This document shows, piece after piece, positions 1 through 64,000 of a stretch of DNA of 64,000 nt. The notes under the pieces were generated by a model. The model saw nothing but the letters and a program-made list of their open reading frames with translations, was not told the origin of the DNA and did no database searches. The stretch covers positions 155,250,001-155,314,000 of the forward strand of contig NC_086097.1 of NCBI RefSeq assembly GCF_963921235.1, given 5' to 3'. This DNA comes from Mobula hypostoma (lineage: Eukaryota). Each line of letters starts with the position of its first letter. Position 1 is the first letter of the stretch. The translations under genes and the position numbers were made by a program.

Positions 1-2319
1 TAGGCCTACACAGCAATGTTCCATTAAATCTCCAAAAAAAAAACACAATTCGACGAGAACAGTCCCAGCTTTTGAGACCGTTCCTTCTCTCCCCCACTCC
101 ATCTGCTATCACACAACACCCCGCCATACAACCTGGATCCACACATCAGGTACCTGATCTTGCCCCACCACTTTATAATTGTTATCTCACCTCTATCCCT
201 CATTCCAGCGACACCAATTGTGCATTCCCCTCCACAAATGTTGCCTGATCTGCTGAGTTTTTCCAGCGGTTTGTGTGTTGCTTCAGATTCCAGCATTCAG
301 TCTCGTTGAAGTGGCAGGTACAGTGAAGGGAAGGATAACGTCATGCAGTTTGGTAGAAGGAATAAAGGCAGAGATTTTCAAAAGGGGAGCAAATTCAGAA
401 ATTTGAGGTGCAAAGGGACGGAACAGTCCTCATGCAGGATTCCCAATGGAGCAACTTGCAGGTTAAGCCAGTGATATGGACGGGAAATGCAATGTTAACA
501 TTACTTCGAGAGGTCTCGACTGTAAAATAAAGTGTGTAATGGAAGATTTTATAAAGCATTGGTCAGAACATACTTGCAGTATTGTGAACAGTTTTGGAGC
601 ACTATCCAAGATAGAATATGATATTGGCACTCGAAAAACTGAGTCACAGGGGAAGGTTGGACAGGCTGATCTTTATTCTTTCCGGTGTCGGAGACTGAGG
701 GGTGACCTTATGGATGTGTCTAAAATTGTGAGCGGGATAGAGAGTGTATACATCAACAAAGACTATCACAAATTTCTATAGATGTACCGTGCAGAGCATT
801 CTGATGGATTGCATCACTTTCTAGTATGGAGGGGTCACTGCACAGGATCGGGAAAGTTGCAAACAGTTGTAAACTCAGCTGGCTCCATTCTGGGTATCGA
901 TCGCCCCAGCATCGAAAACATCTTCAGAATGTGATGCCTCAAAAAGACAGCGTTCATCAAAAAGGACCCCCATCACCCAGGACATACTCTCTTCTGATTG
1001 CTACCATCAAGAGGGGGATACCGGAGCCTGAAGACACATACTCAATACTTCAAGAACAATTTCTCCCGCTCCCCCCACCCCCCACCATTATCAGTTTTCT
1101 GAATGGACAATAAACCGATGAACACTTCTCCAACATTTTCCCTCTCTTTTTGCACTACTTACTTACTTTGATTTTTATTTATTATTGTAATTTATTGTTT
1201 TTTTACAATTATGTATTGCTGCTGCAAAACAACAAATTTCACACAACATATGCCAGTGATATTAAACCTGATTCTGATTTGCACAGACTTTTTCCAGAGC
1301 TGTGGATTCAACAACTAGAGGATGAAAGAAATACAGAAGCTGGAAACCTGAGATTAAAACAGAAAATGCCAGAAACACTCAGTGGGCCAGGCAGCATCTT
1401 TAGGGAAAGAAACAGAGTGACCGTTTCATCCCCGAGGTCGAAGCCCTTCATAAATAGCACCCGTGTTCAGGATTGAACCAGGTTCTCTGACACTCGGCTT
1501 TCTGCCTCAACCAACGTTGGTCACCTGGGGGGTCCATGCTCTACAAGTAACACATAAAATAGCTGAAGATGCGCAGAGAAGCTGCAAGAGTTTTTGTTCT
1601 CCTTTACATTTGTGTACTGGAAATGAAATTTAACAATTTTGAAACTTTAGTCAGAATAGCAAACATTAGGACAGAACACGAAGCACTCAAACAATTACCT
1701 AGGAGTGTATGGGCCCCTTCTACTGCAGAACACATCCCACACTGTCCAATCAGCAGTGCTGTTCACAACCAGTCCGAGAATTACTCTCAAGCCCCCAACT
1801 GCTCTACTTCGAGACCCATCCACTGATATGAAGTGCTGCAGTAAGTAAACCAATACCTTAACACTAGCTGTAAACACCAAAGCAGAACCAATCATCCCTC
1901 TTCATCATTTTTCACGAGTCCCAATCCTGTATTCATCGAACTTTCATGTTCCCACGATTGTATTTCCATACTATAATCAAAGCACCTGCAGAAAGTTCTA
2001 TTAAATTCAAGGCCCTGATGGTGAGACAAGCACCAAGATTAACTCTTTACCATACATTTCGATGGACCACTTTTGGAACATCATGTTCAGTTCTGGTCAC
2101 CTCATTGTAGGAATGATGTAGAAGCTTTGGCAAAGGTGCAGAGAAAACTTACCAGAATGCTACCTGCATTAGAGAACATATCTTATGGGGAAAGGTTCAA
2201 TGAGCTAAGACTTTTTGGAGCAAAGGAAGATGAGAGGTGACAGGATAGAGGTGTGCAACATGATAAGTGGCACAGATAGACAATAGACAATAGGTGCATT
2301 AGATAATTCTGTTTAACCA

Positions 2320-3060
2320 GAATTAACCCAGTGAACCTACACTGCACTCGCTCCATAGCAAGAAAGTCCTTCCTCAAATTTGGAGACCAAAACTGCACAC
2401 AATGCCTCCAGGTGGGGTCTCACCAGGGCTTTGTACAACTGCAGAAGGACCTCTTTGCTCCTATACTCATCTCCCCTTGTTATGAAGGCCAACATGCCAT
2501 TAGCTTTCTTCACTGCCTGCTGTACCTGTATGCTTATTTTCAGTGACTGATGAACAAGGACAGCCAGATCTCATTGTACTTCCCCTTTTCCTAACTTGAC
2601 ACCATTCAGATAGTAATCTGCCTTCCTGTTCTTGCCACCAAAGTGGATAAACTCACATTTATCCACATTAAACTGCATCTGCCCACTCACCCAACCTGTC
2701 CAAGTAACCCTGTATTCTCATAACATCCTCCTCACATTTCACACTGTCACCCAGCTTTGTGTCATCTGCAAATTTGCTAATGTTACTTTTAATCCCTTCA
2801 TCTAAATCATTAATGTATATTGTAAACAACTGCGGTCCCAGCAGTAAACCCCGCGGTACCCCACCGGTCACCGCCTGCCATTCCAAAAGGGACCCGTTAA
2901 TCGCTACTCTTTGTTTCCTGTCAGGCAGCCAATTTTCAATCCATGTCAGTACTCTGCCCCCAATGTGCCCTAATTTTGCCCACTATTCTCCTATGTGGGA
3001 CTTTATCAAAGGCTTTCTGCAAGTCCAGGTACACTACATCCACTGGCTCTCCCTTATCCA
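2320..3060 (-). mobile_element. CR1-type LINE RT fragment
   Basis: [38 protein letters not shown]; copy B equivalent ~40907..41627. Confidence 0.9.
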
Positions 3061-3265
3061 GGCTGGTGGGGATTTGACGAAGGGGGAAGGGGAGGGGGAA
3101 AATTTTAAGCACAGAATCCTGAGGAAGGGTCTGTCTTGGCTTAAAATTACTTTTTATATTTCTTACTGCAAAACAAACTTCAAGACTTATGTCAGTGACA
3201 ATAAACCTGAATCCTGTACCTTATGTACTTCTAAGTCAGGGCTTGGAGGGCACTGTTGGAGAAGA

Positions 3266-4390
3266 CCACAAGATATAGGAGCAGAATCAGGCCATTTGGT
3301 CCATCAAGTCTGTGCCACCATTTCATCATGGCTGATCCACTTTTCCTCTCAGCCCCAATCTCTGTATCATCTCATGCCCTAACCAATCAAGAATCTGTCA
3401 ACCTCTGCCTTAAATATATGTAAAGCTATCCACAGCTGCCGGTGTCAAGAAATTCCATAGATTCACCACTCTGGCTAAAGAAATTCCCCCTCATCTCCAT
3501 TCTAAAACGACACCCCTCTGCTCTGAGGCTTTGTTCTCTGGTCCTAGAATGTCCAACCAGAGGAAACATCCTCTCCACATCCACTCTATCATGACCTTTC
3601 ACCATTCAATAGGTTTCCAATAGGTCATCCCTCACTCTTCTAAATTCCAGTCAATACAGGCTCAGAGCCATCAAATGCTCTTCGTTTGACAAGCCATTTC
3701 ATACTGGAATCATTTTAATTCACCTCATTTGACCCTCTCCTGTTTCAGCACATCCTTTCTAAGATAAGGGCCCCTAAATTGTTCATAATACTCGGTGAGG
3801 CCTCACCAGTGCTTCATAAAGTCTCAACAATACACCTTTGCTTTTATAGTCCAGTCCTCCAGAAATGAATGCTAACATTGCATCTGACTTTCTTACAACA
3901 GACTCAACCTGCAAATTAATCTTTAAGGAGTCCTGCAAAAGGCCTCCAAAATCCCTTAGTGCCTCAGATTTTTGTAATTTCTCTCCATTAGGAAAAGAGC
4001 CTCTCAATTTCCTCAAAACTAACTACCACTCCACCTATCTTTGTATCGTTGGCAAATTTTGCAACAAAGCTATCAATTCCATCATCCAAATCATTGACAA
4101 ATAAAGTAAAAAGAATCGGACCCCTGTGGAATACCACCTGTCACTGGCAGCCAACCAGAAAAGAACTCCCTTTATTTTCACTCTTTGCCTTCTACCCTGC
4201 TAGAATATTTCCTGTAATATCACGGGCTTGTAGCTTGTTAAACAGCCTCATGTGTGGCACTTTGTCAAAGACCTTCTGAAAAGACAAGTACACAACTTCA
4301 ACCAATTCTCCTTTGTCTAACCTGCTTGTTGTTTCTTCAAAGAATTCCAACAGATTGAACAGGCAAATTTTTCTCTTGAGGAAACATTGC
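3266..4390 (-). mobile_element. CR1-type LINE 3' fragment, degraded
   Basis: NLLEFFEETTSRLDKGELVEVVYLSFQKVFDKVPH and LYEALVRPH plus a CR1 3' tail; copy B equivalent ~41833..43068. Confidence 0.88.
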
Positions 4391-4469
4391 TGACTCGGGA
4401 CTATTGTATCACATGCAGAAGGACAAGGGTGAAATTGAACCCTCCCTTCCTGGCACACCCCAGGCATAC

Positions 4470-4692
4470 TTAGCAAATGTCCAGCTGCTCTCTCCATTTC
4501 ATGCTGGAGTTTCTGTTCAAGAGTATGATAAGGCTATCGATCCAGTGCTGGGCTTCCTTTGCAATGTTGGCCACCAGGTCCAAGTTCTTTTTCCTCTCCT
4601 TAAACACAATGGTGAAGCTGCATTTGTGCACTTCTCCGAGATCATGCCTGACGAGTGACCTGCCCTCAGCTCCAAGATGTCAATGATCGAGA
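4470..4692 (-). pseudogene. PLCD1: PLC-delta PH-domain exon, frameshifted (copy A)
   Basis: After acceptor cttcag it reads SIIDILELRAGH, then after a frameshift CSFTIVFKERKKNLDLVANIAKEAQHWIDSLIILLNRNSSMKWREQLD. This matches recalled PLCD1 FSIEDIQEVRMGH...[47 protein letters not shown]. Paralog assignment is tentative. Confidence 0.85.
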
Positions 4693-4889
4693 CTGAAGGG
4701 GGTCGGGTAGGTCAGGGGTGGGGGAGAACAGCAGCAGAGATCAAAACAAGATATTCACATTCAGATTAATAAACACCTTCTGCAGCTACTGAAAATCCCT
4801 ATTAACGCACATAAAATGCTGGAGGGACTGAGCAGGTCAGGCAGAATCAATGGAGAGAAATAATGAGTTAAGTAAAATAAACTTGGGTG

Positions 4890-6410
4890 ATGAAAGAACT
4901 TTGCAACACAGGTCGTTAAGATGGCAAAGAAGGCATCTGGAATATTTGCCTTGATTGGGCAGAGGATTGAATAGAAGACGTTGCAACTTAAAAATTTGGT
5001 TAGGCCAATTTTGTGGCCACTCTTCCCATTACAAGAAGGATGTGAGAGCTTTGGAGAGGGTGTCAGAGTGTTTCCCCAGGATGTTGGCTGGATTTGATGG
5101 TGTGAGCTCCAAGGAGAGTTTGACAACTTAGGTTGTTTTCTTGGAGTATTGGAGGCTGAGAAAAAAGACACAGTAGAATTATGTACAATTATGAGAGATA
5201 CAGTATAGATAGGGTGGACAGTTACAATCTTTTTCCCAGGATATAAATGGTAAATACTAGAGAATGTGCATTTAAAGTGAGAAAGTGAAAAGAGATGTGC
5301 GGGACAAGGTTTTGCACACAGAGAGTGGTGATTGCCCTGGAACAGGCTGCGAGGGGTAGTGGTAGAAGCAGACAGAAAAGTGATGTATAGAGACCCGTGG
5401 ACCTTAAGGTATTATATTTCAATGCAGCCAGTATATAGAACAATGTAGAAAACCTTGTATTGCAGTTAGAGATCGGCAGGTATGATATTGTGGGTCTCAC
5501 CGAGTCGTTACTGAAAAGAAGATCATAGTTGGGACCTTTAAATCCAAGGATATACATCGCATCAAACGTACAGGCAGGTAGGCAGAGGGTGCGGGTGGCT
5601 CTGTTGGTAAAAAAAAATGATTACAAATCCTTAGAAAGAGGTGACATTGGATCTGAAGATGTAGAATGCTTGTGGATAGAGTTTAAAAAACAATGGAATA
5701 CAAGCCTCTGAACAACAGCCAGGATGTTGGCTACAAATTACAACAGGAGATAGGAAAAGCACGTCAAAAAGGCAATGTTACTATAGTCATGGCAGATTTC
5801 TATATGCATGTAGATTCCGAAAATCATGATGGTGATGCATCTCAGCAGAATTACAGTAGCTTTGGTTGAACTTACTAACAGAAAGGCAATTCTGGATTCA
5901 GTGCTAAGAAAGGAACTACATTTGATTAGGGTGGTTCAGGGTAAAGGAAAACTTCAAAGGATATCAAGTTTTTTTTTGCGTCAGTCTTCACAGTAGAAGA
6001 CACTAGCATGCCAGAAGTTCGAGAGGCATCAAGGGGCTGAAGTGAATATAGTTGAAGGTATTGGAAAAGTGAAAGGTCCGAGGTGAATAAGTAAAATGGA
6101 TCAGCATGTTATTTACTTGGATTTTTATAAGGCCTTTGACAAGGTGCCACACATGAAGCTGCTGAAGAAGCTGATGGTCCATGGTATTTCTCAGATTGAT
6201 AGAAGATTGGCTGAGTAGCATGAGGCACAGAGTGGGAATAAAGGGGGCCTATTCTGGTTGGCTGCCGGTGACTAGCGGTGTTCCACAGGGTCGGTACTGG
6301 GGTAGCGTCTTTTCACATTGCCTGTCAACAATTTGGGTGATGGACCTGATGGCTTTGTGGTCAAGTTTTCAGACAATGATGGAAAGATAGGTGGAGAGAC
6401 AGGTAGCACT
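4890..6410 (+). mobile_element. Degraded CR1-type LINE fragments (3' end, then endonuclease and RT pieces)
   Basis: SLERGDIGSEDVECLWIE and [11 protein letters not shown] motifs with many disablements; duplicated at ~43570..45090. Confidence 0.75.
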
Positions 6411-6719
6411 GTGTCTGTAGAATTATAGATCAATTAAATTAAAAGCACACACACACAGGATAGCTTTAACTGGTGCATTCACTTTGCAGGGAGACAGAGA
6501 GAGAGAGATCAGTGTGCATGCATACACAGTAGATCAATGTGCACAGGTAAATCATCAGTCCCTATGTCGTGCTAGGATGAGTAATTGCCTAAAAGGAATA
6601 GATCCATATGTTAGACTTCCTCCGGCTTTAGATGAATGTAACAATTAACTGTATTTGAAACAAAACATTAAATTTCCCTTTCACAAACCATATGAAAAAA
6701 TTAAACATGATTCACAGTA

Positions 6720-7960
6720 ACACCCCATAACTAACTTCACTAGAGATTCAGTCTTTTGGGTGGCACTCTGTTTCTTTCAGGATATTGCCTTTGGACCTGC
6801 AGAGTGGTATCAGGTTTGGCAGGTGTCTGGTCGACAACATTCTCTGTCACTGACTATAATGTGTCCGTCTCACTGGATGCAGTCAACTCTGGCGTGTTCT
6901 TCAGCTGAACGACCAGTACCTGCTCCATATGGCGTCTCCATGTATGATCTCCAACATCCACTGTGTACATCAATGGTCTGGATCTTGCAACTATCCTACC
7001 AGATGTTGACTTGTCTTCTCGGTAATCAAGCGCTAGGACTTCCTGTTCAACCTTGAAACTCCTTGCCGATTCACTTGGCAACTAGTTGAGTTGTTTATTC
7101 TGCACTTTCCTCCATAGATGTGGTTTCAGGTCTATGCAAAACCTCATACTCTTGCTCATGAACAGCACTACAGGTGTTTGATTTGTCGTTGCATGAACAC
7201 ACAAAAAGGAAACTGTCCACTCTGTGCTGTCGAGTAATGGCCTCCTAGTCCAGAGCTTTAACAGACCTCTTGAACCTCTTGGATGAACATTTCAGCAAAC
7301 CCATTTGTTGCTGGGTGGTGTGGAGCTGACTTGATATGCCTAATATTTTTTTCATGAGTACTCTGAACTCTTGTGAAGTGTATTGTCATCCGTCGTCACT
7401 CACAATATGTTCAAGTTAGCCTTTTCTGGCAAAGATAGTCCTCAGGGTGAATGCAGCCTTTTCTGATGTGGTTGACTTCATTGGTATGACCTCTAGCCAC
7501 TTCAAATGAGCATTCACAGCAATCAGAAATACAGAGTCCATGAATTGACCCAGAGAATTCATTATACACTCTTTGCATAATGAAAGACGGGCACTCCAGT
7601 GGGTCTAAGGATGCCTGTGGGGGTACATTTTGAACTTTGTCTATCCATTCCCAGCCACCACACGTAGCTTCAAGCAGGACTCTTCATCTTGACTGTACCA
7701 ATGCAGATTCTCTAACACTCTGGCCTGCAGTTTAGTGGGAACCACAACACGAGATTCGCACATCAGCGTTCTTTGACATACAGACAGTTGGTCTCAACTC
7801 AGTGAGAACTCCGGAAACAGGATTACCATGAACTGTCCAACTTTCCATGAAGATGTCACAGACTTTTGACAATGTTGGGTCATTCCTTGTTTCATTTTAT
7901 ATTTCAGAATTTGTCACCAACAGCTGGACTTCAAATGCTGTGTGAAACACTTCTGCTGGG
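6720..7960 (-). mobile_element. Gypsy LTR retrotransposon integrase region, degraded
   Basis: GQFMDSVFLIAVNAHLKWLEVIPMKSTTSEK...LRTIFARKG (seen in copy B, 46097..46309) and YTVDVGDHTWRRH; copy B equivalent ~45400..46640. Confidence 0.8.
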
Positions 7961-7989
7961 TCACATTATGGGTAAAAATTCCATTACAT

Positions 7990-8715
7990 GAATCACATAC
8001 CGGCCTCCAAATAGTAGCCAAGAAGTGAGGTTGAGATTGCAAGGGGAATTGGAAAATGCATGTCAAAAGGTAATGGCACAATTGTAATGGGGGACTTTAA
8101 TATGCAAGGGGATTGGGAAAATCAGGTTGGTGTTGGATCGCAAGAGGATGCCAATGAGATGGCTTTTTAGAGCAGCTTGTGCTTGTGCCGACTCAGGGAA
8201 AGGCTATCTTAGATTGGGTGTTGTGTAATAATCCAAATCCTATTACAGAGTTTAATGTAAAGGATCCCTTAGAAGGCAGTGATGATAATATGTTTGAATT
8301 CATACCGCAATTTGAGAAAGGGAAGCATAACTCACATCGCACTGGAATAAAGGGAATTAGAGGTGTGAGGAATGAGCTCCTCCAGGTGGATTGGAGGACA
8401 ATACTTGCAGGGATAATGGCAGAGCAGAGACAGCTGAAATTTCTGGGACTAGTTCACAAGGCGCTGGATTGATATGTACCAGAGAGGAAGAAGTACTCAA
8501 ATTCGCCTATGGGCACAAGCAATCAACAGACGATGCAATAGCCACTACTCTACATACTGTCCTCACACATCTGGAGAAGAAGGAAGCTTATGTGAGAATG
8601 CTATTCTTGGACTACAGTTCAGCATTTAACACCATAATTCCATCCAGGCTCAAGAGGAAACTCAGAGAACTCACATTGACCCCACCTTTTGTAGCTGGAT
8701 CCTGGACTTCCTGTT
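7990..8715 (+). mobile_element. CR1 endonuclease fragment joined to a Rex1-like RT fragment
   Basis: PTQGKAILDWVLCNNP...PLEGSD (CR1 endonuclease), then STDDAI...[18 protein letters not shown] (Rex1/Babar-like RT); duplicated at ~46670..47400. Confidence 0.78.
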
Positions 8716-9596
8716 AGTTTGCCTACATTGATGTGGTTCCTAAAGGTTGTTATACCCAGAGATGGTAATGGGGACAATCTCCCACTACCTATTAAATGCT
8801 CCTAAAGGCATATGCCTCAAGTAGCCTCTGACAACCAAATCCAACTCCTGGACTTCATACGTGGCTCAGCTACTAATTTCTATAGACAGAAGAAGGGGCA
8901 AAGGCAGGCTACTAGAGCCTTAAAACTAGTAACTTCAGACAGATGGGTCTCAGCAGACATGGTTCACTGCTCACCGAGGAGAAGGAAAACTTTGATCTCG
9001 AACCTCCACTGCCTGGAAGTTATACTCATTTATGGGGAAGGCTTCGGGAGTAAACCCCTGAGAGAAAATCCCAACCTGGAGACCCTAAGATGGTCCTACA
9101 TGGAATTCAATGCTGCTGCCACAAGAAAGCAGCATCCATCATCAAAGACCCTCATCAAAGGCCTTGCTAAAGCATCATTTTTATAAGTTCTAATGTATTT
9201 CTTTTTCCTGTAAATGCCTGCAATAAAATGAACCTTAAGGTCATATATGGTGGGCATATATTTACTTTGAGAATAAGTTTACTTTGACTTGATTCTCCTT
9301 TAACTTTACCTTTATATTGCACATAAACTGCATTTCCCTCATCAAACATTGCTGTTATTTCACTGTAATGTTTGAATTTAACAAATTTACACTGCTTTAC
9401 TCCCATCACTCCATGTTTCCAAGTAACTGCTAATGGCATGCCAAATCTCCATTTCTGGAAGTTAACCAAGTATCAAGTTCATTCAGACAGACTGCTCTGT
9501 AGTTATTGGCCCTTTTACTGAGAAAGCTTATGAATCATCTTTTATATTGACTTGAGTGAAGTCTTTGAACTTTAAGATATGTTTTGTCTCACTTAC

Positions 9597-9753
9597 TTGA
9601 GTCCTGCACCAGTTTAATGAACTTGTTTCCCATGAAGGGCAATATCTCAAAGAAGACCCAGTTACCCACGGCACTTTCAACCCTGTGGAAGTGGACACTC
9701 TTGCAGTAGATAAGCAGGTCGGGCAGCTCCTTGAATAGCTTGATGTTTGCACC
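9597..9753 (-). pseudogene. PLCD1: PLC-delta Y-box first exon, open frame, diverged (copy A)
   Basis: ttgcag|GANIKLFKELPDLLIYCKSVHFHRVESAVGNWVFFEILPFMGNKFIKLVQDS|gtaagt; 157 nt, phase 0 to 1. Matches recalled PLCD1 LRLAQELSDMVIYCKSVHF...FYEMASFSENRALRLLQESG. Confidence 0.88.
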
Positions 9754-10029
9754 CTGCAAGGAAGAGTTCACAGACACACAAGTTATCCTGCCGAAGTTCA
9801 CTGAGCAACCTTCAATTTCAGTAAGACCAAGGACTTCAGGAAAAGGAAGTCAAAGGAACAGACACCAGTCCTCTCCTTGGGTTCAACAGTGTTTCATCCA
9901 ACATTAAGGACCACTGCACCCAGTGATGATATACCTGATTCCTATGCTGAGTAAATCAATCCTGTGGCCAATTCAGTGCTTATTGAGGTAGACAGTGAGT
10001 GCCTAAAGGATTTAGCCTTAACCACCCGT

Positions 10030-12335
10030 GTCAAGATCTTCCTTTCAATCTTTTTTTATTGATTTAAAAGAATAAGGATAAATACAAACCAGAAGAGAGG
10101 TTATCACAAATACATATATCAATAACAGTACAAACATAGAAAGGAATACACACTGTCAAAATCATAGATAGTATTAAGCTAATGTAAAGAGAACCACTTC
10201 TCCTCTTAACAGTTCATAGGAAAAAAAGAGTCAAGATTTCCTGTTATTGAGAAAAAAACCCACTAAACTAACCTAAAACAAAAAAAAAGGGGGACTGGGC
10301 AGTCCATTTTGAGGATACAGTTAAAGGGAAAATCCTTCTGATCAAATCTAAACCATTGCAGAGAAAAAAAATTAACTGGAAAAGTAAAAAGAATTAGATC
10401 ATATGAAAATATTGAATAAAAGGTTTGCTCAGATTTAAGAGATGTATCAAATGTCCGACTCCTGATTTTCTCCGAAGTTAAACAAGACATAATGGAGAGC
10501 CAAAAAAAAACAGTAGGTGGATCCTTCCAGTACAATAGAATAGCTCTCCTAGCCAATAAAGTTCAGAAAGCTATAATTCGTTAAGCGGAAGCGGGAACGT
10601 TTTCTGCTTCCATTGGAATAATCCCAAAGATTGCCGTAAGTGAATTAGGTTGTAGGTCCAGACTTACAACTTCTGATATCGTTCTAAAAACATCTCTCCA
10701 AAAGTTATTTAACTTTATGCAGGACCAAAACACGAGTTGAAGTGGCCACCTCAGTATTGCATCTATCACAAGTAGGATTTATATTAGAAAAAATATGTGC
10801 GAGTTTATCTTTTGACATATGCGCCCTGTGCACTACCTTGAACTGAATCAAGGAGTGACGGGCACAATTAGGTGAATTATTAACTAAATGACAAATTTTA
10901 TTCCGTTGATTATCTGAAAGTCACTCTTGAAGTTCCAATTCCCAAGCATGTTTAACCTTATCATCAGACATCATTTGTAAATTCAATAGCCGTTTATATA
11001 TGATGGCTATAAATCCTTTTTGGAATGGCTTAAGCTTAAAGATAACATCTATCATATTTGGTAAATGAGCAAATGGGTAATTCGGTAACAAACCGTGTAA
11101 AAAAATTCCTAACTTCTGAATACCTAAAAAAATTGTGCATTAGATAAATCATATTTGTCCACTAGCTGACAGAAAGACATTAAACAATCCTCTAAAAACA
11201 AATCTAGGTAAGTTATTATTCCCTTAGTTTTCCATGTTAAAAAGGCCTTATCTAAAATTGATGGTTTAAAAAAATAATTAAAATGGATATTACTAGAAAG
11301 AACAAAGATATTTAAGTCAAAATACCAAGATAGGTAAAATAATTTTAGCAATATTAAAAGGTATTTGATCATATTGATCTTAATAATTATTAATAGGAAA
11401 TACTTCACTTTAAGGTAAATTTAACTTGTATCCAGAGAAAGTACTGAATTCAGTAAATATGGATAACATAGAAGGAACAGATTTCCTAGGGTCTGAGATG
11501 TAAACTAGTAAGTCATTTGCGTAGAATGAAACGTTATGTCCTTTATTCCCTTTCTTAATACCCTGAACAGAGTTGGAATCCTTAAGAGCGATAGTAAGTG
11601 GTTCTAAAGCCAAATTAAATAATAAAGGACTAAGAGGACAACCCTGATGGGTTCTTCTGTATAGTCTAAAATAAGGAGATTTTTTTATTGTTAGTTATGA
11701 CCGCAGCCATCAGAGCTTGATACATCAGTCCGATCCAGGAAATAAATCCCGGACCAAAATTAAATCTCTCCAAAACCTGAAATAAATAAGGCCATTCCAC
11801 CCTATCAAAGGCTTTCTCTGCATCAAGAGAGACAATACATTCAGATTCTTTAAATGAGGGAGAATAAATAATGTTTAACAATATTTGAATATTAAAATGT
11901 GAATACCTATTTTTAATAAATCCAGTTTGATCATTTCAAATAACAGTATGCAAAATATTCTCAAGCCTCTTAGCCAGAATCTTAGAGAGAATTTAAAAGT
12001 CCACATTCAATAAGGAAATTGGTCTATAGGAGGCACACTCAGATAGATCTTTTCCTCTTTTAGGAATCAAAGAGATTGATGCCTCATAAAAAGTTTTCAG
12101 GAGATTCCCAGAGGATATAGAATCAGTGAAAGTTTGCCTGAGATGTGATGTAAGCGTTTCAGTAAATGTCTTATAAAATTCCACCGTATATTCATCTGGT
12201 CCTGGAGCTTTCCCTCGTTGCATAGAGGATATAGCCCTAGCTATTTCCTCTTGTTTAATCGGCGCATCTAATGTGTTAATATCTTGAATAGAAATTTTAG
12301 GTATATTTAACTTTTGCAAAAATCTATCCATAAAG
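10030..12335 (-). mobile_element. L1-clade LINE ORF2, 5'-truncated and disrupted
   Basis: GKAPGPD, YRPISLLNVD, SLDAEKAFDRVEW, ALEPL and FSGYKLN motifs; A-rich tail (tttttttattg on +) near 10050. Confidence 0.9.
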
Positions 12336-12419
12336 ATAGTGACAAGATCTTCAAGAGGCCTTCCTCAACCCTCCTGGTATCTCCGCACTCCTCCAGTTCT
12401 GGACAAATATTCAACTACT

Positions 12420-13830
12420 TCTGGGACAGAGTCATACAGCAGGGAAACAGGCCATTCAGACCATCTTGTCCATGCCAAAGGAGTTGCCCAGTGAGCTGGT
12501 TGTATCTGTCTGTATTTGGCCCATGGCCCTCTGAACCTCTCCTGTCCATGTACTTATCAAGATGCTTTTAAACAATGCTGATGCCCCCGCCTCAACCACT
12601 ATCTTGGGTAACTCATTGTGAATACACACCACTCGTTGCAGGAAAAGATGCCCCTGATGTACTCTTAGCTATGATCAGAAACCTATCCCTCTTGAAGTAG
12701 CACCCTACCCCTGGGAAAAAAGACTGTGTGCGTTTACTCTGCTTATGACCCTTGTAGTCTGACACGCTTCTTACATGTTGCCTCCTAAATCTCATAGTTT
12801 CCAGGGGATAAAATCTATTTATGCAACCTTTCATCGTAACTCCTGCCCCTAAGTCTAAGCAGCATCCTGGCAAATCTGTTCTGCACTCTTCCCTGTTTAA
12901 TAATGCAAGACCAAAATAGGAGCAGAGTTAGGCCATTTGACCCAGTGAGTCTGCTCCACCATGGCTGATCCATTTTCCCTGTAGCCCCATTCTCCTGCCT
13001 TCTGCCCATATCCCTTCTTGTCCTGAAGAATCAAGAATCTGTCAACCACTCCCTTAAGTACATGGAAATACTTGGCCTCCACAGCCACCCGTGACAATGA
13101 ATTCCAGATTCACCACCCTCTGGCAAAAGATATTTTCCCCCACCTCCATTCTAAAACGACACCCCTCTATTGTGAGGCTTTGTTCTTTGGTCCAAGACTC
13201 TCCAACCATAGGAAACATCCTTTTCACATCCACTCTACTGAGGCCTTTCAACATTCAACTGGTTTCAGTTAGGCCACCCCTCATTCTTCTGATTTCCAGT
13301 GAATATAGGCCCAGGGCCATCAAACGCTCTTCACATGACAAGCCATTCACAATGGGAATCATTTTCATGAACCTTCTTTGAAGCCTCTCCAGTGTTAGCA
13401 CATCCTTTCTGAGCCCAAAACTGCTCATAATAATCCAAGTGAGGCCTCACCAGTGCTTTATGCAGCTTCAACATTAAATCCTTGCTTTTATATTCACATC
13501 ATCTTGAAATGAACACACACATCATTCTGCCTTCCTCACCACTGACTCAAACTGCAAATTAAATTTTAGAGAATCATGCACAAGGACTCCCACGTCCTTT
13601 GAGCCTCAGACTTCTGAATTTTCTCTTCATTTAGAAAATATTCTCCCTTTTTATTTCTTCCACCAAAGTGCATTACGATACATTTCCAGACACTATATAC
13701 CATCTGCCACTTCCTTGCCCATTCTCTTCATCTGTCTAAGTGCTACTATAGCCTCTCCAATTCCTCAACACTACCTGCCCCTCCACCTATCTTCATATTG
13801 TCTGCAAATGTAGCCAGAAAGCCATCAGTT
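12420..13830 (-). mobile_element. CR1-type LINE 3' fragments
   Basis: LKGLSRVDVKRMFPMVGESWTKEQSL...NIFCQRVVNL and CR1 3' tails; duplicated at ~51110..52485. Confidence 0.8.
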
Positions 13831-14519
13831 CCATTTTGTCAGATAAGATTTAATTTGGCTGTTTTGACACTGATCAACAGAAAAGACTCTTCCATTTCAA
13901 AGTGCCAACAGATCTTAACAAAGTGATCTTCCAGAACCCCGATTCCAGCCTCAACTTCCAGAAACACGATTCTTCCTCAGGAATTGATCCTTGGCAAAGA
14001 TCCAAAGGCAAGACCGATCACCAAACAATGGGAGTTCAAACTCTGGACTCATCAGTGGTGAACACTGAATGTCTAACTCCATTCTCATCAATTTAGGCAT
14101 CCAGGGGGTTACTGGAATTCATTCCTCCTGCCAACATAGAACTCAGACTCCAGAACCCGCTGACAGCTCTCTGTGAGTACACTGGGGAATTCAAAGGCAG
14201 AACATCTGCGAACCTATGAGTCTGCTGGAAGTTATGTTCAGTCTCGTTCTGTTGAACATTGTGGGAATGCTCTGTTGTCATCACTGTAACTTTTTCTGTA
14301 CATGTGACTCCAGAGGACCCAGAGAAAACCCATCTATTCCACAGTGAGAACGTATAGGGACACCTTACAGAGATGGCAGGATTTTAACACCAAAATCCAA
14401 CTCCCTGAGCTTTAATAATGTCGTATTAACTGCTCTGCGATCACGGTGTCCTGGTTGTTAACACAAACGACATATTTCACTCCATCTTTCTCTGTACATG
14501 CGGGAAATGAAAGAATCTG

Positions 14520-14870
14520 AATGTGAATGACTAAAGAAGGGAGGGAGTGAATGACTGAAAGAAGGAAGAGTGAGGAAGAGGATGAATGAGGGAGTGAGCA
14601 AGGAAGGGTGAGGTGAGTGAGCAAATGTACAAGAGAGGGAGTGAATATGAGAGGGCAGAAGGGAGAGTGAGCAAAGCTGAGTGAGTAAGTAACGAAGGGA
14701 ATGAATATGAGAGGGAAGGATGTGAGTGAGTGAGGGAGGGTATGATGGAGGAAGCCAAAAAATGAGGTAATTGGGTGAATGAATGAGCAAGGATGAGAGA
14801 GATCGAATGAGTGGACAAGGAATAGAGAGAAGGAATTCAGTGAATGTGAACTAAGGAAGGGAGAGGGGAC
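14520..14870 (+). repeat. Purine-rich low-complexity tract (degenerate GAGT/GAAT/GAGG units)
   Basis: Visible gagtgaatga/gagggagtga repeats directly beside the PLCD linker-exon donor; duplicated at ~53175..53525. Confidence 0.85.
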
Positions 14871-14874
14871 CTAC

Positions 14875-15017
14875 CTTTTCTTCAAGGTTCGGCTTCCTTG
14901 CATCCTCCTGCATTTCAGCAGCCTCATCTTCATCCGAGACCTCGTCATTCTCTGAGATGTGAATTCTTCCAATCGATCTACCTTCTTGAGCTTCACCTGG
15001 ATCTTTCCCTTTAGGTG
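14875..15017 (-). pseudogene. PLCD1: PLC-delta X-box end / X-Y linker exon with a net -1 frameshift (copy A)
   Basis: ctacag|...|gtaggt, 143 nt. The start reads HLKGKIQVKLKK (cf. QLKGKILLKGKK). The end, in another frame, reads EVSDEDEAAEMQEDARKPNLEEK (cf. VSDEDEAAEMEDEAVR). Confidence 0.88.
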
Positions 15018-16651
15018 CTGTAGCCATCACAAGACCAAGAAGGAACAACTGAGTGAGAACAGAGTCATACAGCACAGCAACAGGCTCTTCAGCCCAACTC
15101 CTCCATGCTGACTAAGATTTCCATCTGGACTCACTTGTCAGTGTTTACCCTGTAACCCTCTTGAACTTTCCAACCCACGTACCTGCTCAAGTATCTTTTA
15201 AGTGTTGTTTATATATTCACTTCCTCACCTGGGAACACATTCCATATACTGAGGACACTCTGAGTGAAAAAGTTTCCCCTCAGGTTCCTACTAAATCCCT
15301 TACCCTCGCCCCTAAGTCCTGTAGTTCTTGATACCTGAACCCTGGGTAAAAGAAGCTGTGTCTGCATTCACCCTTTCTATACCCCTCATGATTTTATACA
15401 CCTCAATAATATTGAGTACACCAAGGATGGCCTGTCCAGGGGTTGGAGGTGTGTATATGTACATGTCTGTGCGTTAGGAGAGAATCTGATGCTGTGGACT
15501 CTTGGCACACCATTGCTGAATCCACTCATTCTCGCACGATCTGAAATGTTCCCTTGTTCAGATATACTTTCCATCTCAGGAGCAATGAGTAGTATTTCTG
15601 CCTCATTCCAGTGTCAACTTGTGTATCTCCAGAATATATATATTTATTCTCTGTTAATATAATTGTGTTATTATTTTATGTGCTGTATGTGATATATGTA
15701 CTACGTATTGCACCCTGGTCCCCGACGAACATTGTTTAATTTGCCTAATACATGTGCATGGTTAAATGACAATAAAATTGAACTTGAACTTAACCATGAA
15801 CTTTCAGGTACCTATATATTTTTACTCCTAGGTCCTTCTGTTCTACAGCACTCTCCAGGGTTCTGCCATACACTGTAAAGGTGCTATTCTGGTTTGACTT
15901 CCCCAAAAAAAAACATTCATCTAAATTAAAATCCTTGCCATTTGCCAGCATTCTTGCATTCATCTAAATTAAACTCCATTTGCCATTCCTCAGGCCACAT
16001 ACCCAGCTGATCAAGATCCCTCTATAAATCCTGATACCATTTTCACTGTGATAGCCAAATCACCATAATATATAGGAGCAGAATTATGCCAGTCATCACA
16101 TTAAGTCTGCTCCATCATTCCATTATGGCTGATTTGTCGAACATAGAGATGAGGAGGCATTTCTTCAGCCTGACTGTGGTGAATCTGTGGAATTTCATTA
16201 CCACAGGCAACCGTGGAGGCCAAGTCTTACATATATTTAAGGCAGAGGTTGATAGGTCTTGATCGGTCATGGCATGAAAGGATATGGGGACAAGGCAGCA
16301 GTTTGGGGCTGAAAGGAAAAAAACAATCAGCCATAATGAAATGCCAGCAGACTCGATGGGATAAATACCTCAATTCTGCCCCTATATCTTATGGTCTTAT
16401 GATTATGGGGAGAATGGGGTTGCAGGTTGGGCACTTGGGAATGTGCTGCCTGGGGCAGTAGCAGAGGCAAATACAAAAGAGGCACTTGGAAGTTTCTTAG
16501 GCAGGCAATTGACTCTGCAGAGAATTCAAGAATCTGAGTATTGTGTAAACAGAAGGGATTAGTTTGCTCAGGCATTGAGTTACTCGTTTAATTAGTTCAT
16601 AACAACATCAGTTCAGGTGGGACAAAGTGCCTGTTCTTGAGTTGTCCTGTT

Positions 16652-16900
16652 CTACACTCATTGGCTACTTTATTTGGTACACTTGTACACCTGCTCGTTA
16701 CTTCAAACATCTAATCAACTAATCACATGGCAGCAACTTAATGCATAAAAGTATGCAGATGTGGTCAAGAGGTTCAGTTATTGTTCAGACCAAACAGCAG
16801 AAATTTGAATAAATGTGACCCAAGTGACATCAACTGTTGAATAATTGCTGGTGCCAGGTGGGGTGGTTGGAGCATCTCAGAAATTGGAGATCTGGTAACA
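16652..16900 (+). mobile_element. Tc1/mariner-like DNA transposon 5' remnant
   Basis: tacactcattggctactttatttggtacac terminus and decayed aagtgac...ttgctggtgccagg...agcatctcagaaa, homologous to 31090..31260. Confidence 0.55.
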
Positions 16901-17172
16901 TTCATAAGGAGAATGCACATCATTTCTGCGAGTGCACATCTTTTCTCCGAGTGTTCCATTTTCCCTCCCACAGTACAAAGACATACTTGTTAATAGGTTA
17001 ATAGCAACCTATAGGTTAATATTAACTTATTGTAAATTGTCCTATAATTAGGCGGCGTTAAATAGGTGTGTTGTTGGGCAGTGTGCTTGAAGGGCCAGAA
17101 AGACCTATTCCGCGCTGTACCTCTCAATAAAAGTAATTGAATAAATTTAATCATTAAAATACAGTACAGTCC

Positions 17173-17251
17173 CTTGAACAGGTCCACTGCACACATACTG
17201 TCCATATCTCTGTTCATCATCTGCATAAACTGCTTCATTTCTTTCAGACTC
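17173..17251 (-). pseudogene. PLCD1: PLC-delta EF-hand exon, 3' part (copy A)
   Basis: SLKEMKQFMQMMNRDMDSMCAVDLFK versus recalled [26 protein letters not shown]. The expected donor after FK reads GG, not GT. It lies just downstream of the PH exon remnant, as expected. Confidence 0.7.
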
Positions 17252-17902
17252 CTGGTAAGAGGCTGTTAGGTGCATCAATATGCATCAGTAACACAAACAA
17301 AGCACAAGTCAGGCAGCATCTATGCAAATGAATGAACAGTCGACATTTCGGGACAAGAACCTATATCAGAACTGGAATGATGGGGAAGATGCCAGAGAAA
17401 GGTGGTGGGGATGGGGGAAGCAACACAACCTAGAAGGTGATAATTGAAGACAGTGGCTGGGGGAGGGAGGATGAAGTCAACAGCTGGGAGGTGATAGGGA
17501 CAAAAGGTAGAGGGCTGGAGATGAAAGAATGTGATAGGAGAAGAGAGTGGACCATGGATAAAAGGGAAAGAGGTAGGACAATAGGTGATAGGCAGATGAG
17601 GAGGTAGGAAGAGGCCCGATGGGGGAACTGAAGAGAGGAGAGGAGAGGGAGGGAAAAATACTGGAAGCAGTGAATTCTGATGGAGGGTCTTAGCATAAAA
17701 TCATTTTTTAATATTTCTTAGTTACAATAAACCTGATTCTAATTCTGTGCTCCCATACCTTTATGTACCTTGTGTACTTCTAAGTCAGGATACGTGCCTT
17801 GGAGGAGAAGTGGTTCCCATGTCCTGCTGCCTGTGACTTCTACAGGGGGCTGAGCTTTCAGGCCACTGTCAGAGAAGACAATGGCCACTTAGTACAAGAT
17901 AC

Positions 17903-17998
17903 TGGCCAGCTGCTCGCTCGGCTTCATGCCAGAGTTTCTGTTCTTCAGTTTAATAAGGCCATTGTTCCAGTGCTGGGCCTCCTTGGCGCTGTTGACAA
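17903..17998 (-). pseudogene. PLCD1: PLC-delta PH-domain exon, 3' half (copy A)
   Basis: VVNSAKEAQHWNNGLIKLKNRNSGMKPSEQLA, homologous to the 4470..4570 segment. The 5' half is replaced by CR1 sequence from ~18000. Confidence 0.82.
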
Positions 17999-17999
17999 C

Positions 18000-18570
18000 T
18001 GCAGGGATTGGTATTAGGACAGCTTCTTTTCAATTTGTATGTCAATGATTTGGACGACGGACTTGATATGTGGCCAAGTTTGCAGACAATGATACAAAGA
18101 CAGGTGGGGGGGGCAGGTAGTAGTGAGGAAACAGAGACTCTGCAGAAAGTCTTAGACAGATGAGGAGAATGGGCAAAGAAGTGGCAGATGGCATACCATG
18201 TCGGGAAATGTATGGTCATGTAATTTGGTCAAAGGAGTAAGGGCATAGACAATTTTCTAAATGGGATGATAATTAAAGATTCAGAGGTACAAAGGGATTG
18301 GAAGTCCTTCAGTAAAATTCCAAAAGCTTAACTTGCATGTTGAGTCAGTGGTAAGGAAGGCATTCCTTTTCAGAGGAATGGATAGCATTCATTTCTAGAG
18401 GACAAGAACATAAAAGCAAGGATGTAATGCTGAGGGTCTATGAGGCATTGGTCAAATTACACGAAGTATTGTGAATAGTTTTAGGGGCCCTAATCTCAGA
18501 AAAGATGTATGGCATTGGAGAGGATCCAGAAAAGGTTCATGAGAATGATTCTTAGAATAAAAGGATTCAT
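18000..18570 (+). mobile_element. CR1-type LINE RT fragment truncating the PLCD PH exon
   Basis: Decayed NDLD/KFAD and ALERIQKRFMRMI motifs. Confidence 0.75.
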
Positions 18571-19269
18571 GTATAGTGGTGCTGGGAAGTTTGTGAACTT
18601 TGTAGAATTTTCTCGATTTCTGCATTCTCCTCCTCCATCTCATGGAGACCGTTCTAACTGGTTGCATCACCCCCTTGCTATCGATGAGCCACTGCACAGA
18701 ATTGGAAAAAGCTACTGAGGGCTGTAATCTGACTCATCTCGATCATGTGGTCTAGCCTCCCCAGCATCAAGGACATCTTCAGACAGTGATGCCTCAGAAA
18801 TGTGGCATCCATCATTAAGAACGCCTAACACCCAGGACGTGCCCTCTTCTCATTACTACCATCAGGGAGGTAGTACAGGGGTCTCAAGACAAGCACTCAA
18901 CATTTTAGGAACAGTTTCTTTCCCTCCAACATCAGATTCTAAAACATTCAATGAACCCATGAGTAATACTTCATATTTTTGCTCTGTATTGCACCATTTA
19001 TTTATTATTTTAATTTGGAGTATATTTTATGTATTGCACTGTGTTGCTCCCACAAAACCACTAATTTTATATCAATGTCATTGATAATCAACATGATGGA
19101 GATTTTGAAGTGTAAGAGGCACAGAGAAAAAGCAATACAGGTAAAACGTTAATAGAACAGATCATAACGAATCCTATTTACCAGCGTTTGGCCCATATCC
19201 TTCTAAATCTTCCCTATCCATGCATATGTCCAGTCATTTTTCAAAGTTGGTATTGTATCTGGTCTGAGG

Positions 19270-20470
19270 AATACAGGGTAAACAGGAAGGGGAGAGACGG
19301 TTCTGTCCCAGCTGCATCGGTTCCTCTCCCAGGGTGGTGGGGACGGTCGGAGCAGGAGCTACACTTGCAGCAACTGGGGAAGGGAGGCTGGCTGAGACTG
19401 ATAAGGTGGACCGTGGGCTTCCCCGAGGAGCGTGGCGACTGGTTCTTTCTCTCAGCCGCTCTTGAAGTCGATTATCTCCTCTAGTGGCTAGCGAGATCAG
19501 GGAGAGCAGACAGTCCGGTTCATCCCTCGCTGCCAGTTCATCCTTTATCTTGTCCGAGAGACCCTGTTGAAACACCTCCCGCAGGGCCTCGTCATTCCAC
19601 CCTGAGTCTGCGGCGAAGGTCCGGAACTCGATGGAATACCCTGCTACGCTTCGCGAACTCTGACACAGAGTCAGCAAGCGTTTAGCGGCGTCCTTACCAC
19701 GAATGGGTTGTTCGAAGACCTTCCTCATTTCAGCAACAAAGGAGGGGAAGGAGGAACAAACCTCTGGTCGGTTATCCCATATCGCGGTTACCCAAGCCAA
19801 GGCATCCCCTTGGAACAGCCCATGATGTACGCAATCTTGGATTTATCTGAAGTGTAGGTACGTGGCTGTAGCTCAAAGACCAGAGAGCATTGTAAGAGGA
19901 AGGCCCGGAACCTCCCTAGGTCCCCAGCGTAGGGTTCGGGTTCGGGCTGGGGCTCGGGTACACATGGCTCTCAAGGGGACTGTGGTGCTGATCCAGGGGC
20001 GACGCCATCCCGCGCGGTGCAGGTTGGGTAGTCGGGGTTCCTGGCGGGAACGGAAACTCAGTCCACCTGCTCACTGACCTTCTGTACATTTGTGGAGAGC
20101 GGCCGAAGGTTTTCCGTCACCTCCTTAAGTAGTTGGTCATGGGCGCCCAGTAGGTAGCCCTGGCTGACGAAGGCCTCTTCTACCAGATCCGTGTCCGCTG
20201 GGTTCATTATGGCCAGTTTGTTCCGTTACACGAGCATGGCGGTGGACGACCCCAAGTGCAGAACACGGGACGGGGGCAGAGTCGGGAGGCGATATTGCCG
20301 TCCCGAGCGTGGAATCGGTTTCCAGTAGAGTCTTTACCCCAAGTCTTGGCTTTGGAGAGAATCCAGGAGCGATGCTAGACTTAGAACCAGTTACTCACAC
20401 CGGAGTCAACCAACGAACTGGCAGCTTCTCCTATTTCCGGCGGTTTAGACGCATCTAGGCGTATTACTGC
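19270..20470 (-). mobile_element. Gypsy (sushi/PEG10-like) LTR retrotransposon gag, truncated
   Basis: ATG at 20207 (MNPADTD); AWVTAIWD, QSSRSVAGYSIEFRTFAADSGWNDEALREVFQQGLSDKIKDEL and EPMQLG motifs; frameshifted, GC-rich. Confidence 0.88.
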
Positions 20471-20585
20471 ACTCCCGCAGGATGTATAATTAATTATTAT
20501 TCTGCTTGCAAATAGTGTATGTGCTCATTAAATAGCAACGCCGCAGATTGTTTTTATATATACACATACACACACACAATCTCCA

Positions 20586-21800
20586 TTAATTTCCCACCTC
20601 TCCTGCCTGTGAACTGTTCGATCCTCCATTCAGCGTATCTTTGACTATTTCCCACCTAAGCCCTGTAATACCAAGATATTTTTCAGCAGACTTGACTATA
20701 ATTTTAGTTTTTTCAGTTCTTTTGTCTGTTTGTACTGAACAATTAATTACATCTACCATAAACAGTACAAAATCCTTCTTACTCATAATTAGTGTGTCCT
20801 TATTTATCATATTTCAACCCTCACAGTTCACTGGTTTATTATTCCCTGTATTTGTTTGCTTGATAGCCTTTATTCCAGCAACTACTTTCACTGCCTCTAC
20901 GTAACTGATCCCTTGAGTTACTTTTACATATTGTATCTCAACTTCTTTCTTGCTAATAATGCACCCTTAATAAGCTACACTTTCCTCACCACAATTGCAG
21001 CATTTCAGCCTGGCTCCCGCCTCACATTTCCCATATTCATGTTCTCCAGGGCATCTTCCACATCTTTGTTTCCCTCTGCAGACCGCCGCAACAAGGCCGA
21101 ATTTCTGACATTTAAAGCATCTTAAAGGCAGTGGTATATATATTCTGACCTCATAACACATGTACCATAAATAAACTTTAGTCGGCAATCTCGCTTCATC
21201 AAAGTTGATCATAACCAATAAACTATCACACTTTTTCCCATTTCTTGTAAATTTCAAACGTTTAGAATCAATAATTTTTGCATCTTTTATGTTCTGTTTA
21301 ATCTCATCCATAGTAACTTTTGTTGGTATACCTGAACTAATTCCTCCAGTCCACTTTCTATTGTTGGGTATTGAGCATTGTTCTTTTTTGCCATCTATTT
21401 TATTTAATCTCATCACTTTGCCTTGTTGAGCACTGTCCAACAAATCACTAATAGCGATCCATTTCGTGAAATCTTTGCTTTTTTGACTTCACCTATAAGT
21501 TTGTTGGTTATCTTTGTCAAATGAATCGGGTTCCATTCACCAAAAGATGCTCCGTCTTTGCTCAGTGTTATAATTGCTTTAATCTCATCTTCTTTCCGTT
21601 GTTTTGTTATCCTATTTTGTTTGTCCCCTGACTCCTTAGAGTTTAACATCTCCCTCAGTTTCCTTTCCTCACTCTCTTCATTCCATTCCTCAATCTCAAA
21701 CTCACTTTCACTATCCATCAACATGTTCATCCTACAGGATATTTTCTTCATCAACTCAGCAATTACAGCCTCTTTTCCAACTCCACACTCTCAGCCCTAG
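20586..21800 (-). mobile_element. Non-LTR retrotransposon ORF1 (I/Nimb-like) with CCHC zinc knuckles, frameshifted
   Basis: ISRNGSLLVIC and PLRCFKCQKFG(H)VAAVCRGKQRCGRCPGEHEYGKC...KCCNCG triple-knuckle pattern. Confidence 0.8.
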
Positions 21801-22158
21801 TTCTACGTTCCACTCCCCACTCATTCCAGCAGCTCCTTCTTGTGATCACAGGGTCTTTATCCTGCATTCTCTGAGAGAAAGCAGGTGTGTGCAGTTAGTG
21901 GAACCTGGGAATGATTGGAAATTAAATGAGGGGATTGAGGCCCAATTCCTGAGGTAAATTGTAAGGTGGGGGATTGCCAGAAGGGACCATGACACTTATG
22001 TTAGAAAGAATGTACTGAAACTGGAGAGGGTTCAAATGAGGTGAATTAAAATGATTCCAGTACGAAATACCTTGTCCAACAAAGAGCATTTGATGGCTCT
22101 GAGCCTGTATTGACTGGAATTCAGAAGAGTGAGGGATGACCTATTGAATGTTGAAAGG

Positions 22159-23777
22159 CAAACAACAGGAATTCTGCAGATGCTGGAAATTCAAGCAACA
22201 TACATCAAAGTTGCTGGTGAACGCAGCAGGCCAAGCAGCATCTATAGGAAGAGGCGCAGTCGACGTTTCAGGCCGAGACCCTTCGTCAGGACTAACTGAA
22301 GGAAGAGTGAGTAAGGGATTTGAAAGCTGGAGGGGGAGGGGGAGATGCAAAATGATAGGAGAAGACAGGAGGGGGAGGGATAGAGCCGAGAGCTGGACAG
22401 GTGATAGGCAAAAGGGGATACGAGAGGATCATGGGACAGGAGGTCCGGGAAGAAAGACAAGGGGGGGGTGACCCAGAGGATGGGCAAGAGGTATATTCAG
22501 AGGGACAGAGGGAGAAAAAGGAGAGTGAGAGAAAGAATGTGTGCATAAAAATGAGTAACAGATGGGGTACGAGGGGGAGGTGGGGCCTTAGCGGAAGTTA
22601 GAGAAGTCGATGTTCATGCCATCAGGTTGGAGGCTACCCAGACGGAATATAAGGTGTTGTTCCTCCAACCTGAGTGTGGCTTCATCTTTACAGTAGAGGA
22701 GGCCGTGGATAGACATGTCAGAATGGGAATGGGATGTGGAATTAAAATGTGTGGCCACTGGGAGATCCTGCTTTATCTGGCGGACAGAGCATAGATGTTC
22801 AGCAAAGCGGTCTCCCAGTCTGCGTCGGGTCTCACCAATATATAAAAGGCCACATCGGGAGCACCGGACGCAGTATATCACCCCAGTCGACTCACAGGTG
22901 AAGTGATGCCTCACCTGGAAGGACTGTTTGGGGCCCTGAATGGTGGTAAGGGAGGAAGTGTAAGGGCATGTGTAGCACTTGTTCCGCTTACACGGATAAG
23001 TGCCAGGAGGGAGATCAGTGGGGAGGGATGGGGGGGACGAATGGACAAGGGAGTTGTGTAGGGAGCGATCCCTGCAGAATGCAGAGAGAGGGGGGGAGGG
23101 AAAGATGTGCTTAGTGGTGGGATCCCGTTGGAGGTGGCGGAAGTTACGGAGAATAATATGTTGGACCCGGAGGCTGGTGGGGTGGTAGGTGAGAACCAGG
23201 GGAACCCTATTCCTAGTGGGGTGGTGGGAGGATGGAGTGAGAGCAGATGTACGTGAAATGGGGGAGATGCGTTTAAGAGCAGAGTTGATAGTGGAGGAAG
23301 GGAAGCCCCTTTCTTTAAAAAATGAAGACATCTCCGTTGTCCTAGAATAAAAGCCTCATCCTGAGAGCAGATGCGGCGGAGACGGAGGAATTGCGAGAAG
23401 GGGATGGCGTTTTTGCAAGAGACAGGGTGAGAAGAGGAATAGTCCAGATAGCTGTGAGAGTCAGTAGGCTTATAGTAGACATCAGTGGATAAGCTGTCTC
23501 CAGAGACAGAGACAGAAAGATCTAGAAAGGGGAGGGAGGTGTCGGAAATGGACCAGGTAAACTTGAGGGCAGGGTGAAAGTTGGAGGCAAAGTTAATAAA
23601 GTCAACGAGTTCTGCATGCGTGCAGGAAGCAGCGCCAATGCAGTCGTCGATGTAGCGAAGGAAAAGTGGGGGACAGATACCAGAATAGGCACGGAACATA
23701 GATTGTTCCACAAACCCAACAAAAAGGCAGGCATAGCTAGGACCCATACGGGTGCCCATAGCTACACCTTTAGTTTG
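22159..23777 (-). mobile_element. Penelope-like retrotransposon, 5'-truncated (partial RT + GIY-YIG endonuclease)
   Basis: RT motifs MGTRMGPSYACLF and LFLRYIDD (22911..23759). GIY-YIG motif VIYCVRCSRCGLLYIGETRRRLGDRFAEH (22588..23331). One frameshift near 23340. TSD gaatgttgaaagg at 22146..22158 and 23778..23790. Confidence 0.95.
22258..22293 (-). ncRNA. Minimal type I hammerhead ribozyme in the Penelope terminal repeat
   Basis: Minus strand reads AGTC-CTGACGA-AGG(GTCTCGG)CCT-GAAA-CGTC-GACT: core CUGANGA and GAAA boxes, stem I AGTC/GACT, stem II AGG/CCT, and a GUC cleavage triplet. Penelope-like elements are known to carry such motifs. Confidence 0.8.
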
Positions 23778-25089
23778 GAATGTTGAAAGGTCATGATAAA
23801 GTGGATGTGGAGAGGATGTTTCCTCTGGTTGGACATTCTAGGACCAGAGAACAAAGCCTCAGAGTAGAGGGGTGTCATTTTAGAATGGAGATGAGGGGGA
23901 ATTTCTTTAGCCAGAGTGGTGAATCTATGGAATTTCTTGACACAGGCAGCTGTGGAGGCTAACTCTTTACATATATTTAAGGCAGAAATTGACAGATTCT
24001 TGATTGGTTAGGGCATGAGATGATACAGAGATTGGGGCTGAGAGGAAAAGTGGATCAGCCATGATGAAATGGTGGCACAGACTTGATGGACCAAATGGCC
24101 TGATTCTGCTCCTATATCTTGTGGTCTTCTCCAACAGTGCCCTCCAAGTCCTGACTTAGAAGTACATAAGGTACGGGATTCAGGTTTATTGTCACTGACA
24201 TAAGCCTTGAAGTTTGTTTTGCAGTAAGAAATATAAAAAGTAATTTTAAGCCAAGACAGACCCTTCCTCAGGATTCTGTGCTTAAAATTTTCCCCCTCCC
24301 CTTCCCCTCTTCTTCAAATCCCCACTGGCCTCTTACCACTTCACCTCACCTCACTTCACTTATGATGGGGGTGTTGAGTAGCCTGAATGCTTGGATAAAG
24401 TAACTGTTTTTGAGACTGTCACTTTTGAATCAGACACACGCACACACACACGCAAACTCTTATCTGAGTCCTTGACTCTCTACCCAACCCGCCCAGTTCT
24501 CAGGCCTTCTCACTGTTGTCAACTCACAGGGAGGAGAGGTTTCTGCAAAGTATTGCCAGCCCCAGTCGCTCGTTATGAACGGGACTCTAACCTGCCCTGA
24601 TTCCCTGGATACCTACCCAGAGTTTGCCTCTACTTTCCCCATCCCTCCCCAACCACCCCTGCCTAAAGCCAATGCAGTTCCTGATGGGTTTGTATTTACA
24701 AGTTCCGTGTGTCAGGTCTGCCACTTAGCTCTGAAGATGCACAAACTGTGGTCTGCCAGTCAGGTAGTCCATGTAACTGCTTATGAGAGCTCAGCCAAGA
24801 AACATGACTGCCTTTGATAGTTCTGACTGGTAATGTGACATGTCTGGGTGAGTAGTGCATCTGTGAATCACAATCTGTTGAAAATCAGCTGCCTTGGTTG
24901 TTTGATCCAGGCTGAATCCCAGTAGGTTCACATGCATCTCCAGCCCTCAGTGGCCACAATTCAGTTACAGTGACATTTGGATGGAGGTAAGGATGAAACT
25001 TAAAGTTGTGACAAAGGTTATTACCATTCTACAGAACATTACAACACTTCAACCATTACAACATTACAACCGTGGTAGTAGGGGACTCC

Positions 25090-27940
25090 ATAGTGAGAGG
25101 TACAGAAAGGGGTTTCTGTGGCAACAGGCGAGATTAAGGATGGTGTGTTGCCTCCCTGGTGCCGGAATCCAGGATGTCACGGACCCATTGCAGGGAATCC
25201 TCAAGAGTGAAGGTGAACATCCGGAAGTGGTGGTGCACGTCAGCACAAATGACATGGGGAAGAAGAGGAAAGACATTCTACAGCGCGACTTCAGAGAACT
25301 TGGAAGAAGGCTGAAAAGCAGGACTTCCAGGGTGGTTATCTCCAGTTTGCTTCCAGTTCCCCGTACTGGAGTGGTCAAGAACAGGGAGATAATGGATCTG
25401 AACGTGTGGCTGAGGAACTGGTGCAGGAAGCAAGGATTTACATTCTTGGACCACTGGGGTATGTTTCGGGGTAAGGATGAATTGTACAAAAGGGACGGGT
25501 TGCATCTTGATAAGCGGGGCACCAGCATTCTGGCAGGCAGGTTTGCCTCTGCAACACGGGTGTGTTTAATCTAAGCAGTGGGGGTGGGGGGGGGAACGAA
25601 CTGGAAACATAAGGATGGAGATAAAGGGAAAGTGAGAATAAGAAAAGTTAAGATTGACAGTAGAATCAACAGAGCAGAAAGCTCAAGAAGGGATCGTAAA
25701 GTATGGCCAAGTGAAATAGGAATTGATGTGGGAGGTGAGGGGAGTAATGAATTAAAAGTATTGTATATGAATGCCCGGAGTATAAGAAATAAAGTGGATG
25801 AGCTTGAGGCACAGTTGGAAATTGGTAAGTATGATGTTGTGGGAATAACAGAGACACGGCTTCAAGTGGACAGGGCCTGGGAAATAAATATTCAAGCGTA
25901 TACGTCCTATCGAAAGGACAGAATGATGGGCAGAGGGGGTGGGGTGGCTCTGTTGGTGAGGAATGATATTCAGTCCCTTGCGAGGGGGGACATAGCAAAG
26001 ACGAGTGGGAAGCCGGAGGATTGGGAAACCTTTAAAGAGCGACAGAAGGTAACTAAAAAGGCAATATGCGGAGAAACAATGAGGTACGAAGGTAAACTAA
26101 CCAAGAATATAAAGGAGGATAGTAAAAGCTTCTTTAGGTATGTGAAAAGGAAAAAAATAGTTAAGACCAAAATTGGGCCCTTGAAGACAGAAGCGGGTGA
26201 ATTTATTATGGGGAACAAGGAAATGGCAGACGAGTTGAACAGGTACTTTGGATCTGTCTTCACTAGGGAAGACACAATCTCCCAGATGTAATAGTGGCCA
26301 AAGGACCTAGGGCAATGGATGAATTGAAGGAAATTTATATTAGGTAGGAAATGGTGTTGGATAGGCTGTTGGGTCTGAAGGCTGATTAGTCCCCAGGACC
26401 TGATGGTCTGCATCCCAGTGCACTTAAGGAGGTGGCTTTAGAAATCGTGGACGCATTGGTAATCATTTTCCAATGTTCTATAGATTCCCGATCAGTTCCT
26501 GTGGATTGGAGGGTGGCTAATGTTGTCCCTCTCTTCAAGAAGGGAGGAAGAGAGAAAACAGGGAATTATAGAGCGGTTAGCCTGACGTCGGTGGTGGGAA
26601 AGATGCTGGAGTCAATTATAAAAGATGAAATTATGACACATCTGGATAGTAGTAACAGGATTGGTCCGAGTCAGCATGGATTTACGAAGGGGAAACTGTG
26701 CTTGACTAATCTTCTGGAATATTTTGAGGATGTAACTATGAAAATGGACAAGGGAGAGCCAGTGGATGTAGTGTACCTAGACTTTCAGAAAGCTTTGATA
26801 AAGTCCCACATAGGAGATTAGTGGGCAAAATTAGGGCACATGGTATTGGGGGCAGAGTACTGACATGGATTGAAAATTGGCTGGCCGACAGAAAACAAAG
26901 AGTAGCGATCAACGGGTCCCTTTCGGAATGGCAGGCGGTGACCAGTGGGGTACCGCAGGGATCAGTGCTGGGACCGCAGCTGTTTACATTATATATTAAT
27001 GATTTAGATGAGGGAATTAAAAGTAACATCAGCAAATTTGCCGATGACACAAAGCTGGGTGGCAGTGTGAAATGTGAAGAGGATGTTATGAGAATGCAGG
27101 GTGACTTGGACAGGCTGGGTGAGTGGGCAGATGCAGTTTAATGTGGATAAATGTGAGGTGGTAAAAACGGGAAGGCAGATTATTATCTAAATGGAGTCAA
27201 GTTAGGAAAAGGGGAAGCAGAACGAGATCTAGGAGTTCTTGTACATCAGTCACTGAAGGAAGCATGCAAGTATAGCAGGCAGTGAAGAAAGCTAATGGCA
27301 TGCTGGCCTTCATAACAAGGGGAATTGAGTATAAGAGCAAAGAGGTCCTTCTGCAGCTGTACAGGGCCCTGGTGAGACCACACCTGGAGTACTGTGTGCA
27401 GATTTGGTCTCCAAATTTAAGGAAGGACATTCTTGCTATTGAAGGAGTGCAGTGTAGGTTCAGAAGGTTAATTCCCGGGATGGCGGGACTGTCTTATGTC
27501 GAAAGATTGGAGCAACTGGGCTTGTATACTCTGGAATTTAGAAGGCTGAGAGGGGATCTTATTGAAACATGTAAGATTATTAAGGGATTGGACACGCTGC
27601 AGGCAAGAGGCATGTTCCCGCTGATGGATGAGTCCAGAACCAGAGGCCACAGTTTAAGAATTAGGGGTAGGCCATTTAGAACGGAGTTGAGGTAAAACTT
27701 TTTCACCCAGAGAGTGGTGGATATATGGAATGCTCTGCCCCAGAAAGCTGTGGAGGCCAAGTCTCTGGATGCTTTCAAGAAAGAGATGGATAGAGCTCTT
27801 AAAGATAGCGGAATCAAAGGTTATGAGGATAAGGCAGGAACTGGATACTGATAGTGGATGATCAGCCATGATCACAGTGAATGGTGGTGCTGGCTCGAAG
27901 GGCAGAATGGGCTACTCCTGCACCTATTGTCTATTGTGAA
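25090..27940 (+). mobile_element. CR1 LINE with SGNH-esterase ORF1, internally deleted ORF2 and 3' tail
   Basis: ORF1 VCCLPGA...VHVSTND...YKRDGLHL. ORF2 [42 protein letters not shown]. Tail ctattgtctattg. Confidence 0.93.
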
Positions 27941-28899
27941 TTGTCTATAACTTTTGTTTATTTCGTTTAATTTTCTATATTATGAGTAGATGCTAATAAA
28001 GGTAATGGTTTTAACATTAAAACCTCGCTGAATTTGTGATCTATTGCTGCTGGTACGTAACACTTACACTTCCAGGATCAGCAGACAATCTCATGTCTAT
28101 GATCTATCTCCCTCCTGTATGCTTCCTCATTGCTCTCTGAGATCCTGCAAACAGTTATTTTATCAGTGAACTTATAAATAGTATTTGTGCTGTGCCTAGC
28201 CACAAAACCATGAGTGTAAATGGAGAAGAGCAACAGGGTAAGCAAGCATCCTTAAGGTACACCTGTATTAAATATCAGCGAAGAGGATATTATTACAGAT
28301 CCTTACTGACTTTGGTCTCCTAATGAGGAAGTCAAGGGACTACAACAGCAGCAGTGAAAGATTGAAGATATCCATGAACATTCTGCCATTTGTTTGGCAT
28401 GGATTTTCAGAGCCCCACAATGTGCACTATCAGGGACTGACACCTTGCAAGTATTCACCCTTTTGAAAGATGTTCTTGTGGTGATATCACATCACGTGTA
28501 AGAAAGTGATTAGACAGAGTTCAGAGCATGTGCAGAAATGAGAGAATGATCTAGAAACTGTATGGTGAAAACCTCGTTGCTGTTTGCTGTTGTAAATAAA
28601 AGTTCCAGTTTTAATTCTTCCAGAATATGGTTTGTTCTTAGAAACCCACGGTGCATATAAAGATCACAACAGTTCTGACGTCATCTTCCAAGACAGGTAT
28701 TACAGGGTCACCAGGTACTCCAGGTGTTGCTTCACCAACTGCAACATAACGCTCCATGTCTATACTTAATGTCCTGACTAAAGAAGACCAGTGTGCCAAA
28801 TGTTTTCATCACCACACCAGCTACCCATGATTCCATTTTCAGGAAACAATGTGCTCTCAATTCTCACTGTACTACAAACGTATACCTGTATGGGCTCCA

Positions 28900-30719
28900 T
28901 GACGAATATGTGTAGCATTTGGAATAAGGTGGACGAACTCGTGGCGCAATTAGAGATTGGTCAATATGATGTTGGGGAAATCACTGAGTCGTGGCTGAAA
29001 GAAGGTTATAGTTGGGAGCTTAATATCAAAGGGTATACTTTGTATCGAAAGGACAGGCAGGAAGGCATTGGCAGTGCTGTGGCTCTGTTGTTAAGAGATG
29101 GAATTCCATCTTTAGAAAGAGGTGACATAGGGTCAGAGAATGTTGAATCTTTGTGTGTGGAGTTAAGAAATTGCAAGGGTACAAAAATATTATAGGAATC
29201 ATATATAGGCCTCCAAATAGTAGCCAAGATGTGGGACAAGATTGCAAAGGGAGCTAGAAAATGTAATAAGGCTAACGACACTAGTGAGGGACTTCAATAT
29301 GCAAGGAGATTGGGAAAATGAGGTTGCTGATGGATTACAAGAGAGGGAATTTGCTGAATACCCTCAAGATGGCTTTTTAGAGCAGTTTGTGCTTGAGTCT
29401 ACTTGGGGAAATGCCATCTTAGATTGGGTGTTGTGTAATAACCCAGATCTTATTGGGGAGCTTAACGTAAAAGAACCCTTAGGAGGCAGTGATCATCATA
29501 TGATTGAAATCATACTGCAATTTGAGAGGTAGAAACATAACTCACATCTATCAGTATCTCAATAGAATAAAGGAAATTCCAGAGGCATGAGGGAGGAGCC
29601 TGCCCAAGTGGATCGGGGGAGGGTACTGGTGGGGATGACGGCAGAGCAGAGATGGCTGAAGTTTCTCGAAGTAGTTCACAAGGTGCAAGATAGATATGTT
29701 CGAGAGAGAAAGAAGTTCTCAAATGGCAGTGGTAGGCAATCGTGGCTGACAAAAGAAGTTGACTGCATAAAAACTAGGGAAATAGCATATAAGGTAGCAA
29801 AAGTGAGTGGGAAGTTGGATGATTGGGAAGCTTTTAAAATTTAACAAAAGGCAACAAAAAAAGCTATAAGAAAGCAAAGGATGAAATATGAAGGCAGACC
29901 GGCCAATAATATAAAGCAGGATACCAACATTTTTTTAGTTATGCAAAGAGTAAAAGGGAGGTGACAGATGATATTGTACCACTGAAAAATGACGATGGAG
30001 ATGTAGTAATGGGCGACGAAGAAATAGAAGATGAACTAAATGGGTACTTTGCATCAGTCTTCACTGCGAAAGACACTAGCAGTGTGCCAGATGTCATTGA
30101 GTGTGAGTGCCATTGCTATTACAAAGGAAAAAGGGCCAGACAAACTCAAAGGTCTTAAGGTGGATAAGTCACCTGGGCCAGATGGACTACACCCCAGAGT
30201 CCCGAGGAAGGTTGCTGAAGAGATAATTGGTCAAGAGATGCATTGGTCATGATCTTTCTGGTTTGGTCCCAGAGGACTGGAAGATGGCAAATGTCACTCC
30301 ACTCTTTAAGAAAGGAGAAAGGCAAAAAATAAATAAATAAGGAAATTATAGGCCTGTTAGTCTTACCTCAGTGGATGGGGAAGTGTTGGAGTCCATTATT
30401 AAGGATGAGGTTTCGAGGTAGTTGGAGACTAATGATAAAATAAGTCAAAGTCAGCTTGGCGTCTGTATAGGAAAATCTTTTCTGACAAATCTGTTAGAGT
30501 TCTTCGAGGAAGTCATAAGCAGGGTGGACAAAGGAGAGATAATAGATGTCATTTACTTGGATTTTCAGAAGGCATTTGATATGGTGTCACGCAAGGCTGC
30601 TTAACAAGATAAAATCCTATGGTATTACAGGAAAGATACAGGCATGGAGAGCAGAATGCCTGACAGGCATGAGATAGCAAGTAGCAAAAGGGGCTGCTGG
30701 TAACTAGTGATGTTTCTCA
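28900..30719 (+). mobile_element. CR1 LINE ORF2 (endonuclease to RT), disrupted, ending at the gap
   Basis: SIWNKVDEL, EITESWL, LGGSDH, KSPGPDGLHPRV and YLDFQKAFD motifs. Confidence 0.9.
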
Positions 30720-30919
30720 NNNNNNNNNNNNNNNNNNNNNNNNNNNNNNNNNNNNNNNNNNNNNNNNNNNNNNNNNNNNNNNNNNNNNNNNNNNNNNNNN
30801 NNNNNNNNNNNNNNNNNNNNNNNNNNNNNNNNNNNNNNNNNNNNNNNNNNNNNNNNNNNNNNNNNNNNNNNNNNNNNNNNNNNNNNNNNNNNNNNNNNNN
30901 NNNNNNNNNNNNNNNNNNN
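30720..30919. other. Assembly gap (200 N)
   Basis: Run of N. The round length suggests a placeholder of unknown true size. Confidence 0.99.
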
Positions 30920-31089
30920 AGTCCTCAATACAAGACTGCACGTTTCACTGAATATTTCGACGTGTTATAAATAAAGCTAATCTTTAAAGGGCTGGCTGAG
31001 ATTACTTCTTTAAGAGTTAAATAAGAGAAGAGGGCAAAGGAGTGGGAGCGAAAAAAAAGATTATGCGAAACAGAAATGTACGTGGCAGG

Positions 31090-31520
31090 AACTCAATGCA
31101 TAAAAGCATGTAGCCGTGTACAAGAGGATCAATTGCTGTTCAGACCATGTATCAGAATGGGGTAGAAACGTGATCTAAGTGACTTTGACCACAGAATGAT
31201 AGTTGGTGCCAGACAGAGTGGTCTGTGTTTCCCAGAAACTGATGAGCTGGAATTTTAAAGCACAACAGTCTCTTGAGTTTTCAGAGAATGGTGCAAAAAC
31301 CATCCAAACACCTTGTTAATTAAAAGGGACAGTGGAAAATGGCCAGCCAAGCTCAAGCTGACAGGAAGACTCTGGGAACACAAGTAACCATATATTACAA
31401 CAGTGCTGTGTAGAACAGCATCTCTGAATGCACAATACATCAAACCTTGAAGTGAATAGGTTACAGCAGCAGAAGACCAAGAAAATACACCCAGTGGCCA
31501 CGTTTTTTCAGATACAGGTG
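31090..31520 (+). mobile_element. Tc1/mariner-like transposon remnant
   Basis: Decayed ctaagtgactttgac...atgatagttggtgccagac, which encodes an SDF..MIVGAR-type transposase N-terminus; related to 16652..16900. Confidence 0.55.
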
Positions 31521-31592
31521 GCAACTGTATTTAATATAAAAACCTTGATACAGCAATCGTGCCTAAACATCTATTCTCTCACACTCACTCGC

Positions 31593-33455
31593 TCACACAT
31601 CTGTTGGTATGAGACAATTTTTACCTTCAGCTTCTTTGTGAGAGTTTGCATTCAAATCTTCTGTATATTTTGTGATGTGAACTGAATCCTCTTTGCAGAA
31701 TCTTGACTGCAGTGTCATATCAGTGGGCACCATTCCCTCACCTCGGCAGCCCTCTTGTTCACATCTTTGCCATTCTCTGTGGAGTTTTTGATTTGTTCTT
31801 GGCCATCTTCTCTTGTATTCTGTCTTCCCGTCCTCAGCCAATCTCACCTCTGCATACCTTCGTTTCTTAACGCCAAGAAACTTTCCTACCGATTGCAATC
31901 TTCCACTCAATGGAGCTCTTCTGTCACCCACCTTTGTGGTGTCATCTGATCCACACTCTGGACTCTGTTCATCGTTCTGCACTTGTTCTTCACTGCTCAT
32001 TCCTTGATCCCCTCTTTTAAGTCCCACTTTCTCTTCTCCCACAATTACATTGTCTTTCCTTTCATTATTCACTTCCTCCTCAGCAATGATTCCTTCATCC
32101 TTAATTTCATTTATCATGTTCTCATCCCAGGTATCTCCGTTTTTGAACACTTGGTTCATTGTTGGGACAGCCACCTCTGACGGAAAATTCCCAACAGCTA
32201 GCTCGGGACCTGGCTGTTCCAGTAAACTAATTCCATGCTGCTTTCCTTCATCCCCTTCTTCCATATTATCACTCCCAATATTCTGGCTCTCTGGTTTCCT
32301 ATTCAGAGCTCCTTCCTCTGAATAACCTTCCTGCAAATCCAGGCTACCCTCACCTGGACACAAATTTTCAGTTTCATGTTCTGACTCTCTAACCTCAGGA
32401 GCCAAGCTTTCAGCTTCCAGATTTTCCATCTTGATGATTACTGGTAGACTCCAGCACCCCAAGTTTTCTGGCTCCACTCGCTCAACGTCCTGCTGGGCGA
32501 CGCCTGCTCCGAGCTCAGCTTCCCCAGCTTGGGGGCCCTTCCTGGCATTCTTCCTGCGGGCCCAGAGGCTGGCAGCAACAGCGGCCCCAACAGCTAGCTC
32601 GGGACCTGGCTTTCCATCTGGCTGTTCTAGTAAACTAATTCCATGCTGCTTTCCTCCATCCCCTTCTTCCATATTATCACCCCCAATATTCTGGCTCTCT
32701 GGTTTCCTATTCAGAGCTCCTTGCTCTGAATAACCTTCCTGCAAATCCAGGCTACCCTCACCTGGACACAAATTTTCAGTTTCATGTTCTGACTCTCTAA
32801 CCTCAGGAGCCAAGCTTCCAGCTTCCAGATTTTCCATCTTGATGATTACTGGTAGACTCCAGCACCCCAAGTTTTCTGGCTCCACTCGCTCAACGTCCTG
32901 CTGGGCTACGCCTGCTCCGAGCTCAGCTTCCCCAGCTTGGGGGCCCTTCCTGGCATTCTTCCTGCGGGCCCAGAGGCTGGCGGCAACAGCGGCCCCAACA
33001 GCTAGCTCGGGACCTGGCTTTCCATCTGGCTGTTCCAGTAAACTAATTCCATGCTGTTTTCCTTCATCCCCTTCTTCCATATTATCACCCCCAATATTCT
33101 GGCTCTCTGGTTTCCTATTCAGAGCTCCTTCCTCTGAATAACCTTCCTGGAAATCCAGGCTACCCTCACCTGGACACAAATTTTCCGTTTCATGTTCTGA
33201 CTTTGTAACCTCGGGAGCCAAGCTTCCAGCTTCGAGATTTTCTGTCTGAATGATTACTGGTAGACTCGAGCACCCCAAGTTTTCTGGCTCCACTCGCTCA
33301 ACGTCCTGCTGGACGACGCCTGCTCCGAGCTCAGCTTCCCCAGCTAGGGGGCCCTTCCTGGTATTCTTCCTGCGGGCCCAGAGGCTGGCGGCAACAGCGG
33401 CCCCAACAGCTGACAGGCTGAGGAGCAGCAGCGCAGATAGTTTGTGGCAGCACAT
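31593..33455 (-). CDS. Uncharacterised 620-aa acidic protein with an N-terminal signal-anchor-like segment and three ~136-aa tandem repeats
   Basis: Only long intact non-transposon ORF in the window. ATG in context gcgggATG, with an in-frame TAG 11 codons upstream. Hydrophobic LSALLLLSLSAVGAAVAASLW is followed by basic ARRKNTRK; the body is Glu/Gly-rich. ATTAAA lies ~60 nt after the stop (31530..31535). Confidence 0.6.
   Translation of the reverse strand: MCCHKLSALLLLSLSAVGAAVAASLWARRKNTRKGPLAGEAELGAGVVQQDVERVEPENLGCSSLPVIIQTENLEAGSLAPEVTKSEHETENLCPGEGSLDFQEGYSEEGALNRKPESQNIGGDNMEEGDEGKQHGISLLEQPDGKPGPELAVGAAVAASLWARRKNARKGPQAGEAELGAGVAQQDVERVEPENLGCWSLPVIIKMENLEAGSLAPEVRESEHETENLCPGEGSLDLQEGYSEQGALNRKPESQNIGGDNMEEGDGGKQHGISLLEQPDGKPGPELAVGAAVAASLWARRKNARKGPQAGEAELGAGVAQQDVERVEPENLGCWSLPVIIKMENLEAESLAPEVRESEHETENLCPGEGSLDLQEGYSEEGALNRKPESQNIGSDNMEEGDEGKQHGISLLEQPGPELAVGNFPSEVAVPTMNQVFKNGDTWDENMINEIKDEGIIAEEEVNNERKDNVIVGEEKVGLKRGDQGMSSEEQVQNDEQSPECGSDDTTKVGDRRAPLSGRLQSVGKFLGVKKRRYAEVRLAEDGKTEYKRRWPRTNQKLHREWQRCEQEGCRGEGMVPTDMTLQSRFCKEDSVHITKYTEDLNANSHKEAEGKNCLIPTDV
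32190..33410 (-). repeat. In-frame coding tandem repeat, units of 408/408/396 bp
   Basis: Units start at 33410, 33002 and 32594 (GCTGTTGGG = AVG), with a terminal AVG at 32198. The third unit lacks 12 nt (DGKP). Confidence 0.95.
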
Positions 33456-33889
33456 CCCGCTGTTCCAGGGGATACAAGTAGAATTCTAACAATATTGCAG
33501 AAGCAAAGCAAGAAGGTACTCCCCTCTTCAGCAGGGAGAAGCACAAAACTTGGACTTTGCCAATAGACAACTTCTGTCCTACAGTTATTAAAATACTTAG
33601 CAGTCCCTTGAAAAATAACATGCACTGATGACCTCACAATCTAGCTCATTATGACCTTGCTCAAGAAAATGTACGAGTATTGTGGACACAGATCATCATG
33701 ACATCATGAAAACCAGCCTCCCATTTTACATGAAGATGTATTCATGAACTCACAATCTATATAGTCATAGTCATACTTCACTGATGTCAAGGGAAATTGG
33801 ATTTCGTTACAGTTGCCCATAAATAAATACTAATAAAACAATAAATAATTAAATAGTAATATGTAAATTATGCCAGGAAATAAGTCCAG

Positions 33890-35005
33890 GACCAGCCTAT
33901 TGGCTCAGGGTGTCTGACCCTCCAAGGGAGGAGTTGTAAAGTTTGATGGCCACAGGCGGGAATGACTTCCTATGACGCTCAGTGTTGCATCTCGGTGGAA
34001 TGAGTCTCTGGCTGAATGTACTCCAGTGCCCAACCAGTACATTATGTAGTGGGTGGGAGACATTGTCCAAGATGGCATGCAACTTGGACAGCATCCTCTT
34101 TTCAGACACCACTGTCAGAGAGCCCAGTTCCATCCCCACAACATCACTGGCCTTAGGAATGAGTTTGTTGATTCTGTTGGTGTCTGCTACCCTCAGCCTG
34201 CTGCCCCAGCACACAACAGCAAACATGATAGCACTGGCCACCACAGACTCGTAGAACATCCTCAGCATCGTCCGGCAGATGTTAAAGGACCTCAGTCTCC
34301 TCAGGAAATAGAGACGGCTCTGACCCTTCTTGTAGACAGCCTCAGTGTTCTTTGACCAGTCGAGTTTATTGTCATTTCGTATCCCCAGGTATTTGTAATC
34401 CTCCACCATGTCCACACTGACCCCCTGGATGGAAACAGGGGTCACCGGTGCCTTATCCCTCCTCAGGTCTACCACCAGGCTTTAGTCTTTTTCATATTAA
34501 GCTGCAGATAATTCCGCTCACACCATGTGACAAAGTTTCCTACCGTAGCCCTGTACTCAGCCTCATCTCCTTTGCTGATGCATCCAACTACGGCCGAGTC
34601 ATCAGAAAACTTCTGAAGATGACAAGACTGTGCAGTAGTTGAAGTCCGAGGTGTAAATGGTGAAGAGAAAGGGAGACAAGATAGTCCCCTGTGGAGCCCC
34701 AGTGCTGCTGATCACTCTGTTGGACACACAGTGTTGCAAGTACATGTAGTGTGGTCTGCCAGTCAGGTAATCAAGTATCCATGACACCAGGAAAGCATCC
34801 ATCTGCATCGCTGTCAGCTTTTCCCCCAGCAGAGCAGGGAGGATGGTGTTGAATGCACTGGAGAAGTCAAAAAACATGACCCTCACAGTGCTCGCTGGCT
34901 TGTCCAGGTGGGCGTAGACACAGTTCAGCAGGTAGACGATGGCATCCTCAACTCCTAGTCGGGGCTGGGAGGCGAACTGGAGGGGATCTAAGTGTGGCCT
35001 AACTA
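33890..35005 (-). mobile_element. Rex1/Babar-like LINE RT and 3' region
   Basis: LDPLQFA, VRVMFFDFSSAFNTI, GAPQGTILSPFLFTIYT and YKYLG...KGQSRLYFLRRLRSFN motifs. Confidence 0.9.
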
Positions 35006-35864
35006 TATCATCAAGATCTTGCTCGTAACTACAAAATAATGAAAAATGTTTGTGGATACAGTTCAGCACATCATGGAAACCATCCTCCCCACCATGAACT
35101 GTGTCGGCCCGTCCCACTATCTCAGCAAAAACACCGGCTTATTCAAAGACCTCTCCCATACCAGATATTTTCCCCTCTCCCGTCTCCCATCAGACGGCAG
35201 ATACAAAAGCCTTAAAGCACAAACTAGCACCCGACACAAGAACAGCTTCTATCTTTCTGTTATAAGACGATTGAACTGTCCCCTTATACAATAAGATGGA
35301 CTCTTTATTTCACAATCTATCTCAATATGATCTTGAAAGTGATCAAAAGAATCTGCAGTGGGATGGACGTAGCTTTGCGCATCACCGAAACCAGCCTCCC
35401 CTCCACTGACTCTGTCTGCACTTCTCACTGCCTCAGTAAAGCAGCCAGAATAATCAAAGACCCCTCCCACCTCAGACAATATTTCTTACTACCTCCGGCA
35501 AAAGACTCAAAAACCCGAAAGCATGCACCACTCAGCACAAGGACAGCTTCTACCCCGTTTTAAAAAACTATTGGCAGATACAGTAGGGACAATTAGAAAC
35601 TTAGATAGGCACATGGATGATAGAAAAAATGTGGGCTCTGTGGGAGGGATTAGATGGATCTCAGAATACTTTGAAAGGTCCGATCAACGTCATGAGCTGA
35701 ATAGCCTGTACTTGGATAGACTCTTGAACTCATTTTGATCTTGCACTTGATTGCTTACTTGTACTGCACTTTCTTTGTGACTGCTAAACTTTATTCTGCC
35801 TTCTGTTAGATTTTTTTTACATTGTACCCATTGCACTAAGTAATCTGTATGAACACTTTGCAAG

Positions 35865-36260
35865 ATAAGTGGCCAAATCAGAGTCCAGACCTCAATACAA
35901 TTGAGAAGCTGGCTGGATTTTAAAAGGGCTGTTCACCCATGATCCCCATGCAATCTGACTGAGGTTGAGCAGTGCTGTAAAGAAGAATGGGGAAAAACTG
36001 CAGTGCCCATATGCGTAAAGCTGATAAATACCTATCTGCACAGACTCAAGACTATAATTGCTGCCAAAAGTGCATCTCCTCAATACTGACTTGAAGGAGG
36101 AGAATACTTATGCAATCAGTTATTTTGTGTTTTATATTTGTAATTAATTTATTTCACTTTGTTTTGACGAGTTTTTTTCTGTTGATCAGATTTTGTAAAA
36201 AGTGAAATTAAATCCACTGAGATCCAATGTTGTAAAATAATAAAATGTGAAAACTTTATA
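35865..36260 (+). mobile_element. Tc1-like transposon 3' remnant
   Basis: Decayed WP..SPDLN.IE coding (tggccaaatcagagtccagacctcaatacaattgag) and terminal ...aaaactttatataggcacta. Confidence 0.6.
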
Positions 36261-36559
36261 TAGGCACTATCGTTGAGGGACCGAGTGGAATGCCTTCCCC
36301 GCACCCCCGGTCTGGGGTCCTGAAGATGGGATGCCAACCCGGAGGGAGAACCTGTGAACTGAGCATTATGTCATCCAAGTAAAGCCGATGGGGTGAGCGG
36401 AGCCAGGCTCCCAAACCCGGGTTACGTGGTGGAGTGGATCCCCTGCCATCTTTGCAGCCTGCACCAGGGATCCCAAGACACCACAGCCACGGGAGGATGA
36501 GCAACAAGGTAGGTACCACTAATACCACCAGGGAAAGAGGAAGACCAACAGGCCCCAGC

Positions 36560-38050
36560 ATTTAATGCCACAATGTCCACCCTCCAATCTCCTAGTGCAC
36601 ACTGCCATTTTTGATGACGCTTTGCGGAACGTGGAAGAGATCTTTGCCGCCATCTGCCAGGTGAATCAGCCTCTCTGCCGTGCAAAATGCAGTTTGCTGC
36701 GCCACCAGACGAAGTTACTGGGGCACATGTTGAATGTGGAAATAAGTGGCAACTGACCCTGAGAACGTGGTGGCGGACAGGGAATGACAGATCCCTTGCA
36801 TTGTCTCCGAGCTTCTTGGCATCGCAGGGCTGGTATCATACTACTGTCCATTTATTACAGACTTCACCACCATCGGCAGTTCCCTGCAGCAGCTCACATA
36901 CAAGGGAAAACCCTTCGCCTGGACTGACACCTGCGCTGCCACCTTAAACCAGTTCCGAGCTGCGCTCACCAAGCCTTGGTGCTGGCAGGCATACCCCAAT
37001 CCAGCACGCCCTTTCATTGATGACACAGACACCAGCAACAGTGGGCTCAGCGCAGTGCTGTCACAGGAGGGATACCAAGGAAAATGCAGTTTGGCATACT
37101 TCAGCTGCACCCGGTGCTGCCCAGAAATGAACTATTTTGTCACCCATCAGGAGCTCTTGGCCACTTTCACCCCTACCTCTTCAGCCGACTGATCCTGCTT
37201 CACATGGAGTATGCGCCGTTGACCTGGCTATTGAGCTTCCATGGTCCCAAGAGGCAGCTGGTGCGGTAGCTGGAAGCTCTCCATGACTACGATTTTGAGG
37301 AGCGGCACCGTGCCGGAAGGCACCACAGCAATGCTGACGTCCATTCTCCTCGTCCCTGTGAGGCCACTGAGTGTCACTACAGTTGCCACCTCGAAAATGG
37401 AGCCAGCAGCAAGCATGGTGGCGACAGTTCAGGCGGCGGCCCGTGGTGAGATAGACCTCCCCATCATTGAGCACAAGCAGCTGCACTGCGAACACGAAAG
37501 TGATGTCACGCTGGCCCGGTTGAAGGGGTAGCTGCATATTGGACGGTGGCTGGAGTGGGCAGAGGTCTCCACCCTGGATCTAGAGACGAAAGCCCTACAC
37601 TCTCAGTGGGGCATACTGGAGGTGCACGATGGGTGGTTGTTACAGCAGTGGCGGTTTTCAGATGGCAACAGACATCTTCTGCAACTGTTGGTGCCCCAGG
37701 GCTTCTGTGCCGTCGTGCAGCAGTGGGTGCAGAGGCTGGTCAGGGCCTTCCACTTCGGTGTTGCAAAGACATTGGGCAAGCTGCATGAATGCTTCTACTG
37801 GCCTGCGTGCAGTCAGCAGTCAGGACGTGGAGCTGTTTGTACACTTGCACATCTCAGAAGGGGCTATACCACCAATGCAGCAGTACCTGGTGGGGGTCCC
37901 AATGGAGTGCGTAGGGTGGCCATCTTGGACCCCAAACCCTCACCGACAGCAGGAAGCACTACGTTCTTGTGGCCATGGATTACTTCATGAAGTGGCCAGA
38001 GGCATACATGGACCCGGACCAGAGCCGCCACCACCACGCTGCTGTTGGAG
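36560..38050 (+). mobile_element. Gypsy pol remnant (RT, RNase H, integrase), heavily degraded
   Basis: AKCSLLRHQTKLLGH, an FIDDTDTSNSGLSAVLSQ-like segment, HFGVAKTLGKLHECFYWP and VAMDYFMKWPEA; GC-rich. Confidence 0.75.
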
Positions 38051-41000
38051 GCTTCCAGTGAGATTTTGTCACTCTGTGCCTCCTCATCAATAGGCAAAGC
38101 CGGCAGCACACTCTCATGACCACGCTCATCACAAAGGAAATGTTGCTCTGAGGGGGTGTCCATAATGAACAATCGACCACCGTGGAATTACTGAGCGACC
38201 TACTCCACAGTAACATCTGGTATTGTCCGCGGATATTTCTCACAGTGCAAATAGGGCCTTGGCTTGTACAAATTAAGCAAAAACACTTTTCTCCCAAAAC
38301 TTCAGCAGTTTCAAAGCGACTGCATTGGCCAACATGTTCAATAACTCTGGAATCGTCCCAGAGCATCCGGGTCTCCAGTGTAGGCTTTCACAGATAAAAT
38401 GGGTGAGGTGTTTTAAGTTCAAGGGAACCCTTAATAAACTCCCTTTTTCCCCTCCAAATGTTCAGTGTAAAGCATGGTTAAAAAAAGTAATCAAGTCAGA
38501 CTAGCTTCTTAAAATGAACCCCAACTCAATGCTGGTGCTTGTGAATTACTGTATGTACATTTCCTACAATTGCATATATCGATGAAACAATTAGGCCTAC
38601 ACAGCAATGTTCCATTAAATCTCCAAAAAAAAACACAATTCGACGAGAACAGTCCCAGCTTTTGAGACCGTTCCTTCTCTCCCTCACTCCATCTGCTATC
38701 ACACAACACCCCGCCACACAACCTGGATCCACACATCAGGTACCTGATCTTGCCCCACCACTTTATAATTGTTATCTCACCTCTATCCCTCATTCCAGCG
38801 ACACCAATTGTTCATTCCCCTCCACAAATGTTTCCTGATCTGCTGAGTTTTTCCAGCGGTTTGTGTGTTGCTTCAGATTCCAGCATTCAGTCTCGTTGAA
38901 GTGGCAGGTACAGTGAAGGGAAGGATATCGTCATGCAGTTTGGTGGAAGGAATAAAGGCAGAGATTTTCAAAAGGGGAGCAAATTCAGAAATTTGAGGTG
39001 CAAAGGGACGGAACAGTCCTCATGCAGGATTCCCAATGGAGCAACTTGCAGGTTAAGCCAGTGATATGGACGGGAAATGCAATGTTAACATTACTTCGAG
39101 AGGTCTCGACTGTAAAATAAAGTGTGTAATGGAAGATTTTATAAAGCATTGGTCAGAACATACTTGCAGTATTGTGAACAGTTTTGGAGCACTATCCAAG
39201 ATAGAATATGATATCGGCACTCGAAAAACTGAGTCACAGGGGAAGGTTGGACAGGCTGATCTTTATTCTTTCCAGTGTCAGAGACTGAGGGGTGACCTTA
39301 TGGATGTGTCTAAAATTGTGAGCGGGATAGAGAGTGTATACATCAACAAAGACTATCACAAATTTCTATAGATGTACCGTGCAGAGCATTCTGATGGATT
39401 GCATCACTTTCTAGTATGGAGGGGTCACTGCACAGGATCGGGAAAGTTGCAAACAGTTGTAAACTCAGCTGGCTCCATTCTGGGTATCGATCGCCCCAGC
39501 ATCGAAAACATCTTCAGAATGTGATGCCTCAAAAAGACAGCGTTCATCAAAAAGGACCCCCATCACCCAGGACATACTCTCTTCTGATTGCTACCATCAA
39601 GAGGGGGATACCGGAGCCTGAAGACACATACTCAATACTTCAAGAACAATTTCTCCCGCTCCCCCCACCCCCCACCATTATCAGTTTTCTGAATGGACAA
39701 TAAACCGATGAACACTTCGCCAACATTTTCCCTCTCTTTTTGCACTACTTACTTACTTCGATTTTTATTTATCATTGTAATTTATTGTTTTTTTACAATT
39801 ATGTATTGCTGCTGCAAAACAACAAATTTCACACAACATATGCCAGTGATATTAAACCTGATTCTGATTTGCACAGACTTTTTCCAGAGATGTGGATTCA
39901 AGAACTAGAGGATGAAAGAAATACAGAAGCTGGAAACCTGAGATTAAAACAGAAAATGCCAGAAACACTCAGTGGGCCAGGCAGCATCTTTAGGGAAAGA
40001 AACAGAGTGACCGTTTCATCCCCGAGGTCGAAGAGCTTCATAAATAGCACCCGTGTTCAGGATTGAACCAGGTTCTCTGACACTCGGCTTTCTGCCTCAA
40101 CCAACGTTGGTCACCTGGGGGGTCCATGCTCTACAAGTAACACATAAAATAGCTGAAGATGCGCAGAGAAGCTGCAAGAGTTTTTGTTCTCCTTTACATT
40201 TGTGTACTGGAAATGAAATTTAACAATTTTGAAACTTTAGTCAGAATAGCAAACATTAGGACAGAACACGAAGCACTCAAACAATTACCTAGGAGTGTAT
40301 GGGCCCCTTTTACTGCAGAACACATCCCACACTGTCCAATCAGCAGTGCTGTTCACAACTAGTCCGAGAATTACTCTCAAGCCCCCAACTGCTCTACTTC
40401 GAGACCGATCCACTGATATGAAATGCTGCAGTAAGTAAACCAATACCTTAACACTAGCTGTAAACACCAAAGCAGAACCAATCATCCCTCTTCATCATTT
40501 TTCACGAGTCCCAATCCTGTATTCATCGAACTTTCATGTTCCCACGATTGTATTTCCATAGTATAATCAAAGCACCTGCAGAAAGTTCTATTAAATTCAA
40601 GGCCCTGATGGTGAGACAAGCACCAAGATTAACTCTTTACCATACATTTCGATGGACCACTTTTGGAACATCATGTTCAGTTCTGGTCACCTCATTGTAG
40701 GAATGATGTAGAAGCTTTGGCGAAGGTGCAGAGAAAACTTACCAGAATGCTACCTGCATTAGAGAACATATCTTATGGGGAAAGGTTAAATGAGCTAAGA
40801 CTTTTTGGAGCAAAGGAAGATGAGAGGTGACAGGATAGAGGTGTGCAACATGATAAGTGGCACAGATAGACAATAGACAATAGGTGCATTAGATAATTCT
40901 GTTTAACGCTGCACTCGCTCCATAGCAAGAAAGTCCTTCCTCAAATTTGGAGACCAAAACTGCACACAATGCCTCCAGGTGGGGTCTCGCCAGGGCTTTG

Positions 41001-43147
41001 TACAACTGCAGAAGGACCTCTTTGCTCCTATACTCATCTCCCCTTGTTATGAAGGCCAACATGCCATTAGTTTTCTTCACTGCCTGCTGTACCTGTATGC
41101 TTATTTTCAGTGACTGATGAACAAGGACAGCCAGATCTCATTGTACTTCCCCTTTTCCTAACTTGACACCATTCAGATAGTAATCTGCCTTCCTGTTCTT
41201 GCCACCAAAGTGGATAAACTCACATTTATCCACATTAAACTGCATCTGCCCACTCACCCAACCTGTCCAAGTAACCCTGTATTCTCATAACATCCTCCTC
41301 ACATTTCACACTGTCACCCAGCTTTGTGTCATCTGCAAATTTGCTAATGTTACTTTTAATCCCTTCATCTAAATCATTAATGTATATTGTAAACAACTGC
41401 GGTCCCAGCAGTGAACCCCGCGGTACCCCACTGGTCACCGTCTGCCATTCCAAAAGGGACCCATTAATCGCTACTCTTTGTTTCCTGTCAGACAGCCAAT
41501 TTTCAATCCATGTCAGTACTCTGCCCCCAATGTGCCCTAATTTTGCCCACTATTCTCCTATGTGGGACTTTATCAAAGGCTTTCTGAAAGTCCAGGTACA
41601 CTACATCCACTGGCTCTCCCTTATCCAGGCCGGTGGGGATTTGACGGAGGAGGAAGGGGAGGGGGAAAATTTTAAGCACAGAATCCTGAGGAAGGGTCTG
41701 TCTTGGCTTAAAATTACTTTTTATATTTCTTACTGCAAAACAAACTTCAAGACTTATGTCAGTGACAATAAACCTGAATCCTGTACCTTATGTACTTCTA
41801 AGTCAGGGCTTGGAGGGCACTGTTGGAGAAGACCACAAGATATAGGAGCAGAATCAGGCCATTTGGTCCATCAAGTCTGTGCCACCATTTCATCATGGCT
41901 GATCCACTTTTCCTCTCAGCCCCAATCTCTGTATCATCTCATGCCCTAACCAATCAAGAATCTGTCAATCTCTGCCTTAAATATATGTAAAGAGTTAGCC
42001 TCCACAGCTGCCTGTGTCAAGAAATTCCATAGATTCACCACTCTGGCTAAAGAAATTCCCCCTCATCTCCATTCTAAAACGACACCCTTCTGCTCTGAGG
42101 CTTTGTTCTCTGGTCCTAGAATGTCCAACCAGAGGAAACATCCTCTCCACATCCACTCTATCATGACCTTTCACCATTCAATAGGTTTCCAATAGGTCAT
42201 CCCTCACTCTTCTAAACTCCAGTCAATACAGGCTCAGAGCCATCAAATGCTCTTCGTTTGACAAGCCATTTCATACTGGAATCATTTTAATTCACCTCAT
42301 TTGACCCTCTCCTGTTTCAGCACATCCTTTCTAAGATAAGGGCCCCTAAATTGTTCATAATACTCCGTGAGGCCTCACCAGTGCTTCATAAAGTCTCAAC
42401 AATACACCTTTGCTTTTATAGTCCAGTCCTCCAGAAATGAATGCTAACATTGCATCTGACTTTCTTACAACAGACTCAACATGCAAATTAATCTTTAAGG
42501 AGTCCTGCACAAGGCCTCCAAAATCTCTTTGTGCCTCAGATTTTTGTAATTTCTCTCCATTAGGAAAAGAGTTAACCATTTCATTTCTTCTACCGATGTG
42601 CATGACCATACATTTCCCAAAACCATATTCCATCAGTCACTTCTTTGTCCATTTTCCTAATCAAAGTCCTTCTGTAGCCTCTCAATTTCCTCAAAACTAA
42701 CTACCACTCCACCTATCTTTGTATCATTGGCAAATTTTGCAACAAAGCTATCAATTCCATCATCCAAATCATTGACAAATAAAGTAAAAAGAATCGGACC
42801 CCTGTGGAATACCACCTGTCACTGGCAGCCAACCAGAAAAGAACTCCCTTTATTTTCACTCTTTGCCTTCTACCCTGCTAGAATATTTCCTGTAATATCA
42901 CGGGCTTGTAGCTTGTTAAACAGCCTCATGTGTGGCATTTTGTCAAAGACCTTCTGAAAAGACAAGTACACAACTTCAACCAATTCTCCTTTGTCTAACC
43001 TGCTTGTTGTTTCTTCAAAGAATTCCAACAGATTGAACAGGCAAATTTTTCTCTTGAGGAAACATTGCTGACTCGGGACTATTGTATCACATGCAGAAGG
43101 ACAAGGGTGAAATTGAACCCTCCCTTCCTGGCACACCCCAGGCATAC

Positions 43148-43370
43148 TTAGCAAATGTCCAGCTGCTCTCTCCATTTCATGCTGGAGTTTCTGTTCAAGA
43201 GTATGATAAGGCTATCGATCCAGTGCTGGGCTTCCTTTGCAATGTTGGCCACCAGGTCCAAGTTCTTTTTCCTCTCCTTAAACACAATGGTGAAGCTGCA
43301 TTTGTGCACTTCTCCGAGATCATGCCTGACGAGTGACCTGCCCTCAGCTCCAAGATGTCAATGATCGAGA
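43148..43370 (-). pseudogene. PLCD1: PLC-delta PH-domain exon, frameshifted (copy B)
   Basis: Duplicate of 4470..4692 with the same frameshift. Confidence 0.85.
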
Positions 43371-46300
43371 CTGAAGGGGGTCGGGTAGGTCAGGGGTGGG
43401 GGAGAACAGCAGCAGAGATCAAAACAAGATATTCACATTCAGATTAATAAACACCACCTGCAGCTACTGAAAATCCCTATTAACGCACATAAAATGCTGG
43501 AGGGACTGAGCAGGTCAGGCAGAATCAATGGAGAGAAATAATGAGTTAAGTAAAATAAACTTGGGTGATGAAAGAACTTTGCAACACAGGTCGTTAAGAT
43601 GGCAAAGAAGGCATCTGGAATATTTGCCTTGATTGGGCAGAGGATTGAATAGAAGACGTTGCAACTTAAAAATTTGGTTAGGCCAATTTTGTGGCCACTC
43701 TTCCCATTACAAGAAGGATGTGAGAGCTTTGGAGAGGGTGTCAGAGTGTTTCCCCAGGATGTTGGCTGGATTTGATGGTGTGAGCTCCAAGGAGAGTTTG
43801 ACAACTTAGGTTGTTTTCTTGGAGTATTGGAGGCTGAGAAAAAAGACACAGTAGAATTATGTACAATTATGAGAGATACAGTATAGATAGGGTGGACAGT
43901 TACAATCTTTTTCCCAGGATATAAATGGTAAATACTAGAGAATGTGCATTTAAAGTGAGAAAGTGAAAAGAGATGTGCGGGACAAGGTTTTGCACACAGA
44001 GAGTGGTGATTGCCCTGGAACAGGCTGCGAGGGGTAGTGGTAGAAGCAGACAGAAAAGTGATGTATAGAGACCCGTGGACCTTAAGGTATTATATTTCAA
44101 TGCAGCCAGTATATAGAACAATGTAGAAAACCTTGTATTGCAGTTAGAGATCGGCAGGTATGATATTGTGGGTCTCACCGAGTCGTTACTGAAAGAAGAT
44201 CATAGTTGGGACCTTTAAATCCAAGGATATACATCGCATCAAACGTACAGGCAGGTAGGCAGAGGGTGCGGGTGGCTCTGTTGGTAAAAAAAAATGATTA
44301 CAAATCCTTAGAAAGAGGTGACATTGGATCTGAAGATGTAGAATGCTTGTGGATAGAGTTTAAAAAACAATGGAATACAAGCCTCTGAACAACAGCCAGG
44401 ATGTTGGCTACAAATTACAACAGGAGATAGGAAAAGCATGTCAAAAAGGCAATGTTACTATAGTCATGGCAGATTTCTATATGCATGTAGATTCCGAAAA
44501 TCATGATGGTGATGCATCTCAGCAGAATTACAGTAGCTTTGGTTGAACTTACTAACAGAAAGGCAATTCTGGATTCAGTGCTAAGAAAGGAACTACATTT
44601 GATTAGGGTGGTTCAGGGTAAAGGAAAACTTCAAAGGATATCAAGTTTTTTTTTGCATCAGTCTTCACAGTAGAAGACACTAGCATGCCAGAAGTTCGAG
44701 AGGCATCAAGGGGCTGAAGTGAATATAGTTGAAGGTATCGGAAAAGTGAAAGGTCCGAGGTGAATAAGTAAAATGGATCAGCATGTTATTTACTTGGATT
44801 TTTATAAGGCCTTTGACAAGGTGCCACACATGAAGCTGCTGAAGAAGCTGATGGTCCATGGTATTTCTCAGATTGATAGAAGATTGGCTGAGTAGCATGA
44901 GGCACAGAGTGGGAATAAAGGGGGCCTATTCTGGTTGGCTGCCGGTGACTAGCGGTGTTCCACAGGGTCGGTACTGGGGTAGCGTCTTTTCACATTGCCT
45001 GTCAACGATTTGGGTGATGGACCTGATGGCTTTGTGGTCAAGTTTTCAGACAATGATGGAAAGATAGGTGGAGAGACAGGTAGCATTGTGTCTGTAGAAT
45101 TATAGATCAATTAAATTAAAAGCACACACACACAGGATAGCTTTAACTGATGCATTCACTTTGCAGGGAGACAGAGAGAGAGAGAGAGATCAGTGTGCAT
45201 GCATACACAGTAGATCAATGTGCACAGGTAAATCATCAGTCCCTATGTCGTGCTAGGATGAGTAATTGCCTAAAAGAAATAGATCCATATGTTAGACTTC
45301 CTCCGGCTTTAGATGAATGTAACAATTAACTGTATTTGAAACAAAACATGAAATTTCCCTTTCACAAACCACATGAAAAAATTAAACATGATTCACAGTA
45401 ACACCCCATAACTAACTTCACTAGAGATTCAGTCTTTTGGGTGGCACTCTGTTTCTTTCAGGATATTGCCTTTGGACCTGCAGAGTGGTATCAGGTTTGG
45501 CAGGTGTCTGGTCGACAACATTCTCTGTCACTGACTATAATGTGTCCGTCTCACTGGATGCAGTCAACTCTGGCGTGTTCTTCAGCTGAACGACCAGTAC
45601 CTGCTCCATATGGCGTCTCCATGTATGATCTCCAACATCCACTGTGTACATCAATGCTCTGGATCTTGCAACTATCCTACCAAATGTTGACTTGTCTTCT
45701 CGGTAATCAGGCGCTAGGACTTCCTGTTCAACCTTGAAACTCCTTGCTGATTCACTTGGCAACTAGTTGAGTTGTTTATTCTGCACTTTCCTCCATAGAT
45801 GTGGTTTCAGGTCTATGCAAAACCTCATACTCTTGCTCATGAACAGCACTACAGGTGTTTGATTTGTCGTTGCATGAACACACAAAAAGGAAACTGTCCA
45901 CTCTGTGCTGTCGAGTAATGGCCTCCTAGTCCAGAGCTTTAACAGACCTCTTGAACCTCTTGGATGAACATTTCAGCAAACCCATTTGTTGCTGGGTGGT
46001 GTGGAGCTGACTTGATATGCCTAATATTTTTTTCATGAGTACTCTGAACTCTTGTGAAGTGTATTGTCATCCGTCGTCACTCACAATATGTTCAAGTTAG
46101 CCTTTTCTGGCAAAGATAGTCCTCAGGGTGAATGCAGCCTTTTCTGATGTGGTTGACTTCATTGGTATGACCTCTAGCCACTTCAAATGAGCATTCACAG
46201 CAATCAGAAATACGGAGTCCATGAATTGACCCAGAGAATTCATTATACACTCTTTGCATAATGAAAGACGGGCACTCCAGTGGGTGTAATGATGCCTGTG

Positions 46301-48277
46301 GGGGTACATTTTGAACTTTGTCTATCCATTCCCAGCCACCACACATAGCTTCAAGCAGGACTCTTCATCTTGACTGTACCAATGCAGATTCTCAAACACT
46401 CTGGTCTGCAGTTTAGTGGGAACCACAACACGAGATTCGCACATCAGCGTTCTTTGACATACAGACAGTTGGTCTCAACTCAGTGAGAACTCCGGAAACA
46501 GGATTACCATGAACTGTCCAACTTTCCATGAAGATGTCACAGACTTTTGACAATGTTGGGTCATTCCTTGTTTCATTTTATATTTCAGAATTTGTCACCA
46601 ACAGCTGGACTTCAAATGCTGTGTGAAACACTTCTGCTGGGTCACATTATGGGTAAAAATTCCATTACATGAATCACATACCGGCCTCCAAATAGTAGCC
46701 AAGAAGTGAGGTTGAGATTGCAAGGGGAATTGGAAAATGCATGTCAAAAGGTAATGGCACAATTGTAATGGGGGACTTTAATATGCAAGGGGATTGGGAA
46801 AATCAGGTTGGTGTTGGATCGCAAGAGAATGCCAATGAGATGGCTTTTTAGAGCAGCTTGTGCTTGTGCCGACTCAGGGAAAGGCTATCTTAGATTGGGT
46901 GTTGTGTAATAATCCAAATCCTATTACAGAGTTTAATGTAAAGGATCCCTTAGAAGGCAGTGATGATAATATGTTTGAATTCATACTGCAATTTGAAAAA
47001 GGGAAGCATAACTCACATCGCACTGGAATAAAGGGAATTAGAGGTGTGAGGAATGAGCTCCTCCAGGTGGATTGGAGGACAATACTTGCAGGGATAATGG
47101 CAGAGCAGAGACAGCTGAAATTTCTGGGACTAGTTCACAAGGCGCTGGATTGATATGTACCAGAGAGGAAGAAGTACTCAAATTCGCCTATGGGCACAAG
47201 CAATCAACAGACGATGCAATAGCCACTACTCTACATACTGTCCTCACACATCTGGAGAAGAAGGAAGCTTATGTGAGAATGCTATTCTTGGACTACAGTT
47301 CAGCATTTAACACCATAATTCCATCCAGGCTCGAGAGGAAACTCAGAGAACTCACATTGACCCCGCCTTTTGTAGCTGGATCCTGGACTTCCTGTTAGTT
47401 TGCCTACATTGATGTGGTTCCTAAAGGTTGTTATACCCGGAGATGGTAATGGGGACAATCTCCCACTGCCTATTAAATGCTCCTAAAGGCGTATGCCTCA
47501 AGTAGCCTCTGACAACCAAATCCAACTCCTGGACTTCATACGTGGCTCAGCTACTAATTTCTCTTGACAGGAGAAGGGGCAAAGGCGGGCTACTAGAGCC
47601 TTAAAACTAGTAACTTCAGACAGATGGGTCTCAGCAAACATGGTTCACTGCTCACCGAGGAGAAGGAAAACTCTGATCTCGAACCTCCACTGCCTGGAAG
47701 TTATACTCATTTATGGGGAAGGCTTCGGGAGTAAACCCCTGAGAGAAAATCCCAACCTGGAGACCCTAAGGTGGTCCTACATGGAATTCAATGCTGCTGC
47801 CACAAGAAAGCAGCATCCATCATCAAAGACCCTCATCAAAGGCCTTGCTAAAGCATCATTTTTATAAGTTCTAATGTATTTCTTTTTCCTGTAAATGCCT
47901 GCAATAAAATGAACCTTAAGGTCATATATGGTGGGCATATATTTACTTTGAGAATAAGTTTACTTTGACTTGATTCTCCTTTAACTTTACCTTTATATTG
48001 CACATAAACTGTATTTCCCTCATCAAACATTGCTGTTATTTCACTGTAATGTTTGAATTTAACAAATTTACACTGCTTTACTCCCATCACTCCATGTTTC
48101 CAAGTAACTGCTAATGGCATGCCAAATCTCCATTTCTGGAAGTTAACCAAGTATCAAGTTCATTCAGACAGACTGCTCTGTCGTTATTGGCCCTTTTACT
48201 GAGAAAGCTTATGAATCATCTTTTATATTGACTTGAGTGAAGTCTTTGAACTTTGAGATATGTTTTGTCTCACTTAC

Positions 48278-48434
48278 TTGAGTCCTGCACCAGTTTAATG
48301 AACTTGTTTCCCATGAAGGGCAATATCTCAAAGAAGACCCAGTTACCCACGGCACTTTCAACCCTGTGGAAGTGGACACTCTTGCAGTAGATAAGCAGGT
48401 CGGGCAGCTCCTTGAATAGCTTGATGTTTGCACC
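48278..48434 (-). pseudogene. PLCD1: PLC-delta Y-box first exon (copy B)
   Basis: Duplicate of 9597..9753 with the same translation and splice sites. Confidence 0.88.
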
Positions 48435-48714
48435 CTGCAAGGAAGAGTTCACAGACACACAAGTTATCCTGCCGAAGTTCACTGAGCAACCTTCAATTTC
48501 AGTAAGACCAAGGACTTCAGGAAAAGGAAGTCAAAGGAACAGACACCAGTCCTCTCCTTGGGTTCAACAGTGTTTCATCCAACATTAAGGACCACTGCAC
48601 CCAGTGATGATATACCTGATTCCTATGCTGAGTAAATCAATCCTGTGGCCAATTCAGTGCTTATTGAGGTAGACAGTGAGTGCCTAAAGGATTTAGCCTT
48701 AACCACCTGTGTCA

Positions 48715-51020
48715 AGATCTTCCTTTCAATCTTTTTTTATTGATTTAAAAGAATAAGGATAAATACAAACCAGAAGAGAGGTTATCACAAATACATATAT
48801 CAATAACAGTACAAACATAGAAAGGAATATACACTGTCAAAATCATAGATAGTATTAAGCTAATATAAAGAGAACCACTTCTCCTCTTAACAGTTCATAG
48901 GAAAAAAAGAGTCAAGATTTCCTGTTATTGAGAAAAAAAACCACTAAACTAACCTAAAACAAAAAAAAAAGGGGGACTGGGCAGTCCATTTTGAGGATAC
49001 AGTTAAAGGGAAAATCCTTCTGATCAAATCTAAACCTTTGCAGAGAAAAAAAATTAACTGGAAAAGTAAAAAGAATTAGATCATATGAAAATATTGAATA
49101 AAAGGTTTGCTCAGATTTAAGAGATGTATCAAATGTCCGACTCCTGATTTTCTCCAAAGTTAAACAAGACATAATGGAGAGCCAAAAAAAAACAGTAGGT
49201 GCATCCTTCCAGTACAATAGAATAGCTCTCCTAACCAATAAAGTTCAGAAAGCTATAATTCGTTAAGCGGAAGCGGGAACGTTTTCTGCTTCCATTGGAA
49301 TAATCCCAAAGATTGCCGTAAGTGAATTAGGTTGTAGGTCCAGACTTACAACTTCTGATATCGTTCTAAAAACATCTCTCCAAAAGTTATTTAACTTTAT
49401 GCAGGACCAAAACACGAGTTGAAGTGGCCACCTCAGTATTGCATCTATCACAAGTAGGATTTATATTAGAAAAAATATGTGCGAGTTTATCTTTTGACAT
49501 ATGCGCCCTGTGCACTACCTTGAACTGAATCAAGGAGTGACGGGCACAATTAGGTGAATTATTAACTAAATGACAAATTTTATTCCATTGATTATCTGAA
49601 AGTCACTCTTGAAGTTCCAATTCCCAAGCATGTTTAACCTTATCATCAGACATCATTTGTAAATTCAATAGCCGTTTATATATGATGGCTATAAATCCTT
49701 TTTGGAATGGCTTAAGCTTAAAGATAACATCTATCATATTTGGTAAATGAGCAAATGGGTAATTCGGTAACAAACCGTGTAAAAAAATTCCTAACTTCTG
49801 AATACCTAAAAAAATTGTGCATTAGATAAATCATATTTGTCCACTAGCTGACAGAAAGACATTAAACAATCCTCTAAAAACAAATCTAGATAAGTTATTA
49901 TTCCCTTAGTTTTCCATGTTAAAAAGGCCTTATCTAAAATTGATGGTTTAAAAAAATAATTAAAATGGATATTACTAGAAAGAACAAAGATATTTAAGTC
50001 AAAATACCAAGATAGGTAAAATAATTTTAGCAATATTAAAAGGTATTTGATCATATTGATCTTAATAATTATTAATAGGAAATACTTCACTTTAAGGTAA
50101 ATTTAACTTGTATCCAGAGAAAGTACTGAATTCAGTAAATATGGATAACATAGAAGGAACAGATTTCCTAGGGTCTGAGATGTAAACTAATAAGTCATTT
50201 GCGTAGAATGAAACGTTATGTCCTTTATTCCCTTTCTTAATACCCTGAACAGAGTTGGAATCCTTAAGAGCGATAGTAAGTGGTTCTAAAGCCAAATTAA
50301 ATAATAAAGGACTAAGAGGACAACCCTGATGGGTTCTTCTGTATAGTCTAAAATAAGGAGATTTTTTTATTGTTAGTTATGACCACAGCCATCAGAGCTT
50401 GATACATCAGTCCGATCCAGGAAATAAATCCCGGACCAAAATTAAATCTCTCCAAAACCTGAAATAAATAAGGCCATTCCACCCTATCAAAGGCTTTCTC
50501 TGCATCAAGAGAGACAATACATTTAGATTCTTTAAATGAGGGAGAATAAATAATGTTTAACAATATTTGAATATTAAAATGTGAATACCTATTTTTAATA
50601 AATCCAGTTTGATCATTTCAAATAACAGTATGCAAAATATTCTCAAGCCTACCTATTAGCAGAATCTTAGAGAGAATTTAAAAGTCCATATTCAATAAGG
50701 AAATTGGTCTATAGGAGGCACACTCAGATAGATCTTTTCCTCTTTTAGGAATCAAAGAGATTGATGCCTCATAAAAAGTTTTCAGGAGATTCCCAGAGGA
50801 TATAGAATCAGTGAAAGTTTGCCTGAGATGTGATGTAAGCGTTTCAGTAAATGTCTTATAAAATTCCACCGTATATCCATCTGGTCCTGGAGCTTTCCCT
50901 CGTTGCATAGAGGATATAGCCCGAGCTATTTCCTCTTGTTTAACAGGCACATCTAATGTGTTAATATCTTGAATAGAAATTTTAGGTATATTTAACTTTT
51001 GCAAAAATCTATTCATAAAG
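48715..51020 (-). mobile_element. L1-clade LINE ORF2 (copy B)
   Basis: Duplicate of 10030..12335. Confidence 0.9.
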
Positions 51021-53528
51021 ATAGTGACAAGATCTTCAAGAGGCCTTCCTCAACCCTCCTGGTATCTCCGCACTCCTCCAGTTCTGGACAAATATTCAAC
51101 TACTTCTGGGACAGAGTCATACAGCAGGGAAACAGGCCATTCAGACCATCTTGTCCATGCCAAAGGAGTTGCCCAGTGAGCTGGTTGTATCTGTCTGTAT
51201 TTGGCCCATGGCCCTCTAAACCTCTCCTGTCCATGTACTTATCAAGATGCTTTTAAACAATGCTGATGCCCCCGCCTCAACCACTATCTTGGGTAACTCA
51301 TTGTGAATACACACCACTCGTTGCAGGAAAAGATGCCCCTGATGTACTCTTAGCTATGATCAGAAACCTATCCCTCTTGAAGTAGCACCCTACCCCTGGG
51401 AAAAAAGACTGTGTGCGTTTACTCTGCTTATGACCCTTGTAGTCTGACACGCTTCTTACATGTTGCCTCCTAAATCTCATAGTTTCCAGGGGATAAAATC
51501 TATTTATGCAACCTTTCATCGTAACTCCTGCCCCTAAGTCTAAGCAGCATCCTGGCAAATCTGTTCTGCACTCTTCCCTGTTTAATAATGCAAGACCAAA
51601 ATAGGAGCAGAGTTATGCCATTTGACCCAGCGAGTCTGCTCCACCATGGCTGATCCATTTTCCCTGTAGCCCCATTCTCCTGCCTTCTGCCCATATCCCT
51701 TCTTGTCCTGTAGAATCAAGAATCTGTCAACCGCTCCCTTACCCGTGACAATGAATTCCAGATTCACCACCCTCTGGCAAAAGATATTTTCCCCCACCTC
51801 CATTCTAAAACGACACCCCTCTATTGTGAGGCTTTGTTCTTTGGTCCAAGACTCTCCAACCATAGGAATCATCCTTTTCACATCCACTCTACTGAGGCCT
51901 TTCAACATTCAAGTGGTTTCAATTAGGCCACCCCTCATTCTTCTGATTTCCAGTGAATATAGGCCCAGGGCCATCAAACGCTCTTCACATGACAAGCCAT
52001 TCACAATGGGAATCATTTTCATGAACCTTCTTTGAAGCCTCTCCAGTGTTAGCACATCCTTTCTGAGCCCAAAACTGCTCATAATAATCCAAGTGAGGCC
52101 TCACCAGTGCTTTATGCAGCTTCAACATTAAATCCTTGCTTTTATATTCACATCATCTTGAAATGAACACGCACATCATTCTGCCTTCCTCACCACCGAC
52201 TCAAGCTGCAAATTAAATTTTAGAGAATCATGCACAAGGACTCCCACGTCCTTTGAGCCTCAGACTTCTGAATTTTCTCTCCGTTTAGAAAATATTCTCC
52301 CTTTTTATTTCTTCTACCAAAGTGCATTACCATACATTTCCAGACACTATATACCATCTGCCACTTCCTTGCCCATTCTCTTCATCTGTCTAAGTGCTAC
52401 TATAGCCTCTCCAATTCCTCAACACTACCTGCCCCTCCACCTATCTTCATATTGTCTGCAAATGTAGCCAGAAAGCCATCAGTTCCATTTTGTCAGATAA
52501 GATTTAATTTGGCTGTTTTGACACTGATCAACAGAAAAGACTCTTCCATTTCAAAGTGCCAACAGATCTTAACAAAGTGATCTTCCAGAACCCCGATTCC
52601 AGCCTCAACTTCCAGAAACACGATTCTTCCTCAGGAATTGATCCTTGGCAAAGATCCAAAGGCAAGACCGATCACCAAACAATGGGAGTTCAAACTCTGG
52701 ACTCATCAGTGGTGAACACTGAATGTCTAACTCCATTCTCATCAATTTAGGCATCCAGGGGGTTACTGGAATTCATTCCTCCTGCCAACATAGAACTCAG
52801 ACTCCAGAACCCGCTGACAGCTCTCTGTGAGTACACTGGGGAATTCAAAGGCAGAACATCTGCGAACCTATGAGTCTGCTGGAAGTTATGTTCAGTCTTG
52901 TTCTGTTGAACATTGTGGGAATGCTCTGTTGTCATCACTGTAACTTTTTCTGTACATGCGACTCCAGAGGACCCAGAGAAAACCCATCTATTCCACAGTG
53001 AGAACGTATAGGGACACCTTACAGAGATGGCAGGATTTTAACACCAAAATCCAACTCCCTGAGCTTTAATAATGTCGTATTAACTGCTCTGCGATCACGG
53101 TGTCCTGGTTGTTAACACAAACGACATATTTCACTCCATGTTTCTCTGTACATGCGGGAAATGAAAGAATCTGAATGTGAATGACTAAAGAAGGGAGGGA
53201 GTGAATGACTGAAAGAAGGAAGAGTGAGGAAGAGGATGAATGAGGGAGTGAGCAAGGAAGGGTGAGGTGAGTGAGCAAATGTGCAAGAGAGGGAGTGAAT
53301 ATGAGAGGGCAGAAGGGAGAGTGAGCAAAGCTGAGTGAGTAAGTAACAAAGGGAATGAATATGAGAGGGAAGGATGTGAGTGAGTGAGGGAGGGTATGAT
53401 GGAGGAAGCCAAAAAATGAGGTAATTGGGTGAATGAATGAGCAAGGATGAGAGAGATCGAATGAGTGGACAAGGAATAGAGAGAAGGAATTCAGTGAATG
53501 TGAACTAAGGAAGGGAGAGGGGACCTAC

Positions 53529-53671
53529 CTTTTCTTCAAGGTTCGGCTTCCTTACATCCTCCTGCATTTCAGCAGCCTCATCTTCATCCGAGACCTCGTC
53601 ATTCTCTGAGATGTGAATTCTTCCAATCGATCTACCTTCTTGAGCTTCACCTGGATCTTTCCCTTTAGGTG
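53529..53671 (-). pseudogene. PLCD1: PLC-delta X-Y linker exon, frameshifted (copy B)
   Basis: Duplicate of 14875..15017 (VSDEDEAAEMQEDVRK). Confidence 0.88.
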
Positions 53672-55780
53672 CTGTAGCCATCACAAGACCAAGAAGGAAC
53701 AACTGAGTGAGCACAGAGTCATACAGCACAGCAACAGGCTCTTCAGCCCAACTCCTCCATGCTGACTAAGATTTCCATCTGGACTCACTTGTCAGTGTTT
53801 ACCCTGTAACCCTCTTGAACTTTCCAACCCACGTACCTGCTCAAGTATCTTTTAAGTGTTGTTTATATATTCACTTCCTCACCTGGGAACACATTCCATA
53901 TACTGAGGACACCCTGAGTGAAAAAGCTTCCCCTCAAGTTCCTACTAAATCTCTTACCCTCGCCCCTAAGTCCTGTAGTTCTTGATACCTGAACCCTGGG
54001 TAAAAGAAGCTGGGTCTGCATTCACCCTTTCTATACCCCTCATGATTTTATACACCTTAATAATATTGAGTACACCAAGGATGGCCTGTCCAGGGGTTGG
54101 AGGTGTGTATATGTACATGTCTGTGCGTTAGGAGAGAATCTGATGCTGTGGACTCTTGGCACACCATTGCTGAATCCACTCATTCTCGCACGATCTGAAA
54201 TGTTCCCTTGTTCAGATATACTTTCCATCTCAGGAGCAATGAGTAGTATTTCTGCCTCATTCCAGTGTCAACTTGTGTATCTCCAGAATATATATTTTTA
54301 TTCTCTGTTAATATAATTGTGTTATTATTTTATGTGCTGTATGTGATATATGTACTACGTTTTGCACCCTGGTCCCCGACGAACATTGTTTAATTTGCCT
54401 AATACATGTGCATGGTTAAATGACAATAAAATTGAACTTGAACTTAACCCTGAACTTTCAGGTACCTATATATTTTTACTCCTAGGTCCTTCTGTTCTGC
54501 AGCACTCTCCAGGGTTCTGCCATACACTGTAAAGGTGCTATTCTGGTTTGACTTCCCCAAAAAAAAACATTCATCTAAATTAAACTCCTTGCCATTCCTC
54601 AGACCACATACCCAGCTGATCAAGATCCCTCTGTAAATCCTGATACCATTTTCACTGTGATAGCCAAATCACCATAATATATAGGAGCAGAATTATGCCA
54701 GTCATCGCATTAAGTCTGCTCCATCATTCCATTATGGCTGGTTTGTCGAACATGGAGATGAGGAGGCATTTCTTCAGCCTGACTGTGGTGAATCTCTGGA
54801 ATTTCATTACCACAGGCAACCGTGGAGGCCAAGTCTTACATATATTTAAGGCAGAGGTTGATAGGTCTTGCTCGGTCATGGCATGAAAGGATATGGGGAC
54901 AAGGCAGCAGTTTGGGGCTGAAAGGAAAAAACAATCAGCCATAATGAAATGCCGGCAGACTCGATGGGATAAATACCTCAATTCTGCCCCTATATCTTAT
55001 GGTCTTATGATTATGGGGAGAATGGGGTTGCGGGTTGGGCACTTGGGAATGTGCTGCCTGGGGCAGTAGCAGAGGCAAATACAAAAGAGGCACTTGGAAG
55101 TTTCTTAGGCAGGCAATTGACTCTGCAGAGATTTCAAGAATCTGAGTATTGTGTAAACAGAAGGGATTAGTTTGCTCAGGCATTGAGTTACTCGTTTAAT
55201 TAGTTCAGAACAACATCAGTTCAGGTGGGACAAAGTGCCTGTTCTTGAGTTGTGCTGTTCTACACTCATTGGCTACTTTATTTGGTACACTTGTACACCT
55301 GCTCGTTACTTCAAACATCTAATCAACTAATCACATAGCAGCAACTTAATGCATAAAAGTATGCAGATGTGGTCAAGAGGTTCAGTTATTGTTCAGACCA
55401 AACACCAGAAATTTGAATAAATGTGACCCAAGTGACATCAACTGTTGAATAATTGCTGGTGCCAGGTGGGGTGGTTGGAGCATCTCAGAAATTGAAGATC
55501 TGGTAACATTCATAAGGAGAATGCACATCATTTCTGCGAGTGCACATCTTTTCTCCAAGTGTTCCATTTTCCCTCCCACAGTACAAAGACATACTTGTTA
55601 ATAGGTTAATAGCAACCTATAGGTTAATATTAACTTATTGTAAATTGTCCTACAATTAGGCGGCGTTAAATAGGTGTGTTGTTGGGCAGTGTGCTTGAAG
55701 GGCCAGAAAGACCTATTCCGCGCTGTACCTCTCAATAAAAGTAATTGAATAAATTTAATCATTAAAATACAGTACAGTCC

Positions 55781-55859
55781 CTTGAACAGGTCCACTGCAC
55801 ACATACTGTCCATCTCTATGTTCATCATCTGCATAAACTGCTTCATTTCTTTCAGACTC
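55781..55859 (-). pseudogene. PLCD1: PLC-delta EF-hand exon, 3' part (copy B)
   Basis: SLKEMKQFMQMMNIEMDSMCAVDLFK; NIEMD is closer to PLCD1 NIQVD than copy A is. Confidence 0.72.
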
Positions 55860-56509
55860 CTGCTAAGAGGCTGTTGGGTGCATCAATATGCATCAGTAAC
55901 ACAAACATAACACAAGTCAGGCAGCATCTATGGAAATGAATGAACAGTCGACATTTTGGGACAAGAACCTATATCAGTACTAGAATGATGGGGAAGATGC
56001 CAGAGAAAGGTGGTGGGGATGGGGGAAGCAACACAACCTAGAAGGTGATAATTGAAGACAGTGGCTGGGGAGGGAGGATGAAGTCAACAGCTGGGAGGTG
56101 ATAGGGACAAAAGGCAAAGGGCTGGAGATGAAGGAATGTGATTGGAGAAGAGAGTGGACCATGGATAAAAGGGAAAGAGGTGGGACACTAGGTGATAGGC
56201 AGATGAGGAGGTGGGAAGAGGCCCGAGGGGGGAACTGAAGAGAGGAGAGGAGAGGGAGGGAAAAATACTAGAAGCAGTGAATTCTGATGGAGGGTCTTAG
56301 CTTAAAATCATTTTATAATATTTCTTAGTTACAATAAACCTGATTCTAATTCTGTGCTCCCATACCTTTATGTACCTTATGTACTTCTAAGTCAGGATAC
56401 GTGCCTTGGAGGAGAAGTGGTTCTCATGTCCTGCTGCCTGTGACTTCTATAGGGGGCTGAGCTTTCAGGCCACTGTCAGAGAAGACAATGGCCACTTAGT
56501 ACAAGATAC

Positions 56510-56605
56510 TGGCCAGCTGCTCGCTCGGCTTCATGCCAGAGTTTCTGTTCTTCAGTTTAATAAGGCCATTGTTCCAGTGCTGGGCCTCCTTGGCGCTGTT
56601 GACAA
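56510..56605 (-). pseudogene. PLCD1: PLC-delta PH-domain exon, 3' half (copy B)
   Basis: Duplicate of 17903..17998. Confidence 0.82.
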
Positions 56606-57879
56606 CTGCAGGGATTGGTATTAGGACAGCTTCTTTTCAATTTGTAAGTCAATGATTTGGACGACGGACTTGATTATGTGGCCAAGTTTGCAGACAATGA
56701 TACAAAGATTGGTGGTGGGGGAGGGGGCTGGTAGTATTGAGGAAACAGAGACTCTGCAGAAAGTCTTAGACAGATGAGGAGAATGGGCAAAGAAGTGACA
56801 GATGGCATACCATGTCGGGAAATGTATGGTCATGTAATTTGGTCAAAGGAGTAAGGGCATAGACAATTTTCTGAATGGGATGATAATTAAAGATTCAGAG
56901 GTACAAAGGGATTGGAAGTCCTTCAGGAAGATTCCAAAAGCTTAACTTGCATGTTGAGTCAGTGGTAAGGAAGGCATTCCTTTTCAGAGGAATGGATAGC
57001 ATTCATTTCTAGAGGACAAGAACATAAAAGCAAGGATGTAATGCTGAGGGTCTATGAGGCATTGGTCAAATTACACCAAGTATTGTGAATAGTTTTGGGG
57101 GCCCTAATCTTATAAAAGATGTATGGCATTGGAGAGGATCCAGAAAAGGTTCATGAGAATGATTCTTACGATAAAAGGATTCATATATAGTGGTACTGGG
57201 AAGTTTGTGAACTTTGTAGAATTTTCTCGATTTCTGCATTCTCCTCCTCCGTCTCATGGAGACCGTTCTAACTGGTCGCATCACCCCCTTGCTATCGATG
57301 AGCCACTGCACAAAATTGGAAAAAGCTACTGTGGGTTGTAATCTGACTCATCTTGATCATGGGGTCTAGCCTCCCCAGCATCAAGGACATCTTCAGACAG
57401 TGATGCCTCAAAAATGTGGCATCCATCATTATGAACGCCTAGCACCCAGGACGTGCCCTCTTCTCATTACTACCATCAGGGAGGTAGTACAGGGGTCTCA
57501 AGACAAGCACTCAACATTTTAGGAACAGTTTCTTTCCCTCCAACATCAGATTCTAAAACATTCAATGAACCCATGAGTAATACTTCATATTTTTGCTCTG
57601 TATTGCACTTTATTTATAATTTTAATTTGGAGTATATTTTATGTATTGCACTGTGTTGCTCCCACAAAACCACTAATTTTATATCAATGTCATTGATAAT
57701 CAACATGATGGAGATTTTGAAGTGTAAGAGGCACAGAGAAAAAGCAATACAGGTAAAACATTAATAGAACAGATCATAACGAATCCTATTTACCAGCGTT
57801 TGGCCCATATCCTTCTAAATCTTCCCTATCCATGTATATGTCCAGTCATTTTTCAAAGTTGGTATTGTATCTGGTCTGA

Positions 57880-59080
57880 GGAATACAGGGTAAACAGGAA
57901 GGGGAGAGACGGTTCTGTCCCAGCTGCATCGGTTCCTCTCCCAGGGTGGTGGGGACGGTCGGAGCAGGAGCTACACTTGCAGCAACTGGGGAAGGGAGGC
58001 TGGCTGAGACTGATAAGGTGGACCGTGGGCTTCCCCGAGGAGCGTGGCGACTGGTTCTTTCTCTCAGCCGCTCTTGAAGTCGATTATCTAATCTAGTGGC
58101 TAGCGAGATCAGAGAGAGCAGACAGTCCGGTTCATCCCTCGCTGCCAGTTCATCCTTTATCTTGTCCGAGAGACCCTGTTGAAACACCTCCCGCAGGGCC
58201 TCGTCATTCCACCCTGAGTCTGCGGCGAAGGTCCGGAACTCGATGGAATACCCTGCTACGCTTCGCGAACTCTGACACAGAGTCAGCAAGCGTTTAGCGG
58301 CGTCCTTACCACGAATGGGTTGTTCGAAGACCTTCCTCATTTCAGCAACAAAGGAGGGGAAGGAGGAACAAACCTCTGGTCGGTTATCCCATATCGCGGT
58401 TACCCAAGCCAAGGCATCCCCTTGGAACAGCCCATGATGTACGCAATCTTGGATTTATCTGAAGTGTAGGTACGTGGCTGTAGCTCAAAGACCAGAGAGC
58501 ATTGTAAGAGGAAGGCCCGGAACCTCCCTAGGTCCCCAGCGTAGGGTTCGGGTTCGGGCTGGGGCTCGGGTACACATGGCTCTCAAGGGGACTGTGGTGC
58601 TGATCCAGGGGCGACGCCATCCCGCGCGGTGCAGGTTGGGTAGTCGGGGTTCCTGGCGGGAACGGAAACTCAGTCCACCTGCTCACTGACCTTCTGTACA
58701 TTTGTGGAGAGCGGCCGAAGGTTTTCCGTCACCTCCTTAAGTAGTTGGTCATGGGCGCCCAGTAGGTAGCCCTGGCTGACGAAGGCCTCTTCTACCAGAT
58801 CCGTGTCCGCTGGGTTCATTATGGCCAGTTTGTTCCGTTACACGAGCATGGCGGTGGACGACCCCAAGTGCAGAACACAGGACGGGGGCAGAGTCGGGAG
58901 GCGATATTGCCGTCCCGAGCGTGGAATCGGTTTCCAGTAGAGTCTTTACCCCAAGTCTTGGCTTTGGAGAGAATCCAGGAGCGATGCTGGACTTAGAACC
59001 AGTTACTCACACCGGAGTCAACCAACGAACTGGCAGCTTCTCCTATTTCCGGCGGTTTAGACGCATCTAGGCGTATTACT
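57880..59080 (-). mobile_element. Gypsy gag, truncated (copy B)
   Basis: Duplicate of 19270..20470. Confidence 0.88.
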
Positions 59081-59193
59081 GCCCTCCCGCAGGATGTATA
59101 CTTAATTATAATTCTGCTTGCAAATACTGTATGTGCTCATTAAATAGCAACGCCGCAGATTGTTTTTATATATACACATACACACAATCTCCA

Positions 59194-60410
59194 TTAATTT
59201 CCCACCTCTCCTGCCTGTGAACTGTTCGATCCTCCATTCAGCGTATCTTTGACTATTTCCCACCTAAGCCCTGTAATACCAAGATATTTTTCTGCAGACT
59301 TGACTATAATTTTAGTTTTTTCAGTTCTTTTGTCTGTTTGTACTGAACAATTAATTACATCTACCATAAACAGTACAAAATCCTTCTTACTCATAATTAG
59401 TGTGTCCTTATTTATCATATTTCAACCCTCACAGTTCACCGGTTTATTATTCCCTGTATTTGTTTGCTTGATAGCCTTTATTCCAGCAACTACTTTCACT
59501 GCCTCTACGTAACTGATCCCTTGAGTTACTTTTACATATTGTATCTCAGCTTCTTTCTTGCTAATAATGCACCCTTAATAAGCTACACTTTCCTCACCAC
59601 AATTGCAGCATTTCAGCCTGGCTCCCGCCTCACATTTCCCATATTCATGTTCCCCAGGGCATCTTCCACATCTTTGTTTCCCTCTGCAGACCGCCGCAAC
59701 ATGGCCGAATTTCTGACATTTAAAGCATCTTAAAGGCAGTGGTATATATATTCTGACCTCATAACACATGTACCATAAATAAACTTTAGTCGGCAATCTC
59801 TCTTCATCAAAGTTGATCATAACCAATAAACTATCACACTTTTTCCCATTTCTTGTAAATTTCAAACGTTTGGCCTCAATAATACTTGCTCCTTTCATGT
59901 TCTGTTTAATCTCATCCATAGTAACTTTTGTTGGTATACCTGAACTAATTCCTCCAGTCCACTTTCTATTGTTGGGTATTGAGCATTGTACTTTTTTGCC
60001 ATCTATTTTATTTAATCTCATCACTTTGCCTTGTTGAGCACTGTCCAACAAATCACTAATAGCGATCCATTTCGTGAAATCTTTGCTTTTTTGACTTCAC
60101 CTATAAGTTTGTTGATTATCTTTGTCAAATGAATCGGGTTCCATTCACCAAAAGACGCTCCGTCTTCGCTCAGTGTTATAATTGCTTTAATCTCATCTTC
60201 TTTCCGTTGTTTTGTTATCCTATTTTGTTTGTCCCCTGACTCCTTAGAGTTTGACATCTCATACCTCGGTTTCCTTTCCTCACTCTCTTCATTCCATTCC
60301 TCTATCTCAAACTCACTTTCACTATCCATCAACATGTTCATCCTACAGGATATCTTCTTCATCAACTCAGCAATTACAGCCTCTTTTCCAACTCCACACT
60401 CTCAGCCCCA
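59194..60410 (-). mobile_element. I/Nimb-like ORF1 (copy B)
   Basis: Duplicate of 20586..21800; retains the His in CFKCQKFGH. Confidence 0.8.
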
Positions 60411-62071
60411 GTTCCACGTTCCACTCCCCACTCATTCCAGCAGCTCCTTCTTGTGATCACAGGGTCTTTATCCTGCATTCTCTGAGAGAAAGCAGGTGTG
60501 TGCAGTTAGTGGAACCTGGGAATGATTGGAAATTAAATGAGGGGATTGAGGCCCAATTCCTGAGGTAAATTGTAAGGTGGGGGATTGCCAGAAGGGACCA
60601 TGACACTTATGTTAGAAAGAATGTACTGAAACTGGAGAGGGTTCAAATGTGAATTAAAATGATTCCAGTATGAAATACCTTGTCCAACAAAGAGCATTTG
60701 ATGGCTCTGAGCCTGTATTGACTGGAATTCAGAAGAATGAGGGATGACCTATTGGAAACCTATTGAATGTTGTAAGGTCATGATAAAGTGGATGTGGAGA
60801 GGATGTTTCCTCTAGTTGGACATTCTAGGACCAGAGAACAAAGCCTCAGAGCAGAGGGGTGTCGTTTTAGAATGGAGATGAGGGGGAATTTCTTTAGCCA
60901 GAGTGTTGAATCTATGGAATTTCTTGACACAGGCAGCTGTGGAGGCTAACTCTTTACATATATTTACGGCAGAGGTTGACAGATTCTTGATTGGTTAGGG
61001 CATAAGATGATACAGAGATTGGGGCTGAGAGGAAAAGTGGATCAGCCATGATGAAATGGTGGCACAGACTTGATGGACCAAATGGCCTGATTCTGCTCCT
61101 ATATCTTATGGTCTTCTCCAACAGTGCCCTCGAAGTCCTGACTTAGAAGTACATAAGGTACAGGATTCAGGTTTATTGTCACTGACATAAGTCTTGAAGT
61201 TTGTTTTGCAGTAAGAAATATAAAAAGTAATTTTAAGCCAAGACAGACCCTTCCTCAGGATTCTGTGCTTAAAATTTTCCCCCTCTCCTTCCCCTCTTCT
61301 TCAAATCCCCACTGGCCTCTTACCACTTCACCTCACCTCACTTATGATGGGGGTGTTGAGTAGCCTGAATGCTTGGATAAAGTAACTGTTTTTGAGACTG
61401 TCACTTTTGAATCAGACACACGCACACACACACGCAAACTCTTATCTGAGTCCTTGACTCTCTACGCAACCCGCCCAGTTCTCAGGCCTTCTCACTGTTG
61501 TCAACTCACAGGGAGGAGAGGTTTCTGCAAAGTATTGCCAGCCCCAGTCGCTGGTTATGAACGGCACTCTAACCTGCCCTGATTCCCTGGATACCCACCC
61601 AGAGTTTGCCTCTACTTTCCCCATCCCTCCCCAACCACCCCTGCCTAAAGCCAATGCAGTTCCTGATGGGTTTGTATTTACAAGTTTCGTGTGTCAGGTC
61701 TGCCACTTAGCTCTGAAGCTGCACAAACTGTGGTCTGCCAGTCAGGTAGTCCATGTAACTGCTTATGAGAGCTCAACCAAGAAACGTGACTGCCCTTGAT
61801 AGTTCTGACTGGTAATGTGACATGTCTGGGTGTGTAGTGCATATGTGAATCACAATCTGTTGAAAATCAGCTGCCTTGGTTGTTTGATCCAGGCTGAATC
61901 CCAGTAGGTTCACATGCATCTCCAGCCCTCAGTGGCCACAATTCAGTTACAGTGACATTTGGATGGAGGTAAGGATGAAACTTAAAGTTGTGACAAAGGT
62001 TATTACCATTCTACAGAACATTACAACACTTCAACCATTACAACATTACAACCGTGGTAGTAGGGGACTCC

Positions 62072-64000
62072 ATAGTGAGAGGTACAGAAAGGGGTTTCTG
62101 TGGCAACAGGCGAGATTAAGGGTGGTGTGTTGCCTCCCTGGTGCCGGAATCCAGGATGTCACGGACCCATTGCAGGGAATCCTCGAGAGTGAAGGTGAAC
62201 ATCCGGAAGTGGTGGTGCACGTCAGCACAAATGACATGGGGAAGAAGAGGAAAGACATTCTACAGCGCGACTTCAGAGAACTTGGAAGAAGGCTGAAAAG
62301 CAGGACTTCCAGGGTGGTTATCTCCAGTTTGCTTCCAGTTCCCTGTGCTGGAGTGGTCAAGAACAGGGAGATAATGGATCTGAACGTGTGGCTGAGGAAC
62401 TGGTGCAGGAAGCAAGGATTTACATTCTTGGACCACTGGGGTATGTTTCGGGGTAAGGATGAATTGTACAAAAGGGACGGGTTGCATCTTGATAAGCCGG
62501 GCACCAGCATTCTGGCAGGCAGGTTTGCCTCTGCAACACGGGTGTGTTTAAACTAAGTAGTGGCGGGGGGGGGGGGGGACGAACTGGAAACATAAGGATG
62601 GAGATAAAGGGAAAGTGAGAATAAGAAAAGTTAAGCGTGACAGCAGAATCAACAGAGCAGAAAGCTCAAGAAGGGATCGTACAGTATGGCCAAGTGAAAT
62701 AGGAATTGATGTGGGAGGTGAGGGGAGTAATGAATTAAAAGTATTGTATATGAATGCACGGAGTATAAGAAATAAAGTGGATGAGCTTGAGGCACAGTTG
62801 GAATTTGGTAAGTATGATGTTGTGGGAATATCAGAGACACGGCTTCAAGTGGACAGGGCCTGGGAAATAAATATTCAAGCGTATACGTCCTATTGAAAGG
62901 ACAGAATGATGGGCAGAGGGGGTGGGGTGGCTCTGTTGGTGAGGAATGATATTCAGTCCCTTGCGAGGGGGGACATAGCAAAGACGAGTGGGAAGCCGGA
63001 GGATTGGGAAACCTTTAAAGAGCGACAGAAGGTAACTAAAAAGGCAATATGCGGAGAAACAATGAGGTACGAAGGTAAACTAACCAAGAATATAAAGGAG
63101 GATAGTAAAAGCTTCTTTAGGTATGTGAAAAGGAAAAAAATAGTTAAGACCAAAATTGGGCCCTTGAAGACAGAAGCGGGTGAATTTATTATGGGGAACA
63201 AGGAAATGGCAGACGAGTTGAACAGGTACTTTGGATCTGTATTCACTAGGGAAGACACAATCTCCCAGATGTAATAGTGGCCAAAGGACCTAGGGCAATG
63301 GATGAATTGAAGGAAATTTACATTAGGTAGCAAATGGTGTTGGATAGGCTGTTGGGTCTGAAGGCTGATAAGTCCCCGGGACCTGATGGTCTGCATCCCA
63401 GTGTACTTAAGGAGGTGGCTTTAGAAATCGTGGACACATTGGTAATCATTTTCCAATGTTCTATAGATTCAGGATCAGTTCCTGTGGATTGGAGGGTGGC
63501 TAATGTTGTCCCTCTCTTCAAGAAGGGAGGAAGAGAGAAAACTGGGAATTAAAGACTGGTTAGCCTGACGTCGGTGGTGGGAAAGATGCTGGAGTCAATT
63601 ATAAAAGATGAAATTATGACACATCTGGATAGTAGTAACAGGATTGGTCCGAGTCAGCATGGATTTACGAAGGGGAAATCGTGCTTGACTAATCTTCTGG
63701 AATATTTTGAGGATGTAACTATGAAAATGGACAAGGGAGAGCCAGTGGATGTAGTGTACCTAGACTTTCAGAAAGCTTTTGATAAAGTCCCAGATAGGAG
63801 ATTAGTGGGCAAAATTAGGGCACATGGTATTGGGGGCAGAGTACTGACATGGATTGAAAATTGGCTGGCTGACAGAAAACAAAGAGTAGCGATTAACGGG
63901 TCCCTTTCGGAATGGCAGGCGGTGACCAGTGGGGTACCGCAGGGATCAGTGCTGGGACCTCAGCTGTTTACAATATATATTAATGATTTAGATGAGGGAA
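62072..64000 (+). mobile_element. CR1 LINE (copy B), runs off the window
   Basis: Duplicate of 25090..27016. Confidence 0.93.

Follow-up and report, generated by a model that had tools for sequence, protein, structure and literature searches.

The longest open reading frame in a 64,000-nt stretch of Mobula hypostoma DNA (the window) can with high confidence be assigned, on homology, as the first coding exon of a PLCD1-like duplicate. Our favoured reading of the gene, drawn from sequence comparison and held with moderate confidence, is that of a batoid PLCD1 duplicate encoding an anchored, PI(4,5)P2-binding pseudoenzyme. After splicing, the gene would encode a protein of about 1350 aa that comprises the N-terminal anchor, about 580 acidic residues of low structure and PH, EF, X, Y and C2 domains, a layout that is seen in the relatives and presumed for the window copy. 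The full-length form of this anchored duplicate was found only in Mobula. Gene models for it are already public under a PLC-delta-1-like name and the frame is therefore no orphan; a predicted anchor on PLCD1 would be new as far as our searches show.

Identity of the exon

The 620-aa frame and its stop codon run from 33455 to 31593 on the minus strand, as obtained by frame translation of the 64-kb window. Of the 24 frames that reach 150 aa it is the longest (runner-up 308 aa), and 348 non-redundant codons are open, with a chance expectation of 0.0003 such frames per window. The long, intact, non-transposon frame reported in the preliminary description is thus real, the other long frames being transposon-like as judged by eye. 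The features of the exon and its downstream end are:

31625-33455, minus: coding exon 1 of a PLCD1-like gene, with 1831 nt that make up 610 codons plus 1 base (phase 1), assigned by homology of Met1 to residue 610 and by the donor
31619-31624, minus: splice donor GTAAAA, start of intron 1, aligned with the junction where ordinary PLCD1 isoforms differ
31530-31535, minus: ATTAAA from the sequence, intronic under the exon reading

Residues 1-610 match the N-terminus of annotated Mobula PLC-delta-1-like proteins at 93-97%. In case of XP_062905177, 304 of 327 residues match and the alignment stops at residue 610, while the closest relative, XP_062905040, is identical at 500 of 515 residues (97% aa). 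After the position of residue 610, all six relatives continue into the PH domain, and all six relatives with the anchor exon use this donor position. The donor sequence at codon 610 is AAG/GTAAAA (phase 1, 31625/31624, minus strand), and it is at this junction that ordinary PLCD1 isoforms exchange their first exons. Since homology ends and a donor lies at codon 610, the frame is read as the 1831-nt exon; its last 10 codons (to 31593) come from reading on into intron 1, where the stop and ATTAAA also lie. As read from these alignments, the comparison shows a new exon that has replaced the short soluble first exon at a conserved phase-1 junction. In place of a stand-alone orphan gene to which no family could be assigned, as first proposed, residues 1-610 clearly match a known exon, that of annotated Mobula PLC-delta-1-like genes, and the family is PLC-delta-1-like by homology search.

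Relatives and state of the window copy

A homologue search with 8000 scored candidates returned two proteins, both from M. hypostoma (XP_062905177 and XP_062889702). A second search, again with 8000 scored candidates, gave two hits and added XP_072102218 from Mobula birostris, and a cluster look-up added XP_062889675, XP_072102231 and XP_062905040. Among 1.84 billion representatives the exon had one match, in Mobula; the ESM Atlas held no homologue of it and Pfam no family at the cut-off. No homologue of the exon was detected outside Mobula in the two 8000-candidate searches, the 1.84 billion representatives or the ESM Atlas, and all matches being Mobula proteins, the earlier view of a lineage-restricted sequence stands. 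So does its suggestion of probable multiple copies, the exon being present in several annotated Mobula proteins. A transposable-element ORF was rejected, as no Pfam element family reached the cut-off and only self-repeat matches were found within the window. No paper on Mobula phospholipase C or on PLCD1 duplication in cartilaginous fish was found in the literature searched, which covers few subscription journals.

All relatives are computed gene models on one contig each. Four are full-length, namely XP_062905177 and XP_062905040 in M. hypostoma and XP_072102218 and XP_072102231 in M. birostris, and XP_062889702 and XP_062889675 contain anchor, spacer and PH domain only, with no enzyme domains. 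Both M. birostris models look complete. The M. hypostoma models look patched, XP_062905177 with intron read-through at the X-Y linker and XP_062905040 with a start antisense to a pol-like remnant, no anchor and an insert in C2; some copies may therefore be decaying. The exon-1 models of XP_062905177 and XP_062889702 are open with 195 of 360 columns identical and six gaps (protein models only), which suggests a maintained frame better than does dN/dS among the repeat units described below.

Two features bear on the state of the window copy:

30720-30919, no strand: assembly gap of 200 N within intron 1, 705 bases from the donor
36759-36851, minus: predicted first exon in the XP_062905040 model, 31/31 residues identical, antisense to a pol-like remnant

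Judging from the sequence, we regard it as fairly probable that the window copy is joined to an intact gene body. Exon 2 was not found in the window, including the 31 kb downstream of the exon (best match E 0.39); the gene body may be concealed by the gap at 30720-30919, or the gap may be where two contigs were joined. Two blocks of the window, 1-27016 and 38592-64000, lie 38.6 kb apart on either side of the N gap and share 98-99% identity, either through a tandem duplication in the recent past or because a second haplotype was not collapsed in the assembly. The match runs past the left end of the window, and a twin exon is therefore expected near -7000 to -5100. It is conceivable, though unlikely, that exon 1 and its upstream DNA were duplicated without the body, or that the right contig is a second haplotype; the exon would then be part of a pseudogene, an allele or the alternative first exon of a body left of the window. 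The arrangement of the blocks and the missing exon 2 are in line with this, and XP_062905040 differs from the window exon by about the block divergence and shares upstream DNA with it, since its first 31 residues map to 36851-36759. However, two full-length copies are annotated on the largest chromosome of both Mobula species, so that true tandem genes exist, and the window exon, undisrupted in all of its 610 codons, includes the anchor missing from the XP_062905040 model.

Phospholipase C part of the relatives

XP_062905177 contains the full Pfam PLC set in the order PH-EF-X-Y-C2, the same order is listed for XP_072102218, and relatives match rat PLC-delta-1 structures with E 2e-162 and 8e-178. 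Mobula PLCD1a, encoded on another chromosome, shares 66% identity with the derived duplicate. In 23-row and 15-row trees of PLCD1 sequences only, the full-length clade (100/100, branch 0.44-0.51) falls inside elasmobranch PLCD1. An origin from Mobula's own PLCD1a was rejected as a sister placement (AU p=0.010 under the model used), and the duplication therefore seems, on these trees, to predate the Mobula-stingray split; an origin outside all batoid PLCD1a was not rejected (AU p=0.16), and the placement may be distorted by the long branch. Among the best 120 of 2302 hits there was no derived-type protein from another genus and no PLCL-named protein, the other 118 being PLCD1, generic PI-PLC or unnamed and the nearest relatives PLCD1a at 66%.

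With residues numbered on rat chain 1djg_A (+132), H311, N312, E341, H356, K438, K440, S522, R549 and Y551 are kept in 4/4 full-length relatives (catalytic and substrate roles in PLC-delta-1 as given in extracts of PMC11174929 and PMC3195387). D343E and E390R are present in 4/4 full-length relatives, whereas D343 and E390 are intact in 19/19 ordinary PLCD1; together with N312 and E341 these are the calcium ligands of PLC-delta-1 (extracts of PMC12195575 and PMC11174929). Changes at columns invariant in the 19 ordinary PLCD1 were counted for XP_072102218. The X box has 24 of 74 such columns changed, compared with 4/30 in PH, 6/32 in EF, 3/41 in Y and 4/42 in C2 (24/74 in X vs 14/104 in PH+EF+C2, Fisher p=0.003). 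In a leave-one-out control, ordinary proteins change 0-9 of about 235 invariant columns vs 48/232 in XP_072102218. Within the X box, invariant columns are changed about as often as variable ones (32% vs 24/66, 36%), which points to lost constraint. The PH-domain arginine equivalent to R40 is retained in 4/4 full-length relatives. Such an arginine is needed for PI(4,5)P2 binding according to an extract of PMC6726632. Altered calcium ligands, a relaxed X box and kept PI(4,5)P2-binding residues together indicate that the protein most likely binds rather than cleaves the lipid, and by this comparison the product of the window copy would probably have little or no catalysis.

By analogy, R390 might instead replace calcium and give an active, calcium-independent PLC on an organelle, which we consider improbable. 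In bacterial PI-PLC an arginine (Arg69) stands in for calcium, a precedent that was not found in the literature searched. Of 11 active-site residues listed, nine are kept, and the Y box is constrained, features that a long-dead enzyme need not show; D343E is a conservative change, and C2 is constrained as well. On the other hand, the X box is changed as fast at invariant as at variable columns, and the PH-only paralogues show that some family members can do without the enzyme.

Predicted membrane anchor

The N-terminal features of the exon are:

33378-33455, minus: predicted signal anchor, residues 1-26, MCC start, hydrophobic 6-26 (KD19 2.02; helix 4-31)
33348-33377, minus: basic flank, residues 27-36, net +5 by charge count

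The described hydrophobic N-terminus with a basic flank was readily recovered: the Kyte-Doolittle 19-window reaches 2.02 at residues 6-24, on a scale uncalibrated against known anchors, and net +5 follows at residues 27-36. ARRKN (net +3) directly after W26 provides a Tom20-type signal-anchor feature. KD19 is 1.72-2.27 in 6/7 exon-bearing rows and at most 1.29 in 167 ordinary PLCD1; an N-terminal anchor-like segment occurs in 0/167 ordinary PLCD1 proteins of at least 500 aa, and the anchor exon was thus rejected as an isoform of ordinary PLCD1a. AlphaFold2 modelling of the 620-aa translation with a 4-row alignment gave a mean pLDDT of 40.4, with 567 of 620 residues below 50 and a sole predicted helix at residues 4-31 (pLDDT 70-80). 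The model suggests a largely disordered frame, the alignment being one of few rows. Cys2-Cys3 (33447-33452, minus strand) could, by analogy, be palmitoylated; the PH-only paralogues retain one cysteine.

A cleaved signal peptide, with the protein secreted or luminal, is very improbable. The short n-region, leucine-rich core and AVA at residues 20-22 would suit one by the usual signal-peptide rules, but PH, EF and C2 domains function in the cytosol. The net charge of +5 right after the hydrophobic stretch also argues against it, given that basic charge after the hydrophobic stretch of the Tom20-type signal anchor inhibits SRP function (extract of PMC2192658). With its basic flank the anchor fits this Tom20 rule. 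Judged from its sequence, it would most likely insert with its N-terminus in and its C-terminal side in the cytosol, in the mitochondrial outer membrane or the ER. If its hydrophobicity is moderate, this and the basic flank would favour the mitochondrial outer membrane first and the ER second, going by the same extract.

The ATTAAA that had been noted past the stop is present 58 nt on (31535-31530, minus strand) but is intronic under the exon reading, and each poly(A) hexamer occurs at 0.66/kb on the minus strand, leaving a chance of about 12% for either within 100 nt. Least probable of all is a stand-alone, single-exon 620-aa protein polyadenylated at this hexamer in intron 1: the in-frame stop 10 codons beyond the donor, the nearby ATTAAA and the absence of the gene body from the window agree with it, but all six exon-bearing relatives splice at the donor, the exact 620-aa sequence is absent from the protein collection searched and the hexamer is common.

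Spacer and repeats

Downstream of the anchor the exon encodes a spacer, most of it repeated:

33003-33410, minus: repeat unit 1, 408 nt, aa 16-151, overlapping the anchor (array and alignment)
32595-33002, minus: repeat unit 2, 408 nt, aa 152-287 (array and alignment)
32199-32594, minus: repeat unit 3, 396 nt, aa 288-419, with a 12-nt deletion common to XP_062905040 (array and alignment)
31626-32198, minus: unique spacer, aa 420-610, acidic with one basic patch (composition)

The tandem array spans 32210-33411 with a period of 408, 2.9 copies and 96% identity. Three repeats that re-use half of the anchor had been described and are real, a half-anchor opening each unit at aa 16, 152 and 288. 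The internal half-anchors reach a hydropathy of only 0.70 vs 2.02 for the true anchor and were rejected as extra transmembrane segments. The 10-nt sequence AGCTGTTGGG is found at the start of every unit and just past the last one. We infer that unequal exchange at this microhomology inside the anchor copies 408 nt and lets the spacer grow. A half-anchor is then present in every unit because the exchanged 408 nt begin inside the anchor, and no function is needed to account for it.

The 12-nt deletion of unit 3 sits between two AGCCAG direct repeats and is common to XP_062905040, so that it represents one slippage event. That the length difference keeps the frame, as had been pointed out, is correct, but as a single event it is weak evidence of selection. 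dN/dS among the three units is 0.38-0.52, but on only 7-19 differences, uncorrected and from comparisons that are not independent. The number of units is one in XP_062905177, XP_062889702 and XP_062889675, two in XP_072102218 and XP_072102231, and three in the window exon as well as in XP_062905040 if its partial first unit is counted. The unique spacer (aa 420-610) is 96-98% identical to the four full-length relatives and 52% to the PH-only paralogues. Inside this acidic region lies a basic patch (aa 509-570, net +9, with KKRR; 31746-31931, minus strand), which, going by its composition, might contact acidic lipids or serve as a nuclear signal.

Relation to known systems and possible function

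The window copy shares its exon (93-97%) and junction with all four full-length Mobula models, and with XP_062905040 also the third unit and its 12-nt deletion. The models differ from it in unit number (one in XP_062905177, two in XP_072102218 and XP_072102231, three in the window), the body of the window copy being out of view. Ordinary PLC-delta-1 (elasmobranch PLCD1a; rat 1DJX series and 1MAI) has the same domain order, catalytic histidines, substrate residues, R40 and exon-1 junction as the relatives. In contrast, its first exon encodes at most 73 residues (102 rows scored), it has no anchor (0/167) and D343 and E390 are kept (19/19). The anchor-plus-PH paralogues XP_062889702 and XP_062889675, on a 40-Mb chromosome, have a homologous anchor exon (52-66%) with one unit spliced to PH exons and no enzyme domains, whereas the window exon belongs to the full-length class.

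PLC-delta normally reaches membranes reversibly via its PH domain; a hard-wired anchor, joined to a spacer that repeats can tune and to an active site in decay, remodels it in an uncommon way. PRIP is cytosolic and an old, separate lineage; the Mobula form arose from PLCD1 by a young duplication, has a membrane anchor and differs in its lesions. The PH-domain arginine equivalent to R40 is a likeness to PRIP (4/4 relatives), while no PLCL-named protein that would suggest orthology to PLCL1/2 was among the best 120 hits. PRIP (PLCL1-2) is PLC-delta-1-like and inactive, and binds and shields PI(4,5)P2 via its PH domain (extract of PMC6726632). In the mechanism that we favour, a spacer of 320-580 residues would hold the PH domain, together with a PLC core that is weak or dead, off the anchoring membrane. 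From this fixed organelle membrane, the PLC part would bind or shield PI(4,5)P2 like PRIP, possibly on a facing membrane. Ist2-type ER-plasma-membrane tethers combine a membrane anchor, a long disordered linker and a distal membrane-binding end (extract of PMC12617493); the likeness to the Mobula form is one of layout alone, with no sequence relation, and tethering is putative.

A bolder extension, which we offer tentatively and think rather doubtful, is a ray family of organelle-anchored PI(4,5)P2 tethers, with a PH domain and with or without a dead PLC core, whose reach is tuned by the 136-residue repeats. If so, the 3-unit window exon would be its longest-reach member, PRIP-like pseudoenzymes would have had an independent second origin, and, as far as our searches show, the family would be the first case of a vertebrate PI-PLC derivative that has a transmembrane anchor of its own. 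If expressed, the proteins would form a natural series, with 1, 2 or 3 units and the enzyme present or absent, in which to follow the change from an enzyme to a lipid-binding scaffold or contact-site tether; if silent, the window exon would be one more copy in a birth-and-death cluster. For annotation, an apparent orphan is corrected to one exon of a family already modelled in two Mobula genomes.

Other features of the locus

Decaying PLC-delta surroundings had been described and were found, in the form of five decayed PLCD1-type fragments in each block, detected by local tblastn with fetched homologues:

4479-17999, minus: five decayed PLCD1-type exon fragments (17999-17907, 17250-17173, 15020-14857, 9756-9595, 4690-4479)
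43157-56606, minus: the five fragments again, in the duplicated block, by block comparison

The fragments are about 45-73% identical (core exon matches) to XP_072102218 and to an ordinary protein, and two contain frameshifts. At least 95% identity would be expected of the window gene's own exons, as which they were rejected; by sequence, those in both blocks appear to be remains of older paralogues. Each block has two different PH-end exon fragments (17999-17907 and 4690-4479, minus strand), so that at least two older PLCD1 duplicates left pieces. In the Y-box exon fragment (9756-9595 and 48437-48276, minus strand) the frame is open and both the AG and the GT end are intact. XP_062889702 and XP_062889675 end in a tail that reads the homologous Y-box exon out of frame.

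A 1.6-kb insertion at 22146-23778, present only in the left block and flanked by a 13-nt direct repeat, contains reverse-transcriptase and GIY-YIG-like frames and is probably Penelope-like. On the same strand as the exon, a remnant at 33897-35138 (minus), which we take to be a LINE-type reverse transcriptase, ends about 440 bases before the ATG. A pyrimidine-rich, acceptor-like AG (33459-33485, minus strand) ends 4 nt before the ATG, and a non-coding exon may therefore sit upstream.
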